Shown piece by piece: positions 1 through 64,000 of a stretch of DNA of 64,000 nt. Position numbers and translations under genes: made by a program. Every line of letters begins with the position of its first letter. Position 1 is the stretch's first letter. The stretch covers positions 1 through 64,000 of the forward strand of contig JAHHIM010000017.1 in NCBI GenBank assembly GCA_019358915.1, written 5' to 3'. Source of the stretch: Trichormus sp. ATA11-4-KO1. Its GTDB lineage: Bacteria; Cyanobacteriota; Cyanobacteriia; Cyanobacteriales; Nostocaceae. The notes under the pieces were generated by a model, which worked only from the letters and a program-made list of their open reading frames with translations, was not told the origin of the DNA and did no database searches.

Positions 1-126
1 GTAATGTTCCAGATTGCATTGTGCTGTGGACGGTTTGCTGATTTTTCTGATTGTCCGATACCTATTCATTGGATGATACTTTTTATCAATCCACTCTTTT
101 GCCACTTTGTCAATGCGTAAGTCCTA
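1..126 (-). mobile_element. End of an IS701-like insertion sequence with the start of its transposase (continues off the window)
   Basis: Minus-strand ATG near 69 reads MNRYRTIRKISKPSTAQCNLEHY..., resembling the N-terminus of cyanobacterial IS701-family transposases; terminus-like TAGGACTTACGCATTGACA at ~108-126 (minus). Confidence 0.55.
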
Positions 127-285
127 CTCTCTTAGCATAGTCTGTTAGTTTTTCGCCATTAATTTTGATTAAAAAAATTTAAATTTTATATAAATCCAGC
201 AATTCTCATCCCGATCTGGATTCAGGATAGTCAGACTTTTGACTCATCATCACTTCGAGAACATGTAGAAATCAGTTTTAGCCGC

Positions 286-582
286 TTAAGAGTCTATGCG
301 TAAAATTTGACAACGGTAATAAGCATAAGTATCAAACAACGCCCCGACGAAACTACAAGTCAAACTAATGATTATGAGTCCACGCAGGGGAGTACCGCTT
401 CCAAAGATGGCGAGAAAGTGCATTATCCGGGTAGCGCTGGCCTCTGTCGCCTCTTGTAAAGACGGGACATGACCGATGAGGGGTAAAAGGAATAATGTGC
501 CACCGACTAAAAACATCGGCGCAGCAAAACTAAAAAACATTGTCAGCAGTAGGGAGCGGAGAAAGTTGGTAAAAACAGTCAT
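286..582 (-). CDS. Small hypothetical membrane protein
   Basis: 98 aa ORF with two hydrophobic segments, divergent from mlaE. Confidence 0.7.
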   Translation of the reverse strand: MTVFTNFLRSLLLTMFFSFAAPMFLVGGTLFLLPLIGHVPSLQEATEASATRIMHFLAIFGSGTPLRGLIIISLTCSFVGALFDTYAYYRCQILRIDS

Positions 583-991
583 TTATGACAGGCTCCGTGA
601 ATAAAGTGAGCAATAGCTAAAAAGCTTTATGTCATCTTCTACAATACGTGCGATCGCTCCGCAGCAGACGATATGTCAAAAATCTTAAGTTTTAATTAAA
701 ATAAACCGCTATCTGCCACACCAGATGCTTCCAGCATGAATAAGTCAGAAAATGTCTAAAACCATTGAAAAATAAAGCTTTCAGTCAATGTACTTTTGTC
801 ACAATGCTACACAGCATGTTTAATCGCCGCTTGACTTTCTGAGATTAGCTTTAATTTAAGTTAATCTTTCACTAAAAATGGAGAATAAGTGACAGGTGAC
901 AAAAGATAAGTTATTCTCCCATCTTGCCCGCTCCCCATTCCCCCACAACATCCGCTATTCTTAATGCAGTTACCGAGTTAGCTACAAAACA

Positions 992-1789
992 TTGAGTGAG
1001 ACTACATCTAAATCCAGTTTAGGAGCGTGGAGTCAGCGACTGCTGGCGGCGATTTTCCTGGGTGGACAAGTAATAGTTCACCTGCTGAGGGGGAAAATAA
1101 ATTGGCGCAATACCTTAGAGCAAATGGCAGCCGTTGGGCCAGATTCCTTATTTATTGCCCTATTGACGGCTGTGTTTGTTGGTGCAGTGTTTACCATTCA
1201 GGTGGCGCGGGAGTTTATCAACTTTGGCGCGGGAAATCTGGTTGGCGGAGTGCTGGCGGTAGCATTGACACGTGAACTATCGCCTGTACTGACCGCAGTG
1301 GTTTTGGCGGGAAGGGTTGGTTCTGCCTTTGCAGCAGAAATAGGTACCATGCGGGTAACTGAACAAATCGATGCTTTATTTATCTTAAAGACCGACCCCA
1401 TTGATTACCTGGTTATCCCCCGTCTGCTTGCTTGCTGCTTAATGCTGCCCATTTTAACCCTTCTGTCTTTGTTAACGGGAATTTTGGGAGGATTGTTCAT
1501 TGCCACAAATATATATGGTATCGCCGATACAGTATTCCTAGACTCAGCCCGTAACCTGCTTGGCATCTGGGATATTTGTAGCGCCCTCATCAAGGCCGGT
1601 TGCTTTGGCTTATTAATTGCCGTCATTGGTTGCAGTTGGGGTTTAACGACATCGGGAGGAGCTAAAGGTGTAGGACAATCAACCACAACTGCCGTTGTTA
1701 CTTCCTTGCTGATTATATTTACTAGCAATTTCTTTCTTTCATGGTTAATGTTTCAGGGAACTGGTAGTGCATTGCTGCAAGGCTTTTAA
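992..1789 (+). CDS. mlaE: MlaE/TGD1-family lipid ABC transporter permease
   Basis: RELSPVLTAVVLAGRVGSAFAAEIGTMRVTEQIDAL and GVGQSTTTAVV motifs. Confidence 0.92.
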   Translation: MSETTSKSSLGAWSQRLLAAIFLGGQVIVHLLRGKINWRNTLEQMAAVGPDSLFIALLTAVFVGAVFTIQVAREFINFGAGNLVGGVLAVALTRELSPVLTAVVLAGRVGSAFAAEIGTMRVTEQIDALFILKTDPIDYLVIPRLLACCLMLPILTLLSLLTGILGGLFIATNIYGIADTVFLDSARNLLGIWDICSALIKAGCFGLLIAVIGCSWGLTTSGGAKGVGQSTTTAVVTSLLIIFTSNFFLSWLMFQGTGSALLQGF

Positions 1790-1791
1790 GA

Positions 1792-1865
1792 GTGCTTCCT
1801 TCCTGAGTGCTGAGTGCTGAGTGGGGAGTGCTGAGTGGGGAGTGCTGAGTGGGGAGTGGGGGAGC
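1792..1865. repeat. Short tandem heptamer-type repeats (GTGCTGA / GTGGGGA) led by dispersed unit GTGCTTCCTTCCTGAGTGC
   Basis: Directly visible; the leading unit recurs at ~3672 and ~17669, and as an inverted variant at ~27270. Confidence 0.85.
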
Positions 1866-1909
1866 AACTAATAACCAATGACTAACCCCTAACTCTTAAA
1901 ATAAGAGAG

Positions 1910-2326
1910 ATGTCTACTAACAAGGCAGGATTTGAAACTGTGACTAGTTCATTTGCACCGAATTCTACATCAACTGTGGAACTCAAGCCTAGCTACAATA
2001 TCCCTATAGTGTTGGTGATTGCTGCTATTCCACTACTGGTCGTGCAACCTTGGGTGGGAGCGGTAATTGCTTTTTTGGGTTTATTTCTTTTGTTTCAAAC
2101 TGTAACGTTACGTTTGCGATTTACTGCCACAGACTTAGATATTTACAGAGGCGAAAAATTACTACGGCGCTTTCCCTACCAAGAATGGCAAAACTGGCGG
2201 ATCTTTTGGAATGGAATTCCTATCCTGTTTTATTTTAAAGAAATCAACAGCATTCACTTTTTACCGATTTTGTTTGACCCTAATACCCTGAAATCTTGCC
2301 TAGAACAACATTGTCCACGTATATGA
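1910..2326 (+). CDS. DUF3119 family protein
   Basis: LFYFKEINSIHFLPILFD motif; usual position after mlaE. Confidence 0.8.
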   Translation: MSTNKAGFETVTSSFAPNSTSTVELKPSYNIPIVLVIAAIPLLVVQPWVGAVIAFLGLFLLFQTVTLRLRFTATDLDIYRGEKLLRRFPYQEWQNWRIFWNGIPILFYFKEINSIHFLPILFDPNTLKSCLEQHCPRI

Positions 2327-2395
2327 GTGCTGAGTGGTTTTGAATCTAGACTATATTTCTGAAAGCTATTTATTCGCATCATAGGAATTGCATTA

Positions 2396-3607
2396 TTGTT
2401 TATGAACCCCGAGGAATCTCAAACCCCAGAACAGATTGATGAATGGTTGGAGCAAATACAAGAACAAAAGCCTACGGTGGAAAATTCATCTGTAGAGTCA
2501 GTCGTGGAACCAGCAGCGCAAACTCCATCAATTGACACACAAGCAGATGATACAAATTTTGAGCCGCTTATTTCTAATTCAGAAGTGGCAGATTCAGAAA
2601 AGTCAACGGCTGAATCGGTAGTGCAGTTAGAAGCAGAGCAACGATTAGCTGAGTTACAACGTACTGAAACAACTCTTAAGGAAGAAATAGCCAACCTGCA
2701 AGCGTCTTACAAAACCCTTCAGGCACAACTAAGCGAAACTCAAAGCTCACTGGGACGACTTGTGCAAGAGTCGCTAGCGCAGCTAGAACAACGCAAACAA
2801 GCACTGCAAATTTCTGTTGAACAGCTAGAACGCCGTCAGGAACGCATTCGTAATGAAATGCGAACAACTTTTGCGGGAGCATCCCAAGATTTAGCAATTC
2901 GGGTGCAGGGTTTTAAAGATTATCTGACGGGTAGTTTACAGGATTTGGCAGCAGCAGCAGAGCAATTGCAATTGATGCCGGCTGTAGTCGAACGAGAAGC
3001 ACCCATAGTTATTAAAGAGGTGCAGCCTGATGCACCCCAGCCAGGAACACCGCAATTTGCCCAACAGCAGTTTCAAGATACTACAAAGAAAATTCGCCGC
3101 TTGATTGACCAATACCGCAGTAAACCAGATTATTACGGTCCCCCGTGGCAACTGCGCCGCACTTTTGAGCCAGTCCACGCTGAACGGATAGCCGATTGGT
3201 TCTTTAGCCAAGGAGGTCGTGGTGCTTTGCGGACAATGGGTAGCCGCTTGCAGAATATTCTGATTGCTTCAGCAGCGATTTCTATACTACACAGACTATA
3301 TGGCGATCGCATCCGCACCCTGGTTTTAGCTAATACACCAGAACGTTTGGGTGAATGGCGGCGCGGTTTGCAAGATTGCTTAGGAATTGGTCGCCCAGAT
3401 TTCGGCCCTGACAGGGGTGTAGTATTATTTGAAACAGCTGAAGCTTTGGCACAGAAAGCCGACCGATTGGTGAAAGCTAAACAATTGCCCTTAATTATCA
3501 TTGATGATTCTGAAGAGCAAATCAGTTTGGCAATGTTGCAATTTCCTTTATGGTTAGCCTTTGCTCCTGACCCCAAAACAGTGAAAAATTATAATGATGA
3601 CTTTTAA
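2396..3607 (+). CDS. DUF3086 coiled-coil protein (start probably ATG 2402)
   Basis: Coiled coil, then PDYYGPPWQLRRTFE and LGEWRRGLQDCLGI; usual position upstream of plsY. Confidence 0.8.
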   Translation: MFMNPEESQTPEQIDEWLEQIQEQKPTVENSSVESVVEPAAQTPSIDTQADDTNFEPLISNSEVADSEKSTAESVVQLEAEQRLAELQRTETTLKEEIANLQASYKTLQAQLSETQSSLGRLVQESLAQLEQRKQALQISVEQLERRQERIRNEMRTTFAGASQDLAIRVQGFKDYLTGSLQDLAAAAEQLQLMPAVVEREAPIVIKEVQPDAPQPGTPQFAQQQFQDTTKKIRRLIDQYRSKPDYYGPPWQLRRTFEPVHAERIADWFFSQGGRGALRTMGSRLQNILIASAAISILHRLYGDRIRTLVLANTPERLGEWRRGLQDCLGIGRPDFGPDRGVVLFETAEALAQKADRLVKAKQLPLIIIDDSEEQISLAMLQFPLWLAFAPDPKTVKNYNDDF

Positions 3608-3799
3608 TTAGTCATTAAGCTATTCGTCAAAAGTCCAGGGTTGTATCTCTTGACTTTTGGCTGAATTGAAAGTGCTTCCTTCCTGAGTGCTAAGTAAAAA
3701 ATCTAAACTCTAGTCCCTTTTGCAAGCGTTATTGGTGTACGCAGTTCATGACGACTACTGGAAACTGTCAATTTTTAATTTTCAATTTTTAATTTTTAA

Positions 3800-4486
3800 T
3801 TGTTTATGGCTATTTGGCTAACTTTATGCAGTGTCATTTTGGTTGTAGCTTACCTGTTGGGTTGCTTTCCCACTGGCTACATCGCTGTGAAGCAGTTGAA
3901 GGGTATAGATATTCGGGAAGTTGGCTCAGGTTCAACGGGAGCAACTAATGTATTAAGAACTTTAGGTAAAGGGCCGGGAGCTTTTGTTTTAGTTGTAGAT
4001 TGCTTGAAGGGTGTCTTAGCGATCGCTCTAGTCTACTATTTATTCACCTTTGCCTCTAATCAAAATTTTATCCCTCCCACGGTAGATGTCAAACTGTGGC
4101 AACCGTGGATGGTAACATTAGCTGGGTTAGCTGCCATCCTCGGCCATAGTAAATCCATTTTTTTAGGCTTTACTGGCGGTAAATCCGTCGCTACTAGTTT
4201 AGGGATTTTGTTGGCTATGAGTTGGCAGGTGGGTTTAGCCACAGCAGGTGTGTTTGCCATTGTTATAGCTATATCCAGAATTGTATCTTTGAGTTCGATT
4301 GCAGGTGCGATCGCTGTTTCTATTTTGATGGTAATTTTGCGTCAACCGTTACCCTATGTTTTGTTTGGTATCGCTGGGGGATTATATGTGATATTACGTC
4401 ACCGCAGTAATATTGAGCGTTTGTTGGCGGGAACTGAACCAAAAATTGGGCAGAAGGTAACGACGGAACCAGAACAAACGACATAA
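3800..4486 (+). CDS. plsY: Glycerol-3-phosphate acyltransferase PlsY
   Basis: GSGSTGATNVLR, FTGGKSVATSLG and HRSNIERLLAGTE motifs. Confidence 0.95.
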   Translation: MFMAIWLTLCSVILVVAYLLGCFPTGYIAVKQLKGIDIREVGSGSTGATNVLRTLGKGPGAFVLVVDCLKGVLAIALVYYLFTFASNQNFIPPTVDVKLWQPWMVTLAGLAAILGHSKSIFLGFTGGKSVATSLGILLAMSWQVGLATAGVFAIVIAISRIVSLSSIAGAIAVSILMVILRQPLPYVLFGIAGGLYVILRHRSNIERLLAGTEPKIGQKVTTEPEQTT

Positions 4487-4738
4487 TTTATTTAAGTAAG
4501 GGCTTCCGATCTTTTATTAGGACTAAAGTCCTGACTACAAACTTTGAATTATTTACAGAAGAATTTGAAAAACACAAATCATAAACTGAAGATGCGATTG
4601 CTGATTTTCTAGCAAAATGCACTCTGTTGATATCGCCCGCGCCATTGCACTAATAACGTTCTAGTCTCTCTTTCATACTTGGCTGTGAAACTCGTTTCAT
4701 CGGATCTTGCCTCTTCCTTCGTTAAATAGGGCACTTTT

Positions 4739-4903
4739 ATGACGATAAAAATCCAGACCGAAAAAGACAATTTACATGCAAGCAATAATATAGACATTCG
4801 TCAAGAAGCAGAAACCGAAAAAGTTCTATGTTCTCATTGTGGGCGCACAGCTACAAATGGTATTAAATGCAAAGGAATTTGTGTGGCTGATAATGACTAT
4901 TAA
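4739..4903 (+). CDS. 54-aa small protein with Cys-rich C-terminus (not in ORF track)
   Basis: Hand translation MTIKIQTEKDNLHASNNIDIRQEAETEKVLCSHCGRTATNGIKCKGICVADNDY*. Confidence 0.6.
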   Translation: MTIKIQTEKDNLHASNNIDIRQEAETEKVLCSHCGRTATNGIKCKGICVADNDY

Positions 4904-5060
4904 GTAAGAATTTTAATAGGATTAAAATTTAAAAATCTTTAATGTAAATTTCTTGATTTTGGGTAATACTAAATTTGGGGTATGTTTTGAGGTTGCCGTT
5001 TTTTCTGCTTTCATGGATAATATACCTTTAAGCAATCTCCATTCCCGGTCAATTAATCCT

Positions 5061-6827
5061 TTAATCTGAGTCAGGTTTTTCTGCCAATTGCTTTTGAGCA
5101 ATAGTTTGATTTGCTTTAGCTAATGTGTTATTGGGATCAAGTTTTAAGGTTTCCTCAAAAGCCGCGATCGCCTCTTCAATTCTACCTAATTTTAGCAAGG
5201 CTACTCCTTTACCTGCTAATATGTTAGCATTATCAGGATGCAAATTACTAGCACGATTGTAAGCGGTAATTGCTTCATCATATCGTTTTAAATCTAATAG
5301 TACTACGCCTCGGTTGTACCATCCTTGGGATAATTCGGGATTTAAATTAATTGCCCGATCAACAGAAATTAATGCCTCTTGATTTCTCGACAAATGCCAC
5401 AATACGACGCTACGGTTAGCCCAAATATTTGCTAATAGTGAATTATCGACTATTTGATTGCTATTTTCTAAGGCTTTATTATAGGCTGCAAGTGCTGCTT
5501 GATAGCGTTCTAATGTTCTGAGAATTCTACCTTTATTAAACCAAGCTTGAGTATATTGAGGATTAATTTCTGTGGCGCGATCGCTACTAGCAATTGCGTC
5601 TGTATATCTGCCCATATACCATTGAGTCGCAGCACGATTATTCCAGGCTTCGGCGTAGTTGGGATTCAGGGCGATCGCTCTTTCTAACGATGTCAATCCT
5701 TCTTCATAATTACCCAATCCTGCTAAGGCGATTCCTCGTTGTTCCCAAGCTAAAGCCGGACTCATATCACCCCATCTATTATCACCTTGTAGTGCTGCTT
5801 CACTAGCTTTTTGAGCTTCTTCGTGTTTGCCTAATTTGTTGAAGGTTACACTTTGATTTGCCAATGCTAAAGAGTATTGAGGACTGAGTTTGACAGCAAA
5901 CTCATAAGACACACTCGCTTGTGCTGGTTTTCCTAATAAAGTTAAAGATTTACCATGTTCTAACCAGATATCGGCATCTTGAGGATTCGTTGCAATTGCC
6001 TGATCAAATGAGGTAATTGCTGCGGTGGTTTGTCCTTGTTGCCTTTGAGCTAAACCTTTATTAAACCAGGCGATCGCAGGTGATGTATTGCCCCAATTTT
6101 TATTAGTTGTAATTGCTAAGTCACAAGCGTTAATTGCGGCGGCGAATCTGCCTAAATTAGTTAAAGCTTGACAATTTCCCACTAAGGCTAATGAATTTTC
6201 TGGATTAATGACTAAGGCGCGATTAAATGAGGCGATCGCTTCGGTAAATTGTCCTAATTTGTTTTGCGCTAGACCCTGAATATACCATGCCACTACTGCT
6301 GTTTTATTGCCCCAATTTTGATCTGAGCGTAGGGCTAAATCACAAGCAGCGATCGCTTGTTCATATTTACCCAAATTTAATAATGCTTGACAGCGTTGGG
6401 CTAAAGCTAAAGAAAATTTTGGCTGGAGACGTAAAACGCGATCTGCTGATACTAACGCTTCGCTATATTTGGCTTGTTGCAACAATATTTCTGTGCGTTC
6501 TGTCCAGATTTCTGGGTTATCTGGCTTCAAGGCAATTGCTTGATTGCAAGCAGCGATCGCTTCGGCATATTTCTGTTCTTCTCCTAGCAGCTTACACAAA
6601 CTCGCCCAGTAATCAAAATCTTGGATTTCTAAATTTTCTTGCGCTAATAAAGTTTTTGGTACTAAAAAATTCACTATTAAAAAAGCAAAAATTAGTGCCC
6701 AGCTAATACTGCTTTGCTTAAATTTATTGACTAAAATACCTGTTCTTAACCACGCATGTGATTTAATAGTAAGTTTTTTATTATTTAATAGCTGCCGTTT
6801 CTTGGTTTTGGCAAAGAAGTATTTCAT
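5061..6827 (-). CDS. Membrane-anchored or secreted tetratricopeptide repeat protein
   Basis: Hydrophobic N-terminal segment followed by many TPR units (AWYNRG...YDEAI..Y.RA..L.P); ORF track extends to 6929, ATG at 6827 more likely. Confidence 0.9.
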   Translation of the reverse strand: MKYFFAKTKKRQLLNNKKLTIKSHAWLRTGILVNKFKQSSISWALIFAFLIVNFLVPKTLLAQENLEIQDFDYWASLCKLLGEEQKYAEAIAACNQAIALKPDNPEIWTERTEILLQQAKYSEALVSADRVLRLQPKFSLALAQRCQALLNLGKYEQAIAACDLALRSDQNWGNKTAVVAWYIQGLAQNKLGQFTEAIASFNRALVINPENSLALVGNCQALTNLGRFAAAINACDLAITTNKNWGNTSPAIAWFNKGLAQRQQGQTTAAITSFDQAIATNPQDADIWLEHGKSLTLLGKPAQASVSYEFAVKLSPQYSLALANQSVTFNKLGKHEEAQKASEAALQGDNRWGDMSPALAWEQRGIALAGLGNYEEGLTSLERAIALNPNYAEAWNNRAATQWYMGRYTDAIASSDRATEINPQYTQAWFNKGRILRTLERYQAALAAYNKALENSNQIVDNSLLANIWANRSVVLWHLSRNQEALISVDRAINLNPELSQGWYNRGVVLLDLKRYDEAITAYNRASNLHPDNANILAGKGVALLKLGRIEEAIAAFEETLKLDPNNTLAKANQTIAQKQLAEKPDSD

Positions 6828-6941
6828 ATTAATTATTATTTTTGAAAATTTGTCAAGATTTATAACGGTTAATTTGTCGTGTAACCAACAATAATAAAAT
6901 ATACCAAAATTCCCTGTAATTTTTGTCACCTGCTCACATTT

Positions 6942-7120
6942 ATGAAGAGTGCTGAGTTGAAAGTGCTGGGCATAGCTGCGCTCATAGCCCGTGCTGAGTT
7001 AAAAGACCAGGGGTATCGACCTTCTCCCGATAAGAAGATTCCGCTTGACTTCGGGCGGGGCTTTTACCATAGTGCGGAAGTACTTCCTTCATCTTCTTGT
7101 TACCCAGCACTCAGCACTGA
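6942..7120 (+). repeat. MITE-like dispersed repeat, copy A
   Basis: Shares ordered blocks (ATGAAGAGTGCTGAGTT, GGTATCRACCTTCT, AAGATTCCGC, ACTTCGG, AGTGCGRAAGT) with an inverted copy at ~17712-17872. Confidence 0.55.
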
Positions 7121-7178
7121 GACAGCCTATTAATGCTATGGCGGTAATATACGCTTCACTTATTTATCTCAAATTTCT

Positions 7179-10100
7179 ATGCAGCCAACCATTTCTCTGA
7201 TCATCACTGTTTACAATCGAGAACGTTACCTCGGCGCCGCTATTGAGAGCATATTAGCTCAAACGCGGGGTGATTTTGAGCTACTGATTTGGGATGATGG
7301 TTCCACAGATAATTCACCAGAAATCGCCCGCGAGTATGCAAAACGCGATCGCCGTGTACGGGTAATCATAGCAGAACATTTGGGACGAGGATTAGCTTTA
7401 AAAGCAGCGATCGCGCAAACTCATGCACCTTACCTTGGTTGGGTAGATAGTGATGATTTGCTACATCCCCAAGCACTGGTAGAAACCGCAGGCGTTTTGG
7501 ATGCAAAACCACATATCGGTTGGGTTTACACTGATTATCTGGATATTGATCAACACAACGCAGTTCTGAGCTACGGCTATCGTTGTCTTGTTCCCTACAA
7601 CTGCGAAGAACTGTTAAATCAGTTCATGACATTTCACTTTCGGTTGATGCGTCGGGAAATTTTTGACTCGGTAGGTGGAATTGATGAATCGCTGGAAACA
7701 GCAGAAGATTATGATCTATGTTTGCGACTTTCCGAAGTCGCCCAAGTAGAACATATTTTTCAGCCACTTTACTACTACCGCACCCATCCAGAGAGTTTAT
7801 CCTGGCAACAACGACAAGAGCAAATCAAGCGATCGCATCAAGCGATTGTCAAAGCCAAGCAACGGAGGAAGCATTTAACCCAAACAGTTAACAATCAAGC
7901 AACCCGCACAGGTGGGTTTTATGCAACTTCCACTAGTGCAAGATTCATTCTTTTTGCTTTACTTTGTCTATCTCCCAACTTAGTAAAAGCCCAAAACATT
8001 ACTCCAGCACCAGATAACACCGGCACTCTTGTTAACACCCAAGGCAATAATATTGATATTAGTGGCGGTAGTTTAAGTAGCGATCGCGCTAACTTATTTC
8101 ACAGTTTCTCAAAATTTGGACTTGATGTTAATCAAACTGCCAATTTTCTTTCTCAACCATCGATTCAAAATATTTTAGGGCGTGTCACAGGTGGCGAAGC
8201 TTCCTTAATTAACGGACTAATTACAGTCACAGGCGGTAATTCCAACTTATATTTAATCAATCCGGCGGGAATTATTTTTGGTGCTAATGCTAGTTTGAAC
8301 GTCCCCGCTTCCTTCACTGCGACAACTGCTAACCGCATCGGCTTGGGTGAAAATTGGTTTAATGCTAGTGGCTGGAATAAATATAATGAGTTGCTGGGTA
8401 CACCTCACAGCTTTGCCTTTGATTCTACTATTGCTAGTGCGATTTTCAATGAAGGCAATCTAGCCGTCACATCAGGTAATTTAACTTTATTAGGCGGTAC
8501 TGTAGCTAGTACCGGAGAACTTTTTGCGCCTGGTGGTAACATCACCGTTGCGGCTGTACCGGGTACAAGCTTACTACGCTTCAGCATTCCCGGAAATCCT
8601 CTTAGTTTAGAAATTCAACCTCTAAATAATAATCAATCAGAGAATTTTCTAGCTAAATTGTTAACAGGTGGAGGCGGTGTGAATGCTTCCACATTGCAAG
8701 TCCACAGCAACGGTGAGGTAGAACTGATTGGTTCAGGTTTACGAGTTGAAAATGGTGATGTGGTAGTGAAAAAGGCCACTGCTGACACCGCTACATTCAG
8801 CGCTAACCGTAACTTGACATTACCAGAAAGCCAACTTTTAACTACTGGTGAGCTGAATTTATTCGCCCAAAATACTGTAACAGTTCGTGAAAGTACCGCC
8901 AATGCTTTCACTGCGATCGCTGGTGGTAATCTTTACATTCAAGGTAATCAAGGTATTGATGTTTTAGCAATTGATCATCTAGATAAAACACCTTTTGTCA
9001 GTGGTGGTAATTTAACTTTAGTTAGTGATGGTACAATTTCCCTGGATGCACACTTTGCTAGTGGTGGTAGGTTTTCTATTCTCAACTCTCAAGGTCAAAG
9101 TAACAGTTTTATTAGTCTTTATGACCCGATAATTAGCGCTAATCAAGATGTAGAATTTGATAGTTATACAGGTCCATCACTGAAAGTAGAATCAACAGGA
9201 AGTATTACTGTTAATGGTGATATTACGATTAATAGCCCCGACTTTTCACTTGCTTCTTTTTGCGGTTATGGTAATCCTTGCTCAAGTGATGCTCAAATTT
9301 TAGCTGATGAGCTAGCTTTAATTCTCCGAGCAGGTGTCAGCCAATTAGAAGAAACTAATTTTGGAAGTCTACCGCCAACTTTAACCCTTAGTGGTAACTC
9401 ATCTTCCCCAGGCAATATTACCGTAACAGGTAATATCAGAATTGCCGATTATGGTGGGCCAGTCATTATGAGCGCGACAGGTGATATCACACTTGCTAAT
9501 ATCGAAACAGTGTCCAGCTTTTTTTCTACAAGTGGTCGAGTTGAATTAATATCAGGGGGTAATATTACAACAAATGCAATTGATTCCTTTGCAGAAAGTA
9601 GCTATGGTGCTGCAATAGCAGGGGATATCACATTAGAAGCTGAAGGTAATATAGACACAGGTAATATTAATTCCTCAACCATTGCATCAGGCACTGCTAG
9701 AAGTGGCGAGGTAAATTTACAAGTAAACAATATAGGCAAAATTTTGACTGGTGCTATCAATACCTCGGCTACTTCTTTTCTTAGTCCAAGTTCAGCGTAT
9801 GGTGGCGCTGTTACCTTACAAACATCACAACCAGGCGGCGATATTACCTTTGAGAGTATCAACACTCAAGCTATTGATTTCACGGGAGGCGCTGCTGAAG
9901 GTGGTGATGTCAGTGTTTTGGCAAATGGGGTAGTGAGAGGACTAGGGGTAGTTACAAATACTAGTGATACCATCTTGACTGATGGCGAAACACAACCAGG
10001 ATTTGTGACAATTCAACATGATGGCGGGGCGGATAATGTGCCGTTTATAGTTGGTGATTCTAGCTTGAATGGCACCCAGGGAAATATCAATACTGGTAAC

Positions 10101-11879
10101 TCTCAAATTACACCAAATGCAGAATTTCCCATATTACCAAATGGGGGAATTGCTGCTGGTACTCCTAATAATATCTCAATTATTTCTATCAACACACCAT
10201 CAACGATCACAGCGAATACACAATTACCTACAACTCAAGAAAATCAATCTGTAACATTTGAGTTTGGTGATTTAAATGTGTCTACAAACGATGTCAATCA
10301 AGATAATCTCATTATTAATTTAGACGATATATCTGGTACTTTGACACTACAAGATGGTACACCAGTCACATCAGCCACAACACTTGCATCGAACACAGTT
10401 TTAGTTTACACACCACCAGCAAATACTAGTGGTGAAGGTATTTCAGCTTTTACTATTACAGCGAGCGATCGCGTTTCTTTTTCATCGCAACAAATATCCA
10501 TCAATGTTACCCCCACACCACCAGAACCACCACCACCAGAGGATTTTCCTGACCCATCAGAAGACTTGCAAACTACCCCCACTCCACAACCACCTGTTGT
10601 CAATGACCCTTTTCCCGGAAATATAATAGATACTTTTGTCGCGGAAGTTGATGAAAAGTTAACGGATCAAGTTCAGCAATACTTAGGTATAACCAAACCA
10701 GAAATTAAAACCGTCGGTGAAGCCCGCACAATCTTACAAGATATTGAAAATGCCACTAACATTAAACCCGCCCTTGTTTATGTAAGTTTTGTCTCAGAAA
10801 CCTTGCCTGCTGATACACCACAAAGCAAAATATTAAATACAGAATCACCCAACGATCGCCTGGAATTGATCATTGTAACCGCCAAAGGTCAACCAATTCG
10901 CAAAGTTCTCACAGTGACGCGATCGCAAGTTTTTCCAGTTATCCAAAGATTTAGAAGCCGAGTCACAGATCCCATATTGCGTAAGGACTACATAGATGCA
11001 GCCAAACAACTATATGAATGGCTAATTACATCTGTTGATAGCGATTTGCAAGACCGAGAAATTCAAAATTTAGTCTTCATCATGGATAAAGGATTGCGAT
11101 CGCTACCTGTCGCCGCCCTTTACGATGGTGAAAAGTATTTAGTTGAAAAATACAGCGTCGGCTTAATGCCTAGTCTCAGCCTCACAGATACCCAATATGT
11201 AGACATTAAAAATGCAGAAGTTTTGGGTATGGGTGCATCCGAATTCACTAACCAACAGCCTTTACCGGCCGTACCTGCGGAATTAGCCACAATTACACCC
11301 CGCCTCTGGCAAGGTAAATCCTTCATCAACGAAGCCTTTACCCTGAAAAATCTCCAAGTACAACGTCAGCAAAAACCCTTTGGTATTATCCACCTAGCCA
11401 CCCACGGCGAATTTAGGCCTGGTGTTCCTAGTAACTCCTACATTCAGTTATGGGATACCCAATTGCAAATGGATCAGCTGCGCCAACTAGGCTGGAATAA
11501 CCCCCCAGTCCAGCTAGTAGTACTGAGTGCTTGTCGCACAGCCACAGGAGATACAGAAGCAGAGTTAGGCTTTGCTGGCTTTGCAGTTCAAGCCGGTGTC
11601 AAGTCTGCACTAGCGAGTTTGTGGTACGTATCCGATGAAGGCACTCTGGGATTAATTAGCGAATTTTACGAACAATTGAAAAAAGCCCCCATCAAAGCCG
11701 AAGCACTTAGACAAGCACAAGTTGCAATGCTCAAAGGACAAGTACGCTTAGAAGGAGGTGAACTGAAAACTTCTAATCTTGATGTAACTCTACCACCAGA
11801 TATTGCCCAACTAGGCGATAAAAACCTCAGTCACCCTTATTTTTGGTCAGCCTTTACGATGATTGGTAATCCTTGGTGA
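7179..11879 (+). CDS. Fusion: family-2 glycosyltransferase + filamentous haemagglutinin (TPS) domain + CHAT caspase-like protease
   Basis: GT2 (YNRERYL, DDGSTD, DSDD, AEDYDL); NLFHSF and INPAGIIFG TPS motifs; Gly/Asn/Thr repeats; Pro-rich linker; CHAT dyad IIHLATHG and VLSAC; HPYFWSAFTMIGNPW end. Confidence 0.9.
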   Translation: MQPTISLIITVYNRERYLGAAIESILAQTRGDFELLIWDDGSTDNSPEIAREYAKRDRRVRVIIAEHLGRGLALKAAIAQTHAPYLGWVDSDDLLHPQALVETAGVLDAKPHIGWVYTDYLDIDQHNAVLSYGYRCLVPYNCEELLNQFMTFHFRLMRREIFDSVGGIDESLETAEDYDLCLRLSEVAQVEHIFQPLYYYRTHPESLSWQQRQEQIKRSHQAIVKAKQRRKHLTQTVNNQATRTGGFYATSTSARFILFALLCLSPNLVKAQNITPAPDNTGTLVNTQGNNIDISGGSLSSDRANLFHSFSKFGLDVNQTANFLSQPSIQNILGRVTGGEASLINGLITVTGGNSNLYLINPAGIIFGANASLNVPASFTATTANRIGLGENWFNASGWNKYNELLGTPHSFAFDSTIASAIFNEGNLAVTSGNLTLLGGTVASTGELFAPGGNITVAAVPGTSLLRFSIPGNPLSLEIQPLNNNQSENFLAKLLTGGGGVNASTLQVHSNGEVELIGSGLRVENGDVVVKKATADTATFSANRNLTLPESQLLTTGELNLFAQNTVTVRESTANAFTAIAGGNLYIQGNQGIDVLAIDHLDKTPFVSGGNLTLVSDGTISLDAHFASGGRFSILNSQGQSNSFISLYDPIISANQDVEFDSYTGPSLKVESTGSITVNGDITINSPDFSLASFCGYGNPCSSDAQILADELALILRAGVSQLEETNFGSLPPTLTLSGNSSSPGNITVTGNIRIADYGGPVIMSATGDITLANIETVSSFFSTSGRVELISGGNITTNAIDSFAESSYGAAIAGDITLEAEGNIDTGNINSSTIASGTARSGEVNLQVNNIGKILTGAINTSATSFLSPSSAYGGAVTLQTSQPGGDITFESINTQAIDFTGGAAEGGDVSVLANGVVRGLGVVTNTSDTILTDGETQPGFVTIQHDGGADNVPFIVGDSSLNGTQGNINTGNSQITPNAEFPILPNGGIAAGTPNNISIISINTPSTITANTQLPTTQENQSVTFEFGDLNVSTNDVNQDNLIINLDDISGTLTLQDGTPVTSATTLASNTVLVYTPPANTSGEGISAFTITASDRVSFSSQQISINVTPTPPEPPPPEDFPDPSEDLQTTPTPQPPVVNDPFPGNIIDTFVAEVDEKLTDQVQQYLGITKPEIKTVGEARTILQDIENATNIKPALVYVSFVSETLPADTPQSKILNTESPNDRLELIIVTAKGQPIRKVLTVTRSQVFPVIQRFRSRVTDPILRKDYIDAAKQLYEWLITSVDSDLQDREIQNLVFIMDKGLRSLPVAALYDGEKYLVEKYSVGLMPSLSLTDTQYVDIKNAEVLGMGASEFTNQQPLPAVPAELATITPRLWQGKSFINEAFTLKNLQVQRQQKPFGIIHLATHGEFRPGVPSNSYIQLWDTQLQMDQLRQLGWNNPPVQLVVLSACRTATGDTEAELGFAGFAVQAGVKSALASLWYVSDEGTLGLISEFYEQLKKAPIKAEALRQAQVAMLKGQVRLEGGELKTSNLDVTLPPDIAQLGDKNLSHPYFWSAFTMIGNPW

Positions 11880-11959
11880 GGAAGTGGGGAGATGAGGGGA
11901 TAAGGAAGATGAGGGAGGTGTTTTCAATGCCCAATGCCCCATTCCCCATTCCCCATTCT

Positions 11960-12721
11960 CTATTGCATAATCATCTGGGCTACTTTATTCATCACATGAC
12001 TAAAAGGATGTTGTGGATGGCGGAGGCAAAACAAATCACTACTTGCTAGTTGAATTAATTCTTCTGCTAGGGGTAAAATTCCAGCTACAGGTGCGTCATA
12101 AGTCTTTTCTACTTGTTGCCGCAACGCATCAAAATCTAATGCAGGTAGAGCTTTATTAATCAACAGTAACATCTTTGGTACTTCCAATTTGCGGGCTACT
12201 TCTACTGTTACGGCAGTACCTTGAAAATCTTGGCGATCGGGACGTAAAATCAGAACTAAAATATCAGAAATGGCAATAGAAAGTAAAGTTTCTTCATTTA
12301 GTCCTGGATGAGTATCAATAAATAAGTAATCCAATTCTAGAACATCAAGTATCTCTTGAAAACCTTGATTAAGTAGATTAAAATCAAATCCTTCCCGCAA
12401 TACTTTAGTAATATCTCTAGCTTTAATACTGGAGGGAATTAAATAAATACGTCCTTGAGGATCTGCGGTTTTACTTAAAATTGCACTGACATCATACGCA
12501 GCTTCTTCAATATTACAGCGTCCCCAGAGATAATCGTTGAGCGAGTATTTCATTTTTTGCTCGTCAAAACCAAATAGGACATGAATACCTGGAGATTGGA
12601 TATCAGTGTCAATAATCCCAACTCGATGTCCATAACCAGCAACGATTCCAGCGAGATTAGCTGTTGAATTAGATTTACCTGTACCACCCCGAAATGAGTG
12701 AATAGAAACAATTTTTGACAT
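11960..12721 (-). CDS. MinD/ParA-family ATPase
   Basis: Deviant Walker A SFRGGTGKS, DTDIQSPG, IDTHPG. Confidence 0.9.
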   Translation of the reverse strand: MSKIVSIHSFRGGTGKSNSTANLAGIVAGYGHRVGIIDTDIQSPGIHVLFGFDEQKMKYSLNDYLWGRCNIEEAAYDVSAILSKTADPQGRIYLIPSSIKARDITKVLREGFDFNLLNQGFQEILDVLELDYLFIDTHPGLNEETLLSIAISDILVLILRPDRQDFQGTAVTVEVARKLEVPKMLLLINKALPALDFDALRQQVEKTYDAPVAGILPLAEELIQLASSDLFCLRHPQHPFSHVMNKVAQMIMQ

Positions 12722-12733
12722 AATTAATGATAT

Positions 12734-13027
12734 TTACAGTTTGTCCCATATATTTGGAGGAAGTCGGCTTTGCTTTTGGTCGATTAAACGAGGTTGATAG
12801 TAAATCGCTTCACTATCATTTAATTCTTGAATAAATCCTTGAGAAAGAAGAGATTGTAGACAATTTTGTACAACTTCCTCTGCCAAATTTGTATGGCTTA
12901 TGACTTCCAATAAAGTAACTCTTTTTTGACGAATTATCCAGTTAACAACTTGCCGTTGTTCATCAGGCAAATCCATCACATCTGCTAAACTCTTTTGTTC
13001 CGACGATTCTTCAAAATCTTGATTCAT
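12734..13027 (-). CDS. Small winged-helix-like hypothetical protein
   Basis: 97 aa; wHTH-like pattern (VTLLEVISHTNLAEEVVQNCLQSLLSQGFI); immediately upstream of the MinD-like gene. Confidence 0.7.
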   Translation of the reverse strand: MNQDFEESSEQKSLADVMDLPDEQRQVVNWIIRQKRVTLLEVISHTNLAEEVVQNCLQSLLSQGFIQELNDSEAIYYQPRLIDQKQSRLPPNIWDKL

Positions 13028-13102
13028 CAGCTTTTAGCAACTCTTCTTTGCGTCTTTGCGCCTTTGCGTGAGCTTTTCATATCCTAATTCAGCAACACTC
13101 CT

Positions 13103-14851
13103 TCATTTCTTATTTTCCCGAAACTGCTTACCCCGGCGCTGTAATTGCTCTAAGTATTCCCTTTCTTCCTGTTCTTCAATTGTTGCTTGTGTTGTTTCCA
13201 AATTGTTGTTATCAGGATTATTTGCTTGCAGATTCAGTTTGTTGCGCCGATCGCGAACTTGTTGCAAATAATCTACTTCTATTAATGGTTGTACTAATTC
13301 AGCAGTTGCCGAGTTGTTAATTACAACTTCGCTGTTTCTTGGTTGTATAGGTTGATAATTTTTAGCCTCATGATTGAGATTATTTGATTCTAAATTGTCA
13401 CTTATCAGAGGTGTCGTGATTTTTGGCAAAACTTCTTTGTGGTCTCTACTCCGCAAATCCTTGGCTTTCTGCTGCAATTCTAGAAAATAATCACTTTCAG
13501 TAATTGCAGCTACCTCTTCTTCTTTCTTTTCTTCGTCAATATCAATATTGATTTTTAAGAAGCCTTTCACAGTCTTGACAATTGTCGCGGCGTATCTATC
13601 TATTAACACTACACCGATCGCAGTGGCCAAGAGTCCCAGTGCTGATGGTATTAAGGGTATCCAGCCAGCTTGGAGAAATATTATATAAGTACTGCCGAGT
13701 AAAATGGCGATCGCTACGCCACCACCGAGAACCAATAGCCAAGGTTGACGAATTTGCCACGCTAAAACTCCTCCCACCAACGACCAAGCAAATATCCACA
13801 CACCTTCTTGCCATCTATTCCAGTACCAAAATAAGGGTCGTTGATCTAACACTGCACTCAATATCTGACTGGCATTCTGTGCATGAACTACTACCCCCGG
13901 CATTTTTTGGCTGTCTTCAGCACCCGCACTATAAGGCGTGTAGAACGTATCTTTCACAATTGGTGCTGTATAACCAATCATCACAATCTTATCTTTAATC
14001 AAGTTGGCATCAACTTGACCTGCAAGAACATCGCTGAGTGATACCTGTTTGACTGCGTTTCTGGCAGAACGATAGTTAAGCAATATTTGGTAATTTCCAG
14101 GATCAATATTGTGATAACCACCTGATTTTGGTGTTAAACGTTTGAGAACTGTAGCACCAAATTGCAATTCACCAGATGCTGTCAGTTCTGGTGCAATTCC
14201 CATCTCTTCTAAGTAACGCACCGCCATTTGAAAACTCAAAGACGGCAGTTGATTTTCTGAGTCAACGTAATTGCAGATATGTTGGCTAGCGGCTGGTAGT
14301 TGCGAGGCTTGGGGAATCGCAATAATCATCCCTTGGCGCACAGTTCCCCCAGCATCCACAGGAAAATCAGCCACTCCCACCCGTTCTTCGGGGATACCTG
14401 GTGCGGCGGGGATTCCCGGCGAGTCGGCTTGACTAATGGCACAAGCCGCAATCATCTTGTCATTTTCAGTTAATAACTTGACTAACTCTGCACGACCAAC
14501 AGCTGAACCTTGTCTAATATCTCTGAGAATATCTATGCCAATAACTCGCGGCGCTTGTGCTTCTAGTTTCTTTAAAAGCTCTGCCAAGGTACTATCTGTA
14601 ATTGGGTACTCTTGGCGTGTCTGGAGGTCTGCATCATTGATTCCCACCACCAAAAAGCGCTCGTCTGGCCCTTCATCAAGACGCGATCGCATGAGTTGAT
14701 CAAAAGCCGCTAACTCCATTCCTTCCCAGATGCCTAACTCTCGTAAACCCACTATTAACCCAGTAATCACTAGGCTGGTAACAACTACAGTACTCCCAAT
14801 TGTCAATACTGCTTTGGGTAAATTACGTAATCTTGAACCTAAATTTACCAT
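13103..14851 (-). CDS. CHASE2 domain membrane sensor with cytoplasmic tail
   Basis: ELAAFD..MR, PRVIGIDI.RD, MPGVVVHAQNASQILSAVLD; 3 TM helices; ~160 aa tail. Confidence 0.9.
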   Translation of the reverse strand: MVNLGSRLRNLPKAVLTIGSTVVVTSLVITGLIVGLRELGIWEGMELAAFDQLMRSRLDEGPDERFLVVGINDADLQTRQEYPITDSTLAELLKKLEAQAPRVIGIDILRDIRQGSAVGRAELVKLLTENDKMIAACAISQADSPGIPAAPGIPEERVGVADFPVDAGGTVRQGMIIAIPQASQLPAASQHICNYVDSENQLPSLSFQMAVRYLEEMGIAPELTASGELQFGATVLKRLTPKSGGYHNIDPGNYQILLNYRSARNAVKQVSLSDVLAGQVDANLIKDKIVMIGYTAPIVKDTFYTPYSAGAEDSQKMPGVVVHAQNASQILSAVLDQRPLFWYWNRWQEGVWIFAWSLVGGVLAWQIRQPWLLVLGGGVAIAILLGSTYIIFLQAGWIPLIPSALGLLATAIGVVLIDRYAATIVKTVKGFLKINIDIDEEKKEEEVAAITESDYFLELQQKAKDLRSRDHKEVLPKITTPLISDNLESNNLNHEAKNYQPIQPRNSEVVINNSATAELVQPLIEVDYLQQVRDRRNKLNLQANNPDNNNLETTQATIEEQEEREYLEQLQRRGKQFRENKK

Positions 14852-16122
14852 CAGCTTGTTACCTCCTTTTTACCAGCTAGAACGACAGCAGTTGCCAAGA
14901 GTCCCAGTGCGGTTGGTACTACGGGTATCCACCCAGCTTGGAGAAATATTATATAGGTACTCCCAAATAAAATGGCGATCGCTACTCCCACACCCAGAAC
15001 CCACAGCCAACGTTGGCGTAGCCACACCCCTAAAAGTCCTCCCACCAATGACCAGGTAAATATCCACAAACCTTCTTGCCATTCGTTCCAGTACCAAAGT
15101 AGCGATCGTTGATCTAAAACCGCACTTAATATCTGACTAGCATTCTGTGCATGAACTACTACACCCGGCATTTTTTGGCTGTCTTCAGCAACTGCACTAT
15201 AAGGCGTGTAAAATGTATCCTTGACACTTGGTGCAGTATAGCCAATCATGACAATTTTGTCTTTGATCAACTTTGCATCAACTTGACCTGCCAGGACATC
15301 ACTCAGTGATACCTGCTGCACCGCATTCTTGGCAGAACGATAGTTCAGCAGCATTTGGTAATTTCCAGGATCAATATTGTGATACCCACCTGCTCTTGGT
15401 GTTAAGCGTTTGAGAACCGTAGCACCAAATTGCAGTTCTCCCGATGCTGTCAGTTCTGGTGTAATTTCCATTGCTTCCAAGTACCTGACAGCCATTTGCA
15501 AACTCAAAGATGGCAGTTGATTTTCAGGGTCAGCGTAATTGCAGATATGTTCAATAGCTGTTGGTTGTTTCGATGTCTTAGGTATAGAAATTATCATACC
15601 TTGCCGCACAGTTCCCCCAGCATCCACAGGAAAATCAGCCACTCCTACCCGTTCTTCGGGAATACCTGGTGCGGCGGGGATTCCCGGCGAGTCTGCTTGA
15701 CTGAGACTACAAACAGCAACCATCTTGTCATTCTCAGTTAATAGCTTGACTAAACTGCTGCGACCTGCTGCTGAACCTTGGGGAACATCTCTGAAAATAT
15801 CTATGCCAATAACTCGCGGTTCCTGTTGTTCTAGTTTCGTTAAAACCTGTGCCAGTGTACTATCTGTAATAGGGTACTCTTGACGTGTTTGGAGGTCTGT
15901 ATCATTGATCCCCACAATCAAAAAGCGATCGTCCTGCCCTTCATCAGGACGCGATCGCATGAGATAATCAAAAGCAGCTAACTCCAGAGCCTCCAAGCTT
16001 CCTAGCTCCCGCAATCCCACCATTAACCCAGTAATTACTAGGCTGGTAACAACTACAGTACCTCCAATCAATACTGCTTTAGGTAAATTACGTAGTCTTG
16101 AACCTAGACCGATCATCGGCAT
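14851..16122 (-). CDS. CHASE2 domain membrane sensor without tail (paralogue of neighbour)
   Basis: Same motifs, long near-identical stretches with 13103..14851; ends just after last TM. Confidence 0.9.
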   Translation of the reverse strand: MPMIGLGSRLRNLPKAVLIGGTVVVTSLVITGLMVGLRELGSLEALELAAFDYLMRSRPDEGQDDRFLIVGINDTDLQTRQEYPITDSTLAQVLTKLEQQEPRVIGIDIFRDVPQGSAAGRSSLVKLLTENDKMVAVCSLSQADSPGIPAAPGIPEERVGVADFPVDAGGTVRQGMIISIPKTSKQPTAIEHICNYADPENQLPSLSLQMAVRYLEAMEITPELTASGELQFGATVLKRLTPRAGGYHNIDPGNYQMLLNYRSAKNAVQQVSLSDVLAGQVDAKLIKDKIVMIGYTAPSVKDTFYTPYSAVAEDSQKMPGVVVHAQNASQILSAVLDQRSLLWYWNEWQEGLWIFTWSLVGGLLGVWLRQRWLWVLGVGVAIAILFGSTYIIFLQAGWIPVVPTALGLLATAVVLAGKKEVTS

Positions 16123-16855
16123 GTCAGATCCTTATCCATCAGCTAAAGTTTTAATTATTGGTAATGCTTCACCCAATCAATTCAAGCTTTGTCAATGTTT
16201 CTGATGCCAGGGACATCACAACTTACACTTAGGTTTCATTGTTTGGCAATGCAGCCAACTTTTATGTTTTACTTGTTAAATATTTATGAATTTTTGAAAA
16301 TCTCCAATGCCGATATTGGCAGTTTAGAGAAATTGTAATGAGTATGTAGTGCAGAATTTAGGTAATTTTACCACATTTATCTTTTTTTTGCACTTATATT
16401 ACATTCATTATTGTCATAGCTAGTGTTCTACCAAAATTATCGATGGTACATTACCTCAGATTTTTCTTGGTATTTTGGTGTCTTAGTAGTTAAATGACTT
16501 TTGAACCACTAAGGCACAAAGGAAAGGTGAAAAGCCTAAAATTGGACAAACTTCACTATTCAAAAGGTGCATTGTCAGCAGACCAAATAGGTAGTTGTTT
16601 CACTTGCTTTAATTAAAATTTTGATGAATTTAGGCGAGTTATGTGAGAGGATAGGAACTTTCGGCAAAATGAGAAAGTCATCACTGATAAAATACTACTT
16701 CAACTTTTATTCTTTGCGCCTTTGCGTGAGGCTAATTCATAACATTCAATCAGCAACGCCTGCATTTTAGAAGAAAAATTAATTTCTGCGTGGGTGCGAT
16801 CGCTAGTATCGTCCTTCAATCACATTGTGCTCACAAAATAAATATCGTAAAAATT

Positions 16856-17659
16856 ATGCTAAAAAAATCACTGCTTTTAATCGTTCTAGGCTTAACTTTA
16901 TCTTCAGATTTGCTGCTCACTACCTCAGCAGCCACAGCAGTACCCGCACTAAGAACTGCACAACAACGAAGATTTGCACCGCGTCGTCGTTCCCTATTAA
17001 GATTCAAAGTACCTGGTATTAGGGGTTCACGTAATTTAGAAGTCGGTGCAGCACGTGGACAATGCACACCCCAAGAAATTAGCGCAGTCTTGCCAGCCAA
17101 ACCAAAGGCCATAAAAGCCAGGGAAATTCCCATAGAATTAACATTAAGCGATCGCCCGACGTTTTTTGTCAATGTGCCGCAAACAACAGCCACACAAGCA
17201 CTGTTTTTGTTGCGAAATGAAGCCGGAGACGAAATACTTTTAGAAAAAACCTTGAGTTTAACTGCCAGCAACGGCATTATGAGTTACACTCTGCCTGCGG
17301 ATTTTTCAGGGTTAAAAGTAGGACAAAAATACAGATGGCGGTTGTCCTTACTTTGTGATCCTACAGGAGGCGATCGCAGTGGTGATCCGGTTGCTAGTGG
17401 TTGGATAGAACGAGTCGAACCTAGTGCAATTGTCGCGCAACAATTGCAGTCGGCGACAAATAAACAGCGTGTCCTAATTTATGCAGACAATGGTTATTGG
17501 CACGATACCTTAAAAACTCTAACTGATTTACGGGCAGCAAATCCCAGCGATCTGACCTTAGTTCGTGATTGGTTAGACTTGTTTCAATCAGTTGGTTTAA
17601 ACGAACTTGCCAACCGACCTGTAATTAAACTCAATACTGCCACAGCATCTAAAAATTAA
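16856..17659 (+). CDS. DUF928 domain protein
   Basis: Signal peptide, GAARGQC, PTFFVNVP, GWIERV, YADNGYWHDTL; ORF track starts 16790. Confidence 0.85.
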   Translation: MLKKSLLLIVLGLTLSSDLLLTTSAATAVPALRTAQQRRFAPRRRSLLRFKVPGIRGSRNLEVGAARGQCTPQEISAVLPAKPKAIKAREIPIELTLSDRPTFFVNVPQTTATQALFLLRNEAGDEILLEKTLSLTASNGIMSYTLPADFSGLKVGQKYRWRLSLLCDPTGGDRSGDPVASGWIERVEPSAIVAQQLQSATNKQRVLIYADNGYWHDTLKTLTDLRAANPSDLTLVRDWLDLFQSVGLNELANRPVIKLNTATASKN

Positions 17660-17681
17660 CCTTACTCAGTGCTTCCTTCCT

Positions 17682-17716
17682 GAGTGCGCTTGCCCTGAGC
17701 GAAGCCGAAGGGGAGT
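17682..17716 (+). repeat. 35-bp dispersed repeat GAGTGCGCTTGCCCTGAGCGAAGCCGAAGGGGAGT
   Basis: Identical copy at 28015..28049. Confidence 0.85.
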
Positions 17717-17872
17717 ACTGAGTCAAAAGAAGAAGTAAGGACTTTCGCACTCGGTACAAGCAACGCGAATTGTGGTCACTGAGCCTTGCCGAAGTGTGGG
17801 CGGAATCTTATTACCGTCAGAAGGTTGATACCATGCCCCTTGTTGACGGTTTTTTAACTCAGCACTCTTCAT
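17712..17872 (-). repeat. MITE-like dispersed repeat, copy B
   Basis: Inverted, diverged homologue of 6942..7120. Confidence 0.55.
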
Positions 17873-18015
17873 ACTGCTAATACCATTTCTTGATGATAGC
17901 TTGCGTGGCGTAGCCATAGATGTGCGTAATTACCTGCTAATCACGGCTTTGTTTGTGAGCCAGTGGCTTTAACCTGTGGGTGAATAAAGCGCTTTCGTCC
18001 CATTTGTCATAAGTT

Positions 18016-20613
18016 TTAGTAATCTTCGTAGTCACTATCATCATTATTGTTCTTTTTCTTTTTTTTATTCGTAGATGTCTTTGAAGCAGAATCAGAAGAG
18101 CGTTTTCCTTTGTTGACAAGTTTTGTTGAACCTTTGGTCAAATGTGGAGAAAGGTTATCTGATATGAGATCGACATCAACCAGAAAATCTCCAACAAGTG
18201 AGGTAATGATCGATTTCAGTAGATCCTCGTCAATGCTATCAAATACTGTCGGTGCCACTGCTTGAATTGATAGAAGATGCTGCTTGAGCACGGCACTAAA
18301 TACATCTTCTACTTCTTCTCCAGGCAAATAGCCTGGTACAGGGTCACGCCGTGTCACGATCGCCTGAGTACTAATATCATCCCAGATATCTTGGGTATTC
18401 TCTGCATCATAGTCCATAAAAGTGTTATCAGGACTGTAAATTTGAGCCTCCTCTGTTAATTGGGTTGTCACGTCAGAGTATTTATTTATGGCTTTGTTGT
18501 CAAACAGACCCGCGATCGCTTCTTCAATTTGTTCACTGGAAAATCTATTACCGGATACCATCCCAGTTTCAATACTTTCTAGCGTGTTCATGCGACCGGA
18601 CTCGCCTTTGCCTTTGGACGTACTTTCAGCAGCCACCACTGAAAGAGCAAGGCTGTTACGGAAGTAAAGCAACGCACCAGCGTACTGTTGGATAGTAGTC
18701 AGTGTCGCGTTATTATCAGCGTTGGTCTTGGCGTTAGCGAGTTGTGTATCTGCTGCCTTAAAATGTGCAATGCGCTCCTCGGTCATTCGGTTAACGCGTT
18801 CAGATTTTGCACCGGGTAAGCTACGGAACGCACCCTCAACTGTGTCAAGCGCCGTTTTAGCGTCAGCTAGTGTCTTTCCTTTTAGGGCTTTCTCAATTGT
18901 GCGTGTCGAAACCACATAGGCAGTTGTGTGATCACCTTCCAAGCTACCGGCGGTTCCATGCTTGGGACGACCACTGGAATAAGCATTTTCTATTTTTCCA
19001 CTACCATCGACCTCAATTTGCACAGCGAACGGTACACCTGTGATTTGTTCTTTGGCTGCATTGGGAACTGTTCCTGTCCATTCATTACCCGCCACTGTAT
19101 TTAAATCTTTGTCTGATGGTGCTAACCGATTTATGATGTTTGGGAAAGCTCCACGAATAGATGCTCGGTGTTGAGTGAGCAGTGCATTTTTCAATTTTGT
19201 CTTATTATCGCTAGACATAAGACCTGGAAGGTTCTGCGGCGTTGCTTGATCATTACCAACTTCCTCTAATACCTTGCCTGAAAAGACTACACCAAAAGCA
19301 ATCAAAATGTCTTCTTTTTCAGTATCATTCGGCTTATTCGCATCATTCCATTTTTCTTCCCAGTACTGGAGTGTTTGCAAAGCTTTAGGTTCTCCACCAC
19401 TAACAGCACGACCAAGGTGCATCACCGAAAGCCCAATGGAGTTGCGGTACTTCAAGTAAGCCGCAATGTAGTTCTGTAATTTTGAATGTACTTGTGTAGC
19501 ATCTTTGTTGGTCACAGCAGTAGCAGCATCACCTTTGGCGTTATTAAGTTCCGTCAGGGCTGTATCGGCAAATTTTCCGCGCTCACCCGGATTAGAACCC
19601 ATAGCATTGATCCGAGATGTCTGCGCTCCTGGCATACTCTGGGCTTCAGTTACGAGTGTATCTACTTCTTTAACAGCAGTTTCTAGGGTTTTGCCTCTCA
19701 ACCGATTAAGTACTGTCAGGCGCATCACTGACCACGCTGTGGTATGGTCGCCCTCAGATTGTCCGCCTCCACTAGTAGGAAAGGACATATGCTTGGGTCG
19801 CCCAGCAATGTCAATATTGGTAATTTTTACAGTATTAATATCATTACCTGCGGTAGCCTCAACAGCGACGGCGAGTTTGCGCTGAATGACTTGTCGTCTA
19901 TCTTGGGTTGCTTGGACTGCAAGATGATTCTGCTGCACTACATGGGTTAACTCATGAGCTAATAATTCCTGTCCGTCCCGACTTCCAGGATCATACGCAC
20001 CCTGTCGAAAGAAAATATCCTGTCCTGTGGTAAACGCCTTTGCTTGAATTGACTGATTTAATTGGTCTGATTGAGCATCGCTGTGAATCTTCACTTTGCT
20101 AAAATCTGCCCCAAACGCCTGTTCCATCGGTTCCCGAATCGTGTCTGCGATTGGCTGGCCGCTACCTTGTGCTTGTTGGATTGATGCTTCTAAATCAGGT
20201 GTTGCCGCCATCATACCTTCACCAGGCTGATGCTGCGCGGCTTTCATCTGTAATTGGTCTTCCTGTGGTTGTTCCCGTTGCTGCACAGGCGGATTTTCAA
20301 TCCCATGAATTTTACTCACAACCTCGGTTGCTACTCTATCCGCCTCTTGCTCATACTGATCTCCAGGCTCACCAATGGTCAACTTCATCTGCACTCTTGG
20401 TGATGGTGATGGCGCATAACCTGAGGGGAATATAGGCATCTGGGCGAAATTGGCAACAGGCTGTTCTGTTTCCGGCTGAGTCTCTAAATCAGGCTTTTGG
20501 TCTTTTTCCTCAGCCGGCGGCTGCACTTTAAAGGGGTGCGGTGCAAACTGATTCTGCACTGGAACAGAATCGGAATTTGAGGCTATTTTTCGGTGGATAT
20601 ATTCGCGGCTCAT
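18016..20613 (-). CDS. DUF4157 (eCIS core domain) protein with duplicated uncharacterised C-terminal domain; candidate eCIS effector
   Basis: QMKLTIGEPGDQYEQEADRVA, FGADFSKVKIH, LLAHELTHVVQQ, IQR junction; ATG 20613 preceded by GGAG (ORF track starts 20655). Confidence 0.88.
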   Translation of the reverse strand: MSREYIHRKIASNSDSVPVQNQFAPHPFKVQPPAEEKDQKPDLETQPETEQPVANFAQMPIFPSGYAPSPSPRVQMKLTIGEPGDQYEQEADRVATEVVSKIHGIENPPVQQREQPQEDQLQMKAAQHQPGEGMMAATPDLEASIQQAQGSGQPIADTIREPMEQAFGADFSKVKIHSDAQSDQLNQSIQAKAFTTGQDIFFRQGAYDPGSRDGQELLAHELTHVVQQNHLAVQATQDRRQVIQRKLAVAVEATAGNDINTVKITNIDIAGRPKHMSFPTSGGGQSEGDHTTAWSVMRLTVLNRLRGKTLETAVKEVDTLVTEAQSMPGAQTSRINAMGSNPGERGKFADTALTELNNAKGDAATAVTNKDATQVHSKLQNYIAAYLKYRNSIGLSVMHLGRAVSGGEPKALQTLQYWEEKWNDANKPNDTEKEDILIAFGVVFSGKVLEEVGNDQATPQNLPGLMSSDNKTKLKNALLTQHRASIRGAFPNIINRLAPSDKDLNTVAGNEWTGTVPNAAKEQITGVPFAVQIEVDGSGKIENAYSSGRPKHGTAGSLEGDHTTAYVVSTRTIEKALKGKTLADAKTALDTVEGAFRSLPGAKSERVNRMTEERIAHFKAADTQLANAKTNADNNATLTTIQQYAGALLYFRNSLALSVVAAESTSKGKGESGRMNTLESIETGMVSGNRFSSEQIEEAIAGLFDNKAINKYSDVTTQLTEEAQIYSPDNTFMDYDAENTQDIWDDISTQAIVTRRDPVPGYLPGEEVEDVFSAVLKQHLLSIQAVAPTVFDSIDEDLLKSIITSLVGDFLVDVDLISDNLSPHLTKGSTKLVNKGKRSSDSASKTSTNKKKKKNNNDDSDYEDY

Positions 20614-20629
20614 TACCAACTCCAGTATC

Positions 20630-20785
20630 TTATTCTTGCTGCCTAATCTTGCCAATTTCCCCCACCCAGCGCCGACGATCAGGATGTTCTAAATTGATAA
20701 TTTCTTCTAAACTCCAGTGAAAATGAAATGCAATACAGGCTACCTCCTCACTCAATGCTTCTGAGGGGTAGCCTACGATTCCCCC
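20630..20785 (-). CDS. DUF6760-like / tail-chaperone extension ORF without ATG (probable -1 frameshift product)
   Basis: Hand translation GGIVGYPSEALSEEVACIAFHFHWSLEEIINLEHPDRRRWVGEIGKIRQQE*, overlapping the end of 20773..21147 in the -1 frame. Confidence 0.7.
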   Translation of the reverse strand, partial: GGIVGYPSEALSEEVACIAFHFHWSLEEIINLEHPDRRRWVGEIGKIRQQE

Positions 20786-21147
20786 GCTAAGGCAAGCTCC
20801 ACTTGAAAGTTAGTATTACATTGGGGACATTGCACCGGAATATAAGCATCACCATGCTGATTAATTCGGTTATAAAACTCTCTTAAATAAGCCAGATCCT
20901 TAGTGAAAAGATTCTCCAATAATTCAGGCTTTATCTCCGATAAATTACCCAATTTAGTAATAACTCGTGATAACATCACAATTACAGCATAAGCTGAATT
21001 ATCCTGAGCATCGCGGTTTTTTTGCAGATAAATTTCATCTTTAGCATTCGCCAGACGCATCACACCCTGACGATGTACATTACCCGCATCGTCTATCAAT
21101 CCTCTGGGTAAAATAAAGTCAAATTCTGTATGAATTTCATTAGTCAT
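20773..21147 (-). CDS. eCIS tail assembly chaperone-like protein
   Basis: TEFDFILPRG..GVMRLA..DE..LSRVITKLG..DLAYL; C-terminal CPQC. Confidence 0.8.
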   Translation of the reverse strand: MTNEIHTEFDFILPRGLIDDAGNVHRQGVMRLANAKDEIYLQKNRDAQDNSAYAVIVMLSRVITKLGNLSEIKPELLENLFTKDLAYLREFYNRINQHGDAYIPVQCPQCNTNFQVELALAGES

Positions 21148-21172
21148 TGGTTATTACCCTTGTCCGCATTCC

Positions 21173-21481
21173 CTACTCCCCGTTCCCTTGTTCTTCTAAT
21201 TCATTAATTTGCCGATAAAACTGCTGTAAATAACTTAAATCGCAAGCAAAAAAATTCTCTACTACAGTAGGTGTCACTTCTTCCAACGCGCCCAAACGAG
21301 TAATTACGCGAGATAAAATAATTACCGTCGCGTAAGCTGGATTTGATTTCACACGGGGGTCACGTAATGGGATAATTTCATCCATTGCTCTCGATAAACG
21401 CATCACACCTTTACGATGCAAATTGCCATCTGCATCAAGATATCCTTTAGGTAAAGTAAATTCAAACTCAGTTTGTAACAT
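21173..21481 (-). CDS. eCIS tail assembly chaperone-like protein (paralogue)
   Basis: TEFEFTLPKGY..GVMRLSRAMDE..LSRVITRLG; homologous to downstream gene. Confidence 0.8.
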   Translation of the reverse strand: MLQTEFEFTLPKGYLDADGNLHRKGVMRLSRAMDEIIPLRDPRVKSNPAYATVIILSRVITRLGALEEVTPTVVENFFACDLSYLQQFYRQINELEEQGNGE

Positions 21482-21532
21482 CCGGCGTTAAGCTAATCTG
21501 CCTCCAAGTTGCATAAGATAAAGAAATATTAC

Positions 21533-22024
21533 TTAGCTGACTGGAACCCGTTTTAATTCCTCCACTACTACTTCAATTTCCTCAATTTCATGGTCACTTC
21601 CAGCAGCTTGGACATCAGAAATTGTATAACTATTAGGCCAGGCATTTTTAAATTCTAATCTAAACTTCTCTTCGGCAGCTTGATTATAAATTACTAAAGA
21701 ACCATCTCGCCGTTGTTCGCCCCAATTTCCTTCCTGAACATTAGCAAGCCAGTTCCACATAGTCATAGAAATAGTTAAACCACGGCGTAAAACTAAGTTG
21801 GAATAAGTAACACTACCAGGAATTTTAATCCGGACAATTCTCCCACTAGCATTTCCCGCTTTACCCCAAGTCTGGGGTGTGACTTCAGAGATTTCTATCA
21901 CCTGTTGGGTAGTCTTAAAACCTTGACATTCCATAAAGTAACCGTCAACTGGTTCTTGGCTACCAGCAAGCTTTAATTCTAAATAAAATCGGCTATTAGT
22001 CAGGATTTCTGGAAAATCCGTCAT
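21533..22024 (-). CDS. T4 gp19-like tail tube protein
   Basis: FMECQG, LVLRRG, MWNW, RRDGSLVIYN, FKNAWP. Confidence 0.88.
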   Translation of the reverse strand: MTDFPEILTNSRFYLELKLAGSQEPVDGYFMECQGFKTTQQVIEISEVTPQTWGKAGNASGRIVRIKIPGSVTYSNLVLRRGLTISMTMWNWLANVQEGNWGEQRRDGSLVIYNQAAEEKFRLEFKNAWPNSYTISDVQAAGSDHEIEEIEVVVEELKRVPVS

Positions 22025-22043
22025 GATTAATTACCTCTAATTT

Positions 22044-22101
22044 GTTCGTAGTGAGGGCTTCAGCCCTCGAAAAAGAGAGGACTAAAGTCCTGACTACGAA
22101 C
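22044..22101. repeat. Palindromic intergenic repeat (GTTCGTAGTGAGGGCTTCAGCCCT...AGGACTAAAGTCCTGACTACGAAC)
   Basis: Inverted ends visible; half copy at ~4518-4542. Confidence 0.7.
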
Positions 22102-22107
22102 TTTTAT

Positions 22108-22572
22108 TTACTTCTTGCGTTCAAAATAAGTGAAGCCAACCGTGACTGTTTCTGTTAGTAATTCACCAGAACCGGCTGAAAAATCACTTGTTGCGTAACT
22201 AGTGGGAAAGACATCTGTGAATTCGTACTGCACTTTTTCTTCTTCACCATCATAAATAGAGATTTTTCCTAATTTACGATTTTTACGTCCCTCAGCTTTA
22301 CCCCCTGAAAGAGCTTCGGCATGGCATTTGTTATACCACTCCAGCAATTGTTTAGATTCAGCAGTAGCTACACATTCGATGGTAATTTCAGAACATTCTA
22401 CGCCACCAATTGTAGCTTGTGTTTGAGTTTTACCATCTTTGGTAACACCAATAGGTGCATCCCCACCTGCAACTGTCATTTTCATTTGCATCCCACTAAT
22501 TTTTTGAATCAAAATCTCAGTAAGTCCATCTGCTTCCCAATAAAACTTGGCGTTAGAAATAAACTCTGGCAT
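22108..22572 (-). CDS. gp19-like tail tube protein (divergent)
   Basis: LLEWY..C, GKISIYD, YEFTDVFPTSY, ETVTV; position after sheath. Confidence 0.8.
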   Translation of the reverse strand: MPEFISNAKFYWEADGLTEILIQKISGMQMKMTVAGGDAPIGVTKDGKTQTQATIGGVECSEITIECVATAESKQLLEWYNKCHAEALSGGKAEGRKNRKLGKISIYDGEEEKVQYEFTDVFPTSYATSDFSAGSGELLTETVTVGFTYFERKK

Positions 22573-22637
22573 AAATTAAATCTCCCAAAATAGTTTCAGA
22601 ATGATTTGTATGAATTAGCTAGATTTCATAGTTAAAT

Positions 22638-23126
22638 TCATGTTTTTCTGTTCATGTTTTCGCAGGTTAATGTATAAGTTTCTTCGATATAGTCGTTACC
22701 ATTTACATCTAAATCACCAATTTTATATTCAGAAGGCCAAGCTTCTTTTAACTCCCAACGCATTACCTCTTTGCCATCAGTATCATAGGCAGTAATAGAA
22801 CCTGTTTTTTTGCTTTCTGCCCATTTCCCTTCGCCTTTTTCAGTTTTTGGCATACACTTTTTAAACCATTCATACATTTTCTTGCTAGTGCTGTCACTAT
22901 CACCACTCATGAGGGTTGTTACTTCAATTGTGAATAGTCCTTCAAAACCAGCCGAGTTAATTTGTCGGATAGTAGTACCACCTTTCGTAGACATTAAAGG
23001 TTTATCTTGACCCTTGACTTTTGCTTCAAATTTGACACGACCAACTTTGCTAAAAGCCATGTCGGTCATACCATCTATTTCAAAGTAAAAATTACTAGCA
23101 GCAATTGGTTTAAGTTCGCTGGGCAT
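22638..23126 (-). CDS. gp19-like tail tube protein
   Basis: FYFEIDG, MYEWF, KTGSITAYD, WELKEAWPSEY; ORF track starts 23153. Confidence 0.85.
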   Translation of the reverse strand: MPSELKPIAASNFYFEIDGMTDMAFSKVGRVKFEAKVKGQDKPLMSTKGGTTIRQINSAGFEGLFTIEVTTLMSGDSDSTSKKMYEWFKKCMPKTEKGEGKWAESKKTGSITAYDTDGKEVMRWELKEAWPSEYKIGDLDVNGNDYIEETYTLTCENMNRKT

Positions 23127-23264
23127 CTTTGCAATTCCTTCAATTAATAACAAGATGAGTTTGTGTATGTTTTTAGGATGTAATTACACACTAAAAAACT
23201 GGATTTATAAATATAAAAAGGCAAAAGGTAAAAGAGCAATCTTCACCTTTCGCATTTTCCCTAT

Positions 23265-24941
23265 TTACTGATTAGGAGACCATTGACTAAAGCGGAAGAT
23301 GACAAATTCCGCAGGACGAACTGGACAAACACCAACTTCGATATATAGACGACCCAACATCATGGTTTCATGGGTGTTGATGCTAGCATCACACTTCACA
23401 TAAAAGGCTTCCGCCGCCGAAGCACCGAATAAAGCACCTTCTCGCCACAGTCGTTCTAAGAAGTTACTCACAGTCCGGGTGACACGTGCCCACAAATCTT
23501 GATCGTTAGGCTCAAATACTACCCATTGAGTACCTAATTCTACGGATTTCTCAATGTAGCTCATCAAGCGGCGGACGCTAATATAACGCCATTGCACATT
23601 ATCTGGTTCTACCAAAGTACGCGCGCCCCAAATGCGAATACCTCGATTGGGGAAGGTGCGGATACAATTTATACCCAAAGGGTTGAGTAGTTCTTGTTCG
23701 CGCAAATTGGTTTCGTAAGCCAAACCAATCACACCTCTGGGGGTATCGTTAGCAGGTGCTTTATAGACTCCTCTGGTTTCATCGGTGCGACACCAAACAC
23801 CCAACATATGACCAGCCGGGGGAATTAAAATTGGTCTACCACCGTTGCGGGGGTTGGGCACTTTGATCCAAGGATAGTAGAGGGCGGCAAATTGCGATCG
23901 CCTGTTAAATGCACTCAACCACTGGGCGATATGCTGGGGTTTGACTTGGGTAGCTGGAACTGGCGCACCACCACCTTTACAAGGGGGCGGGTCTAACACT
24001 ACCATCCGGTTAGGGGCAGTATTCTCGCACAAACTCACCATTGTTTCCATGATCCCGTGAACTTGGTCGAGATCCAAGATGCCATCTTGATATACCCGCA
24101 TCAAGTCGGGGAAAGCAATCATGGTAACTTCGTCGATTTCAAAGATACCTTGCATCCCGGTGCGATCGTCTCGTACCCCTTGCACATCTCTAGGGAAGCG
24201 TTCGGGAGTAGAAACCACTGGTGGAGGGCTAACTTCATACATCCCATTGGCTGGACGACGGGAAAGTGGTTGTCCTGGTGTTTCCAAGTCAACTGCATCC
24301 ACAAATGTAGACTCTTGGATAGCTGTCACCGCATAGGTACCAGCCTCTGCTGCGACTTGGGGATTCATCGATAGGTGGTCGTACTCTTCCAGAATTTCTC
24401 CATCCCGGCTAATCACGACTTTGAAGAATTCACCTGTGTTTAGGGGTGGTTCGGCTTCGGGGTTTTCTGGTGGACGAGGTTCGCTTTCTAGAATTGAAAC
24501 ATTAATTCTTCCCTCTTCCCCAGTTTGATTATCTTCTCCATCTGCAACAGGTTTGAGAGCCAACTGCAAAGAAGGACGATTTCCCGTAGTGCGAATTTTT
24601 AAGGCAGTTTCTTCTGGGGGAGGAGGAGGTGTTCCTGGACGTTTAGTGCCAATGCTAGCTACCCAACAGCGTCCACCGCCATTGAGAAACCAACCGTTGA
24701 CGGCAAAGGGTAAATAAGCATCAAAATCTGTGTAACCATCGGAACCTTGTTTCGCAAAGTATTCCAGGTACTCATTCCACGATGTTACCAACATCGGTTT
24801 AAATAATGCAGCATCACCTCGTACATCTTCGGTAAAGCCGATAAATCCAGCGATATTTGTACTCACACCCTCAATTGGGCGACTACCTCGATCTACTTCT
24901 TCGACGTAGACACCAGGCGCAAAGTAATCTAATCTAGGCAT
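23265..24941 (-). CDS. Contractile tail sheath protein (eCIS)
   Basis: PGVYVEEV, YYPWIKV, GVYKAPAN, LNPLGINCIR, WGARTL, YISVRR, VFEPND, PVRPAEFVIFR. Confidence 0.95.
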   Translation of the reverse strand: MPRLDYFAPGVYVEEVDRGSRPIEGVSTNIAGFIGFTEDVRGDAALFKPMLVTSWNEYLEYFAKQGSDGYTDFDAYLPFAVNGWFLNGGGRCWVASIGTKRPGTPPPPPEETALKIRTTGNRPSLQLALKPVADGEDNQTGEEGRINVSILESEPRPPENPEAEPPLNTGEFFKVVISRDGEILEEYDHLSMNPQVAAEAGTYAVTAIQESTFVDAVDLETPGQPLSRRPANGMYEVSPPPVVSTPERFPRDVQGVRDDRTGMQGIFEIDEVTMIAFPDLMRVYQDGILDLDQVHGIMETMVSLCENTAPNRMVVLDPPPCKGGGAPVPATQVKPQHIAQWLSAFNRRSQFAALYYPWIKVPNPRNGGRPILIPPAGHMLGVWCRTDETRGVYKAPANDTPRGVIGLAYETNLREQELLNPLGINCIRTFPNRGIRIWGARTLVEPDNVQWRYISVRRLMSYIEKSVELGTQWVVFEPNDQDLWARVTRTVSNFLERLWREGALFGASAAEAFYVKCDASINTHETMMLGRLYIEVGVCPVRPAEFVIFRFSQWSPNQ

Positions 24942-25005
24942 AATGCTTGGTTTTCCTGTATTTGCTGAATAACAGTCCCTAGCCCTCTAAACCTCAACCA
25001 ATGGC

Positions 25006-25539
25006 TTAGTTGATTTTGAGCAAAACTTCTTCATTGGTCTTGTTAAAAGTAGTGCTTTGCAGGTTTAGGGGAATTGTCAAAGTTACATACAAAGCTGGAC
25101 GTAATGGCACACCCAGGGCACTCCACAAAGCAGCAGCATCAATAGGATGAACCGCAGAAACGGTCATCGACAATTCGCCATGACCGCGCAGTGCTGGAGC
25201 CAGCACCTCCTCTCGTAGCGAGTGGTGATGCAATAGTAGTATCAATGCCTCTGACAGCAGACGTTGTTCACCCAAACTGGTGAAGTCCCAGGCGCTGACC
25301 AAGAATGACACATCAAACCACTTGGGTGATGCTAGCCTCGGTTTCCCCTGCTTAATTGATTGCCGACAGCCGGATTGCTGTATATAAACATTTTCCCGGA
25401 TGTTGTAACAGTACAAGTTCAGTCTGGGATTTACATTCTGCCCCACACCAGGGTGGTCGAAATCGATTTGCTCTGTACTGAGCAGGGAAATCCCGCTAAC
25501 TAAAATTTCTGCTAAAGTCTGGGTAGCAGCTGGGATCAT
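25006..25539 (-). CDS. DUF4255 / Pvc16-like protein
   Basis: LNLYCYNIREN, FLVSAW, EQRLL, LWSALGVPLRPALY. Confidence 0.85.
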   Translation of the reverse strand: MIPAATQTLAEILVSGISLLSTEQIDFDHPGVGQNVNPRLNLYCYNIRENVYIQQSGCRQSIKQGKPRLASPKWFDVSFLVSAWDFTSLGEQRLLSEALILLLHHHSLREEVLAPALRGHGELSMTVSAVHPIDAAALWSALGVPLRPALYVTLTIPLNLQSTTFNKTNEEVLLKIN

Positions 25540-26081
25540 AAGACACAACAGCAGGGTTCCTTAAATACTCCCTTCATCAGTTGGAAAAGTATATTTATTA
25601 CCACCAAACTGAATATACGGAGGTTTGGGCGTCCTACCAGAGTTCCTGATGCAGGTAGCAAGGAATATAGCCGTAGTCACATAAGTGAGGACAGTATTGA
25701 TGCCAGAGAACAATGAAGCAACTGGGTTGATACTCAGCACTCAGCACTTTGCCATAACTACTGTGCTACCTACTTCTATGGGAAGGCGGAAGGTATACAT
25801 TACAGCACGAAATAAACCTTTGAATGAGGCTTTTAAGTTGGATTTGCCACTTTTGGGCTAGCTATTCATAAGCTTAGAGATCCAGCCAGCTAGTGGTTAT
25901 TAGACTTTGGTCGATATTCTAAAATAATTGTTGCAATTGGGGAAATTGTGAACCTGTGGATGTAAGCTAATTTTGTCCTTATTTATACAGTAAGAAGCAG
26001 CATCTTCGCAGGTAAACAATACTTAAAAGCTTGTAGCATCTGCAACGCTTCTGACTGTGCGAGTATGCCGGAGAGTAGAAG

Positions 26082-27248
26082 ATGAAGGTTGTTACTCAAA
26101 ATTTGACTGCTCAAGAAACCTTACCTTCGTCCACGAACAATTCACCAACTCAGTTGTCGCCAGCTGATATTAGTGGAATTTGCCAACTCATTGTGCAACA
26201 GTTAGCAGGTTTAATGCCGACTGTGGCTGTCTGGACGGTATATCAAAACCTAGATACCAGAAAGCGGCAATTAATATCAGAACATATACAAGAGCAAATG
26301 CCTGGCAAACATGGCATAACATCTGGGCAATCACATCTTGATGTTGCATCTCTGCAAGCAGAAAACTGGTTAATTGAAGATTTACCTATTCTTAAAATTA
26401 CTCAATTAAGCATACCAGAAAAATATTATGCTTATGTTTGCTGTGTGGGTGAGCAGAATTCTCTAGCGGCCGAATATGTATTTATTTGCACTTATGAGCC
26501 GCTTTCACCTATTCATCAACAAATGCTGCTGAATAATGCTCAGATCCTGAGTGAATATCTAGCTATGTATAAAGAGCGATCGCGCCATCTAGCAGAAATT
26601 GCTACTTTATCTCAAACACTAGGACGCGCAGAACATCAACTACGCAATCCCTTAGCATTAATTAATCTATATGCAGAAACTCTCCGCTTGGCTTTGCCAG
26701 ATGGCTGTTTGCAAGAACAAGCAATACTAATTCGCCAGACAGTAGATGAACTCAGTGCCAAATTAACCGATTTACTTTATCGCGGGCAACAGGCTATATC
26801 TCAGATTAAGCAGCACAATTTACAAACAATTATTGCAGAAAGTATTAAAGCTTTACAACCTTGGTTGCAGCAAAAACACATGCAAATTCACTATCCCGAT
26901 AAACCTGTAAATGTCACAGTTGATAGCTGGCAAATGAAACAAGTGTTTGATAATTTATTAACAAATGCTGTGTATTTTAGCCCAGAAGGTGGGACAGTGA
27001 TTTGTAATTGGCATATATATCATCATGAAGTGTTAGTGGAGATTTGCGATCGCGGTTCCGGAATTTCCGAATCCGACTTGAAGCTAATATTCACGCCATA
27101 TTATTCTCGACGTTTAGGGGGTACCGGCCTAGGATTAGCGATCGCTCAAAAAATCATTCTCGACCATCAAGGTAATTTGTGGGCAGAAAATATCCCTGAA
27201 GGTGGCGCTCAATTCTCCTTTACCCTACCCATAAACAGGCAAAGGTAA
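26082..27248 (+). CDS. Sensor histidine kinase (no TM segment seen)
   Basis: H-box HQLRNPL, QVFDNLLTNA, DRGSGI, GTGLGL. Confidence 0.92.
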   Translation: MKVVTQNLTAQETLPSSTNNSPTQLSPADISGICQLIVQQLAGLMPTVAVWTVYQNLDTRKRQLISEHIQEQMPGKHGITSGQSHLDVASLQAENWLIEDLPILKITQLSIPEKYYAYVCCVGEQNSLAAEYVFICTYEPLSPIHQQMLLNNAQILSEYLAMYKERSRHLAEIATLSQTLGRAEHQLRNPLALINLYAETLRLALPDGCLQEQAILIRQTVDELSAKLTDLLYRGQQAISQIKQHNLQTIIAESIKALQPWLQQKHMQIHYPDKPVNVTVDSWQMKQVFDNLLTNAVYFSPEGGTVICNWHIYHHEVLVEICDRGSGISESDLKLIFTPYYSRRLGGTGLGLAIAQKIILDHQGNLWAENIPEGGAQFSFTLPINRQR

Positions 27249-27315
27249 AACTACTGAGTACTCTTCTGACTCAGCACTCAGGAAGCAAGCACTTTTATAT
27301 ACCAGGGAGACTACC

Positions 27316-27999
27316 ATGAACGCCAAAAAAGAACCAATTTCCATTTTGCTTGTAGATGATGAACCGCACTTTCGCCAAGGCATCCGCACCTTATTAAACT
27401 TTTATAACAATAGCAGTAGTGTCGGCTTAGACGTTGTAGGTGAAGCAGCTTCGGTTGAGCAAGCCCTGAAGTTAACCACTGAACAACACCCTGCTTTAAT
27501 TTTACTGGATTTAGAATTGCCTCCAGAAGATGGAATTACAGCATTACTGCGTCTGGGAGAATTATCCTATAACGGCAAAGTGCTAATTTTATCAGCACAT
27601 CAACAAGACGATTGGGTATTTCGGGCTATGCAAGCTGGCGCTTGGGGTTACGTATTTAAAGACCAATTAGCCACCCAATTATGCGAAGCTATTACCACTG
27701 TAATTAATAACAAAGTTTATTTACCAGCAGAAGTAGCCACGGCCTTTTTTCGGTTATTTCACTACTACACAGGACATTCCCTGGCGGCGGCTGGTACAAG
27801 CATTCACTTAACCGAACGAGAGCGAGAAGTATTAAACTGGTTAGTCCAAGGAGCTTCTAACGAACAAATTGCCGGACATTTATTTATTACCGTCGCCACC
27901 GTCAAAGCTCACTTAACAGCCATCTTTGAAAAATTAAGTGTCACCAGTCGCACTCAGGCGATTGTCAAAGCCTTAAAGTTAGGTTTAGTTTGTCCTTAG
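27316..27999 (+). CDS. NarL/LuxR-family response regulator
   Basis: Receiver (LVDD, LLDLELP) plus LTEREREVL...TVKAHL HTH. Confidence 0.93.
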   Translation: MNAKKEPISILLVDDEPHFRQGIRTLLNFYNNSSSVGLDVVGEAASVEQALKLTTEQHPALILLDLELPPEDGITALLRLGELSYNGKVLILSAHQQDDWVFRAMQAGAWGYVFKDQLATQLCEAITTVINNKVYLPAEVATAFFRLFHYYTGHSLAAAGTSIHLTEREREVLNWLVQGASNEQIAGHLFITVATVKAHLTAIFEKLSVTSRTQAIVKALKLGLVCP

Positions 28000-28069
28000 T
28001 AAGTGCTGAGTGCTGAGTGCGCTTGCCCTGAGCGAAGCCGAAGGGGAGTGCTGAGTGGGAGACAAAAGG

Positions 28070-28101
28070 AATGACTAATGACTAATGACTAATGACTAAT
28101 G
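28070..28101. repeat. AATGACT heptamer tandem repeat (STRR type)
   Basis: Four tandem units running into the next start codon. Confidence 0.85.
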
Positions 28102-29364
28102 AGTAATTATTTAGCCATTGCTACTGTGACTGCAACTCTACAAAGAAGCTTGCAAGCTAGTGTACAACTCGATGTGGACGGTGCGAGGGTGACTACTGTT
28201 AGACCCGATCGCTTGAATAGTGGTGCGCCGGAAGTTGGAGTTAATTTGTATCTTTACGATATTTTGCTGAATCCGGCTTGGCGCAGTGCTGACTTACGTC
28301 AACGCCACTCATCGGAGGAGAAATATACTAAGCGATCGCAAACAGGTTTGGATCTCTACTACTTATTGAGTTGTTACGGTAACGATGTGGAATTGGAACC
28401 CCAGCGCCTGATGGGTAGTGTTGTCCGCACCTTGAATAGCAAAACGCTTGTTACCCAAGAGATGATTCGGGAAACAGTAACAGACTCAACTTTTACCTTT
28501 TTGGCAGATTCTAACCTTGCTGATCAAGCTGAGGCGATCGTGATTTCTCCCGTTGATTTGAATGTAGAAGAAATATCCAAAATTTGGACTGTATTTTTCC
28601 AGACTTCTTACTCGTTGTCCATAGCTTATAAAGTGAGTGTCGTCTTAATCGACAGTGGCGATATACCCCAGAAACCTTTACCTGTACGCAATCTTCAGCG
28701 TCATGTCACACCATATCAACCTGCGATCGCCCAAATCAAGGTAGTAGAAGAACTATCTAAAATTTGGCAAACTCAACTAGCAACAACACCCTTAATTTTG
28801 GCTACCAGCACCTTACTAATTCAAGGTAACAGGTTAAGTGCAGACATTACCCAAGTCAGTATCGGTAATGTCAAGGTAGTTCCACAAACAGTAACCGATA
28901 GACAAATTACTTTGGATCTTTCCTCCATACCTATAGAGTCTCTACGGGCTGGTGTCCAAAGTTTACAGGTAATTCATCCTCATCAACATGTAATTTCTAA
29001 CATTTTACCCATCGTGTTGCGTCCAACCATCGAGGAAGTTACCGTGTCTAATTTGCAAGGGAGGGGTAATGATACGCGAACTGCTGATGTCACTGTCCTA
29101 GTCAATTTCACTATTGATAAAGCCCAACAGGTAACTTTGATCCTGACTGAACTTTCACTTGTACAATTTTCAGGATACTCCTGCGATCGCACCAAGAATC
29201 GCCGGGCTAATTCTCATGCAATTACCTTTACAGTTACCGATTGTTTACCAGGGACTTATTTAGTACGTCTGGTAGTAGATGGGGCTGAAAGTTTACTCAC
29301 AGTTGATCAAGATCCGAATAGCCCAACATTTGAGCAGTATATTGCACCTGTTGTGGTGTTTTGA
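28099..29364 (+). CDS. DUF4255 protein with C-terminal Ig/IPT-like region
   Basis: MSNYLAIATVTATL, VNLYLY, LDLYYLLS, SKIWTVF, YKVSVVLI; GTYLVRLVVDGAES. Confidence 0.85.
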   Translation: MSNYLAIATVTATLQRSLQASVQLDVDGARVTTVRPDRLNSGAPEVGVNLYLYDILLNPAWRSADLRQRHSSEEKYTKRSQTGLDLYYLLSCYGNDVELEPQRLMGSVVRTLNSKTLVTQEMIRETVTDSTFTFLADSNLADQAEAIVISPVDLNVEEISKIWTVFFQTSYSLSIAYKVSVVLIDSGDIPQKPLPVRNLQRHVTPYQPAIAQIKVVEELSKIWQTQLATTPLILATSTLLIQGNRLSADITQVSIGNVKVVPQTVTDRQITLDLSSIPIESLRAGVQSLQVIHPHQHVISNILPIVLRPTIEEVTVSNLQGRGNDTRTADVTVLVNFTIDKAQQVTLILTELSLVQFSGYSCDRTKNRRANSHAITFTVTDCLPGTYLVRLVVDGAESLLTVDQDPNSPTFEQYIAPVVVF

Positions 29365-29644
29365 TGATTAGCAAGAAAAAGGGAAAACAACTAACCTGAA
29401 CTTCCCCGATTGACAAAAGTCGAATACAATTGTACGAATGATGTATAAGCCATCTAAAGCCGCTTCTGATGCGATTTTTTGTATATCTCTTTTCATTAAT
29501 TCGTAGCGAATTCTTTGCGTACCTCTGCGCCTCTTTGCATTTAACTTTCAACCCTCAATTCGCCACGATAGCTCTGTTTCTCCTAAACAAAAATTCCCGT
29601 CGTCATTAACAGTAACAACGGGAGTTAATCAAATTTATGATTAA

Positions 29645-30952
29645 TTATCGAGAAGCGACTTGTGGGCTTGCCCAAACTTGTGTAACTTTCTTACCGAAAG
29701 TAATAGGCTGGTCTGTGTCTGTGGTATTTAGAGTTTTACCATCACTAGCAACTTGCACTAAAGGCCAGTCTTCCTCTCCCATTTCACCTGCACGAAACAG
29801 TGCATGATCTGGTTGGTTTTTACTCCAACCTAACAAAACTGCTATTTTTTCATGCTCGTGTTCTTCACGAGCAGGCGCAACAGTGTTAATGTGATTTCTT
29901 TGCCGATCCCAAATCACTGCTTGATCTGTAGAATCACCTGTATTAAACTTCCCTTCAAACTTACGTGCCAAGAAGCGATCGCTTTTTTCCGACCAGCTTA
30001 CAGGAACTAAAACCCCAATTCTACCATTCCTATCTGTATCGACTGGTTCTGGCGATGCCAGGTTTGTGTTTAATAAAGGATCGCTCAGAGGCGCAGTTGA
30101 AGCCATCACCCGCAACTTTTTAGTTTGCGTATCTTCCACAAACATCACACTGGTAACTTTGCTGTTATACATTTCGGGTCTTACTTCTAGTTGCACCCTG
30201 CTGTAAACAACATACCTACCATCAGGAGAAATCACAGGTACACTGCGATAGTGGCGCACTCCCGAACCACCATTAGCACTAATAGCTTCTTGAGTGGCGA
30301 CTATCCACTCCCAAGGAATTGGATGAGGACTACCTATAGGATCTACTTGTGCTACTTGCGCCTCATCTAGTTCTTCAACAGCAGGTATTTCCGTTGTTGA
30401 GTTTGGTTGTAATTTGATCGGAGTGACTGTCAATGATTTAGCCGTGGACATTTCCCTCGAGAGCAAATTCTCTTTCTTTGGCAACGACTGAATGTGAGCA
30501 ATTTTAAATTTTTGCGCTAAATTCGATTTACTCACAGATACCTGTGGAATTGGTGCGAGTTCGACTGCGGCTAATGCATCAGCAGCACCTACATCGCTGC
30601 TGGAGAGAAAATCATCTATTACCAAAGACTCAATTTTGTCCGCTTTTAATATTGACGGTTCCCCAATAGTAGCCATTGCCAATGGCACAGACTCAGTTTC
30701 TCCGGTTATAGAATTTATGGGAGATGTTTTTAATATTTCAACTAAATCAGATTCACTAATAGTAGCTGTTTCCTCTGATACAGAATTAAATTCTTCTGTT
30801 TCCGAACTTACTTTTGCTACTACTTTTGATTGTTTTGCTGAGGTAGAGTGACCTGATGTCGCAACTAAGGGGGCGATTAGCATCACAACAACAACATAAT
30901 TGAGAAATGGTTGAAGGCGGAACCATCCTGACAGCAAGAAGAGTTTGAGCAT
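29645..30952 (-). CDS. Hypothetical exported protein
   Basis: Signal-like N-terminus, low-complexity middle, C-terminal domain with SPDGRY and PVSWS; start uncertain (track 31009). Confidence 0.7.
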   Translation of the reverse strand: MLKLFLLSGWFRLQPFLNYVVVVMLIAPLVATSGHSTSAKQSKVVAKVSSETEEFNSVSEETATISESDLVEILKTSPINSITGETESVPLAMATIGEPSILKADKIESLVIDDFLSSSDVGAADALAAVELAPIPQVSVSKSNLAQKFKIAHIQSLPKKENLLSREMSTAKSLTVTPIKLQPNSTTEIPAVEELDEAQVAQVDPIGSPHPIPWEWIVATQEAISANGGSGVRHYRSVPVISPDGRYVVYSRVQLEVRPEMYNSKVTSVMFVEDTQTKKLRVMASTAPLSDPLLNTNLASPEPVDTDRNGRIGVLVPVSWSEKSDRFLARKFEGKFNTGDSTDQAVIWDRQRNHINTVAPAREEHEHEKIAVLLGWSKNQPDHALFRAGEMGEEDWPLVQVASDGKTLNTTDTDQPITFGKKVTQVWASPQVASR

Positions 30953-31949
30953 GAGTAGACTCTCTAGGGGAGGGCGGGTGCTGTGTGAAGAGCAATGCCG
31001 ATGGAGCAAGGGAGCAGGCGATAATTACAGGTATAACAACAAACTCAAAGATTTAATGCGTAAAACCAGATAATTTCTTTAAAGTTTGCAGAGTTTTACA
31101 AAAATTTAGTGTCATTATTCACACCTCATTCATGAAAAATTGTTGGTTTTTGCAGAAAGTTTGCCTACACAACACCCATGCAGATTAACTAAACAGTTAC
31201 TGCATAAAGTAGACTGTGGCTGCCGCCCCACCCGTCCGCACCAGACAACTAGTAATAGGTGAATAGAGTATTAACACCTATTATGTAGGCTAAAGATACT
31301 GGCAGCACAGAGGCAGAGCCGAATACTGGTCTGTTGGGAGGCTATTAGCAAGGGCTAAACCACAGGAGGTTTCACTATTGATTCCTGCTACAACAGTGCA
31401 GACCCTGATAACGGTAGAAGTGAGGCGTTACTTTAAAAGTTGGGAAAAGACGACGCACAATTTATAATACTAAAAAAACACTGTTAGCATCCATCCTCAG
31501 GCAGAAAATGCCATCTCGACTTGAAAAATTGCGCGATCGCAATCAAATTTGAGAAACACAACTACACTTGTAGCCGAATACAGGGGAAAAAGTTCTCCAA
31601 AAGGTTTACTGAGTAGACTGAAAATGGCTTGCTGTTAGACATAGCCAAATAGAACCGCTAGCACTTAGTGCAGTTGATATCAGCTTATTAGCTTGTCAAC
31701 TTATTATTAAGTTTATCAAGCAACCCTGGTTTTCGCCAATATGACACCACCTTAACATCAAAAAAATTCGTTTTGCACTATCTTATGCAAAAAGACTGGG
31801 TAATGGAGATTAGAGACTGAGGCATGAGAACAATTCTTCCTCCCCTACTCCCTTGAAAAAGTGCTGAGTGAGTAAAATATGCTGGTCTCTAGCGTCTCTT
31901 GTTCATTCCTCCTAGTGTGCGTAGTTCATGACAACTACTTAAATAACTG

Positions 31950-32963
31950 ATGAAAATAGTATTCTTCGGGACTCCTCAATTTGCTGTCCCTACCCTAGAA
32001 AAATTACTGAATCAACCAGATGTTGAAGTTTTGGCAGTTGTTACTCAACCTGATAAACGTCGGGAACGAGGTAACAAACTTATCCCTTCACCTGTAAAAA
32101 CCGTTGCTCTTAATCATAACTTGCCTGTGTGGCAACCCCAACGAGTTAAAAAGGATACTGAAACTTTAGTCCAACTTCAACAATGTGATACAGATGTGTT
32201 TGTCGTTGTCGCCTATGGACAGATTTTGTCACAAACAATTTTGGATATGCCAAAGTTGGGTTGCATTAATGTACATGGCTCGATTTTACCCAAATATCGT
32301 GGTGCAGCACCGATTCAGTGGTGTCTGTACAACGGTGAGAAAGAAACGGGGATCACCACAATGTTAATGGATGCAGGGATGGATACTGGGGCAATGTTAT
32401 TGAAAGCAACTACATCCATTGGCTTGCTAGATAATGCTCAAGATTTAGCCGAGAGGTTATCAGTAATTGGTGGAGATTTATTAATAGAAACTTTATTTAA
32501 GTGGGAAAATCAAGAAATTGAACCAGTTCCTCAAGATGATGCGGTAGCAACTTATGCACCTTTGATTCAAAAGCAAGATTATAGATTGGATTGGTCAAAG
32601 AGTGTTATGCAATTACATAATCAAATCAGAGGCTTTTATCCGAACTGCACGACTAGCTTTCGTAACCAAACGCTGAAAATCACTGCTTCTATTCCCCTTG
32701 GCAATGCTTGTGGTTACGCGCTAACACCTGAATTACAGGAACTATACCAAAAATTGCCTGATTTATCAAATATATCAGGTAACCCAGGAGAAGTAATCAG
32801 CATTGCCAAAGGGATGGGCGCGATCGCTCAAACTGGTGAAGGTTTGTTGCTATTACGAGAGGTGCAGCTAGCTGGCAAACGTCCCCAGTCGGGATGGGAT
32901 TTTGTTAATGGGAACCGTTTAACTGTGGGAGAAGTGTTAGGAAATGGAAACTTAGGGCGCTAA
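31950..32963 (+). CDS. fmt: Methionyl-tRNA formyltransferase
   Basis: [43 protein letters not shown]. Confidence 0.96.
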
Positions 32964-32969
32964 TAACTT

Positions 32970-33335
32970 CTAACTTTTGACCTCTAATTTTTCATAGAAA
33001 CGGCAAGACTCACAAGGCCCATCTGGATTGACAGCACAGCGCATAATTTCCGAATGAGCATTATAGCTACATGTAGCATCACCAATTACCCAACGTCCCT
33101 TGACTAAAGTTTTTTCTGCTGGTCTTTTAGCTGACTGTACATAAAGGGCTATATTGTGCAAGTGGTAATGCCCTGATTTAAGTTGGTATCTGTGGCGGCG
33201 TTCTAAAACCGCATAGGTTTTACCTTCAAAATCGACGTAGTTTCCTGGTTGAGGCGTCCAATCGAGTTGGACTCTACCAAGGGTCTGACTCGGATGCGTC
33301 AGAATTACCTCGGTTGGTAAAGAGTCTGGCTCCAT
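32970..33335 (-). CDS. Conserved cyanobacterial protein (DUF6464-like)
   Basis: VLERRHRYQL and IGDATCSYNAHSEIMRCAVNPDGPCESC. Confidence 0.75.
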   Translation of the reverse strand: MEPDSLPTEVILTHPSQTLGRVQLDWTPQPGNYVDFEGKTYAVLERRHRYQLKSGHYHLHNIALYVQSAKRPAEKTLVKGRWVIGDATCSYNAHSEIMRCAVNPDGPCESCRFYEKLEVKS

Positions 33336-33929
33336 AAGCTTATGTTATGTGATTGACATTATCAAAATGGTATCGCAGTAGGAGTGTGTCACGATGCCAG
33401 TCTTTTTCTCAGCTCTGCTTCTAGCTGTTCTTCAGTGCTGACTACTACCCGCCCCGGTTTGGCTCTAATGATGCTGAGGAAATGCTGAAATGCTGCTTCA
33501 TCTTGGGGATGCGCTTTGACGTATTCCCTTAGCTCTTTCTCTGACAAATTTAAATAGTCACTCATCCGATAATCTCCTCCCCATTACTCAATATTTCTAC
33601 CTCAATTGTTTCACCTATCAAAACCACGATTCTGTTTGTTCTTTCATCAAATCTAACCAATTCTATATTCCTTAGCAGGTTACTGGTGCGAACGCACAAA
33701 TGAAAAAAGGCTTTGAGTTGGTCTATGGTCGGTTCCATTATTTCCTAAAGCCTTACATCATAGCAAATTTTACCGACTCACGTATCATACCCATGTTGCT
33801 CATTGATGAGGACAAGAGAGAGATTTCGCAAATACAAATTTTCTAGAGTGCCTATTACATTGTTTAAAGTTATGTAGCCTTTTGAGTACGGACTATAAGC
33901 TACTGCGGTAAACTATGCCTTGATTATGA

Positions 33930-34217
<288 letters not shown>

Positions 34218-34460
34218 GGAATTGACGCTAAATTCCTGATTTGGTTCACAATTTAGTGTTTCCATAGCAAGCTGCTTTAGCATTGTAGGGTGGGTTCTAC
34301 TCACCCTACTCAAACTTTTTTTTAGTGTAAAAGCTCAAAAATTATCACCATACTTAGTCGCATCGGGAGCAATTTGCTCCTTTTTTCTTGATGAAAATGT
34401 CGTTTTTATCTAGGCAACTATACTAGATTTAATTATCCTCAAAGCAAAGTGGTGTGAGTA

Positions 34461-36359
34461 ATGTGTGGAATTGTTGGGTATATAGGCACTCAAGCGGCAA
34501 CAGATATTTTATTGGCTGGGTTAGAGAAACTAGAGTATCGCGGGTATGATTCGGCGGGAATAGCCACAGTATGGGAAGGTGAGGTTAACTGTGTTCGGGC
34601 AAAAGGTAAACTGCATAACCTGCGTTCTAAACTTGAACAGATAGCAACTCCTGCCCAAATTGGGATTGGTCATACTCGTTGGGCAACTCATGGTAAGCCA
34701 GAAGAATACAATGCCCATCCCCACATGGATATGGCCATGCGCGTAGCGGTGGTACAAAATGGTATTATCGAAAACTACCGCGAGTTGCGCGAGGAACTCA
34801 AGCAAAAAGGACACCAGTTTGTTTCTGAAACCGACACAGAAGTAATTCCTCATCTCATAGCTGAATTTTTAAAGCATCCGCCATCTGACCATCTCCCCGC
34901 CTCTCCATCTCCCTTTTTGGCAGCTGTTCGCCAAGCTGTTAATTATCTGAAGGGAGCATTTGCGATCGCAGTGATTTCGGCTGACTACCCGGATGAGTTG
35001 ATTGGGGTTCGCCAACAAGCCCCGTTAGTGATAGGCTTTGGTCAAGGTGAGTTTTTTTGTGCCTCTGATACGCCTGCGATCGTTGCTCATACCCGTGCAG
35101 TTTTACCTCTAGAAAATGGCGAAATTGCCCGTCTTACTCCCTTGGGAGTTGAAATTTATAATTTTGCTGGCGACAGGTTGAAAAAACAACCCCGAATGCT
35201 GACTTTGAATCCCACAATGGTAGAAAAGCAGGGATTCAAACACTTCATGCTTAAGGAAATTTATGAGCAACCAGGGGTAGTACGAGCGAGTTTAGCAGCT
35301 TATTTTCATACTGATAATTATCCTGCTGCATCAACTTCACCAATTAACCTAGATTTACCTACTGAATTTTACGCAGACCTAGAACAAATTAATATAGTTG
35401 CCTGTGGTACGAGTTGGCACGCAGCATTAGCAGGAAAATACTTAATTGAGCAACTAGCAGGTATTTCAACTCAAGTACACTATGCGTCTGAGTATCGTTA
35501 TGCACCATCACCCCTCACTCCGAATACTTTAATCATTGGCGTTACCCAATCAGGTGAAACGGCTGATACCCTGGCGGCTTTGGGTATGGAAAAAGAACGT
35601 CGTCAGGGGAAAGAAGCCAAATATCAGCCGCGACTGTTAGGCATTACCAATCGCCCAGAAAGCAGCCTAGGGTTAATGGTTCCTCATATTATCAACACCT
35701 TAGCGGGAATTGAAATTGGGGTAGCAGCAACAAAAACTTTTATCGCTCAATTGATGGCATTTTATGCTTTAGCGTTGGATTTAGCGGCTCGTCGTCAGAC
35801 AATTTCGCCAGAAAGATTAGCAGAAATTATTAACGGATTGCGACAAATTCCCCAAAAAATTGAAGCGACATTGCAAAGTCAAGAAAGTTTCACTGAACAA
35901 TTAGCCCATGAATTTGCTGAAACCAAAGACTTTATCTTTTTAGGTAGGGGGATTAACTTCCCTATTGCCTTGGAAGGTGCTTTGAAATTAAAAGAAATCA
36001 GTTACATTCATGCTGAAGGTTATCCAGCCGGGGAAATGAAACATGGCCCCATTGCGTTATTAGATGCCAAAGTACCAGTAGTAGCGATCGCAGTTCCTGG
36101 TAGTGTGTATGAAAAAGTGATTTCTAACTCCCAAGAAGCCAAAGCTAGAGATTCCCGCTTAATTGGGGTAACACCAGTCAAAGATGGCGAAGCAGCAGAA
36201 ATCTTCAACGACTTGCTCCCCGTCTCCGAAGTGGATGAATTACTCTCACCGATTCTCACAGTGATTCCTTTGCAACTGTTGGCTTATCATATTGCTGCGC
36301 GTCGCGGGTTGGATGTTGACCAGCCTCGGAACCTCGCTAAGAGCGTTACTGTTGAATAG
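34461..36359 (+). CDS. glmS: Glutamine-fructose-6-phosphate transaminase
   Basis: MCGIVG, GHTRWATHG, SIS domains, DQPRNLAKSVTVE. Confidence 0.98.
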   Translation: MCGIVGYIGTQAATDILLAGLEKLEYRGYDSAGIATVWEGEVNCVRAKGKLHNLRSKLEQIATPAQIGIGHTRWATHGKPEEYNAHPHMDMAMRVAVVQNGIIENYRELREELKQKGHQFVSETDTEVIPHLIAEFLKHPPSDHLPASPSPFLAAVRQAVNYLKGAFAIAVISADYPDELIGVRQQAPLVIGFGQGEFFCASDTPAIVAHTRAVLPLENGEIARLTPLGVEIYNFAGDRLKKQPRMLTLNPTMVEKQGFKHFMLKEIYEQPGVVRASLAAYFHTDNYPAASTSPINLDLPTEFYADLEQINIVACGTSWHAALAGKYLIEQLAGISTQVHYASEYRYAPSPLTPNTLIIGVTQSGETADTLAALGMEKERRQGKEAKYQPRLLGITNRPESSLGLMVPHIINTLAGIEIGVAATKTFIAQLMAFYALALDLAARRQTISPERLAEIINGLRQIPQKIEATLQSQESFTEQLAHEFAETKDFIFLGRGINFPIALEGALKLKEISYIHAEGYPAGEMKHGPIALLDAKVPVVAIAVPGSVYEKVISNSQEAKARDSRLIGVTPVKDGEAAEIFNDLLPVSEVDELLSPILTVIPLQLLAYHIAARRGLDVDQPRNLAKSVTVE

Positions 36360-36387
36360 TATAAATATATACTTACTTTCTAATGAT

Positions 36388-36435
36388 AAAATAGCTTCTC
36401 AGTAAGAGAGACATCTTGCAGAAGCTATTTTTTTA
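36388..36435 (+). terminator. Probable intrinsic terminator after glmS
   Basis: AAAATAGCTTCT...AGAAGCTATTTT followed by T run. Confidence 0.6.
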
Positions 36436-36893
36436 TAAAAATCTTATATAAAGTTACATAGATTAACAGTGAAAGTATAAATTGTCTATTTAAATGCGAT
36501 CGCGGAAACTTAAATGTATATTTTTACAACATATTTATGATTAGAATCACAACGTGGACATTCCATGGAGATTCACCCTAATTCATATTCTCATTATGCA
36601 ACGCCCTTGTACTCAAACTTTGGTTCTGGTTTAAGCTAAATTTAGCAGTTACGTATTTAAACAAAAATTTTAGTTTAAAATCATATCATAACATTGTTAT
36701 TAATTTATATATCTTGCTTGCTTAAACAACCAAACAACACAAAATCAGCCAATTGTTAATCACAAAGATATATTCTGTATGCAGTTTAAGTAATATTTGT
36801 AACTGTATTTACTCAAAATCAGTATAAATTTTATCCACTAGCAAAAAATTAGAGTCGGAAATTTATCAAAAAACAATGTGATTTTTTGGTTAT

Positions 36894-36912
36894 CTTAACC
36901 TTTTGTTTACCT
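36894..36912 (+). promoter_or_regulatory. Pho box (SphR/PhoB-type site)
   Basis: CTTAACCT-ttt-GTTTACCT, two 8-mers at 11-bp period, ~60 bp upstream of the pst region. Confidence 0.65.
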
Positions 36913-36971
36913 TGAGATGTATTTTTTAGGGGTATCTTTGGTGTGGCTTATATGGATAAATTCACGAAAGA

Positions 36972-37166
36972 GTGACGGCAATGCTATCACGTCTACATGT
37001 AGTCAACAAGAGTTGCCTAGCAGCTACAGCATCGGTGTTAGATTTGACATCTAGCTTAGGGGCTTGTGTCACAGAGCAAGCCTCAAAAATTTCTGATGGT
37101 ACTGCTACAACTGTAGACTTTGGTGCCAGTGATGTTGCCATGACCGATGAAGCAAGGTCTTTTTGA
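36972..37166 (+). pseudogene. pstS: Internally deleted pstS remnant
   Basis: Lipoprotein-like N-terminus (LGAC) joined directly to PstS motif TVDFGASDVAMTDE, then stop. Confidence 0.75.
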
Positions 37167-37206
37167 TCTGAATCCGTAGTCGTTTCGCAAAGTGAACATA
37201 TTTTTC

Positions 37207-38313
37207 ATGATTCTCAATCGCAAAGTCCTTTTAGCAATCGCCTCTCTACCCATCGTGTTGGTAGCAACAGCCTGTGCGCCTAGCTCAGAACCTGGTAGCA
37301 CTGGTAATGGTAGTGGACAGAATGTAGCCGCTACTGGTGAAAGGGTAGCCATCAGTGGGGCTGGGGCGACCTTCCCTGCACCTCTTTTTCAACGATGGTT
37401 TGATGCCTATAATCGCCAAGTTAACCCCAATACCCAAGTGAGCTACCAGTCCGTAGGCAGTGGGGCAGGCTTGGAGCAGTACATTAATGGTACCGTAGAT
37501 TTTGGGGCTAGTGAAGCACCCATTACTGACTCGGCAGATCGGCTAAAGTCTTTCAAAGGAAAGTACAATTACGATCCGATCCAAATCCCCATGACTGGAG
37601 GTTTTTTATCCTTCTCCTACAACTTGCCGGGAGTTGAAGATCAACAACTCAGACTCTCCCGCACAACCTATTGTGGTATTGTAACAGGCAAAATTACTCG
37701 CTGGAATGATCCAGCGATCGCCAAGGACAACCCCGGTTTAAAAATTCCCGACTTACCCGTGACTTTTGCTCACCGATCTGATGGCAGTGGTACAACCTTT
37801 GTATTCACCAACCACATTCAAACTGTCTGCCCAGACTGGACTGGTGGCGCGGGAACCTCAGTCAAATGGCCTGTGGGGATTGGCGGTCAAGGTAATGAAG
37901 GGGTAGCTGCCACCATTCAGCAGAATGAAGGAGCCATTGGTTATTTATCTTATGCCTACGCTGCCCTTAACGACATTGACTCAGCTTTAATTGAAAACAA
38001 AGCCGGAACCTTTATCGCCCCATCCCCTGAAGCAGCAGCCAACGCTCTGTTAGATGAGCCAGTACCTGATGACTTCGCCCTCCTTGTCCCCGACCCTGCT
38101 GGTAAGGATTCTTACCCCATCGTCGGTCTAGCTTGGGTGATGATTTATCGCAATTATCCAGACGATGCCAAATGGAAAGCCATGCGTAATGTCTTTGAAT
38201 GGTCTTTAGGCCCAGAAGGCAAAAAGGTGGCAGAGGAACTTCTTTATGTCCCCATTCCTGATGCTCTAGTAGAGCGGATTAAAAAGGAGTTTGATACTGT
38301 GAACGCCAAGTAA
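37207..38313 (+). CDS. pstS: Phosphate ABC transporter binding lipoprotein
   Basis: GAGATFP, YQSVGSGAG, VDFGASE, HRSDGSGTT; track start 37192. Confidence 0.95.
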   Translation: MILNRKVLLAIASLPIVLVATACAPSSEPGSTGNGSGQNVAATGERVAISGAGATFPAPLFQRWFDAYNRQVNPNTQVSYQSVGSGAGLEQYINGTVDFGASEAPITDSADRLKSFKGKYNYDPIQIPMTGGFLSFSYNLPGVEDQQLRLSRTTYCGIVTGKITRWNDPAIAKDNPGLKIPDLPVTFAHRSDGSGTTFVFTNHIQTVCPDWTGGAGTSVKWPVGIGGQGNEGVAATIQQNEGAIGYLSYAYAALNDIDSALIENKAGTFIAPSPEAAANALLDEPVPDDFALLVPDPAGKDSYPIVGLAWVMIYRNYPDDAKWKAMRNVFEWSLGPEGKKVAEELLYVPIPDALVERIKKEFDTVNAK

Positions 38314-38322
38314 GGAGCCGAG

Positions 38323-38362
38323 ATTTTTGGGAGTGTTCTTGATCATTAAACACTCCCAAAAT
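38323..38362 (+). other. Stem-loop between pstS and pstC
   Basis: TTTTGGGAGTGTT...AACACTCCCAAAA inverted repeat. Confidence 0.6.
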
Positions 38363-38401
38363 TGACCATGTAATAACCTTATTAAGGAGCGAAATAACGT
38401 C

Positions 38402-39367
38402 ATGACGTCGGCTGACCAATCAACTCCATTAACCAGGAGTAGCCTGGAAAAACAAAACAGTACATCTAGGGTGCTTGATGTTGGTTTTTGGGGACTCACT
38501 TTGCTACTAGCCATCGGTGCTGGAGCAGTTTTACTCTGGGTAATCATACAGACAGCTATAGAAGCTATCCCAGCCATTCAAGAATTTGGTCTCGGTTTTG
38601 TATTCGGTACAGACTGGAACCCTGTCACAAATGTCTATGGGGTACTGCCTCAGATATATGGAACCATAGTCACCGCCTTTATTGCTCTAATAATTGCCGT
38701 TCCCCTGGGCATCGGAGTAGCCATATTTTTAACCGAAGGATTTGCTCCTTCGTGGGTGACAACTCCTATCGCCTTTGCCATTGAGCTAATCGTTGCTATT
38801 CCTAGTGTCGTTTTAGGGATTTGGGGTATTTTCGTCCTCATTCCGGTTATGAGGCCGGTTTTCAGGTTTCTCAATACCTACTTTGGCTGGATTCCCATTT
38901 TCAGTGGCCGTACGCCTATAGGCAATAGCCTACTGATTGTGGGCTTGGTACTGTCAATTATGATTGTGCCTATTATTATTTCTATTACCCGCAGTACCTT
39001 AGAAGTCCTACCCAAAGACCTCCGCAATGGTTCTTTAGCTTTGGGAGCAACCCGTTGGGAAACGATTTTGAGAGTAATGATTCCCGCAGGCTTGTCTGGC
39101 ATTGTCAGTTCCGTTATGTTGGCTATGGGTCGGGCAATGGGGGAAACAATGGTTGCCGCCATGCTAGTTGGTAACGCTAACAGCATCAACATATCATGGC
39201 TCCGTCCTGGATCGACTATCACAGGTTTAATTGCCTCCCAGTTTGGAGAAGCCGGACGCACCCAAGTTGCGGCTCTGATGTACGCTGGTTTAGTGCTAAT
39301 GATTTTGTCGCTGGTGGTGAATATTTTCGCTGAGTTGATTATTCGTCGCTTCCAGAATATTGAGTAA
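38402..39367 (+). CDS. pstC: Phosphate ABC permease PstC
   Basis: AIPSVVLGIWG, ALGATRWET, GRAMGETM. Confidence 0.95.
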   Translation: MTSADQSTPLTRSSLEKQNSTSRVLDVGFWGLTLLLAIGAGAVLLWVIIQTAIEAIPAIQEFGLGFVFGTDWNPVTNVYGVLPQIYGTIVTAFIALIIAVPLGIGVAIFLTEGFAPSWVTTPIAFAIELIVAIPSVVLGIWGIFVLIPVMRPVFRFLNTYFGWIPIFSGRTPIGNSLLIVGLVLSIMIVPIIISITRSTLEVLPKDLRNGSLALGATRWETILRVMIPAGLSGIVSSVMLAMGRAMGETMVAAMLVGNANSINISWLRPGSTITGLIASQFGEAGRTQVAALMYAGLVLMILSLVVNIFAELIIRRFQNIE

Positions 39368-39434
39368 AGTTTCAGCCTTTTTCCTCAGCTTTTAATAAGA
39401 GTAGATGCAAGATTAAGTTTACAGAAGAGCAATT

Positions 39435-40331
39435 ATGGATAATCAGCCTTCCTTTGCGTACAAAGGCAATGATTTTGATATCAGTAATAAATCGATGGCT
39501 CCCCATCGCCGCATGACTGAGCATGTATTGACGATTTTAACTATGGTCTTTGCCGCAGTAGTAATTGTCCCTCTAATATGGGTTCTGATTAGCGTGTTTG
39601 AAAAGGGTGTTGATGCCCTGATATTTCCAGACATTTTTACTAAGCTTCCCCCACCTCCTGGTTTATCTGAGGGCGGTGTTGGTCATGCCATTGTTGGGAC
39701 TTTAATGACTCTGGGAGTTGGTACATTAATTTCAGTTCCCTTCGGTGTGATTGCTGCCGTTTACCTAGCTGAGTTTGGTCGGGGAACTAAATTGGCTTAC
39801 TTAGTCAAATTTTCCTGCAATGTACTTACTGGAGTCCCGGCTATTCTCTGCGGCTTATTTGCCTATTCTATTGTGGTTAGGCCTTCAGGTTCATTTTCGG
39901 CCTTTTCTGGTGGGGTAGCCTTGGCTGTGTTAATGCTGCCTATTATTATTCGGTCTACGGAAGAAGCTTTGTTGCTAGTGCCTAATGATTTGCGATTGGC
40001 ATCAACAGGTATTGGTGCAACTCGCTTTGAAACCGTTGTCCAGATTGTGTTACCAGCAGCTTTGACTTCAATTGTTACGGGTGTCGTTTTATCCGTTGCT
40101 CGTGCAGCCGGGGAAGCGGCTCCCCTGCTGTTTACTGCCTTTAACAATAATTTCTGGGCGGCAAATATTTGGGAACCTGTGGCAACTCTACCAGTGTTGA
40201 TTTACTTTTTCTCGATTATTCCCTATAAGGCTTCCCAGACTTTAGCTTGGGCCGCAGCCTTGATGTTATTGTCAATTGTGCTGTTGTTTAGTATTTTGGC
40301 TCGGTACTTCAGTCGGCAGAAGAAGTTCTAG
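39435..40331 (+). CDS. pstA: Phosphate ABC permease PstA
   Basis: AVYLAEF, RSTEEAL, ARAAGEAAPLL. Confidence 0.95.
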   Translation: MDNQPSFAYKGNDFDISNKSMAPHRRMTEHVLTILTMVFAAVVIVPLIWVLISVFEKGVDALIFPDIFTKLPPPPGLSEGGVGHAIVGTLMTLGVGTLISVPFGVIAAVYLAEFGRGTKLAYLVKFSCNVLTGVPAILCGLFAYSIVVRPSGSFSAFSGGVALAVLMLPIIIRSTEEALLLVPNDLRLASTGIGATRFETVVQIVLPAALTSIVTGVVLSVARAAGEAAPLLFTAFNNNFWAANIWEPVATLPVLIYFFSIIPYKASQTLAWAAALMLLSIVLLFSILARYFSRQKKF

Positions 40332-40510
40332 CATCAGGGAATTTGCACTAATTTTTTTGCCAGAAATTCACCCAAATTTTATACCCTTTCAAGGTATTAA
40401 TAGTTTCAATTACCAGTATCATCACTCGCTGGGCAACTCACCGAAAAGCTGAGTGCAACTGTATCTCAAGTACGGTTCATCATCGCAAAAATCTCCACTA
40501 CACTAAAATT

Positions 40511-41314
40511 ATGGTTACTAACACTAGTACAGTGAATGACACTGAAACTGTTTTAAGAACAGAAAACCTGAACGTTTACTACGGCAAGTTCTTAGCTTTG
40601 CAGAATATTTGGCTAGACATACCCAAAAATAAGGTGACAGCTTTTATTGGTCCTTCCGGCTGTGGTAAGAGTACATTGATACGGTGTTATAACCGTCTGA
40701 ATGACTTAATTGAATCATTCCGGGCAGAAGGAAAAATTTTCTTTTACGATAAAAACTTGTATGCACCCGAAATTGATCCGGTAGTAGTGCGCCGGCGAAT
40801 TGGGATGGTGTTTCAAAGACCAAACCCGTTTCCCAAATCAATTTATGACAACATTACTTTTGGTGCCAAAATCAATGGTTACAGAGGTAATTTCGATGAA
40901 TTAGTCGAAAAGAGTCTGCGACAAGCAGCTTTGTGGGATGAAGTCAAAGACAAACTCAAGCAAAGTGGTTTGTCTTTATCTGGTGGGCAACAACAAAGGT
41001 TGTGTATTGCGCGGGCGATCGCAGTGCAACCAGAAGTTATTCTGATGGATGAACCCTGTTCAGCGCTTGACCCCGTTTCTACTATTCAGGTAGAAGAACT
41101 TATTCATGAATTGAAGGAAAAATATACCGTCGTCATCGTCACCCACAACATGCAACAAGCTGCACGGGTGTCTGATAAGACTGCCTTTTTCAACGTTAAA
41201 GTTGCAGAAGGTGGTCGGAGTGGCTATTTAGTGGAATACGATTCTACAGAAGTAATTTTTAATAATCCCAAACAGGCAGACACCCGAGATTACGTCAGTG
41301 GCAGATTTGGTTAA
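40511..41314 (+). CDS. pstB: Phosphate ABC ATPase PstB
   Basis: [39 protein letters not shown]. Confidence 0.97.
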
Positions 41315-41479
41315 GCGAACAGATTAATCACTGTTATTCATCCCCACCCTACGAAACTTTGAAGGTGGGAATTTTTTATCCAAAAACGTCAAATAGGCAT
41401 AACTTAACACGCGCAAACATCGCTCTTTTGACCAGAGAAAGGAAAAAATGTACCTTAGACATCTCCAAAATAGTAACAT

Positions 41480-41980
41480 TTCATCAAATTCCGATGCAGA
41501 GATGATATTCAGTTCTTTGGCGCTGACTAAAGCGGCGATCGCAGCTGCTTGATCCCACATGGTGACGGAGGTAAAGCCATCCACGGAGTTAACTAAACAG
41601 GTTTCATCGTTCCAGTTGCGTTGAAAGTATGCCCAAGCTTGACGGGCGATCGCCATTTTTGCTGGGGTGAGTTCTCCTACGTTCGGCGCAATATAAGGAA
41701 TGAAGGAAATTGTGACTTGGTTAGAGCTGATGGGGTCGCCTGGTAACACCAAAGATTCTGCATCTAGTCTGGCAAGTTCTTCTGGATCAACTTCTGGTTC
41801 TGGCACTGGGGAAGGTTGAGTGATGGATGTTTCTGGTGTGTCTACAGAAGCAGTGCGAGTACGATTTAAATACGTAGACCACAAATTTAACCCAGCGATG
41901 GCGATCGCGGCTGTGACTACTCCGCCGACAGAAGCTAATATGGATAGGTTTTTTGGTGGTGGTTCAAAGTCAGAGGTCAT
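41480..41980 (-). pseudogene. Truncated DUF3131 (GH144-like) gene
   Basis: ARQAWAYFQRNWNDET.LVNSVDGF..VTMWD N-terminal motifs; recognisable sequence ends at ~EFDE, followed by an unrelated tail to a stop at 41324. Confidence 0.65.
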
Positions 41981-42101
41981 TTTTGTTTAGAGCCTTAAAG
42001 TAGCTTTCTCAAGCTTGGAAGAATAATTCAAGAAAAATGGAAGAACGCGGCGATTTCCTCACTGAGTGAAATTATTTTCAAGTAGGAAAATTAAAACCGT
42101 G

Positions 42102-42185
42102 GCAAGATTTTGATAATTTAGCAAAATACGCAAAGATTTCCGGAAAAATCTTACATATTATCTAATTTGAAACACAAAAACTTTA
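42102..42185 (+). promoter_or_regulatory. Putative regulated promoter, copy 1 (upstream of GNAT)
   Basis: GCAAGATTTTGATAATTTAGCAAAAT identical to inverted copy at 53542..53567; -10-like TATTAT downstream. Confidence 0.65.
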
Positions 42186-42415
42186 AATATAGGTCGGCAA
42201 AAGCCTCGAATGGGTAAGCCAAATTATCACCATTGCATAGTTGTAGTTTGAAAACACGCCTAGGCTCAAGAAAAAGCCAGCCATAAAAGGAGGATAAACA
42301 TGACAGAAAAAGCTGAATCGTGTCGGTATTTGGGTTGGTGTTGGCACACAATCCAACTTAGATCAGGGAGCAGATCTAGCTCCCTCTAACAGCGACCTAA
42401 AAACAGCTGAACACT

Positions 42416-43381
42416 ATGGTCGGAGAATTGCAATGGCAGCACAACGTTGGAACGGAATTAAGGACTAAGCTTGAGCGACATTACAGTATTTGGGCAGAGA
42501 TGGTTAAATCTATTGGCATGGAATTGAATATCCGAACCGCTACTAATGAAGATGTTGCATCATGTGGACTGATACTGCATCTGGCATTTACTCAAGTAAA
42601 TACAGCACATGGTTTTAGCAGCGAGTTTCCCAGTACGGAAATTGGCATACAAGCAGCCCAATTTTTTATTAATCACTTCTCCTATGACACCATTGTTGCT
42701 GAGTACAACGAGCAGGTTGTTGGTCTATGTTTTCTTGACAAGCGTAGTGTAGTTCATGGGGTAGCTATTGTTGCGGTACATCCTCATGCTCAGGGAAAAG
42801 CAATTGGTCGCAGACTGATGGAAACTGTTTTAGTACATAGTAAAAAAGCTTGCAGTATTCGCCTACTCCAGCACACGTTCAATACACAGAGCATCGCCCT
42901 CTACACTTCTTTGGGATTTGATGTGAAAGAACTGATCGTACTACTTAGTGGCAAACCAAAAGGAGAAATCCCTATTGGATATAGCGTTCGTCAGATGATG
43001 CATGAAGACCTGGAAAGATGTAAAGCATTGAGCGAGTCAGCTCTAGGTTTTGATCGAACAAAAGAATTGCAGGACGCATTGCATATGTTTAAGCCAGTCG
43101 TTGCTATGCGGGATGAACGCATTGTTGCTTATGCTTCTGCTACAGATGCTTGGCAACAGAATTATGGCATTGCTGAGAATGAAGAAGCTATGAAAGCGTT
43201 AATTTTGGGTATCAGCAAACTAGTTCCAGAAAATCTGGAATTTTTGTTACCTATCCGTCAGTCGAGCCTTTTTCGGTGGTGTCTGGAGAAGAAATTTCGT
43301 GTTGTTAAACCAATGACTTTGATGAGCATGGGTGAATATCAAGAGCCAAAAGGTTCTTATTTTACATCCGTTGCTTTTTGA
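42416..43381 (+). CDS. Two-domain GNAT N-acetyltransferase (start may be 42518)
   Basis: AVHPHAQGKAIGRRLM, NTQSIALYTSLGF. Confidence 0.88.
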   Translation: MVGELQWQHNVGTELRTKLERHYSIWAEMVKSIGMELNIRTATNEDVASCGLILHLAFTQVNTAHGFSSEFPSTEIGIQAAQFFINHFSYDTIVAEYNEQVVGLCFLDKRSVVHGVAIVAVHPHAQGKAIGRRLMETVLVHSKKACSIRLLQHTFNTQSIALYTSLGFDVKELIVLLSGKPKGEIPIGYSVRQMMHEDLERCKALSESALGFDRTKELQDALHMFKPVVAMRDERIVAYASATDAWQQNYGIAENEEAMKALILGISKLVPENLEFLLPIRQSSLFRWCLEKKFRVVKPMTLMSMGEYQEPKGSYFTSVAF

Positions 43382-43570
43382 CCCCCCGTACTCACCCGAA
43401 ACTTGAGTATTGTCACAGTTATAGAATATTGGACATGGGCTGCTTGTAGCTTTTGAGTTGTCGTTGTGGAAGACAACAACTCTACTACATCAGCCCTATT
43501 TATTCATCTTCTTTTTTAGTGAAAGTGTGAATTAACAAAATATGGCGTTGCTGAATTTATTGAGATAGGT

Positions 43571-44470
43571 TCATTGATTTCTGTAAGCCTTTGGTGTCAT
43601 CCGCGTCAGTTGTTGGAAACACTTGCCTAGATGACTCTGGCTGTTAAAACCACACAGTAAAGCAACATCAGCAATTGTTAACTTCTGTTGATTGAGCAAC
43701 TGCTTTGCTTTCTCTACTCGTTGCTGAATCACGTATACAGAAGGTGAAATGCCTGTAGACTGTTTAAAGAGGCGACTAAAGTAAAATTTGCTCATGCCGA
43801 TTGATTGAGCGATATCAGCTAACTTAATTTTCTCAGCGAGATGGTCGTTAATGTAATCAGTTACCTGTAGTAATTGGTAAACAGATAAGCCAGCAGAATA
43901 ATTAGAAACGCGATGCGTCCGATCAGAGTAATTTCTGAGCAAATGCACTGCTAGCGCATTGGTCAGAGATTCAACGTAAAGCTGTCCTCCTAAGCTCTCA
44001 TTGTGAAGTTCAGAGAGCAGCATCATGGCAAAATTTTCAATGTGTTGATCTCTGGCGCAAAACTCAGGAAACAGCTTGAACTGACTTGGATCAATCTCGA
44101 AGGCTTCATTCGCAATTGTCTGAACAAAGCTAGATGAAAGGCATATTCGGAGGTAGTGGTCATCATTCTCCCAACGCTCTGCAATTGGTAGCCCAGCAGG
44201 GGTAAGCGAGATGTCGCCTTTAGCATGAAGCCCCTGGTGAATTCGCTCGCCTTTCACTTGTACTAACTTAATGGGACGCGGCGCGAGAGAGACACAAATC
44301 ATATGCTCAGAACTGTTATGCATCTTGATTTGGCCAGGAGGTTGATGGAACTGCTCAACTAATATGTTGTCCCAGCCGCGCTGTTTACTCGATACAACGG
44401 GCAAATTGAGATGATGCTCCGATTCCTTAATTGTCTCAGAAGTAATTACGGCCGCAGATTTCATCTTCAA
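43571..44470 (-). CDS. AraC-family transcriptional regulator
   Basis: YFSRLFKQSTG, VALLCGFNSQSHL double HTH. Confidence 0.93.
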   Translation of the reverse strand: MKMKSAAVITSETIKESEHHLNLPVVSSKQRGWDNILVEQFHQPPGQIKMHNSSEHMICVSLAPRPIKLVQVKGERIHQGLHAKGDISLTPAGLPIAERWENDDHYLRICLSSSFVQTIANEAFEIDPSQFKLFPEFCARDQHIENFAMMLLSELHNESLGGQLYVESLTNALAVHLLRNYSDRTHRVSNYSAGLSVYQLLQVTDYINDHLAEKIKLADIAQSIGMSKFYFSRLFKQSTGISPSVYVIQQRVEKAKQLLNQQKLTIADVALLCGFNSQSHLGKCFQQLTRMTPKAYRNQ

Positions 44471-45188
44471 GATCCTCTAAGCTATGTGAATTTTGGCGTT
44501 GCACAATAACAATATGAATCAGGGCGAATCATAATCAGTAAACCACAAACTTTGGAAAACAAACTAAAGAACTAGGTTTCCAGCCTACATGAGCAAAACG
44601 ACAAATAGCATTAGTTTAACAGCAATAAGCCTGACGGCACGGCTTTTGTTGGTATGCTTCCATTTAGCTAAAATTTGCGCGTTGCAAGGTTTATCGAAAA
44701 ATTGATTTACTGAATCATGGAGTGTCCATGCTGCTGCTTAAATCGTAACCGTAAAAACTAAAGACACAGAGGCAAGCAGAATTACTGATGTACGGAATGC
44801 GATTCTTACGGTTAATATTCTACTTCGCTTTTCACAAGATAACGTTATGAGCGAGTTAAAGATTATCCGTGAGAGGTTAACTGACACCCTCAGTAAACCA
44901 AAAAGTTTTTTTTCGAGGTGCGAATCCTGCAACGGAAAATCCGTCTTCAGCGCTGGGGCAACTTTTTGGGCTGAGATATTAGCCATGACAAACACAGCAC
45001 TTGTCCATAGATAAAACGCCTATTTTATCTATCAACACCAAGTTTTCTGGGTCTATATGTTGGACTGGTTACCAATACTTACTTCTGACGCTATCTAAAA
45101 TTATTAACGAACTGACAAGTCAGTGCTTGCGCGAGCGCTACTTAGAAAATCTGTTTATTGAAAATATGGTGTGGTAATTCAGGCGCTC

Positions 45189-45743
45189 TTATCCTAATGA
45201 TTTCTCTCCCTGAACTCTTTGAGGTTTTTTCATTTGCTGCTCAAGCCAACATCTTCTTAAGAACAAAATGATTATTGCTGTCATTCCCATGACTACCAAA
45301 GGAGTGCTCAAGTTCCAATGTCCATACATCTTGTCATTAATATGCCAAAATAGTAAAAACATTGCTAAATACGTTAACTGATGTAACTGCCGCCAGTTTT
45401 TCTTCATTTTTTTGACACACCAGTCATTAGAAGTAATTGCTAGCAGTGTGAAAATAATAAATGTTGCTGATCCATGCACATATACTCTATAGGTAGTCAA
45501 ATCGAAGAAATCAAAATTTCTTTTGACTATCAAAAGCCAGGCATGTCCCAAGGCTAACACAAAAGATAAAATACCTAATTGACGACGATTTTTCAATAAT
45601 TGTATGATAAACTTTGCCTTTTTTAGCGTCGGAAAAATTATTCTTATAGAGGTAGGAATTAATGTTAAAATATAACTAATTACTGCTAAAAAACCTAGTA
45701 AATTAGCCATTGGAATAGAGATGTAAAGCCATGTAGTGTACAT
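45189..45743 (-). CDS. Ferric reductase-like transmembrane protein (MsrQ-like)
   Basis: RRQLGI..F..A.GH, LAITSND, WRQLHQLTY, FWH. Confidence 0.85.
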   Translation of the reverse strand: MYTTWLYISIPMANLLGFLAVISYILTLIPTSIRIIFPTLKKAKFIIQLLKNRRQLGILSFVLALGHAWLLIVKRNFDFFDLTTYRVYVHGSATFIIFTLLAITSNDWCVKKMKKNWRQLHQLTYLAMFLLFWHINDKMYGHWNLSTPLVVMGMTAIIILFLRRCWLEQQMKKPQRVQGEKSLG

Positions 45744-46096
45744 AATTTATCCTTTAAGTTTATTAATAAATAAAGTATTTGATTGATAATATCTTTTTCT
45801 AAAATTGCAAGTCAAAAAATATTTCTTTTAGCGATTAAATTTATCTTTATACTATGCTTGATTATTTAGTCTTAATATAAAAGTCGAATCAAACTTGAAA
45901 TTGCTGATATAAAAAGCTTCTTGTAATTATAAGAATGTTTTAATGGTTATATTAAAGTGTTGATCTAAGTACTAAAAAATAAAAAAATTTTTACATGATG
46001 AGAAAGCAAACAGAATTTAGACTAGTTGGGTAAACCTGCCACAAGGAAAATTCCCGTATAGAATGTATTAGTTTTACCTTCTAAAAAAATACCTTT

Positions 46097-46121
46097 CAAA
46101 TCCTTACTTTGTAAGGATTTG
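46097..46121 (-). terminator. Hairpin downstream of GDSL gene
   Basis: CAAATCCTTAC-ttt-GTAAGGATTTG perfect stem. Confidence 0.6.
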
Positions 46122-46139
46122 AGGTTTTGGTTTTACATC

Positions 46140-47243
46140 TTAATATGTTTTTTTCATCCGTCGCGGGCGTGTAATCGCGCCCCTTGGGCGCTGACATCTT
46201 GCACCTTGGTCAACAACTGAGTTGCTTGAGGATCTAATGAGGTTGAAAAACTTAATTTTTGGTCGAGAAACTTGCTTTATTAAGTCTTGCTGAGGATGGT
46301 GCAAGACAGCAGTCCCCCGTTTTCTTCTGTCATCAAAGCACAACAGTTGAGATGCAGACTCTGCTATGACCTCATGGCCAGCAGTTGTCGGATGAATGCT
46401 ATCCCAGAAAAAAGCTTGATTTGAGTTGGTATTACAGACAGCTGATATGCTAGAAGGTGGTAAGGCTGTCAAAACTGAGCTTCCCAAGCAAGAGCTAATC
46501 ACATCTGTAAAACCGTATCGTCTAGGATTAGCAAAGACCTGCTTAAATAATGAATTAATATCTAGAAAAGCGATGTTGATAGTGTTTAGTTGCTGGTTCA
46601 AAGAGTCAAGATTCGCAGCCAAACTAGTGTTGTATTTAGCTGTCAAATCGTTGAGTTTTTTAGAAGCTTGACTATCGTTTGTACCCGGTAAATCTCCCAA
46701 ATTTGGCAAGTTAACTACCAGAATATTGCTAGCTCCAGCAGCCGCAAGACTACGCACTGCCGTTAATATATTTGTGACTGGTTGGTTAGGATCAACAGTT
46801 TCGCTAGAGAAAAAGATATCATTGAAACCACCTGACACGATATAAAGCGCATTTGGGTTAACTGATTTATTAGCAGATGTAAAGTTATTAACCTGAGACA
46901 AAACCCCTGTTAAATATAATGAAGGCAACGATGGAGATGCAACGATGTTAAATAACCCTGATTCAGCACCAACAGCAGCAAAGTTAGTGTTTGGATTAGG
47001 CCTTAAGCCAAGTTTTTGCGCGAGATATTCCACCCAGACTGGACCATTCGTAAGACGTCCCTCATAGTAGGGTTGGGGAGGGAAGCCTGTTCCCAAAACA
47101 TTTTTTGTGTAATTGTAATAACTACCACTATCAGAGTAGCTGTCACCAAACACATAAATTTCATCGAAATCCGTAGCTGTTGCCTTAGATGAAAACATGA
47201 CAGACAACAGGAGAAATCCTGTCATTAAAATTTGCTTGTACAT
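46140..47243 (-). CDS. Secreted SGNH/GDSL esterase/lipase
   Basis: Signal peptide, FGDSYSDSG, GRLTNG, GGFND, FWDSIHPT; track start 47315. Confidence 0.9.
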   Translation of the reverse strand: MYKQILMTGFLLLSVMFSSKATATDFDEIYVFGDSYSDSGSYYNYTKNVLGTGFPPQPYYEGRLTNGPVWVEYLAQKLGLRPNPNTNFAAVGAESGLFNIVASPSLPSLYLTGVLSQVNNFTSANKSVNPNALYIVSGGFNDIFFSSETVDPNQPVTNILTAVRSLAAAGASNILVVNLPNLGDLPGTNDSQASKKLNDLTAKYNTSLAANLDSLNQQLNTINIAFLDINSLFKQVFANPRRYGFTDVISSCLGSSVLTALPPSSISAVCNTNSNQAFFWDSIHPTTAGHEVIAESASQLLCFDDRRKRGTAVLHHPQQDLIKQVSRPKIKFFNLIRSSSNSVVDQGARCQRPRGAITRPRRMKKTY

Positions 47244-47457
47244 GATAATTTTCTTCTCTTTTTTACAGTTGTGTCGCCAAACCTTTGGCAGTATGTCGGG
47301 TTTGTAATATGACAACAGATAGTTAGATATTGTTGGAAAAATGCAACTTGTGGGCAGAACAGATTAGCATCGGATAGAATTTCTTTGTCTGTAAAAATCT
47401 AGCGATCGCGAACGACAAAGAAATTTGCCATTATTTTTCTCAACTCCATCAGTCAGC

Positions 47458-48582
47458 TCAAGCTATTTGTTGAGATAACCACTGCTGAGTATTATTGATA
47501 CTGGCTTGCGGTTGGATCATGCAGTGATCAAAATAATCAAATGTTTGACCTAATGCCAGGCGTCGAGGCCAGTCTGGATTAGCTAAGGCTCCTCGCCCTA
47601 GAGAAACAATGTCTGCGTGTCCTTCTTGGATAATGCGGTTGGCTTGCTCTGGCTGGTGCATACCACCATTGGCAATAATCGGCACCTGAGCGACCTGCTT
47701 AGCAAGCTGAGTAATAGTTATGCCATCACCAATCATTGCTGTCTCAATCCAATCTCGACCTTCACTGGCAAGGTGAATAAAATCTACGCCAGCTTTCCGA
47801 AGTGCAGAGAAGATGACTCGACCATCTGCCTCACCTCCGGGCCAGCGATACTCGAAATCATTAACTTTAGTTTGGGATAGCCGAATCCCCACTGGATAGT
47901 TATTACCTACAGTTTGGCGAACGGCTTCAACAACCTCAACGGCAAAGCGAATCCGATTCTCTATCGGACCACCATATTGATCCGTTCGCAGGTTAGTGTA
48001 GTCTGTAATGAATTGATCGATCAGATAGCCATTAGCTCCGTGAATCTCTACACCATCAAAACCAATATTTTTGGCGTTGAGCGTGGATTGAGCGAAACCA
48101 GCGATCGCCTCTTGAATCTCCACTTCAGTCATGGCTTTAGGCATGGGGAATGCTCCTTGGCCTCCCCCATACTCCTCCATTTTTTGCCCCTTAGGTTGTA
48201 CTGCCGAGGGACCTACTGTATGATCCCGATGATGGTTGCCTTGGCAAAGTGCTCCGGCGTGCATGAGTTGAATGAAAATTGCAGAACCAGCAGCATGGAC
48301 AACTTCTACAACTTTGTGCCATCTCTCCATCTGTTGCTCAGTGACAATAGCTGGTTGGTTGATATAGCTCTGGCTGTAGGCGCGATCGGTGTAGGTTCCC
48401 TCGGTGATAATTAAACTAAAATTACCCTCAGCAAAGGCGGCATAGTACTGCACCATTTGCTTAGTAGGAATACCATCACCTCGGGTACTAACTCGAGACA
48501 TAGGAGCAACAGCAACTCTGTTTTTGAGATGAATGCCTCCCAACGTAAAGGAAGTCAAAACAGGATGTTGTGTAGATGTCAT
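47458..48582 (-). CDS. NADH:flavin oxidoreductase (old yellow enzyme family)
   Basis: NRVAVAPMSR, QLMHAG, GFDGVEIHGANGYLIDQF, YGGPIENR. Confidence 0.93.
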   Translation of the reverse strand: MTSTQHPVLTSFTLGGIHLKNRVAVAPMSRVSTRGDGIPTKQMVQYYAAFAEGNFSLIITEGTYTDRAYSQSYINQPAIVTEQQMERWHKVVEVVHAAGSAIFIQLMHAGALCQGNHHRDHTVGPSAVQPKGQKMEEYGGGQGAFPMPKAMTEVEIQEAIAGFAQSTLNAKNIGFDGVEIHGANGYLIDQFITDYTNLRTDQYGGPIENRIRFAVEVVEAVRQTVGNNYPVGIRLSQTKVNDFEYRWPGGEADGRVIFSALRKAGVDFIHLASEGRDWIETAMIGDGITITQLAKQVAQVPIIANGGMHQPEQANRIIQEGHADIVSLGRGALANPDWPRRLALGQTFDYFDHCMIQPQASINNTQQWLSQQIA

Positions 48583-48819
48583 TCTTATCCTCTCTCCTTC
48601 AACTTCATAAAACGCATAGATTTCTTAGATGATGTAAAAATTACACGCACTTGTGAGGATTGTCCTTTGTCATTAGTTATTGCCAACACTTGAGACAAAG
48701 GACAACGGAAAAATTAGAGCTTGAGAAATCCTCAAAATGACCTTTTCCACATCTTGTGAAAAGTCAAAACAAATCGCCTTACCCAACGGATTGTTGGTGG
48801 TCTGTAAAGAGAATTAGGA

Positions 48820-50616
48820 TTAAATTGCTAATGCAATAGTTTCTCGCTCAATCTTAGGAACAGATTGATTAAAATCCCATCGAATGTTCTTTCTTAGTGG
48901 TTCCATCAATTGATGTAGATCGCGAGGTTGCGATTTAGGTTGAAAAAGCCCATCATGCTCCCATCGGTCATCATCCAAACTAATCGCCCAAGCATTCAAC
49001 CACACTGGAGATGAAAACATGGTTAATTTCTCTGGCATTGTATCTTCTAAGGCCAACAAAAATATTACCTGAGCCAGTTCTTCCATAATTTTCAAATTAG
49101 CCACATAGTCATCACTGACCTCGCGCTCAGTCTTATTTGATTTCAGATTTGAACGCAGTTCATCAACAAAAGGCAGCATTGCTAAATAATCTAAAAACTC
49201 AAATGTCAGCCTATGCGATGGCTTATTTGCCCAGTCTAGAAATAACTGCTCTACGCGTTGTGATAGGGAAGAAAATTCTGAAAGTATATGCTGGAATCTC
49301 TCTGTGCTTTCTGGATCTAAAAACGACGAGTTAAAAATCAGTGGTGTTATAGTTGCCCAGGAAAACATAGCACCCCACACAAATTGCAATGTAAATACCA
49401 GGGAACTTTTACCCAGAAGCTGATAGATTGCTTCATATGCCGATGTCAACTGGTCATTAATCTTTAAGTAAAACTGATTTGCATGGTCAACCATTTTCTG
49501 CGTGAGTTGACCGCTTAGATCCAGTCGAATCAATTCGGTGGTTAAGGTATTCGCCAAGGCAATCATATCACTTCCAGGTGAATACAAAGGATCTACGAAT
49601 GTACCTGCTACACCCACACAAGCCCAACGGTCAAGAGAATATACCTGCGTAGAGGAGTGACTATACTTAGGCATTTTCATAAAATCATTGGGCTGTTCGT
49701 CTTTTAGGTAATTAGCTAGTGCAGGCTCGTATTTTTGTAACCACTTGTAAGCCTTTTCGTAAGTATTGTATTCCTGAAAATTATGCACATCATCGCTGGC
49801 GACAATACCAAGACTTGTATATCCAGAAGACAAAGGAATCAGCCAGACCCAATATCCATCACCCACTAAGTGATTAGTGGAATGATAGCGCAGATTATTA
49901 GGAACACGAGCGTGCCACTGTGACTCACTGACCGGAACTAAATCGCTGACATCAAGGCGCTTATTTATCCGAAACCAGACAGCACTACGGTTTTTGCTGT
50001 TAGGTTTTGCTAAATCCAGTTTTTTTTGCAATAATCGGCGGTGACCAGTTGCATCAACTACCCAGCGAGCTTTAACTATTTGAGTTTGTTTGGTATCTAA
50101 TTTCTTATAGATAACTGTGTGAAACTCATCACTCTCTCGCATCTCAATATCTTGCACAGAACAATTTTCTAACAAGTCTATGCCTGCGGCAACATTAAAA
50201 TCGCGTAAATCATTCTCAAATATCCCCCGATCCAATTGATAGGTATATTTTGAATGAAAAGAGTTAAAGTCTGCTACTCCCAGTTCTGGTCGCTTTTGTA
50301 AAGGTGCTTGTGAATTACCTAGGAAGAACCGCAGCCCAAGTTTCATCAAATGGTGCTCTTGAATGTAATCTGTTAGGTGTAAAACCTCTGCAAAATAGAA
50401 AGAACCAATTTCAACTGTTGATTCCCCAACTTTAAAGGTCGCAACTGGTAGGGGTCTAACGAGTCGGTCACAAACCAAAATCGAGATGTGAGGCATTTTG
50501 AGCCTCAATTGTCGTGCCAGAGTCATCCCAGCTAGACCACCACCACAGACAACTACATCATATGTATCTTGTAGTTTAGGCGACTGAGAGCTTTCGATGG
50601 ATTTGAGCATCATCAT
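48820..50616 (-). CDS. Flavin-dependent halogenase-like protein
   Basis: GGGLAG, KVGEST, K.GLRF lysine, YQLDRG.FE, WVWLIP (WxWxIP), FVDPLYSPG. Confidence 0.85.
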   Translation of the reverse strand: MMMLKSIESSQSPKLQDTYDVVVCGGGLAGMTLARQLRLKMPHISILVCDRLVRPLPVATFKVGESTVEIGSFYFAEVLHLTDYIQEHHLMKLGLRFFLGNSQAPLQKRPELGVADFNSFHSKYTYQLDRGIFENDLRDFNVAAGIDLLENCSVQDIEMRESDEFHTVIYKKLDTKQTQIVKARWVVDATGHRRLLQKKLDLAKPNSKNRSAVWFRINKRLDVSDLVPVSESQWHARVPNNLRYHSTNHLVGDGYWVWLIPLSSGYTSLGIVASDDVHNFQEYNTYEKAYKWLQKYEPALANYLKDEQPNDFMKMPKYSHSSTQVYSLDRWACVGVAGTFVDPLYSPGSDMIALANTLTTELIRLDLSGQLTQKMVDHANQFYLKINDQLTSAYEAIYQLLGKSSLVFTLQFVWGAMFSWATITPLIFNSSFLDPESTERFQHILSEFSSLSQRVEQLFLDWANKPSHRLTFEFLDYLAMLPFVDELRSNLKSNKTEREVSDDYVANLKIMEELAQVIFLLALEDTMPEKLTMFSSPVWLNAWAISLDDDRWEHDGLFQPKSQPRDLHQLMEPLRKNIRWDFNQSVPKIERETIALAI

Positions 50617-50672
50617 ATCTGCAAAGAGTGGTAAAAGGAAAATTTACTAATACTAAGACCCTATGAGGTCTG

Positions 50673-51614
50673 CTAACGCCAATCATCTATGACATAAGCC
50701 TTGGGGTGATTAAAAGCAGGTTCATTTGGGTTATGCATTGCAACGCCTAGTCTTTCGATCCGGAAGCCAAAGGCCAGCATCTGTTGATAAGCTTGTTGAC
50801 GTGCGGTGTTGACTCCACCGATGAGACGTGATGCTCCCTGCAATACACTCAGCCTTTCGCACTCTTGGAGCAACTGCTCGAAATTTTGCTCTACTTTCAG
50901 ACCCAAACGGACTGCCGCAAACTTGATATAGCAATTGTCGCTTCCGGCTTCAGTGTCTTTCCCGTAATGACAAACAGCAAAACTTGTTAGACTTTTGTTA
51001 TCCCAGAGAAAGATTGTATCGCCTAGTCCTTGTTTTTCCACAGTACGAATTTCACGTTCTAAATCTAACCCATCGTAAAGAGTATCAGTCAGTTCTCGGC
51101 TGCATTTGAGACACTCCCTTTGTTTGTCTTCAGGTAATTCGGAATATCTTATTCCTTGTAATAACTGTTGGGCTGGTCTAACAGTTTTAGACATAATGGC
51201 TGTGAGAAATTGAGGATAAAATCCAAACTTTTGATACAAATTGAGATGCAAAGGGCTGTCAGAACGAGTGAAGAAACCTGCCTGCTTGATGTCCCAACGC
51301 TGGAAACATTCCATAGCTGGTTCAATTAATCGCTGGGCAATTCCTTTACCCCAAAAATCTGGATGTACTGTTAAAGGACCAAAAAGTCCAAAGCTTCCCC
51401 AATTAATCGCAAAATTTGAACCTACCAGTTGTCCATCAACTTCCGCCGCAAAGGCAGTAGTTGGGTCAGTATACCAGCGTTTCATGAATGTCATATTGCT
51501 GGTATAACTCGTTGCACTATGATTGGCATTGAAAGTGGCAAATGCAAGTTTAAAGACTTGGTCTGCGATCCCTAGTTCACTCTCTTTTAGTGGGCGAATA
51601 GAGATATGCATCAT
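50673..51614 (-). CDS. Two-domain GNAT N-acetyltransferase
   Basis: GPLTVHPDFWGKGIAQRL, LYQKFGF. Confidence 0.88.
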   Translation of the reverse strand: MMHISIRPLKESELGIADQVFKLAFATFNANHSATSYTSNMTFMKRWYTDPTTAFAAEVDGQLVGSNFAINWGSFGLFGPLTVHPDFWGKGIAQRLIEPAMECFQRWDIKQAGFFTRSDSPLHLNLYQKFGFYPQFLTAIMSKTVRPAQQLLQGIRYSELPEDKQRECLKCSRELTDTLYDGLDLEREIRTVEKQGLGDTIFLWDNKSLTSFAVCHYGKDTEAGSDNCYIKFAAVRLGLKVEQNFEQLLQECERLSVLQGASRLIGGVNTARQQAYQQMLAFGFRIERLGVAMHNPNEPAFNHPKAYVIDDWR

Positions 51615-51819
51615 ATTATTCCCAAAAAGTTGATCTGCTTAGATAAAATTGAAGTCGGCCTTATTTAGTCTTTTGACTAAATACCAAGTAAAATTGTTAA
51701 GTCTTGAATCCCTGTGGTAATTTGGGTGTTATTTTTACTCTGGTTCAAGCTTAAATTGCTAAAGCAGCAATTGCCTTTATTGACTGACTTAGATGACTTA
51801 GACAAAACTAAAAATTATA

Positions 51820-52197
51820 TCAGTAATGTGAAGAGACATAATTTTTCAGTTGGTGGGATTCATGACCTATTAAAGCTGGATAAAACACACATACGAGACG
51901 TAGCATAGTTTTGGCTCGGAGGTAATGTTTATCATGCTTATTAAGAGCATACATAGTACCGGGTTTAATGGGATAGATAACACCTTCTGCCTCCACTTCA
52001 CCCTCACCTTCAATGCAATAGCAAGTTTCAAAGTGATTTTTGTATTCCAATAAGGACTCTGTACCAGCTTCAACAATTGTGTCTGTGAGGGAATAGCCCA
52101 TGCCATCTTTTTCAATCAGGAATCGACGGCTTCTACCGTTACCCCATTCAACGTCTCTTTCTGTATCAACAATTTTGTTTAAGTCATTGAGAATCAT
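51820..52197 (-). CDS. ectC: Ectoine synthase-like cupin (no ectA/ectB nearby)
   Basis: SRRFL...DGMGYSLTDT, YKNHFETCYCIEGEG, PGTMYALNKHDKH, CVFYPALIGHESH. Confidence 0.9.
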   Translation of the reverse strand: MILNDLNKIVDTERDVEWGNGRSRRFLIEKDGMGYSLTDTIVEAGTESLLEYKNHFETCYCIEGEGEVEAEGVIYPIKPGTMYALNKHDKHYLRAKTMLRLVCVFYPALIGHESHQLKNYVSSHY

Positions 52198-52343
52198 TTG
52201 AAAGCCTCCTGAGAAAGTAGTTAAGTGGTAATTCGTTTGTCAGAGATGACATCTGCATCTGATTTTTAGAAAAAGTCAAGCTCTAGGGTTAACTGAAAAG
52301 CTTTGGTTGATGCACAGAATTCTTGAAAGTTGCTAACATCCTT

Positions 52344-53450
52344 TTAGGAAGGTATTTTCAGCCAATCGAATGGTTGCCGCAAAATCATGAAAGACATACC
52401 AGTAGCTCCCTCAAAGTTGTCTAAATTTAGACCTTTTTTGCTCCGTTCCACAGTTCCCTGTCCTTGGAGCAGGCGATGAATGCGATAACGAAAATAGTTA
52501 TTGAGTAGTTTTGGCGCAGACACATACTGTAAATAATCACGTAGATACAATTCAGCATCCAGTTGAGGTAGTAAGTACCAGGGACAGGTCATTAATACAT
52601 GGTGTGCGTTGTGGTAGTTGTTGTTGAGACATAGTATTAGACTGAGCCAAGGTGGCAAGACAAGAGAATAGGTATTGGCTTCCTCATAATCCAGACTGTA
52701 CTTCGGCACCTCTGCGTTGATGATGAAAGCAGAGTAAGTGTGTTGAAAGCCTTCTATGAATTGAATGATATGAAGGAAGCAGCTGTAAGCAATAAAGTAG
52801 AGAATAACTGAACGGGGGGAATATATTGCTAATACTGTAAACAAGACCCCTCGTAACATTAGAAGCACAGCATTTTGAACACGCTCGTCCCGTCGATTCT
52901 GACTGAGAAAGGGAGCTAGAGCAATCATCCAACGAAAGATGAGATTGACTGCGGGTATGCACAGCCACTCTAGGAAAATAATCAACCTGAGTATGGGTGT
53001 CGGTAAAGATTTTAGGAAATCGGTAATTGAAGCAGGAAAAAATGGGGAAAAATCAGCTCTATGTACATGGTGAGCGATATGATGTAAAGCCAAATCGCGG
53101 AAGCGGCTATAGCAAGAGCCAGTGAGAAAAAGCATAGCTTCACCAAATGCCGCGTTCAGACTTGGACGGGAGAAAATATTGTGGTGGAAAAGTTCGTGGA
53201 GAAAGAGAGCAGCCCATGTCAAAGTGTGTGTTAGTAAAGCGACTCCCAGCAGATTTAACCACCAAATATTTACTGTAATACAGAAGAGGGAGAATCCATA
53301 GCTAGCAAATATGTAAGCTATGGTTATGCCATTGATCCAGTAATTACGGTGGTGGATATAAAACTTCAAGTTAGGAGTTTTCTTGACCTCTATCTCGCTT
53401 GCGGATATCTTTGCGTTAGTTTCAGGTATCTGTACGTATGTTGTAGGCAT
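52344..53450 (-). CDS. Membrane fatty-acid desaturase family protein
   Basis: Three His boxes HELFHH, HIAHH, HNAHH plus TM helices. Confidence 0.9.
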   Translation of the reverse strand: MPTTYVQIPETNAKISASEIEVKKTPNLKFYIHHRNYWINGITIAYIFASYGFSLFCITVNIWWLNLLGVALLTHTLTWAALFLHELFHHNIFSRPSLNAAFGEAMLFLTGSCYSRFRDLALHHIAHHVHRADFSPFFPASITDFLKSLPTPILRLIIFLEWLCIPAVNLIFRWMIALAPFLSQNRRDERVQNAVLLMLRGVLFTVLAIYSPRSVILYFIAYSCFLHIIQFIEGFQHTYSAFIINAEVPKYSLDYEEANTYSLVLPPWLSLILCLNNNYHNAHHVLMTCPWYLLPQLDAELYLRDYLQYVSAPKLLNNYFRYRIHRLLQGQGTVERSKKGLNLDNFEGATGMSFMILRQPFDWLKIPS

Positions 53451-53484
53451 GTTTTTCTTTTTTTCAACGCATTCTGTTATGTTT

Positions 53485-53567
53485 TAAACTTTGGCTTTAC
53501 AATTTAGATGCTATGGAAAATTTGTATTAAAAGCTATTTAAATTTTGCTAAATTATCAAAATCTTGC
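53485..53567 (-). promoter_or_regulatory. Putative regulated promoter, copy 2 (upstream of desaturase operon)
   Basis: Same 26-bp site as 42102..42127 plus gap-free downstream similarity, with -10-like TAGCAT at the same offset. Confidence 0.7.
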
Positions 53568-53834
53568 TGGTTGTTCGTTGCGGACGAGTTGAGATTCAAA
53601 GCCGTGAGTCTATCTTTTTAGGCTGGAAACTCGCTCAGAGTGGACTTGTGTATACACCGTAGCCAGAACCCGTGAATTACAAGAACAAATGTTAGCCGCA
53701 GGATTACCTATTTAATTAGTTATTAATATTACTAATAATTTGACGACAATTCTTTTTGAGTCTAGTTGCAATTAATACTGGCTCAGAATGATTATTATTG
53801 CTGGCTCCTACAGTTACCCATTAAGAGTGCCCTT

Positions 53835-55232
53835 TCACAAACCCATCACTGTACGATAATGAAGCTCCAATTGTGCTACGGTTGGAGATTTGCGTTTTGT
53901 CTGCCACTGACTACGATTAAATAATTCTTGCCGTAAGTTATCAACATTAATTGTTGTCACTTGACCATCAGCAATAATTTGTTTGCCATTTACCCAAGCG
54001 CTATCAACAACATTTGTCGGACGACCTAAAACTAATAAACCAATGGGATCTGTACGAGGAAGTAATGATAAGTTGATGAGGTCATAAAGCACTAAATCGG
54101 CTTGTTTACCTACAGTGAGAGAACCGATTTTATCTGCCATATTCAGTCCTTTTGCACCGCCCAAGGATGCCATTTCTACTGCTTGCCTGGATGTGATCCA
54201 GTGTTGATAGTCTAAATCTGTAACGTTGTGCAAGATAGAACCAATTTTGATGGCTTCTAGCAAATCTTGAGAGTCGTTACTGGAAGCACCATCACAACCA
54301 AAAGTTACATTTACTCCGGCTTGACGATATTTTAAAATTGGGGCGATGCCACTGCCTAAACGCAGGTTACTTAACGGGTTGTGAACAACTGTAGATTCAG
54401 TTTGTGCCAGGATAGCAATATCAGCATCATTTAACCAGACGCAATGGGCTAGAGAAGTGCGATCGCTTAAATATCCGATGCGTTTAAGATGTTCAACAGC
54501 AGTACAACCGTATTTTTCTTGGGCGAGTTTTTCCTGTGCCTTAGTTTCCAGTAAGTGGGAGTGACGACAAAGATGATAGCGATCGCTTAATTCAATACAT
54601 CCCTCAAATAACGCATCAGTACACAACTGTATCCCTGTCGGTGCTACTAACATACTCACACCCTCATCCGGGCGATGAAATTGTCTCACCGCTTCTTCTA
54701 TAATTTCTAATGTGGCCGCAGTTGAACGAAAATAAGGTTCATGGGTTTGTGCTGATTCCCCAGAGGGAATACCTGCGGCGAGGGATTCATCTTGAATGAG
54801 GGGTGCAATAAAGGCACGAATTCCTACTTCTTGGTAAGCATGAACAGCAGTAGCAATAGTTTCTAATTCTTGCCCAGGAATTAACACCAGATGATCTACT
54901 ACACTCGTCCCACCAGATAGTAGGGTTTCTGTTGCTGTTCCCAAGGCGCTGAGATAAACTTGTTCGGGATCAAGAGGGGCAAAGTCGTATAATTCCGCTA
55001 GCCATAATTCTAAAGGAAAGATTGACATAATCCCCCGTTGCCACATTTCTGATGAGTGGGTGTGGGCATTAACGAAACCAGGTAGTAATAGCTTATTGCT
55101 ACCATTAAAGACAGTACCGCTCACATCTAGATCAGGTGCTATAGCGGCTATCTTACCCTCTACAACCTGCACATCTACAGTTGCATAATCGTCATCAGTG
55201 GCAATCAGAACATTCTTAATAGTAAAATTCAC
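53835..55232 (-). CDS. Metal-dependent amidohydrolase (AtzB/TrzA/SsnA-like)
   Basis: PGFVNAHTH, HSHLLET, AHCVW, HNPLSNLRLGSG, GCDG.SSND, GKQADLV. Confidence 0.92.
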   Translation of the reverse strand: MNFTIKNVLIATDDDYATVDVQVVEGKIAAIAPDLDVSGTVFNGSNKLLLPGFVNAHTHSSEMWQRGIMSIFPLELWLAELYDFAPLDPEQVYLSALGTATETLLSGGTSVVDHLVLIPGQELETIATAVHAYQEVGIRAFIAPLIQDESLAAGIPSGESAQTHEPYFRSTAATLEIIEEAVRQFHRPDEGVSMLVAPTGIQLCTDALFEGCIELSDRYHLCRHSHLLETKAQEKLAQEKYGCTAVEHLKRIGYLSDRTSLAHCVWLNDADIAILAQTESTVVHNPLSNLRLGSGIAPILKYRQAGVNVTFGCDGASSNDSQDLLEAIKIGSILHNVTDLDYQHWITSRQAVEMASLGGAKGLNMADKIGSLTVGKQADLVLYDLINLSLLPRTDPIGLLVLGRPTNVVDSAWVNGKQIIADGQVTTINVDNLRQELFNRSQWQTKRKSPTVAQLELHYRTVMGL

Positions 55233-55289
55233 GATTTACCTCTAGCACTACATTTCAACTATTCTATGAGTAGCATTTGAGTAGCAAAA

Positions 55290-56471
55290 TTAAAAATCAG
55301 GACATTCTGCATCAACTACGTTGGGGTGACAGTAGTACTTGAGTACCGTCTGAACCTCATCACCAATCCACAGTGCAACTTTTTCGGGAGTGACACCAGT
55401 CGCGATCGCCCATGTAGCGAAGGTGTGTCTTGTGGCATAAGGCTTGAGATAGTAGGGAATTTTCCTGGATTGTGCCAGTTGTCTAACAACACCTGGGTAA
55501 CGGCAGAGATGACCATTATTGACGACGGCTGATTGATTCCAGACATTATTTAGAATTGCTCCAGTCATCTCGTTTCCAAGTCTGCTTCTAAAAATCAACT
55601 CGCTGGCAACGGCGTTATCAGGTCTAACCGTCAATAGCAGGTTTTGGACTTTGGAGCCACGAGCAGCCGGAAATATTCGCCTTTTCCCGTTCTTCGTGCC
55701 TTTGAGTATGCCGTGCAAATTTCTGGACTTGGTAATTGATATCCGGCAGCAATCAGCACTAACATCTGCCCAGGTGAGAGCAAAGGCCTCTCCTGGTCGG
55801 CAGCCGGTGAAGAACAAGAATTTGACTAGATCGGTGTAATGACAATGGCGCTCATGAAATTCAAAAGCATTGATAATGATGTCTCTCTGTTCTAGGGTGA
55901 AAGCAAGGTAATCTTCACTATCGGTTGATTTTTGCCTCGGTTTTGGAATTTTCAGCTTATCAAACGGATTTTCAGTAATTAGTTGAGAATCCTTAGCCCA
56001 TTCACAACACTGACTAAATTTTGTTAGTAGATGCCATGCCATGTATTGAGTAGTGTTTTTTGTGAGCCAATCTCTGATACTTGATGCGCGATCTAATTCT
56101 TGTGTTGGGAATCGCTTTATGTATCTAGCAATGGCTGCATAACTGCCCTTGATGGTCGTTTTTTCAACCATAGTTGACTTAAACTCGGTGAATAGCTCCC
56201 ACAGTTCACCGAGGGACTTGGTATTAGGTATGTGAACTGTGGGGGCTAGACGTTGAGAACCAAATTTGTAGCGTTCGAGCGTATGGTCGAATTCCCCTAA
56301 CCCAATATCAGCTTCAATAACATCTCTCCGCGCTTGGACAATTACTCTATTTCTTTTGGTGTCCCTCAGTCCTGTAGATAGATAGAACTGACGAGAAAAT
56401 CCGCGAACTCGAAAGCGTAATGAAAGCTTTCGAGTTCGCGGGTCAACGTTTATCCATTTATCGTCATCCAT
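55290..56471 (-). CDS. Tyrosine recombinase/integrase with N-terminal arm-binding domain
   Basis: TGCRPGE, TKNGK, YATRHTFAT, catalytic-region KYY. Confidence 0.93.
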   Translation of the reverse strand: MDDDKWINVDPRTRKLSLRFRVRGFSRQFYLSTGLRDTKRNRVIVQARRDVIEADIGLGEFDHTLERYKFGSQRLAPTVHIPNTKSLGELWELFTEFKSTMVEKTTIKGSYAAIARYIKRFPTQELDRASSIRDWLTKNTTQYMAWHLLTKFSQCCEWAKDSQLITENPFDKLKIPKPRQKSTDSEDYLAFTLEQRDIIINAFEFHERHCHYTDLVKFLFFTGCRPGEAFALTWADVSADCCRISITKSRNLHGILKGTKNGKRRIFPAARGSKVQNLLLTVRPDNAVASELIFRSRLGNEMTGAILNNVWNQSAVVNNGHLCRYPGVVRQLAQSRKIPYYLKPYATRHTFATWAIATGVTPEKVALWIGDEVQTVLKYYCHPNVVDAECPDF

Positions 56472-56486
56472 TGATATCGCTAGTTA

Positions 56487-56906
56487 TTAATGCGGTATAT
56501 TTTTGTGTTTAAATTCTTCAGTTAGCCCATTAATGGAATATCGTTTTTTCTCGGTTGCATAGCCGTAAACAACCTCCTTAATTACATCTTGCCGTCTGTC
56601 CATGAGTGCCAAGCAATCATCGCAGACAACAGTAATAGCCCCGTCGCTGGGCAAGCCGCAAACAAGACAGCCCCAACCCGTACCTGGGACAGGTGCTTTC
56701 TTTTCTAGGGTGATGATGTTCCGTACAGTTTCCCCCGTGCAGCCGCAACTACAACACGTCCCCAGGTCAAGGGATTCTTCATCGTAGTCTGGATCGTCTT
56801 CATCTTCACTCCAAACGTAACCGCAATCATCGCACTCCCAAAATCCAAAATAATCGTCATATTGAGTGCGGGATGAATCGCATTTGGGGCATTGTTCACC
56901 ACTCAT
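56487..56906 (-). CDS. Cys-rich zinc-binding hypothetical protein
   Basis: CPKC, CDDC, CCSC, CLVC, CDDC. Confidence 0.75.
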   Translation of the reverse strand: MSGEQCPKCDSSRTQYDDYFGFWECDDCGYVWSEDEDDPDYDEESLDLGTCCSCGCTGETVRNIITLEKKAPVPGTGWGCLVCGLPSDGAITVVCDDCLALMDRRQDVIKEVVYGYATEKKRYSINGLTEEFKHKNIPH

Positions 56907-57441
56907 TCCTCAATCCCTCATCTAAAATCTGCTGCAACCGTTGCTTGCCCTCTTCCCAGCGACGGCCGCCCAATTTCAAAACCTGCTCAATTACATAAGT
57001 CTCACCCTTGACTTCCAGTAATGACTTCACAGCCAAATAAAACGCTTTTTTCTCGGAAGTGGAAGTGGAAGCTTCAACCGGATGATCCGCGCTCGGCTCC
57101 TGGACTAAGTGATTGAGGGAATCAATTAACTCCTGGTGAACTTCCGGCGGGTAAGTTTGGGTGGGTGCAGCGCCGTAGATTTCATAAAGTGCCTGTTCTT
57201 GGTTTTGTGCGCTCAGTGCAATTTCAACTTGTTCTAGTTCCAGGTTCATCACGGCTAGGGCAGCGCGGCGGGCATCTTGAATCATCAGCCGTTTTGAGTC
57301 CTGGACAAGTTGCACCGAGGACACCAACGCCAAACCGTAGGAAATGCCTCTGGCCACATTGGGAATAGGGGAAAGTGCGGCTAACCATAAGGCTGCTGCA
57401 CTGGCAAGAAGACAATTGCACTTTAACCAGCGATCAGCCAT
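56896..57441 (-). CDS. Hypothetical membrane protein
   Basis: Two N-terminal hydrophobic segments; overlaps both neighbours. Confidence 0.7.
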   Translation of the reverse strand: MADRWLKCNCLLASAAALWLAALSPIPNVARGISYGLALVSSVQLVQDSKRLMIQDARRAALAVMNLELEQVEIALSAQNQEQALYEIYGAAPTQTYPPEVHQELIDSLNHLVQEPSADHPVEASTSTSEKKAFYLAVKSLLEVKGETYVIEQVLKLGGRRWEEGKQRLQQILDEGLRNEW

Positions 57442-57695
57442 GTCAGGACTCCTCCCAAGAAAATGGCGGCGGCGATCGCGATCAGCATCGCGTAATAATC
57501 CGGCTCAGTTAATTTGATAAACGGTCTAATCGCGTCGTCGGTCACCAATGCCAAGACCAGCGCCGCAGATGCAACGATGTAAACAACCCACATCACCCGA
57601 AATAAAGCCGGATGTAACGCCCCTAGCCACGATACACAGCTAGAGGCGATACACCCAGTTAGGAACCATGCCCCCAGGTGTACCGCCTTTGCCAT
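57423..57695 (-). CDS. Small 3-TM hypothetical protein
   Basis: 90 aa, three hydrophobic helices, abuts upstream stop. Confidence 0.7.
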   Translation of the reverse strand: MAKAVHLGAWFLTGCIASSCVSWLGALHPALFRVMWVVYIVASAALVLALVTDDAIRPFIKLTEPDYYAMLIAIAAAIFLGGVLTWLIAG

Positions 57696-58211
57696 TTAGT
57701 ATTGCTCCTTGACTTTGGCTTTTAGTTCATCAATGCGTTTTTGGGCGTTGTTTTCGGCGCGGTCTAACCCGGCTCCCAACTTGGCATACTCAGGGCGCAG
57801 CGCGTGTAGATGTCTGGCTGTGGCTGCATCGGTACGTTTCTTCACTAGTTCGCTGTCAGCTACGCCGCGAATATAGCTGCGATGAGCGGAGTGTACCTGA
57901 GCATCGGCATTTTCAATCTTCTTGAGGGATTTGTAAGCTCGTTTTGATTGAATGGCTCCTTGTGCGGTTTGGGTGGCGAGTGCCTTGAGTGCGTCGGCTT
58001 CTTGCTTGTTAAAATATCGCGGATTATGACTGACGGGTGCTGTCCTCACGGTTTCCCAACTTCCCGCGTTCATGGGATTGATTACAGTTTGGTCAGTTGG
58101 GGATAACACCCGATTTTTATCTATGGCATGGCCTCCGGTGGCGAGTGATGATTGATTGGTGCTGCTGTTACCGGATTTACCCCGGCTGGTAATACGTGCT
58201 AAGACTCCCAT
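57696..58211 (-). CDS. Hypothetical helical protein
   Basis: 171 aa, GGAG RBS, operon position. Confidence 0.75.
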   Translation of the reverse strand: MGVLARITSRGKSGNSSTNQSSLATGGHAIDKNRVLSPTDQTVINPMNAGSWETVRTAPVSHNPRYFNKQEADALKALATQTAQGAIQSKRAYKSLKKIENADAQVHSAHRSYIRGVADSELVKKRTDAATARHLHALRPEYAKLGAGLDRAENNAQKRIDELKAKVKEQY

Positions 58212-58223
58212 TAGTTTTTACTC

Positions 58224-58472
58224 CTACCTACAAACTTGGGTTTTAACTTTTTGCAGCTGCTGCACGTCAGCTTGCATCTGTCGCAGTTCAATTTGGTCAG
58301 CGCTTTGGTAGGTTGCCATTGCACCAATACTCAAGCCGGCGACTAGGGACGCGGCGACCATGACTAAGTAAGCAGCCGTGTTATTCGCGGCTGGGGTGGG
58401 TTGTATTTCGGTGGGGTAAAATTCACCAGTGAATGGTACAACCTTACTGGTTTGCTGTTTAGTCTTGTTCAT
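58224..58472 (-). CDS. Small single-TM hypothetical protein
   Basis: MNKTKQQ start overlapping upstream stop; TM then short coiled coil. Confidence 0.65.
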   Translation of the reverse strand: MNKTKQQTSKVVPFTGEFYPTEIQPTPAANNTAAYLVMVAASLVAGLSIGAMATYQSADQIELRQMQADVQQLQKVKTQVCR

Positions 58473-58914
58473 CGGCTCCATCCAGTAGCATCGGCTGATA
58501 TGTGGGCAACAGTAGATGAGATGTGCCAGCGTTGATGGCAGCACGAACGGAGATTGTAACTATCTCTCGGTCTTCCGGTGTGGGATTGTCCCGCATTTGT
58601 TTAATGCGCTGCAATACCCGTCCGGGTAACTGTCGCCAGTATTCACGGGCTAATTGCTGTGAGTCGTGGTCAAGCAAGGCTTCTAGTAGGTCATCCGTGT
58701 CAGGATTTGCATCGTCGTCTGTTGCATTTTCTGATGCACGACTCCGCAGCAGTTCTAGTCCTGCCTCAGTCCACATCTTGCGGCCTGAATCTTCAACCAC
58801 GACGTGAACATCTACTAGGAACACCCCAGGGTGGCGGCGTAACCAACTGCGGATTGTGCTTTCGGGGATGTTTGTCTCCCTGGATGCTTCAGGTGTTGTG
58901 TACAGTTGGCTCAT
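58459..58914 (-). CDS. MerR/excisionase-like HTH protein
   Basis: YTTPEASRETNIPESTIRSWLRR. Confidence 0.7.
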   Translation of the reverse strand: MSQLYTTPEASRETNIPESTIRSWLRRHPGVFLVDVHVVVEDSGRKMWTEAGLELLRSRASENATDDDANPDTDDLLEALLDHDSQQLAREYWRQLPGRVLQRIKQMRDNPTPEDREIVTISVRAAINAGTSHLLLPTYQPMLLDGADEQD

Positions 58915-59191
58915 GTTGCCCCCAACGGATTTGTGCAATGAGCGCTTCAAGTAGTCCTTCTTGTTCTGATAAGGGGAGTTTTTCTTGTATCTTGGCTCCT
59001 ATTTCGTAAATTTCGTTGCGGGTTTCGCCTGGGGCATCGCCGCACATTTGAGCAGACAGGGAGGAGATGAGGAATAATTTCTCTCTCTTGGTCATCCGCT
59101 CGAATGTTGCGCCGTATGTTTCTTGTAGGTAATCCAGAAATGTACCGTCACCTGGGGTGTAATTGGTGTAATAGCCTATTGGCTTGGACAT
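58889..59191 (-). CDS. Hypothetical protein (100 aa)
   Basis: MSKPIGYYTN start preceded by AAGGAG; longer track start (59455) doubtful. Confidence 0.7.
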   Translation of the reverse strand: MSKPIGYYTNYTPGDGTFLDYLQETYGATFERMTKREKLFLISSLSAQMCGDAPGETRNEIYEIGAKIQEKLPLSEQEGLLEALIAQIRWGQHEPTVHNT

Positions 59192-59529
59192 TGGTAAAAT
59201 CTCCTTAATTACAATTACTGAATTTGTTAACGGCGATCGCACTGGGGAAACAGTCGATCGCTTTTTTACTTGCAACTCCTCAGCAGGTCTTTGATATTCG
59301 CTCAGTGCTTGCAGGCTGCTATCTCTACATGGTTTGGGAGTTGAGGAAAGTGCCAGTAGGAGCGCTACTGGCAGGCGTTGCAAACTGAAGAAAGAATAGC
59401 TTTTTGGTTTGTTTTCCTCCATGAGCGCATCAGGTACAGGGGTTGCATCGCCCACGCTGGCAGGTCTTTACTGTTGCATGTCGCAGTAGGCTGCCATCTC
59501 TACTTAATTTGCGCGTTCATCTGTTACTC

Positions 59530-59618
59530 TTGTGTAAGACTAAAAAACATACTAGCATCTTGTGTAAGAAAAGCAATAAGATGTTGTGTAAGAAGTGATG
59601 TTAAAATTTTGTGTAAGA
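59530..59618. promoter_or_regulatory. Four TTGTGTAAGA direct repeats in a divergent promoter region
   Basis: Exact copies at 59530, 59560, 59584 and 59609. Confidence 0.75.
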
Positions 59619-59637
59619 ATCATGAAACCCTTACCAA

Positions 59638-59841
59638 ATGGCAAAGAAGAAACACGGACGTTACGAGGAACCCAAGGTCAGGGTCAATATTTCTCTGACC
59701 CAAACATCCATCGAGAGCCTGGATCGCAAGGCATCTCAGATGGGATTGAGCAGATCGGAATTAATCGAAACCATAGCTCGCAAGGATCAGAATTTATCAG
59801 TCGCAGAGAAAGAGTTACTGGGGGAATGCTGCGCCAGCTGA
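59638..59841 (+). CDS. CopG-like ribbon-helix-helix regulator
   Basis: RVNISLT..SIESLD..A..MGLSRSELIE. Confidence 0.85.
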   Translation: MAKKKHGRYEEPKVRVNISLTQTSIESLDRKASQMGLSRSELIETIARKDQNLSVAEKELLGECCAS

Positions 59842-59945
59842 TTAGCGAGTATCGGAATCAGGTGGCCATTAAAAAACAGGAAATACAAAGTCTTGAGTCT
59901 AGAGTTGAAGAATTAGAGTTACTACAGAAAGACTTAGAAGAATAA
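59820..59945 (+). CDS. Short coiled-coil ORF in the -1 frame of the RHH gene
   Basis: GGMLRQLISEYRNQVAIKKQEIQSLESRVEELELLQKDLEE*; ATG at 59826; ends at terminator. Confidence 0.6.
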   Translation, partial: GGMLRQLISEYRNQVAIKKQEIQSLESRVEELELLQKDLEE

Positions 59946-59980
59946 AAGCGTCCTGCCTGTAAGGTGGGACGCTTTTATTT
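59941..59980. terminator. Bidirectional intrinsic terminator
   Basis: AATAAAAGCGTCC...GGACGCTTTTATT between convergent genes. Confidence 0.75.
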
Positions 59981-60009
59981 ATGGATGGGTTACTAGTTTA
60001 CGCCTGGGT

Positions 60010-60348
60010 TTAGATGCCTAGGTTTGACCGCAGATTATCTAGCGGCGATGGTGGTTTGATTTCTGGCTGTTCGGGAACGAACTCCAGTCGAAACCGGAAG
60101 CGTCCTTTTATCCAGCCTCCGCCAGATGTACGCAAAACTTGACAATTGAAACCCTGTTCCGTAAACCATACAGCCTCAGAACTCTTGTTGTTGGTGTTGT
60201 TCCTTGACCATGTTTCTATCGCTTTAATGAGGCAATCAATTTTAGTTATGGTCTCCAGTCCAAATTCTTTTGACTGAATAGTGACAACGCAATCCTTGCT
60301 CAACCCCAACTTGTTATCAGGGTCTATTCCAAATCTTTCTAAACTCAT
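60010..60348 (-). CDS. KGK domain-like protein
   Basis: WFTEQGFNCQVL..GWIKGRFR..LEFVPE..SPLDNLR. Confidence 0.8.
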   Translation of the reverse strand: MSLERFGIDPDNKLGLSKDCVVTIQSKEFGLETITKIDCLIKAIETWSRNNTNNKSSEAVWFTEQGFNCQVLRTSGGGWIKGRFRFRLEFVPEQPEIKPPSPLDNLRSNLGI

Positions 60349-60528
60349 TTCGCTTTTCTCTTTCGGTACACAACATGGCGGGTCAAGCTCGCAACCTGAC
60401 CCGCCTTTCCTAATATTTCCCCAAAGACCCAAGCCACGATAGGTGGTACATCGACAAGGCGGTATATGACCTAGAACGCGATCGGCGTTAACCCCACAAC
60501 CCTAGTAAACAAATATCAGGAGAAAATC

Positions 60529-63207
60529 ATGACATACGCAAAAGAAAAAGAGGTAGCAGGAACCACCTCAAACAAGAAATTAGTATTCGATAAAACCATT
60601 AATAACACTACTAATTCTAACACAAAAATCCCAGAACACATAGATAAAAAACACTGGGATGAGTGGACGGATAGCGGTGTTAATTACGAAATAATATCGC
60701 GAAATGTGCGCTCATTGCATGACCCGCTAGCAGTAGATAAATTACTAAATAGAAACAACAAATCAAGATGGAAACACTCTAGTAACCTCATACCATGCTG
60801 GTCAGTTAGTGGAGTAGATCCAGAAACTGGAGAGCCGACACTGCTTGGTATTCAAGTCAAACCGGACACACCAATACTGAACAAACAAGGCAAGTTACAA
60901 AAATATCTTGGTGCATCCGAGTATCAATCCGCGCCACTGTTTCTAGACACTGGCATCAATGATTTTTGGCAAGAAGTTATTAATACCAAAGTAGAACCAA
61001 TCATCATTACTGAAGGTGCTAAAAAAGCGGGTGCAGGACTATCAATTGGATACACAACAATTTCTATTCCAGGTGTATCTACTTGTAGAAAAAACGGCAG
61101 ACTGCATGATTCACTTCAGCTATTTACGGGCTTTGGTAGAACGTTCTACCTATGCTTTGACAATGACATTATTGTCAAAAAACCCGTACAAAATGCCATG
61201 TTGGCAATGGCTAAGGAATTAAGCGCTACCGGGTCAAAGGTCATGGTCATTGAACTTCCACCGGGAGAGTTAAAAGGAATGGATGATTTTATCGCCAACT
61301 ACGGGAAAGATGCCTTTCACCGACTGGTCGAGAACGCCAAAACCATCGAGGAATGGCGTAAACACCTTGAGGAAGAATGGGTAAAGCAGCAACTTGAAGA
61401 AGGTCAAGAAACAAAGTGTAAGCTTAAACGCCAGTTTGAAATTATCCGTGACGGTTGGGGAGAAGGTTTACGCCTCAACCAGATGAAAAATCAAATTGAA
61501 CTAGCGGGGCAACCGCTCGACTTAGACCAAATTCGCCTGCACATGGTTTTGGAATTTGAGGAAGCAGTGCCAATTGGGGATGCTCAAGCCATAGTCCAGA
61601 TGCTGGCCAATCAAAACGCCTACCACCCAGTAGCAGATTATCTGGAACACGTTACTCACCTTCACCCAGACGTTGACACCAGCATCTTAAACAATTTAGC
61701 TACCCGTTACTTTGGTTCTGACAACGAACTGCACAACATATATATGAAAAAAGTTCTGATTTCAGCCGTTGCCCGTGTCATGCAACCGGGGTGCAGAGTT
61801 GAATCAGTGCCGATTCTTGTCAATCCACGCCAGGGAATTGGTAAAAGTACATTTTGGCGAAATCTATTTGGTGAGGATTGGTTCAGCGATGACATGGGAG
61901 AAGCCAACGAAAAAGACGAAAGAATGAAGCTGCATAACTTCTGGTGTTTGGAGTGGTCTGAGTTCGAGAACGTTTACAGAAAGAAAGATGTCAGCGCTCT
62001 GAAAAAATTCATCACCACAAAAACCGATAGTTACAGAACCCCATACTCTCGCACTATCAAGGAATATCCACGCCGATCAATATTGGTTGGCACGACCAAT
62101 GAGAAAGAAATACTAGCTGACCCCACAGGTAGCCGACGCTTCTGGGTAATTCCGGTTAAGGGAATCATCCCAGTAGAACAGTTAGTGAGGGAACGTGACT
62201 TACTTTGGGCAGCTGCCTATGCACTCTACCAAGCTGGCGAAGACTGGAAGCTTACTTCCGAGCAAGAAGAACTCAGGGAAGAACTGAATAAACAGTTTCA
62301 GGTAATTGACCCCTGGACTGAACAAATTCAGGAATACATCCAGGGACGCGACGTTGTGACACTCACTGAAATTTTTCGGCTTCTCGCTGTGGAAACAGCA
62401 CGCCAAGACGTAGGCACATCGAGAAGAATCAGCGCCATATTCAGCCGGCTGGGTTGGGAAACCGAGCGAAAACGTGAGGGTGGATGTTGGATAAGACGGT
62501 GGGTAAAAAAAGATGAAAAGTTGCAAAACCTATCTGGATCATCTGGATCATCTGGATCAATGGGTACTGACAAGCAAGTACAAAAAGATACAGATAGCGG
62601 TCTAAACCTTCAACACAATAATCAACCTGAAAAAAACACACAATCTTATCTGGATCAATCGGCTACTACACAGCAAGGGTTACAGGAATTGATCCAGATA
62701 GATCCAGATAGGTTTTGTAACTTTTCAGAAAATTCTAACCACTTAGATACAAATGTTAAATCTGATTCTCAAGTTTTGGAACATGCTGATCCAGATAGAT
62801 TTTCAGAAAAATCTGAACATTTAAATTCACCTACCTCATCGCCTAAAGACCTACCCGCGATCACTCCAAAAATTGAGGAGGGCAAAATTTATTGGTCACG
62901 GTCACTAAATAAACAGGTGAAGGTAATTAAGGTTTACCCCTCAGCCAAAAAAGTGGATTGTCACGTCGCGGGTGACGCGATCGCCAAACCCCGGCTGGCA
63001 TTTTCTGATTTACTCCTGTCATCTCCTCCCTATGCTCCCGGCGATAAGGTCAAGGTGCTGGAGGGTGAACACAAAGGATTAGATTTGGTAGTTTCTTCCG
63101 TTGATGCCGATGGCAATCTGTGGCTAAAAAAAGATAGCCAAAAATTTGCGCCGCCCCTGAGCAATCACGGGCAACCATATACGGCTAGTCAATTGAAGCG
63201 AAAATGA
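60529..63207 (+). CDS. Primase (DUF3854 TOPRIM-like) fused to VirE-family helicase
   Basis: ITEGAKKA, CFDND, KGMDD; QGIGKSTF, YRTPY, GTTN, DPTGSRRFW; C-terminal KOW-like motif. Confidence 0.9.
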   Translation: MTYAKEKEVAGTTSNKKLVFDKTINNTTNSNTKIPEHIDKKHWDEWTDSGVNYEIISRNVRSLHDPLAVDKLLNRNNKSRWKHSSNLIPCWSVSGVDPETGEPTLLGIQVKPDTPILNKQGKLQKYLGASEYQSAPLFLDTGINDFWQEVINTKVEPIIITEGAKKAGAGLSIGYTTISIPGVSTCRKNGRLHDSLQLFTGFGRTFYLCFDNDIIVKKPVQNAMLAMAKELSATGSKVMVIELPPGELKGMDDFIANYGKDAFHRLVENAKTIEEWRKHLEEEWVKQQLEEGQETKCKLKRQFEIIRDGWGEGLRLNQMKNQIELAGQPLDLDQIRLHMVLEFEEAVPIGDAQAIVQMLANQNAYHPVADYLEHVTHLHPDVDTSILNNLATRYFGSDNELHNIYMKKVLISAVARVMQPGCRVESVPILVNPRQGIGKSTFWRNLFGEDWFSDDMGEANEKDERMKLHNFWCLEWSEFENVYRKKDVSALKKFITTKTDSYRTPYSRTIKEYPRRSILVGTTNEKEILADPTGSRRFWVIPVKGIIPVEQLVRERDLLWAAAYALYQAGEDWKLTSEQEELREELNKQFQVIDPWTEQIQEYIQGRDVVTLTEIFRLLAVETARQDVGTSRRISAIFSRLGWETERKREGGCWIRRWVKKDEKLQNLSGSSGSSGSMGTDKQVQKDTDSGLNLQHNNQPEKNTQSYLDQSATTQQGLQELIQIDPDRFCNFSENSNHLDTNVKSDSQVLEHADPDRFSEKSEHLNSPTSSPKDLPAITPKIEEGKIYWSRSLNKQVKVIKVYPSAKKVDCHVAGDAIAKPRLAFSDLLLSSPPYAPGDKVKVLEGEHKGLDLVVSSVDADGNLWLKKDSQKFAPPLSNHGQPYTASQLKRK

Positions 63208-63389
63208 CCAAAAACTTAATCCGTATCCAGTGCCCCCGTTGCCACGGGTGGCATACTCACCGCAATGGCTGGAATCCCCGTGCTAGCGGTGAGAAGGTGC
63301 AGAAATGGTATTGCCAAGAGTGCGATCGCAGTTTTCAGGAGTGCGATCAGCTACGCTGTACCGCAGGCGATCGTCAATCGAATTCTTAA
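63204..63389 (+). CDS. Small zinc-ribbon protein (InsA N-terminal-like)
   Basis: CPRC..RNG..QKWYCQECDRSF; ATGA overlap with primase stop. Confidence 0.65.
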   Translation: MTKNLIRIQCPRCHGWHTHRNGWNPRASGEKVQKWYCQECDRSFQECDQLRCTAGDRQSNS

Positions 63390-63468
63390 TAGTTTCAGTA
63401 TACGTACTCAGACTTATATCCCCTTGATTGTCATAAAACGGATTTATCTTCATTAAAAATTCGTTGTC

Positions 63469-63801
63469 ATGGCAGAACCAACTTTACAACAAGTATTTGG
63501 GGCAAACGCTACCCAAGACATCAACTCTATAACTATCAGCAAGACAGACTTGGCAGCAGTTGGATTAACTGCCAATGCAACCAATACAGCCGAGTCTTTA
63601 TTGATTGCGATTAATTTATTAGCTAAAACTTATCTCACCCAAGCCAATTTTGATGCAAACATTGACCAAAGCATCATTGTTGAAAATGGCTTTTCAAGCT
63701 TCACCACTAGGGGAGTGAATAATGATAGCTATCGCACCGACCAATTAACAGTTACGCTAGCAAAACTAGATAGCTCAACACTTGACCCGGATGATTACTA
63801 A
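63469..63801 (+). CDS. Hypothetical element protein
   Basis: Intact 110 aa ORF, ATG start. Confidence 0.75.
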   Translation: MAEPTLQQVFGANATQDINSITISKTDLAAVGLTANATNTAESLLIAINLLAKTYLTQANFDANIDQSIIVENGFSSFTTRGVNNDSYRTDQLTVTLAKLDSSTLDPDDY

Positions 63802-64000
63802 TGGCTAGTTACTGTGAAATTGGGCAAACTGCAAAAGTTACCCTACCCAATGGTGAGGTACTTTCCTTTAATGAAAATCTGCCGATAAATATCACCTGTA
63901 AGGATGAATATCCAGATTGCCAGCTTGTAACAGTAACTTACAAATATGTTCAGCAAGGGTCAGGTGGAACGTTGCACTCTACTCAAAGATCCATTATTGT
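63801..64000 (+). CDS. Hypothetical protein, runs off window
   Basis: TAATG coupling; open frame MASYCEIGQTAKVTLPNG... to window end. Confidence 0.6.
   Translation, partial: MASYCEIGQTAKVTLPNGEVLSFNENLPINITCKDEYPDCQLVTVTYKYVQQGSGGTLHSTQRSII

Follow-up and report, generated by a model that had tools for sequence, protein, structure and literature searches.

An orphan EctC in a rare, co-inherited four-gene cassette of cyanobacteria and a tentative carrier-free route to halogenated aminopyrroles

Introduction

What does an EctC protein do when neither ectA nor ectB adjoins its gene? The available parts of PMC5924519 and PMC6344544 state the role of such solitary proteins as open. The question arises in a 64,000-nucleotide stretch of Trichormus sp. 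ATA11-4-KO1 (contig JAHHIM010000017.1, positions 1 to 64,000), referred to below as the window. Here an orphan ectC lies between genes of the desaturase and GNAT acyltransferase families and close to a halogenase gene. A first-pass annotation took nine genes of this region for a candidate biosynthetic island in which a GNAT could act before EctC, and did not recognise the combination as a described pathway. Our literature search, with MIBiG outside it, likewise found no paper on the cassette.

Results

Gene layout of the island

Open reading frames and profile scans yielded all nine genes, in the families and orientations originally described. In the order of transcription, the minus strand carries a desaturase/hydroxylase-family membrane di-iron protein (52344-53450; PF00487, His boxes at 85, 123-128 and 280-284), the orphan EctC (51820-52197; PF06339 and NF009806 over cut-off), the 313-aa acyltransferase GNAT1 (50673-51614; family scan) and a flavin-dependent halogenase (48820-50616; PF04820), which are core genes 1 to 4. 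On the same strand follow an old yellow enzyme (OYE; 47458-48582, 238 nt after the halogenase), a GDSL hydrolase (46140-47315, likely start 47243), an MsrQ-like membrane protein (45189-45743; PF01794, below the MsrQ cut-off) and an AraC-family regulator (43571-44470). GNAT2 (42416-43381, plus strand) is convergent with the AraC gene and 23% identical to GNAT1. Its start is probably 42500 or 42518, behind a frameshifted flavodoxin-family remnant (C-terminal 54 aa; 42300-42468, plus strand). The OYE, GDSL, MsrQ-like and GNAT2 genes are accessory; the MsrQ-like gene, cargo by our reading, shares the genome with two 78-80% paralogues. The closest plasmid relative of the GDSL hydrolase, 8 kb away from the Gloeothece cassette, has a PEP-CTERM-like tail, unlike that of the island protein.

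The segment 41997-53831 is absent at the corresponding place in the same-genus genome G001, and it holds a pseudogene and dispersed-repeat remnants. Composition does not set the island apart (GC 35-43%, genome 41.7%), and promoter and terminator scans gave chance-level results only. The upstream amidohydrolase gene (53835-55232), 97% identical in G001, was rejected as a cassette member and is a resident gene. The genome has a single ectC copy and no EctA over cut-off. Another contig, C20, encodes a DABA aminotransferase over cut-off within an NRPS-PKS cluster. No NRPS or PKS was seen in the rest of the window, where the ORF list was judged by eye and 15 ORFs were scanned against Pfam, and the island contains no carrier or ligase motif. 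No stand-alone PF01613 flavin reductase was found, all 6 PF01613 matches being frames of 570-650 aa; the OYE gene adjoins the halogenase gene.

Conservation of the four core genes

The order desaturase-ectC-GNAT1-halogenase is kept in Gloeothece verrucosa and Moorena. At L037 the four proteins are 70, 79, 72 and 66% identical to those of the island, and at L097 69, 82, 66 and 68%; full cassettes were thus seen in three distantly related cyanobacteria. The first refuting outcome named in the annotation, that the genes never occur together elsewhere, therefore fails, since the four recur in order at both loci. In the trees, the cassette GNATs form one clade with support of 100, separate from solitary homologues (the entry L250 is a wrong ORF and uninformative). 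The cassette halogenases fall within a cassette-specific clade of six entries (support 99), and the desaturases form a clade of 26 (support 100). An ectC gene adjoins the desaturase at 7 of the 8 other loci of the desaturase clade versus none of the 45 loci of the remaining family members. Counted over all nine loci of this clade, ectC is present at eight and GNAT1 at four; L096, L099 and L134 have desaturase and ectC without GNAT1. These observations show that the four genes are a co-inherited unit.

The nine genes are not supported as one conserved pathway, because none of the other cassette loci fetched has an OYE, MsrQ-like, AraC or GNAT2 gene. Two of these loci carry an AzoR-type flavin oxidoreductase instead of OYE. 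A locus scan using the halogenase alone gave no match, and Atlas look-ups returned only generic desaturase and GNAT clusters. The cassette is real, rare and apparently undescribed as a small-molecule unit.

Terminal repeat and predicted AraC control

The island ends, 42102 and 53567, coincide exactly with the outer limits of an inverted repeat (90 nt, 73%) that contains a 26-nt perfect core; 100 shuffles gave such matches of 20 nt at most. The arms sit ahead of two inward-pointing transcription units. One arm (53478-53567, minus strand; core 53542-53567) starts 117 nt before the desaturase ATG, and the other (42102-42191, plus strand; core 42102-42127) points into the flavodoxin remnant and GNAT2. 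Transposon ends were considered and rejected: the genome has no further copy within 3 mismatches, the island contains no transposase and the flanking match is only 2 nt. Across 185 genomes there were four foreign matches, single and promoter-like, two of them upstream, by about 127 nt, of a gene that is divergent from an AraC gene. The AraC proteins beside these two sites are 53-54% identical to that of the island, and a matrix built from the two sites has its top score in this genome at the arm before the desaturase gene.

There is good reason to regard the 26-nt site as the operator bound by the island AraC, which is thus the predicted binder of both arms. As the repeat is most likely an AraC operator, the core operon and GNAT2 are probably both driven by AraC in this strain. 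In this sense the placing of AraC and GNAT2 in the island is supported, the support being for co-regulation at strain level by way of one predicted operator sequence. Scanning of seven other cassette loci did not reveal the operator, so AraC control is not conserved.

The EctC subfamily

Alignment to 5ONM showed that the iron ligands are kept as E57, Y83 and H91 (Glu57, Tyr84 and His92 in the reference), and S23, R25, T40, Y52 and F105 are also as in the ectoine-synthase site. The full substrate set Trp21/Arg25/Asn38/Thr40/Tyr52 is incomplete: W21 is replaced by G, with W at 18, and N38 by T. W18/G21/T38 together with E57/Y83/H91 occur in all 120 homologues listed, query included. By sequence, the island EctC belongs to this orphan W18/G21/T38 subfamily. 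A shifted Trp in some orphan EctCs is noted in the available part of PMC6344544.

The subfamily is elsewhere tied to assembly lines and exporters. All seven adenylation domains scored beside its members, from three phyla or classes, share the pocket D-I-H-Y-x-A-H/N-D-V. The best solved matches of this pocket are TycB and GrsB, whose matched domains we take to load proline. At L227, EctC is accompanied by an AMP ligase and a carrier as well as by a dehydrogenase, whose best matches, PigA and RedW, are both below cut-off. The desaturase-linked EctCs received no support as a clade in the poorly resolved EctC tree. According to the portion of PMC8627960 at hand, Athv28, the EctC homologue of the anthelvencin cluster, converts glutamine to 5-amino-3,4-dihydro-2H-pyrrole-2-carboxylate, here called ADPC, in vitro. 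We consider it rather likely that the island EctC is a glutamine cyclase that makes ADPC. Two reports were counted against this: the glutamine equilibrium of Halomonas elongata EctC leans to hydrolysis (PMC5924519, in part), and the kosinostatin pyrrole has a published origin in nicotinic acid, though its region is labelled 'ectoine' (PMC7918784, in part).

Desaturase and halogenase

The three histidine boxes of the desaturase (H85/H89, H124/H127/H128 and H280/H283/H284) are invariant in 23 of 23 members, none of which passes a named NCBIfam subfamily cut-off (best CrtW, E 6e-4). Its model is mediocre (pLDDT 65) and gave no structural match at E<=0.001; a profile search of solved structures was empty. 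We take RtxC to belong to the same His-box membrane di-iron family. Its gene, rtxC, named as a desaturase, acts on a free amino acid according to the available part of PMC5827301. This precedent, and the location of other desaturases of the island's family near nitrogen-scavenging rather than lipid genes, count in favour of the pathway proposed below.

The WxWxIP motif and the lysine annotated in the halogenase were both confirmed, as WVWLIP and K92. K92 is invariant in 68 of 68 sequences, aligns with a PltA lysine and is presumably catalytic. The protein has the GxGxxG, WVWLIP and FxxPxxSxG motifs (defined in the accessible part of PMC8407142). Its model (pLDDT 92.8) has the halogenase fold, with PltM, CtcP and PltA as best matches, all matches being 16-22% identical and the pyrrole halogenases having similar E-values. 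Relatives of 55-58% identity sit with chorismate lyase or NRPS genes; no NRPS, carrier or ligase stands beside the halogenase in the island or in the L037 and L097 cassettes. Among the homologues, we take L049-type proteins to be McnD/ApdC-like and L046-L048 ambigol-like. A chorismate-lyase gene is also found near L096.

Discussion

A tentative pathway

We tentatively propose that the four-gene unit encodes a carrier-free route from glutamine through ADPC and an aminopyrrole carboxylate to an N-acylated and halogenated product. EctC would cyclise glutamine to ADPC, the desaturase would oxidise ADPC to 5-aminopyrrole-2-carboxylate, GNAT1 would N-acylate its amine, and the halogenase would place Cl or Br on the ring; no carrier protein would be needed. 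Within this scheme, three points are each weakly suggested: that the desaturase oxidises and does not hydroxylate, that the steps come in this order, and that a pyrrole is the halogenase substrate. A first step by EctC on glutamine is more likely than the annotated sequence of GNAT acylation followed by EctC cyclisation, because GNAT1 is found at 4/9 desaturase-clade loci versus 8/9 for ectC and because the neighbours of EctC seem built for a proline-like ring. A wider reading, to which we give about one chance in three, takes the W18/G21/T38 EctCs as dedicated cross-phylum ADPC synthases with their own adenylation-domain code. The cassette would then be a carrier-free halogenated acylamino-pyrrole carboxylate route, in which aromatisation of the ring of a free amino acid falls to a fatty-acid-desaturase-family enzyme, and halogenases of a phenol lineage have moved to pyrrole. 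Counted against a pyrrole substrate were the carrier-bound tyrosine that characterised kin of the halogenase are thought to use (PMC8407142, in part), the chorismate lyase or NRPS genes beside its 55-58% relatives and the lack of a carrier or ligase motif in the island. The pathway as a whole is also weakened by the negative search for a stand-alone PF01613 flavin reductase, by the poorly resolved EctC tree and by the small number of full cassettes, three.

Other explanations

A phenol-type enzyme directly follows GNAT1 at all four loci that contain it (a halogenase at three, an AroY-like UbiD at one), and L037 has an additional gene that passes the HpaB cut-off. The AroY-like gene, in the halogenase's place at L081 (E 5e-114), is far from PA0254 (E 3e-20), and a role as pyrrole-2-carboxylate decarboxylase was unsupported. 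It and the HpaB-passing gene are therefore pointers to phenols, against the pyrrole model. They fit two linked modules, in which desaturase and EctC would make an ADPC-type amine and GNAT1 with the halogenase (or HpaB, or an AroY-type UbiD) would handle a phenol, giving a halophenol amide or two compounds. The chorismate-lyase gene near L096 agrees with such an arrangement, as does the best fold match, PltM, a free-phenol halogenase in the available part of PMC8407142. However, no CoA ligase or carrier for activating a phenolic acid is present in any cassette locus fetched, and the fold matches, all of low identity, include pyrrole halogenases at similar E-values; we regard this arrangement as rather unlikely. 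A diamino-acid route, with GNAT1 acylating for example DABA, EctC forming an ectoine-like amidine, and desaturase and halogenase tailoring it, is improbable. The eight EctC residues that fit the ectoine-synthase site, the DABA aminotransferase in the genome and the complementation of an ectC mutant by the Pseudomonas syringae orphan EctC (PMC5924519, in part) speak for it. Against these stand the changes at W21 and N38, the embedding of the aminotransferase in an unrelated NRPS-PKS cluster and the three loci with ectC and desaturase without GNAT1. A saturated amidine is, moreover, a poor substrate for an electrophilic halogenase.

Nearly as improbable is a detoxification or nitrogen-scavenging regulon, in which AraC would sense an outside compound, EctC would hydrolyse a cyclic amidine and the desaturase, GNATs, OYE and flavodoxin would modify the compound. 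The wider desaturase family adjoins nitrogen-scavenging genes (creatininase, urea carboxylase, amidohydrolases, ABC importers) and not lipid genes, the genes faced by the two nearest AraC relatives found are MATE and AzoR genes, and 22 of 150 other genomes contain solitary relatives of GNAT1, in varied settings. EctC is also capable of cyclic amidine hydrolysis (PMC5924519, in part). But the cassettes have no importer, a catabolic role for a halogenase is hard to see, and assembly lines and exporters are what the EctC subfamily otherwise goes with. Mobile genes gathered by chance in a variable region, or transposon cargo, would explain the absence of the segment from G001, its pseudogene and repeat remnants, and the MsrQ-like gene. 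Such an origin is contradicted by the gene order and clade congruence across distant genomes and by a repeat without a third genomic copy or an internal transposase, whose foreign copies are single and promoter-like. This explanation is very improbable, and for the four core genes it is largely refuted.

Significance

The EctC subfamily gains a sequence signature and a predicted product, ADPC, and several uncharacterised NRPS/PKS clusters are flagged that would start from it. The four-gene cassette is small and lies on a plasmid of the cultured Gloeothece verrucosa PCC 7822, and in the present strain it has a predicted activator and operator; it can therefore be turned on and its output followed by LC-MS. 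Should the proposed pathway be true, a desaturase-family enzyme and a halogenase independent of a carrier would each gain new reactions, and solitary EctCs, a class long without explanation, would gain a function.

Comparison with known systems

Like ectoine synthase (5ONM; NF009806), the island EctC is a cupin with the iron ligands and most substrate residues, but it differs in G21/W18 and T38 and in having no adjoining ectA or ectB. Athv28/Ant24 of anthelvencin (PMC8627960, in part) are EctC homologues outside ectABC with the iron site kept, as in the island, and lie within a secondary-metabolite cluster. In anthelvencin, NRPS parts link ADPC to a pyrrolamide chain, whereas the island has a desaturase, a GNAT and a halogenase and no NRPS or carrier; this comparison is by context, not sequence. 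The kosinostatin-type pyrrole cassettes (L227, L212; PMC7918784, in part) have an EctC of the same subfamily and, beside it, an oxidising enzyme fit for turning a proline-like ring into a pyrrole. In contrast to the island, they are carrier-bound, use an acyl-CoA-dehydrogenase-type oxidase and have no halogenase. The island halogenase is related to the cyanobacterial phenol halogenases McnD/AerJ; with enzymes of NRPS and chorismate-lyase/C-PCP-TE clusters it shares 55-58% identity and the same motifs, and it forms a separate clade in a setting without carrier, ligase or chorismate enzyme. Although the island desaturase has no significant match to a named NCBIfam subfamily, it resembles RtxC and guanitoxin GntB as a member of the His-box membrane di-iron family outside lipid metabolism.

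A conserved four-gene cassette

The island at 42102-53567 contains a real, rare and co-inherited cassette of four genes, encoding a desaturase, EctC, GNAT1 and a halogenase, together with accessory genes and a predicted control by AraC that is local to this strain. The core order was kept on a plasmid of Gloeothece verrucosa PCC 7822 (L037; identities of 70, 79, 72 and 66%), where hpaB follows, and in Moorena sp. SIO3H5 (L097; 69, 82, 66 and 68%), where ectC is duplicated, two genes are inserted, and TauE and an AzoR-type gene come afterwards. Another genome carried ectC-desaturase-GNAT1-UbiD (L081) and, at a contig end, desaturase-amidohydrolase (L082). The remaining loci were EamA-desaturase-ectC-AzoR-chorismate lyase (L096), desaturase-amidohydrolase-ectC-MATE (L099), desaturase-ectC-EamA (L134), and a desaturase followed only by the start of ectC at the locus end (L135). 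Across these nine desaturase-clade loci, window included, ectC was present in eight, GNAT1 in four and all four genes in three, counts that are lower bounds because L082, L096, L134 and L135 are short or cut. Before counting, we set aside loci that more than one tool had retrieved, copies that were nearly identical, four fragments and the record of the window itself (L085, L087, L098, L100-L102, L131-L133, L136, L137, L139, L140, L143, L144, L146 and L147).

The desaturases of the cassette formed one clade with a support of 100 (FastTree). An ectC lay near the desaturase at 7 of the 8 other loci of this clade and at none of 45 loci from the rest of the family. Judged indirectly, by an identical length of the longest contig, 12 of the top 22 desaturase matches apparently came from the same assembly as an EctC match. 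Set beside 22 solitary rows, among them one mis-picked ORF, the four cassette GNATs also grouped as a single clade (support 100), and the cassette halogenases fell within a six-row clade (support 99) that left NRPS-linked and chorismate-lyase-linked relatives outside. The EctC tree was unresolved. The cassette is rare: among 389 genomes of the family, only 2, its own counted, gave a desaturase match above 60% identity.

The first-pass annotation had presented the whole island as one candidate set. Co-occurrence elsewhere held for the core four, in L037 and L097, but not for OYE, MsrQ-like, AraC and GNAT2, which were without homologues at the other cassette loci fetched. GDSL was a partial exception: on the plasmid, its top match (62%, against 39% for the runner-up) is situated 8 kb away from the Gloeothece cassette. 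On the same plasmid, 14 kb from the cassette, genes for a TPP-binding protein, a KAS III-like protein and a methyltransferase (L037 35920-39935) resemble what we take to be a furanolide-type set.

Arrangement and predicted control

All nine genes proved to be intact ORFs of the families originally named. Eight of them (desaturase, ectC, GNAT1, halogenase, OYE, GDSL, MsrQ-like and AraC) are encoded on the minus strand, with GNAT2 convergent with AraC, and the gaps calculated from coordinates between desaturase, ectC, GNAT1, halogenase and OYE are 146, 205, 56 and 237 nt. The window is part of contig C17 in a 5.97-Mb genome, which has a single ectC, no EctA over the cut-off, and one DABA aminotransferase over the cut-off, within an NRPS-PKS cluster on C20.

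In a genome of the same genus, homology to the window ended at 41996 and picked up again near 53832, so the entire stretch is strain-variable. A DUF3131 gene is truncated here (41324-41980 and 41456-41479), and about 6.6 kb of the related genome is absent, holding the remainder of this gene, a second DUF3131 gene and an ABC transporter set. A tyrosine-integrase element of about 14.5 kb (55216-64000, continuing on C17 to 69819) lies at the 5' end of an amidohydrolase gene and contains an 892-aa ORF at 60529 plus unknown ORFs. It is bounded by an exact 101-nt direct repeat (55216-55316 and C17:69719-69819), although the exact repeat may instead stem from the assembly. At 21500-25550, a cluster of ORFs resembling phage-tail components (sheath- and tube-like) was judged by eye to be a contractile injection system locus.

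The island limits 42102 and 53567 coincide exactly with the outer ends of an inverted repeat of 90 nt, whose arms are 73% complementary and share a perfect core of 26 nt; the longest such match among 100 shuffles was at most 20 nt. Both arms face inward, one 117 nt upstream of the desaturase ATG and the other facing a frameshifted flavodoxin remnant and GNAT2. Transposon ends were considered and rejected: no further copy within 3 mismatches was found in the genome, and transposase is absent inside. The core had four matches with up to 3 mismatches across 185 further family genomes, and the reversed control had none. Two of the four precede, by about 127 nt, a gene of MATE or AzoR-like type that is divergent from an AraC; the AraC played no part in the core search. 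These AraCs are 54% and 53% identical to that of the island, compared with 33-35% for the other two full-length AraCs of the window's genome. A matrix from the two foreign sites placed the two window arms at the top of the genome-wide ranking, with 44.8 and 25.7 bits against 21.2 for the next site, a ranking that is partly circular because the window's core was used to find both sites. From these sequence relations we infer that the inverted repeat is the operator of the island AraC. The site was not found at seven other cassette loci, and the predicted AraC control is therefore local. Two short repeats, at 43409-43517 and 53605-53665, are dispersed and have copies elsewhere on other contigs, the former also matching DNA adjoining a transposase-like ORF in L048.

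The EctC subfamily and its predicted product

Compared with P. lautus EctC, the island protein retains the iron ligands together with S23, R25, T40, Y52 and F105, whereas its position 21 is G (with W at 18) and its position 38 is T. This W18/G21/T38 signature was present in all 120 homologues listed, while the ectABC-linked EctCs of L045 and L224 have W21/H38 instead. A canonical-type EctC domain is also fused within a longer 385-aa protein (L223 7742-8899). Away from the desaturase cassettes, genes with the signature stood beside NRPS or NRPS-PKS genes (L213-L220), carrier/KS/dehydrogenase/trp-like genes (L212, L227) and ATP-grasp ligases (L038), with EamA alone (L039, L043, L222), with nothing obvious nearby (L040), and in a PKS-Rieske-EamA cluster (L041, L042, L221). 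The latter, in three genomes, groups PKS, PhyH dioxygenase, EamA, Rieske oxygenase, EctC, glycosyltransferase, APS kinase and sulfotransferases. The L213-L220 clusters are uncharacterised NRPS and NRPS-PKS systems of cyanobacteria, Mycetohabitans and Rhizobium, in which A domains always adjoin the EctC.

These A domains share one pocket, D-I-H-Y-x-A-H/N-D-V (positions presumably as in GrsA), in all seven scored, the L219 fragment being left out. The best solved matches of the L216 pocket were TycB (E 4e-19) and GrsB (2e-18), modules that we take to load proline; the next NRPS followed at 7e-9. ADPC (5-amino-3,4-dihydro-2H-pyrrole-2-carboxylate), the predicted product, is a proline analogue. 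The proline-like pocket with an extra Asp, which would suit an amidine, is a candidate ADPC-loading code. The L227 dehydrogenase matched PigA and RedW best, each below its cut-off. Excerpts of one study describe conversion of glutamine to ADPC by Athv28 in vitro (PMC8627960). By analogy, the proline-type A domains, the PigA/RedW-like dehydrogenase and the Athv28 chemistry point to ADPC as the predicted product of the subfamily.

Partner enzymes of EctC

All three His boxes of the desaturase are intact, and the protein passed no named subfamily cut-off. It derives from a cyanobacterial family whose members sit among genes for creatininase, urea carboxylase, amidohydrolases and ABC importers, and this nitrogen-scavenging setting suggests that the family acts on small nitrogenous compounds. 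The loci of this family (L083-L130 and L138) also include type III glutamate-ammonia ligase. Solitary GNAT1 relatives (41-56%) occurred in 22 of 150 other genomes, with no core gene within 1.5 kb.

The halogenase has every standard motif and, in a predicted model, the halogenase fold. Relatives at 55-58% belong to clusters with NRPS or chorismate-lyase genes, and for McnD/AerJ tethered tyrosine is described as the probable substrate (PMC8407142). No carrier or ligase motif was found in the island, so its halogenase probably works on a free compound. In L050, a relative at 38% is the neighbour of a P450 and a tryptophanase, a setting we take to be AetA-like, with AetA presumably acting on free indole. 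In excerpts of PMC12210266, AetA is named only as a halogenase. Elsewhere in the window's genome, a PKS-like cluster (C15, 24000-40600) contains two tandem flavin halogenases (27-29% to the island enzyme) and an ABC exporter; such pairs also occur in several relatives.

Proposed pathway and alternatives

We tentatively favor a pathway in which the four core enzymes would make a halogenated N-acylated aminopyrrole carboxylate from glutamine. EctC would convert glutamine to ADPC, the desaturase would oxidize this to 5-aminopyrrole-2-carboxylate, GNAT1 would stabilize the electron-rich ring by N-acylation, and the halogenase would act on the ring as a further step. Halogenase, HpaB and UbiD would then be swappable tailoring enzymes sharing a single electron-rich aromatic acid as substrate. 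The HpaB at L037 is over its cut-off, and the UbiD at L081 resembles AroY and is distant from PA0254. What chiefly speaks against the model is the origin of all three tailoring enzymes in phenol-acting lineages, and for this reason a two-module halophenol alternative has to be weighed, which we consider somewhat unlikely.

A detoxification or scavenging regulon seems unlikely, and about equally so the acyl-diamine route first proposed, with GNAT acylation of a diamino acid before EctC cyclization. Chance assembly of the genes is highly improbable.

No description of the cassette was found in the full-text literature searched; subscription journals and MIBiG lay outside this scope, and it may therefore be described elsewhere. 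On the favored aminopyrrole pathway, the cassette would be an apparently undescribed variant of EctC-based small-molecule biosynthesis with a specific predicted product. Its desaturase would be the carrier-free equivalent of the on-carrier PigA/RedW-like step in L227.
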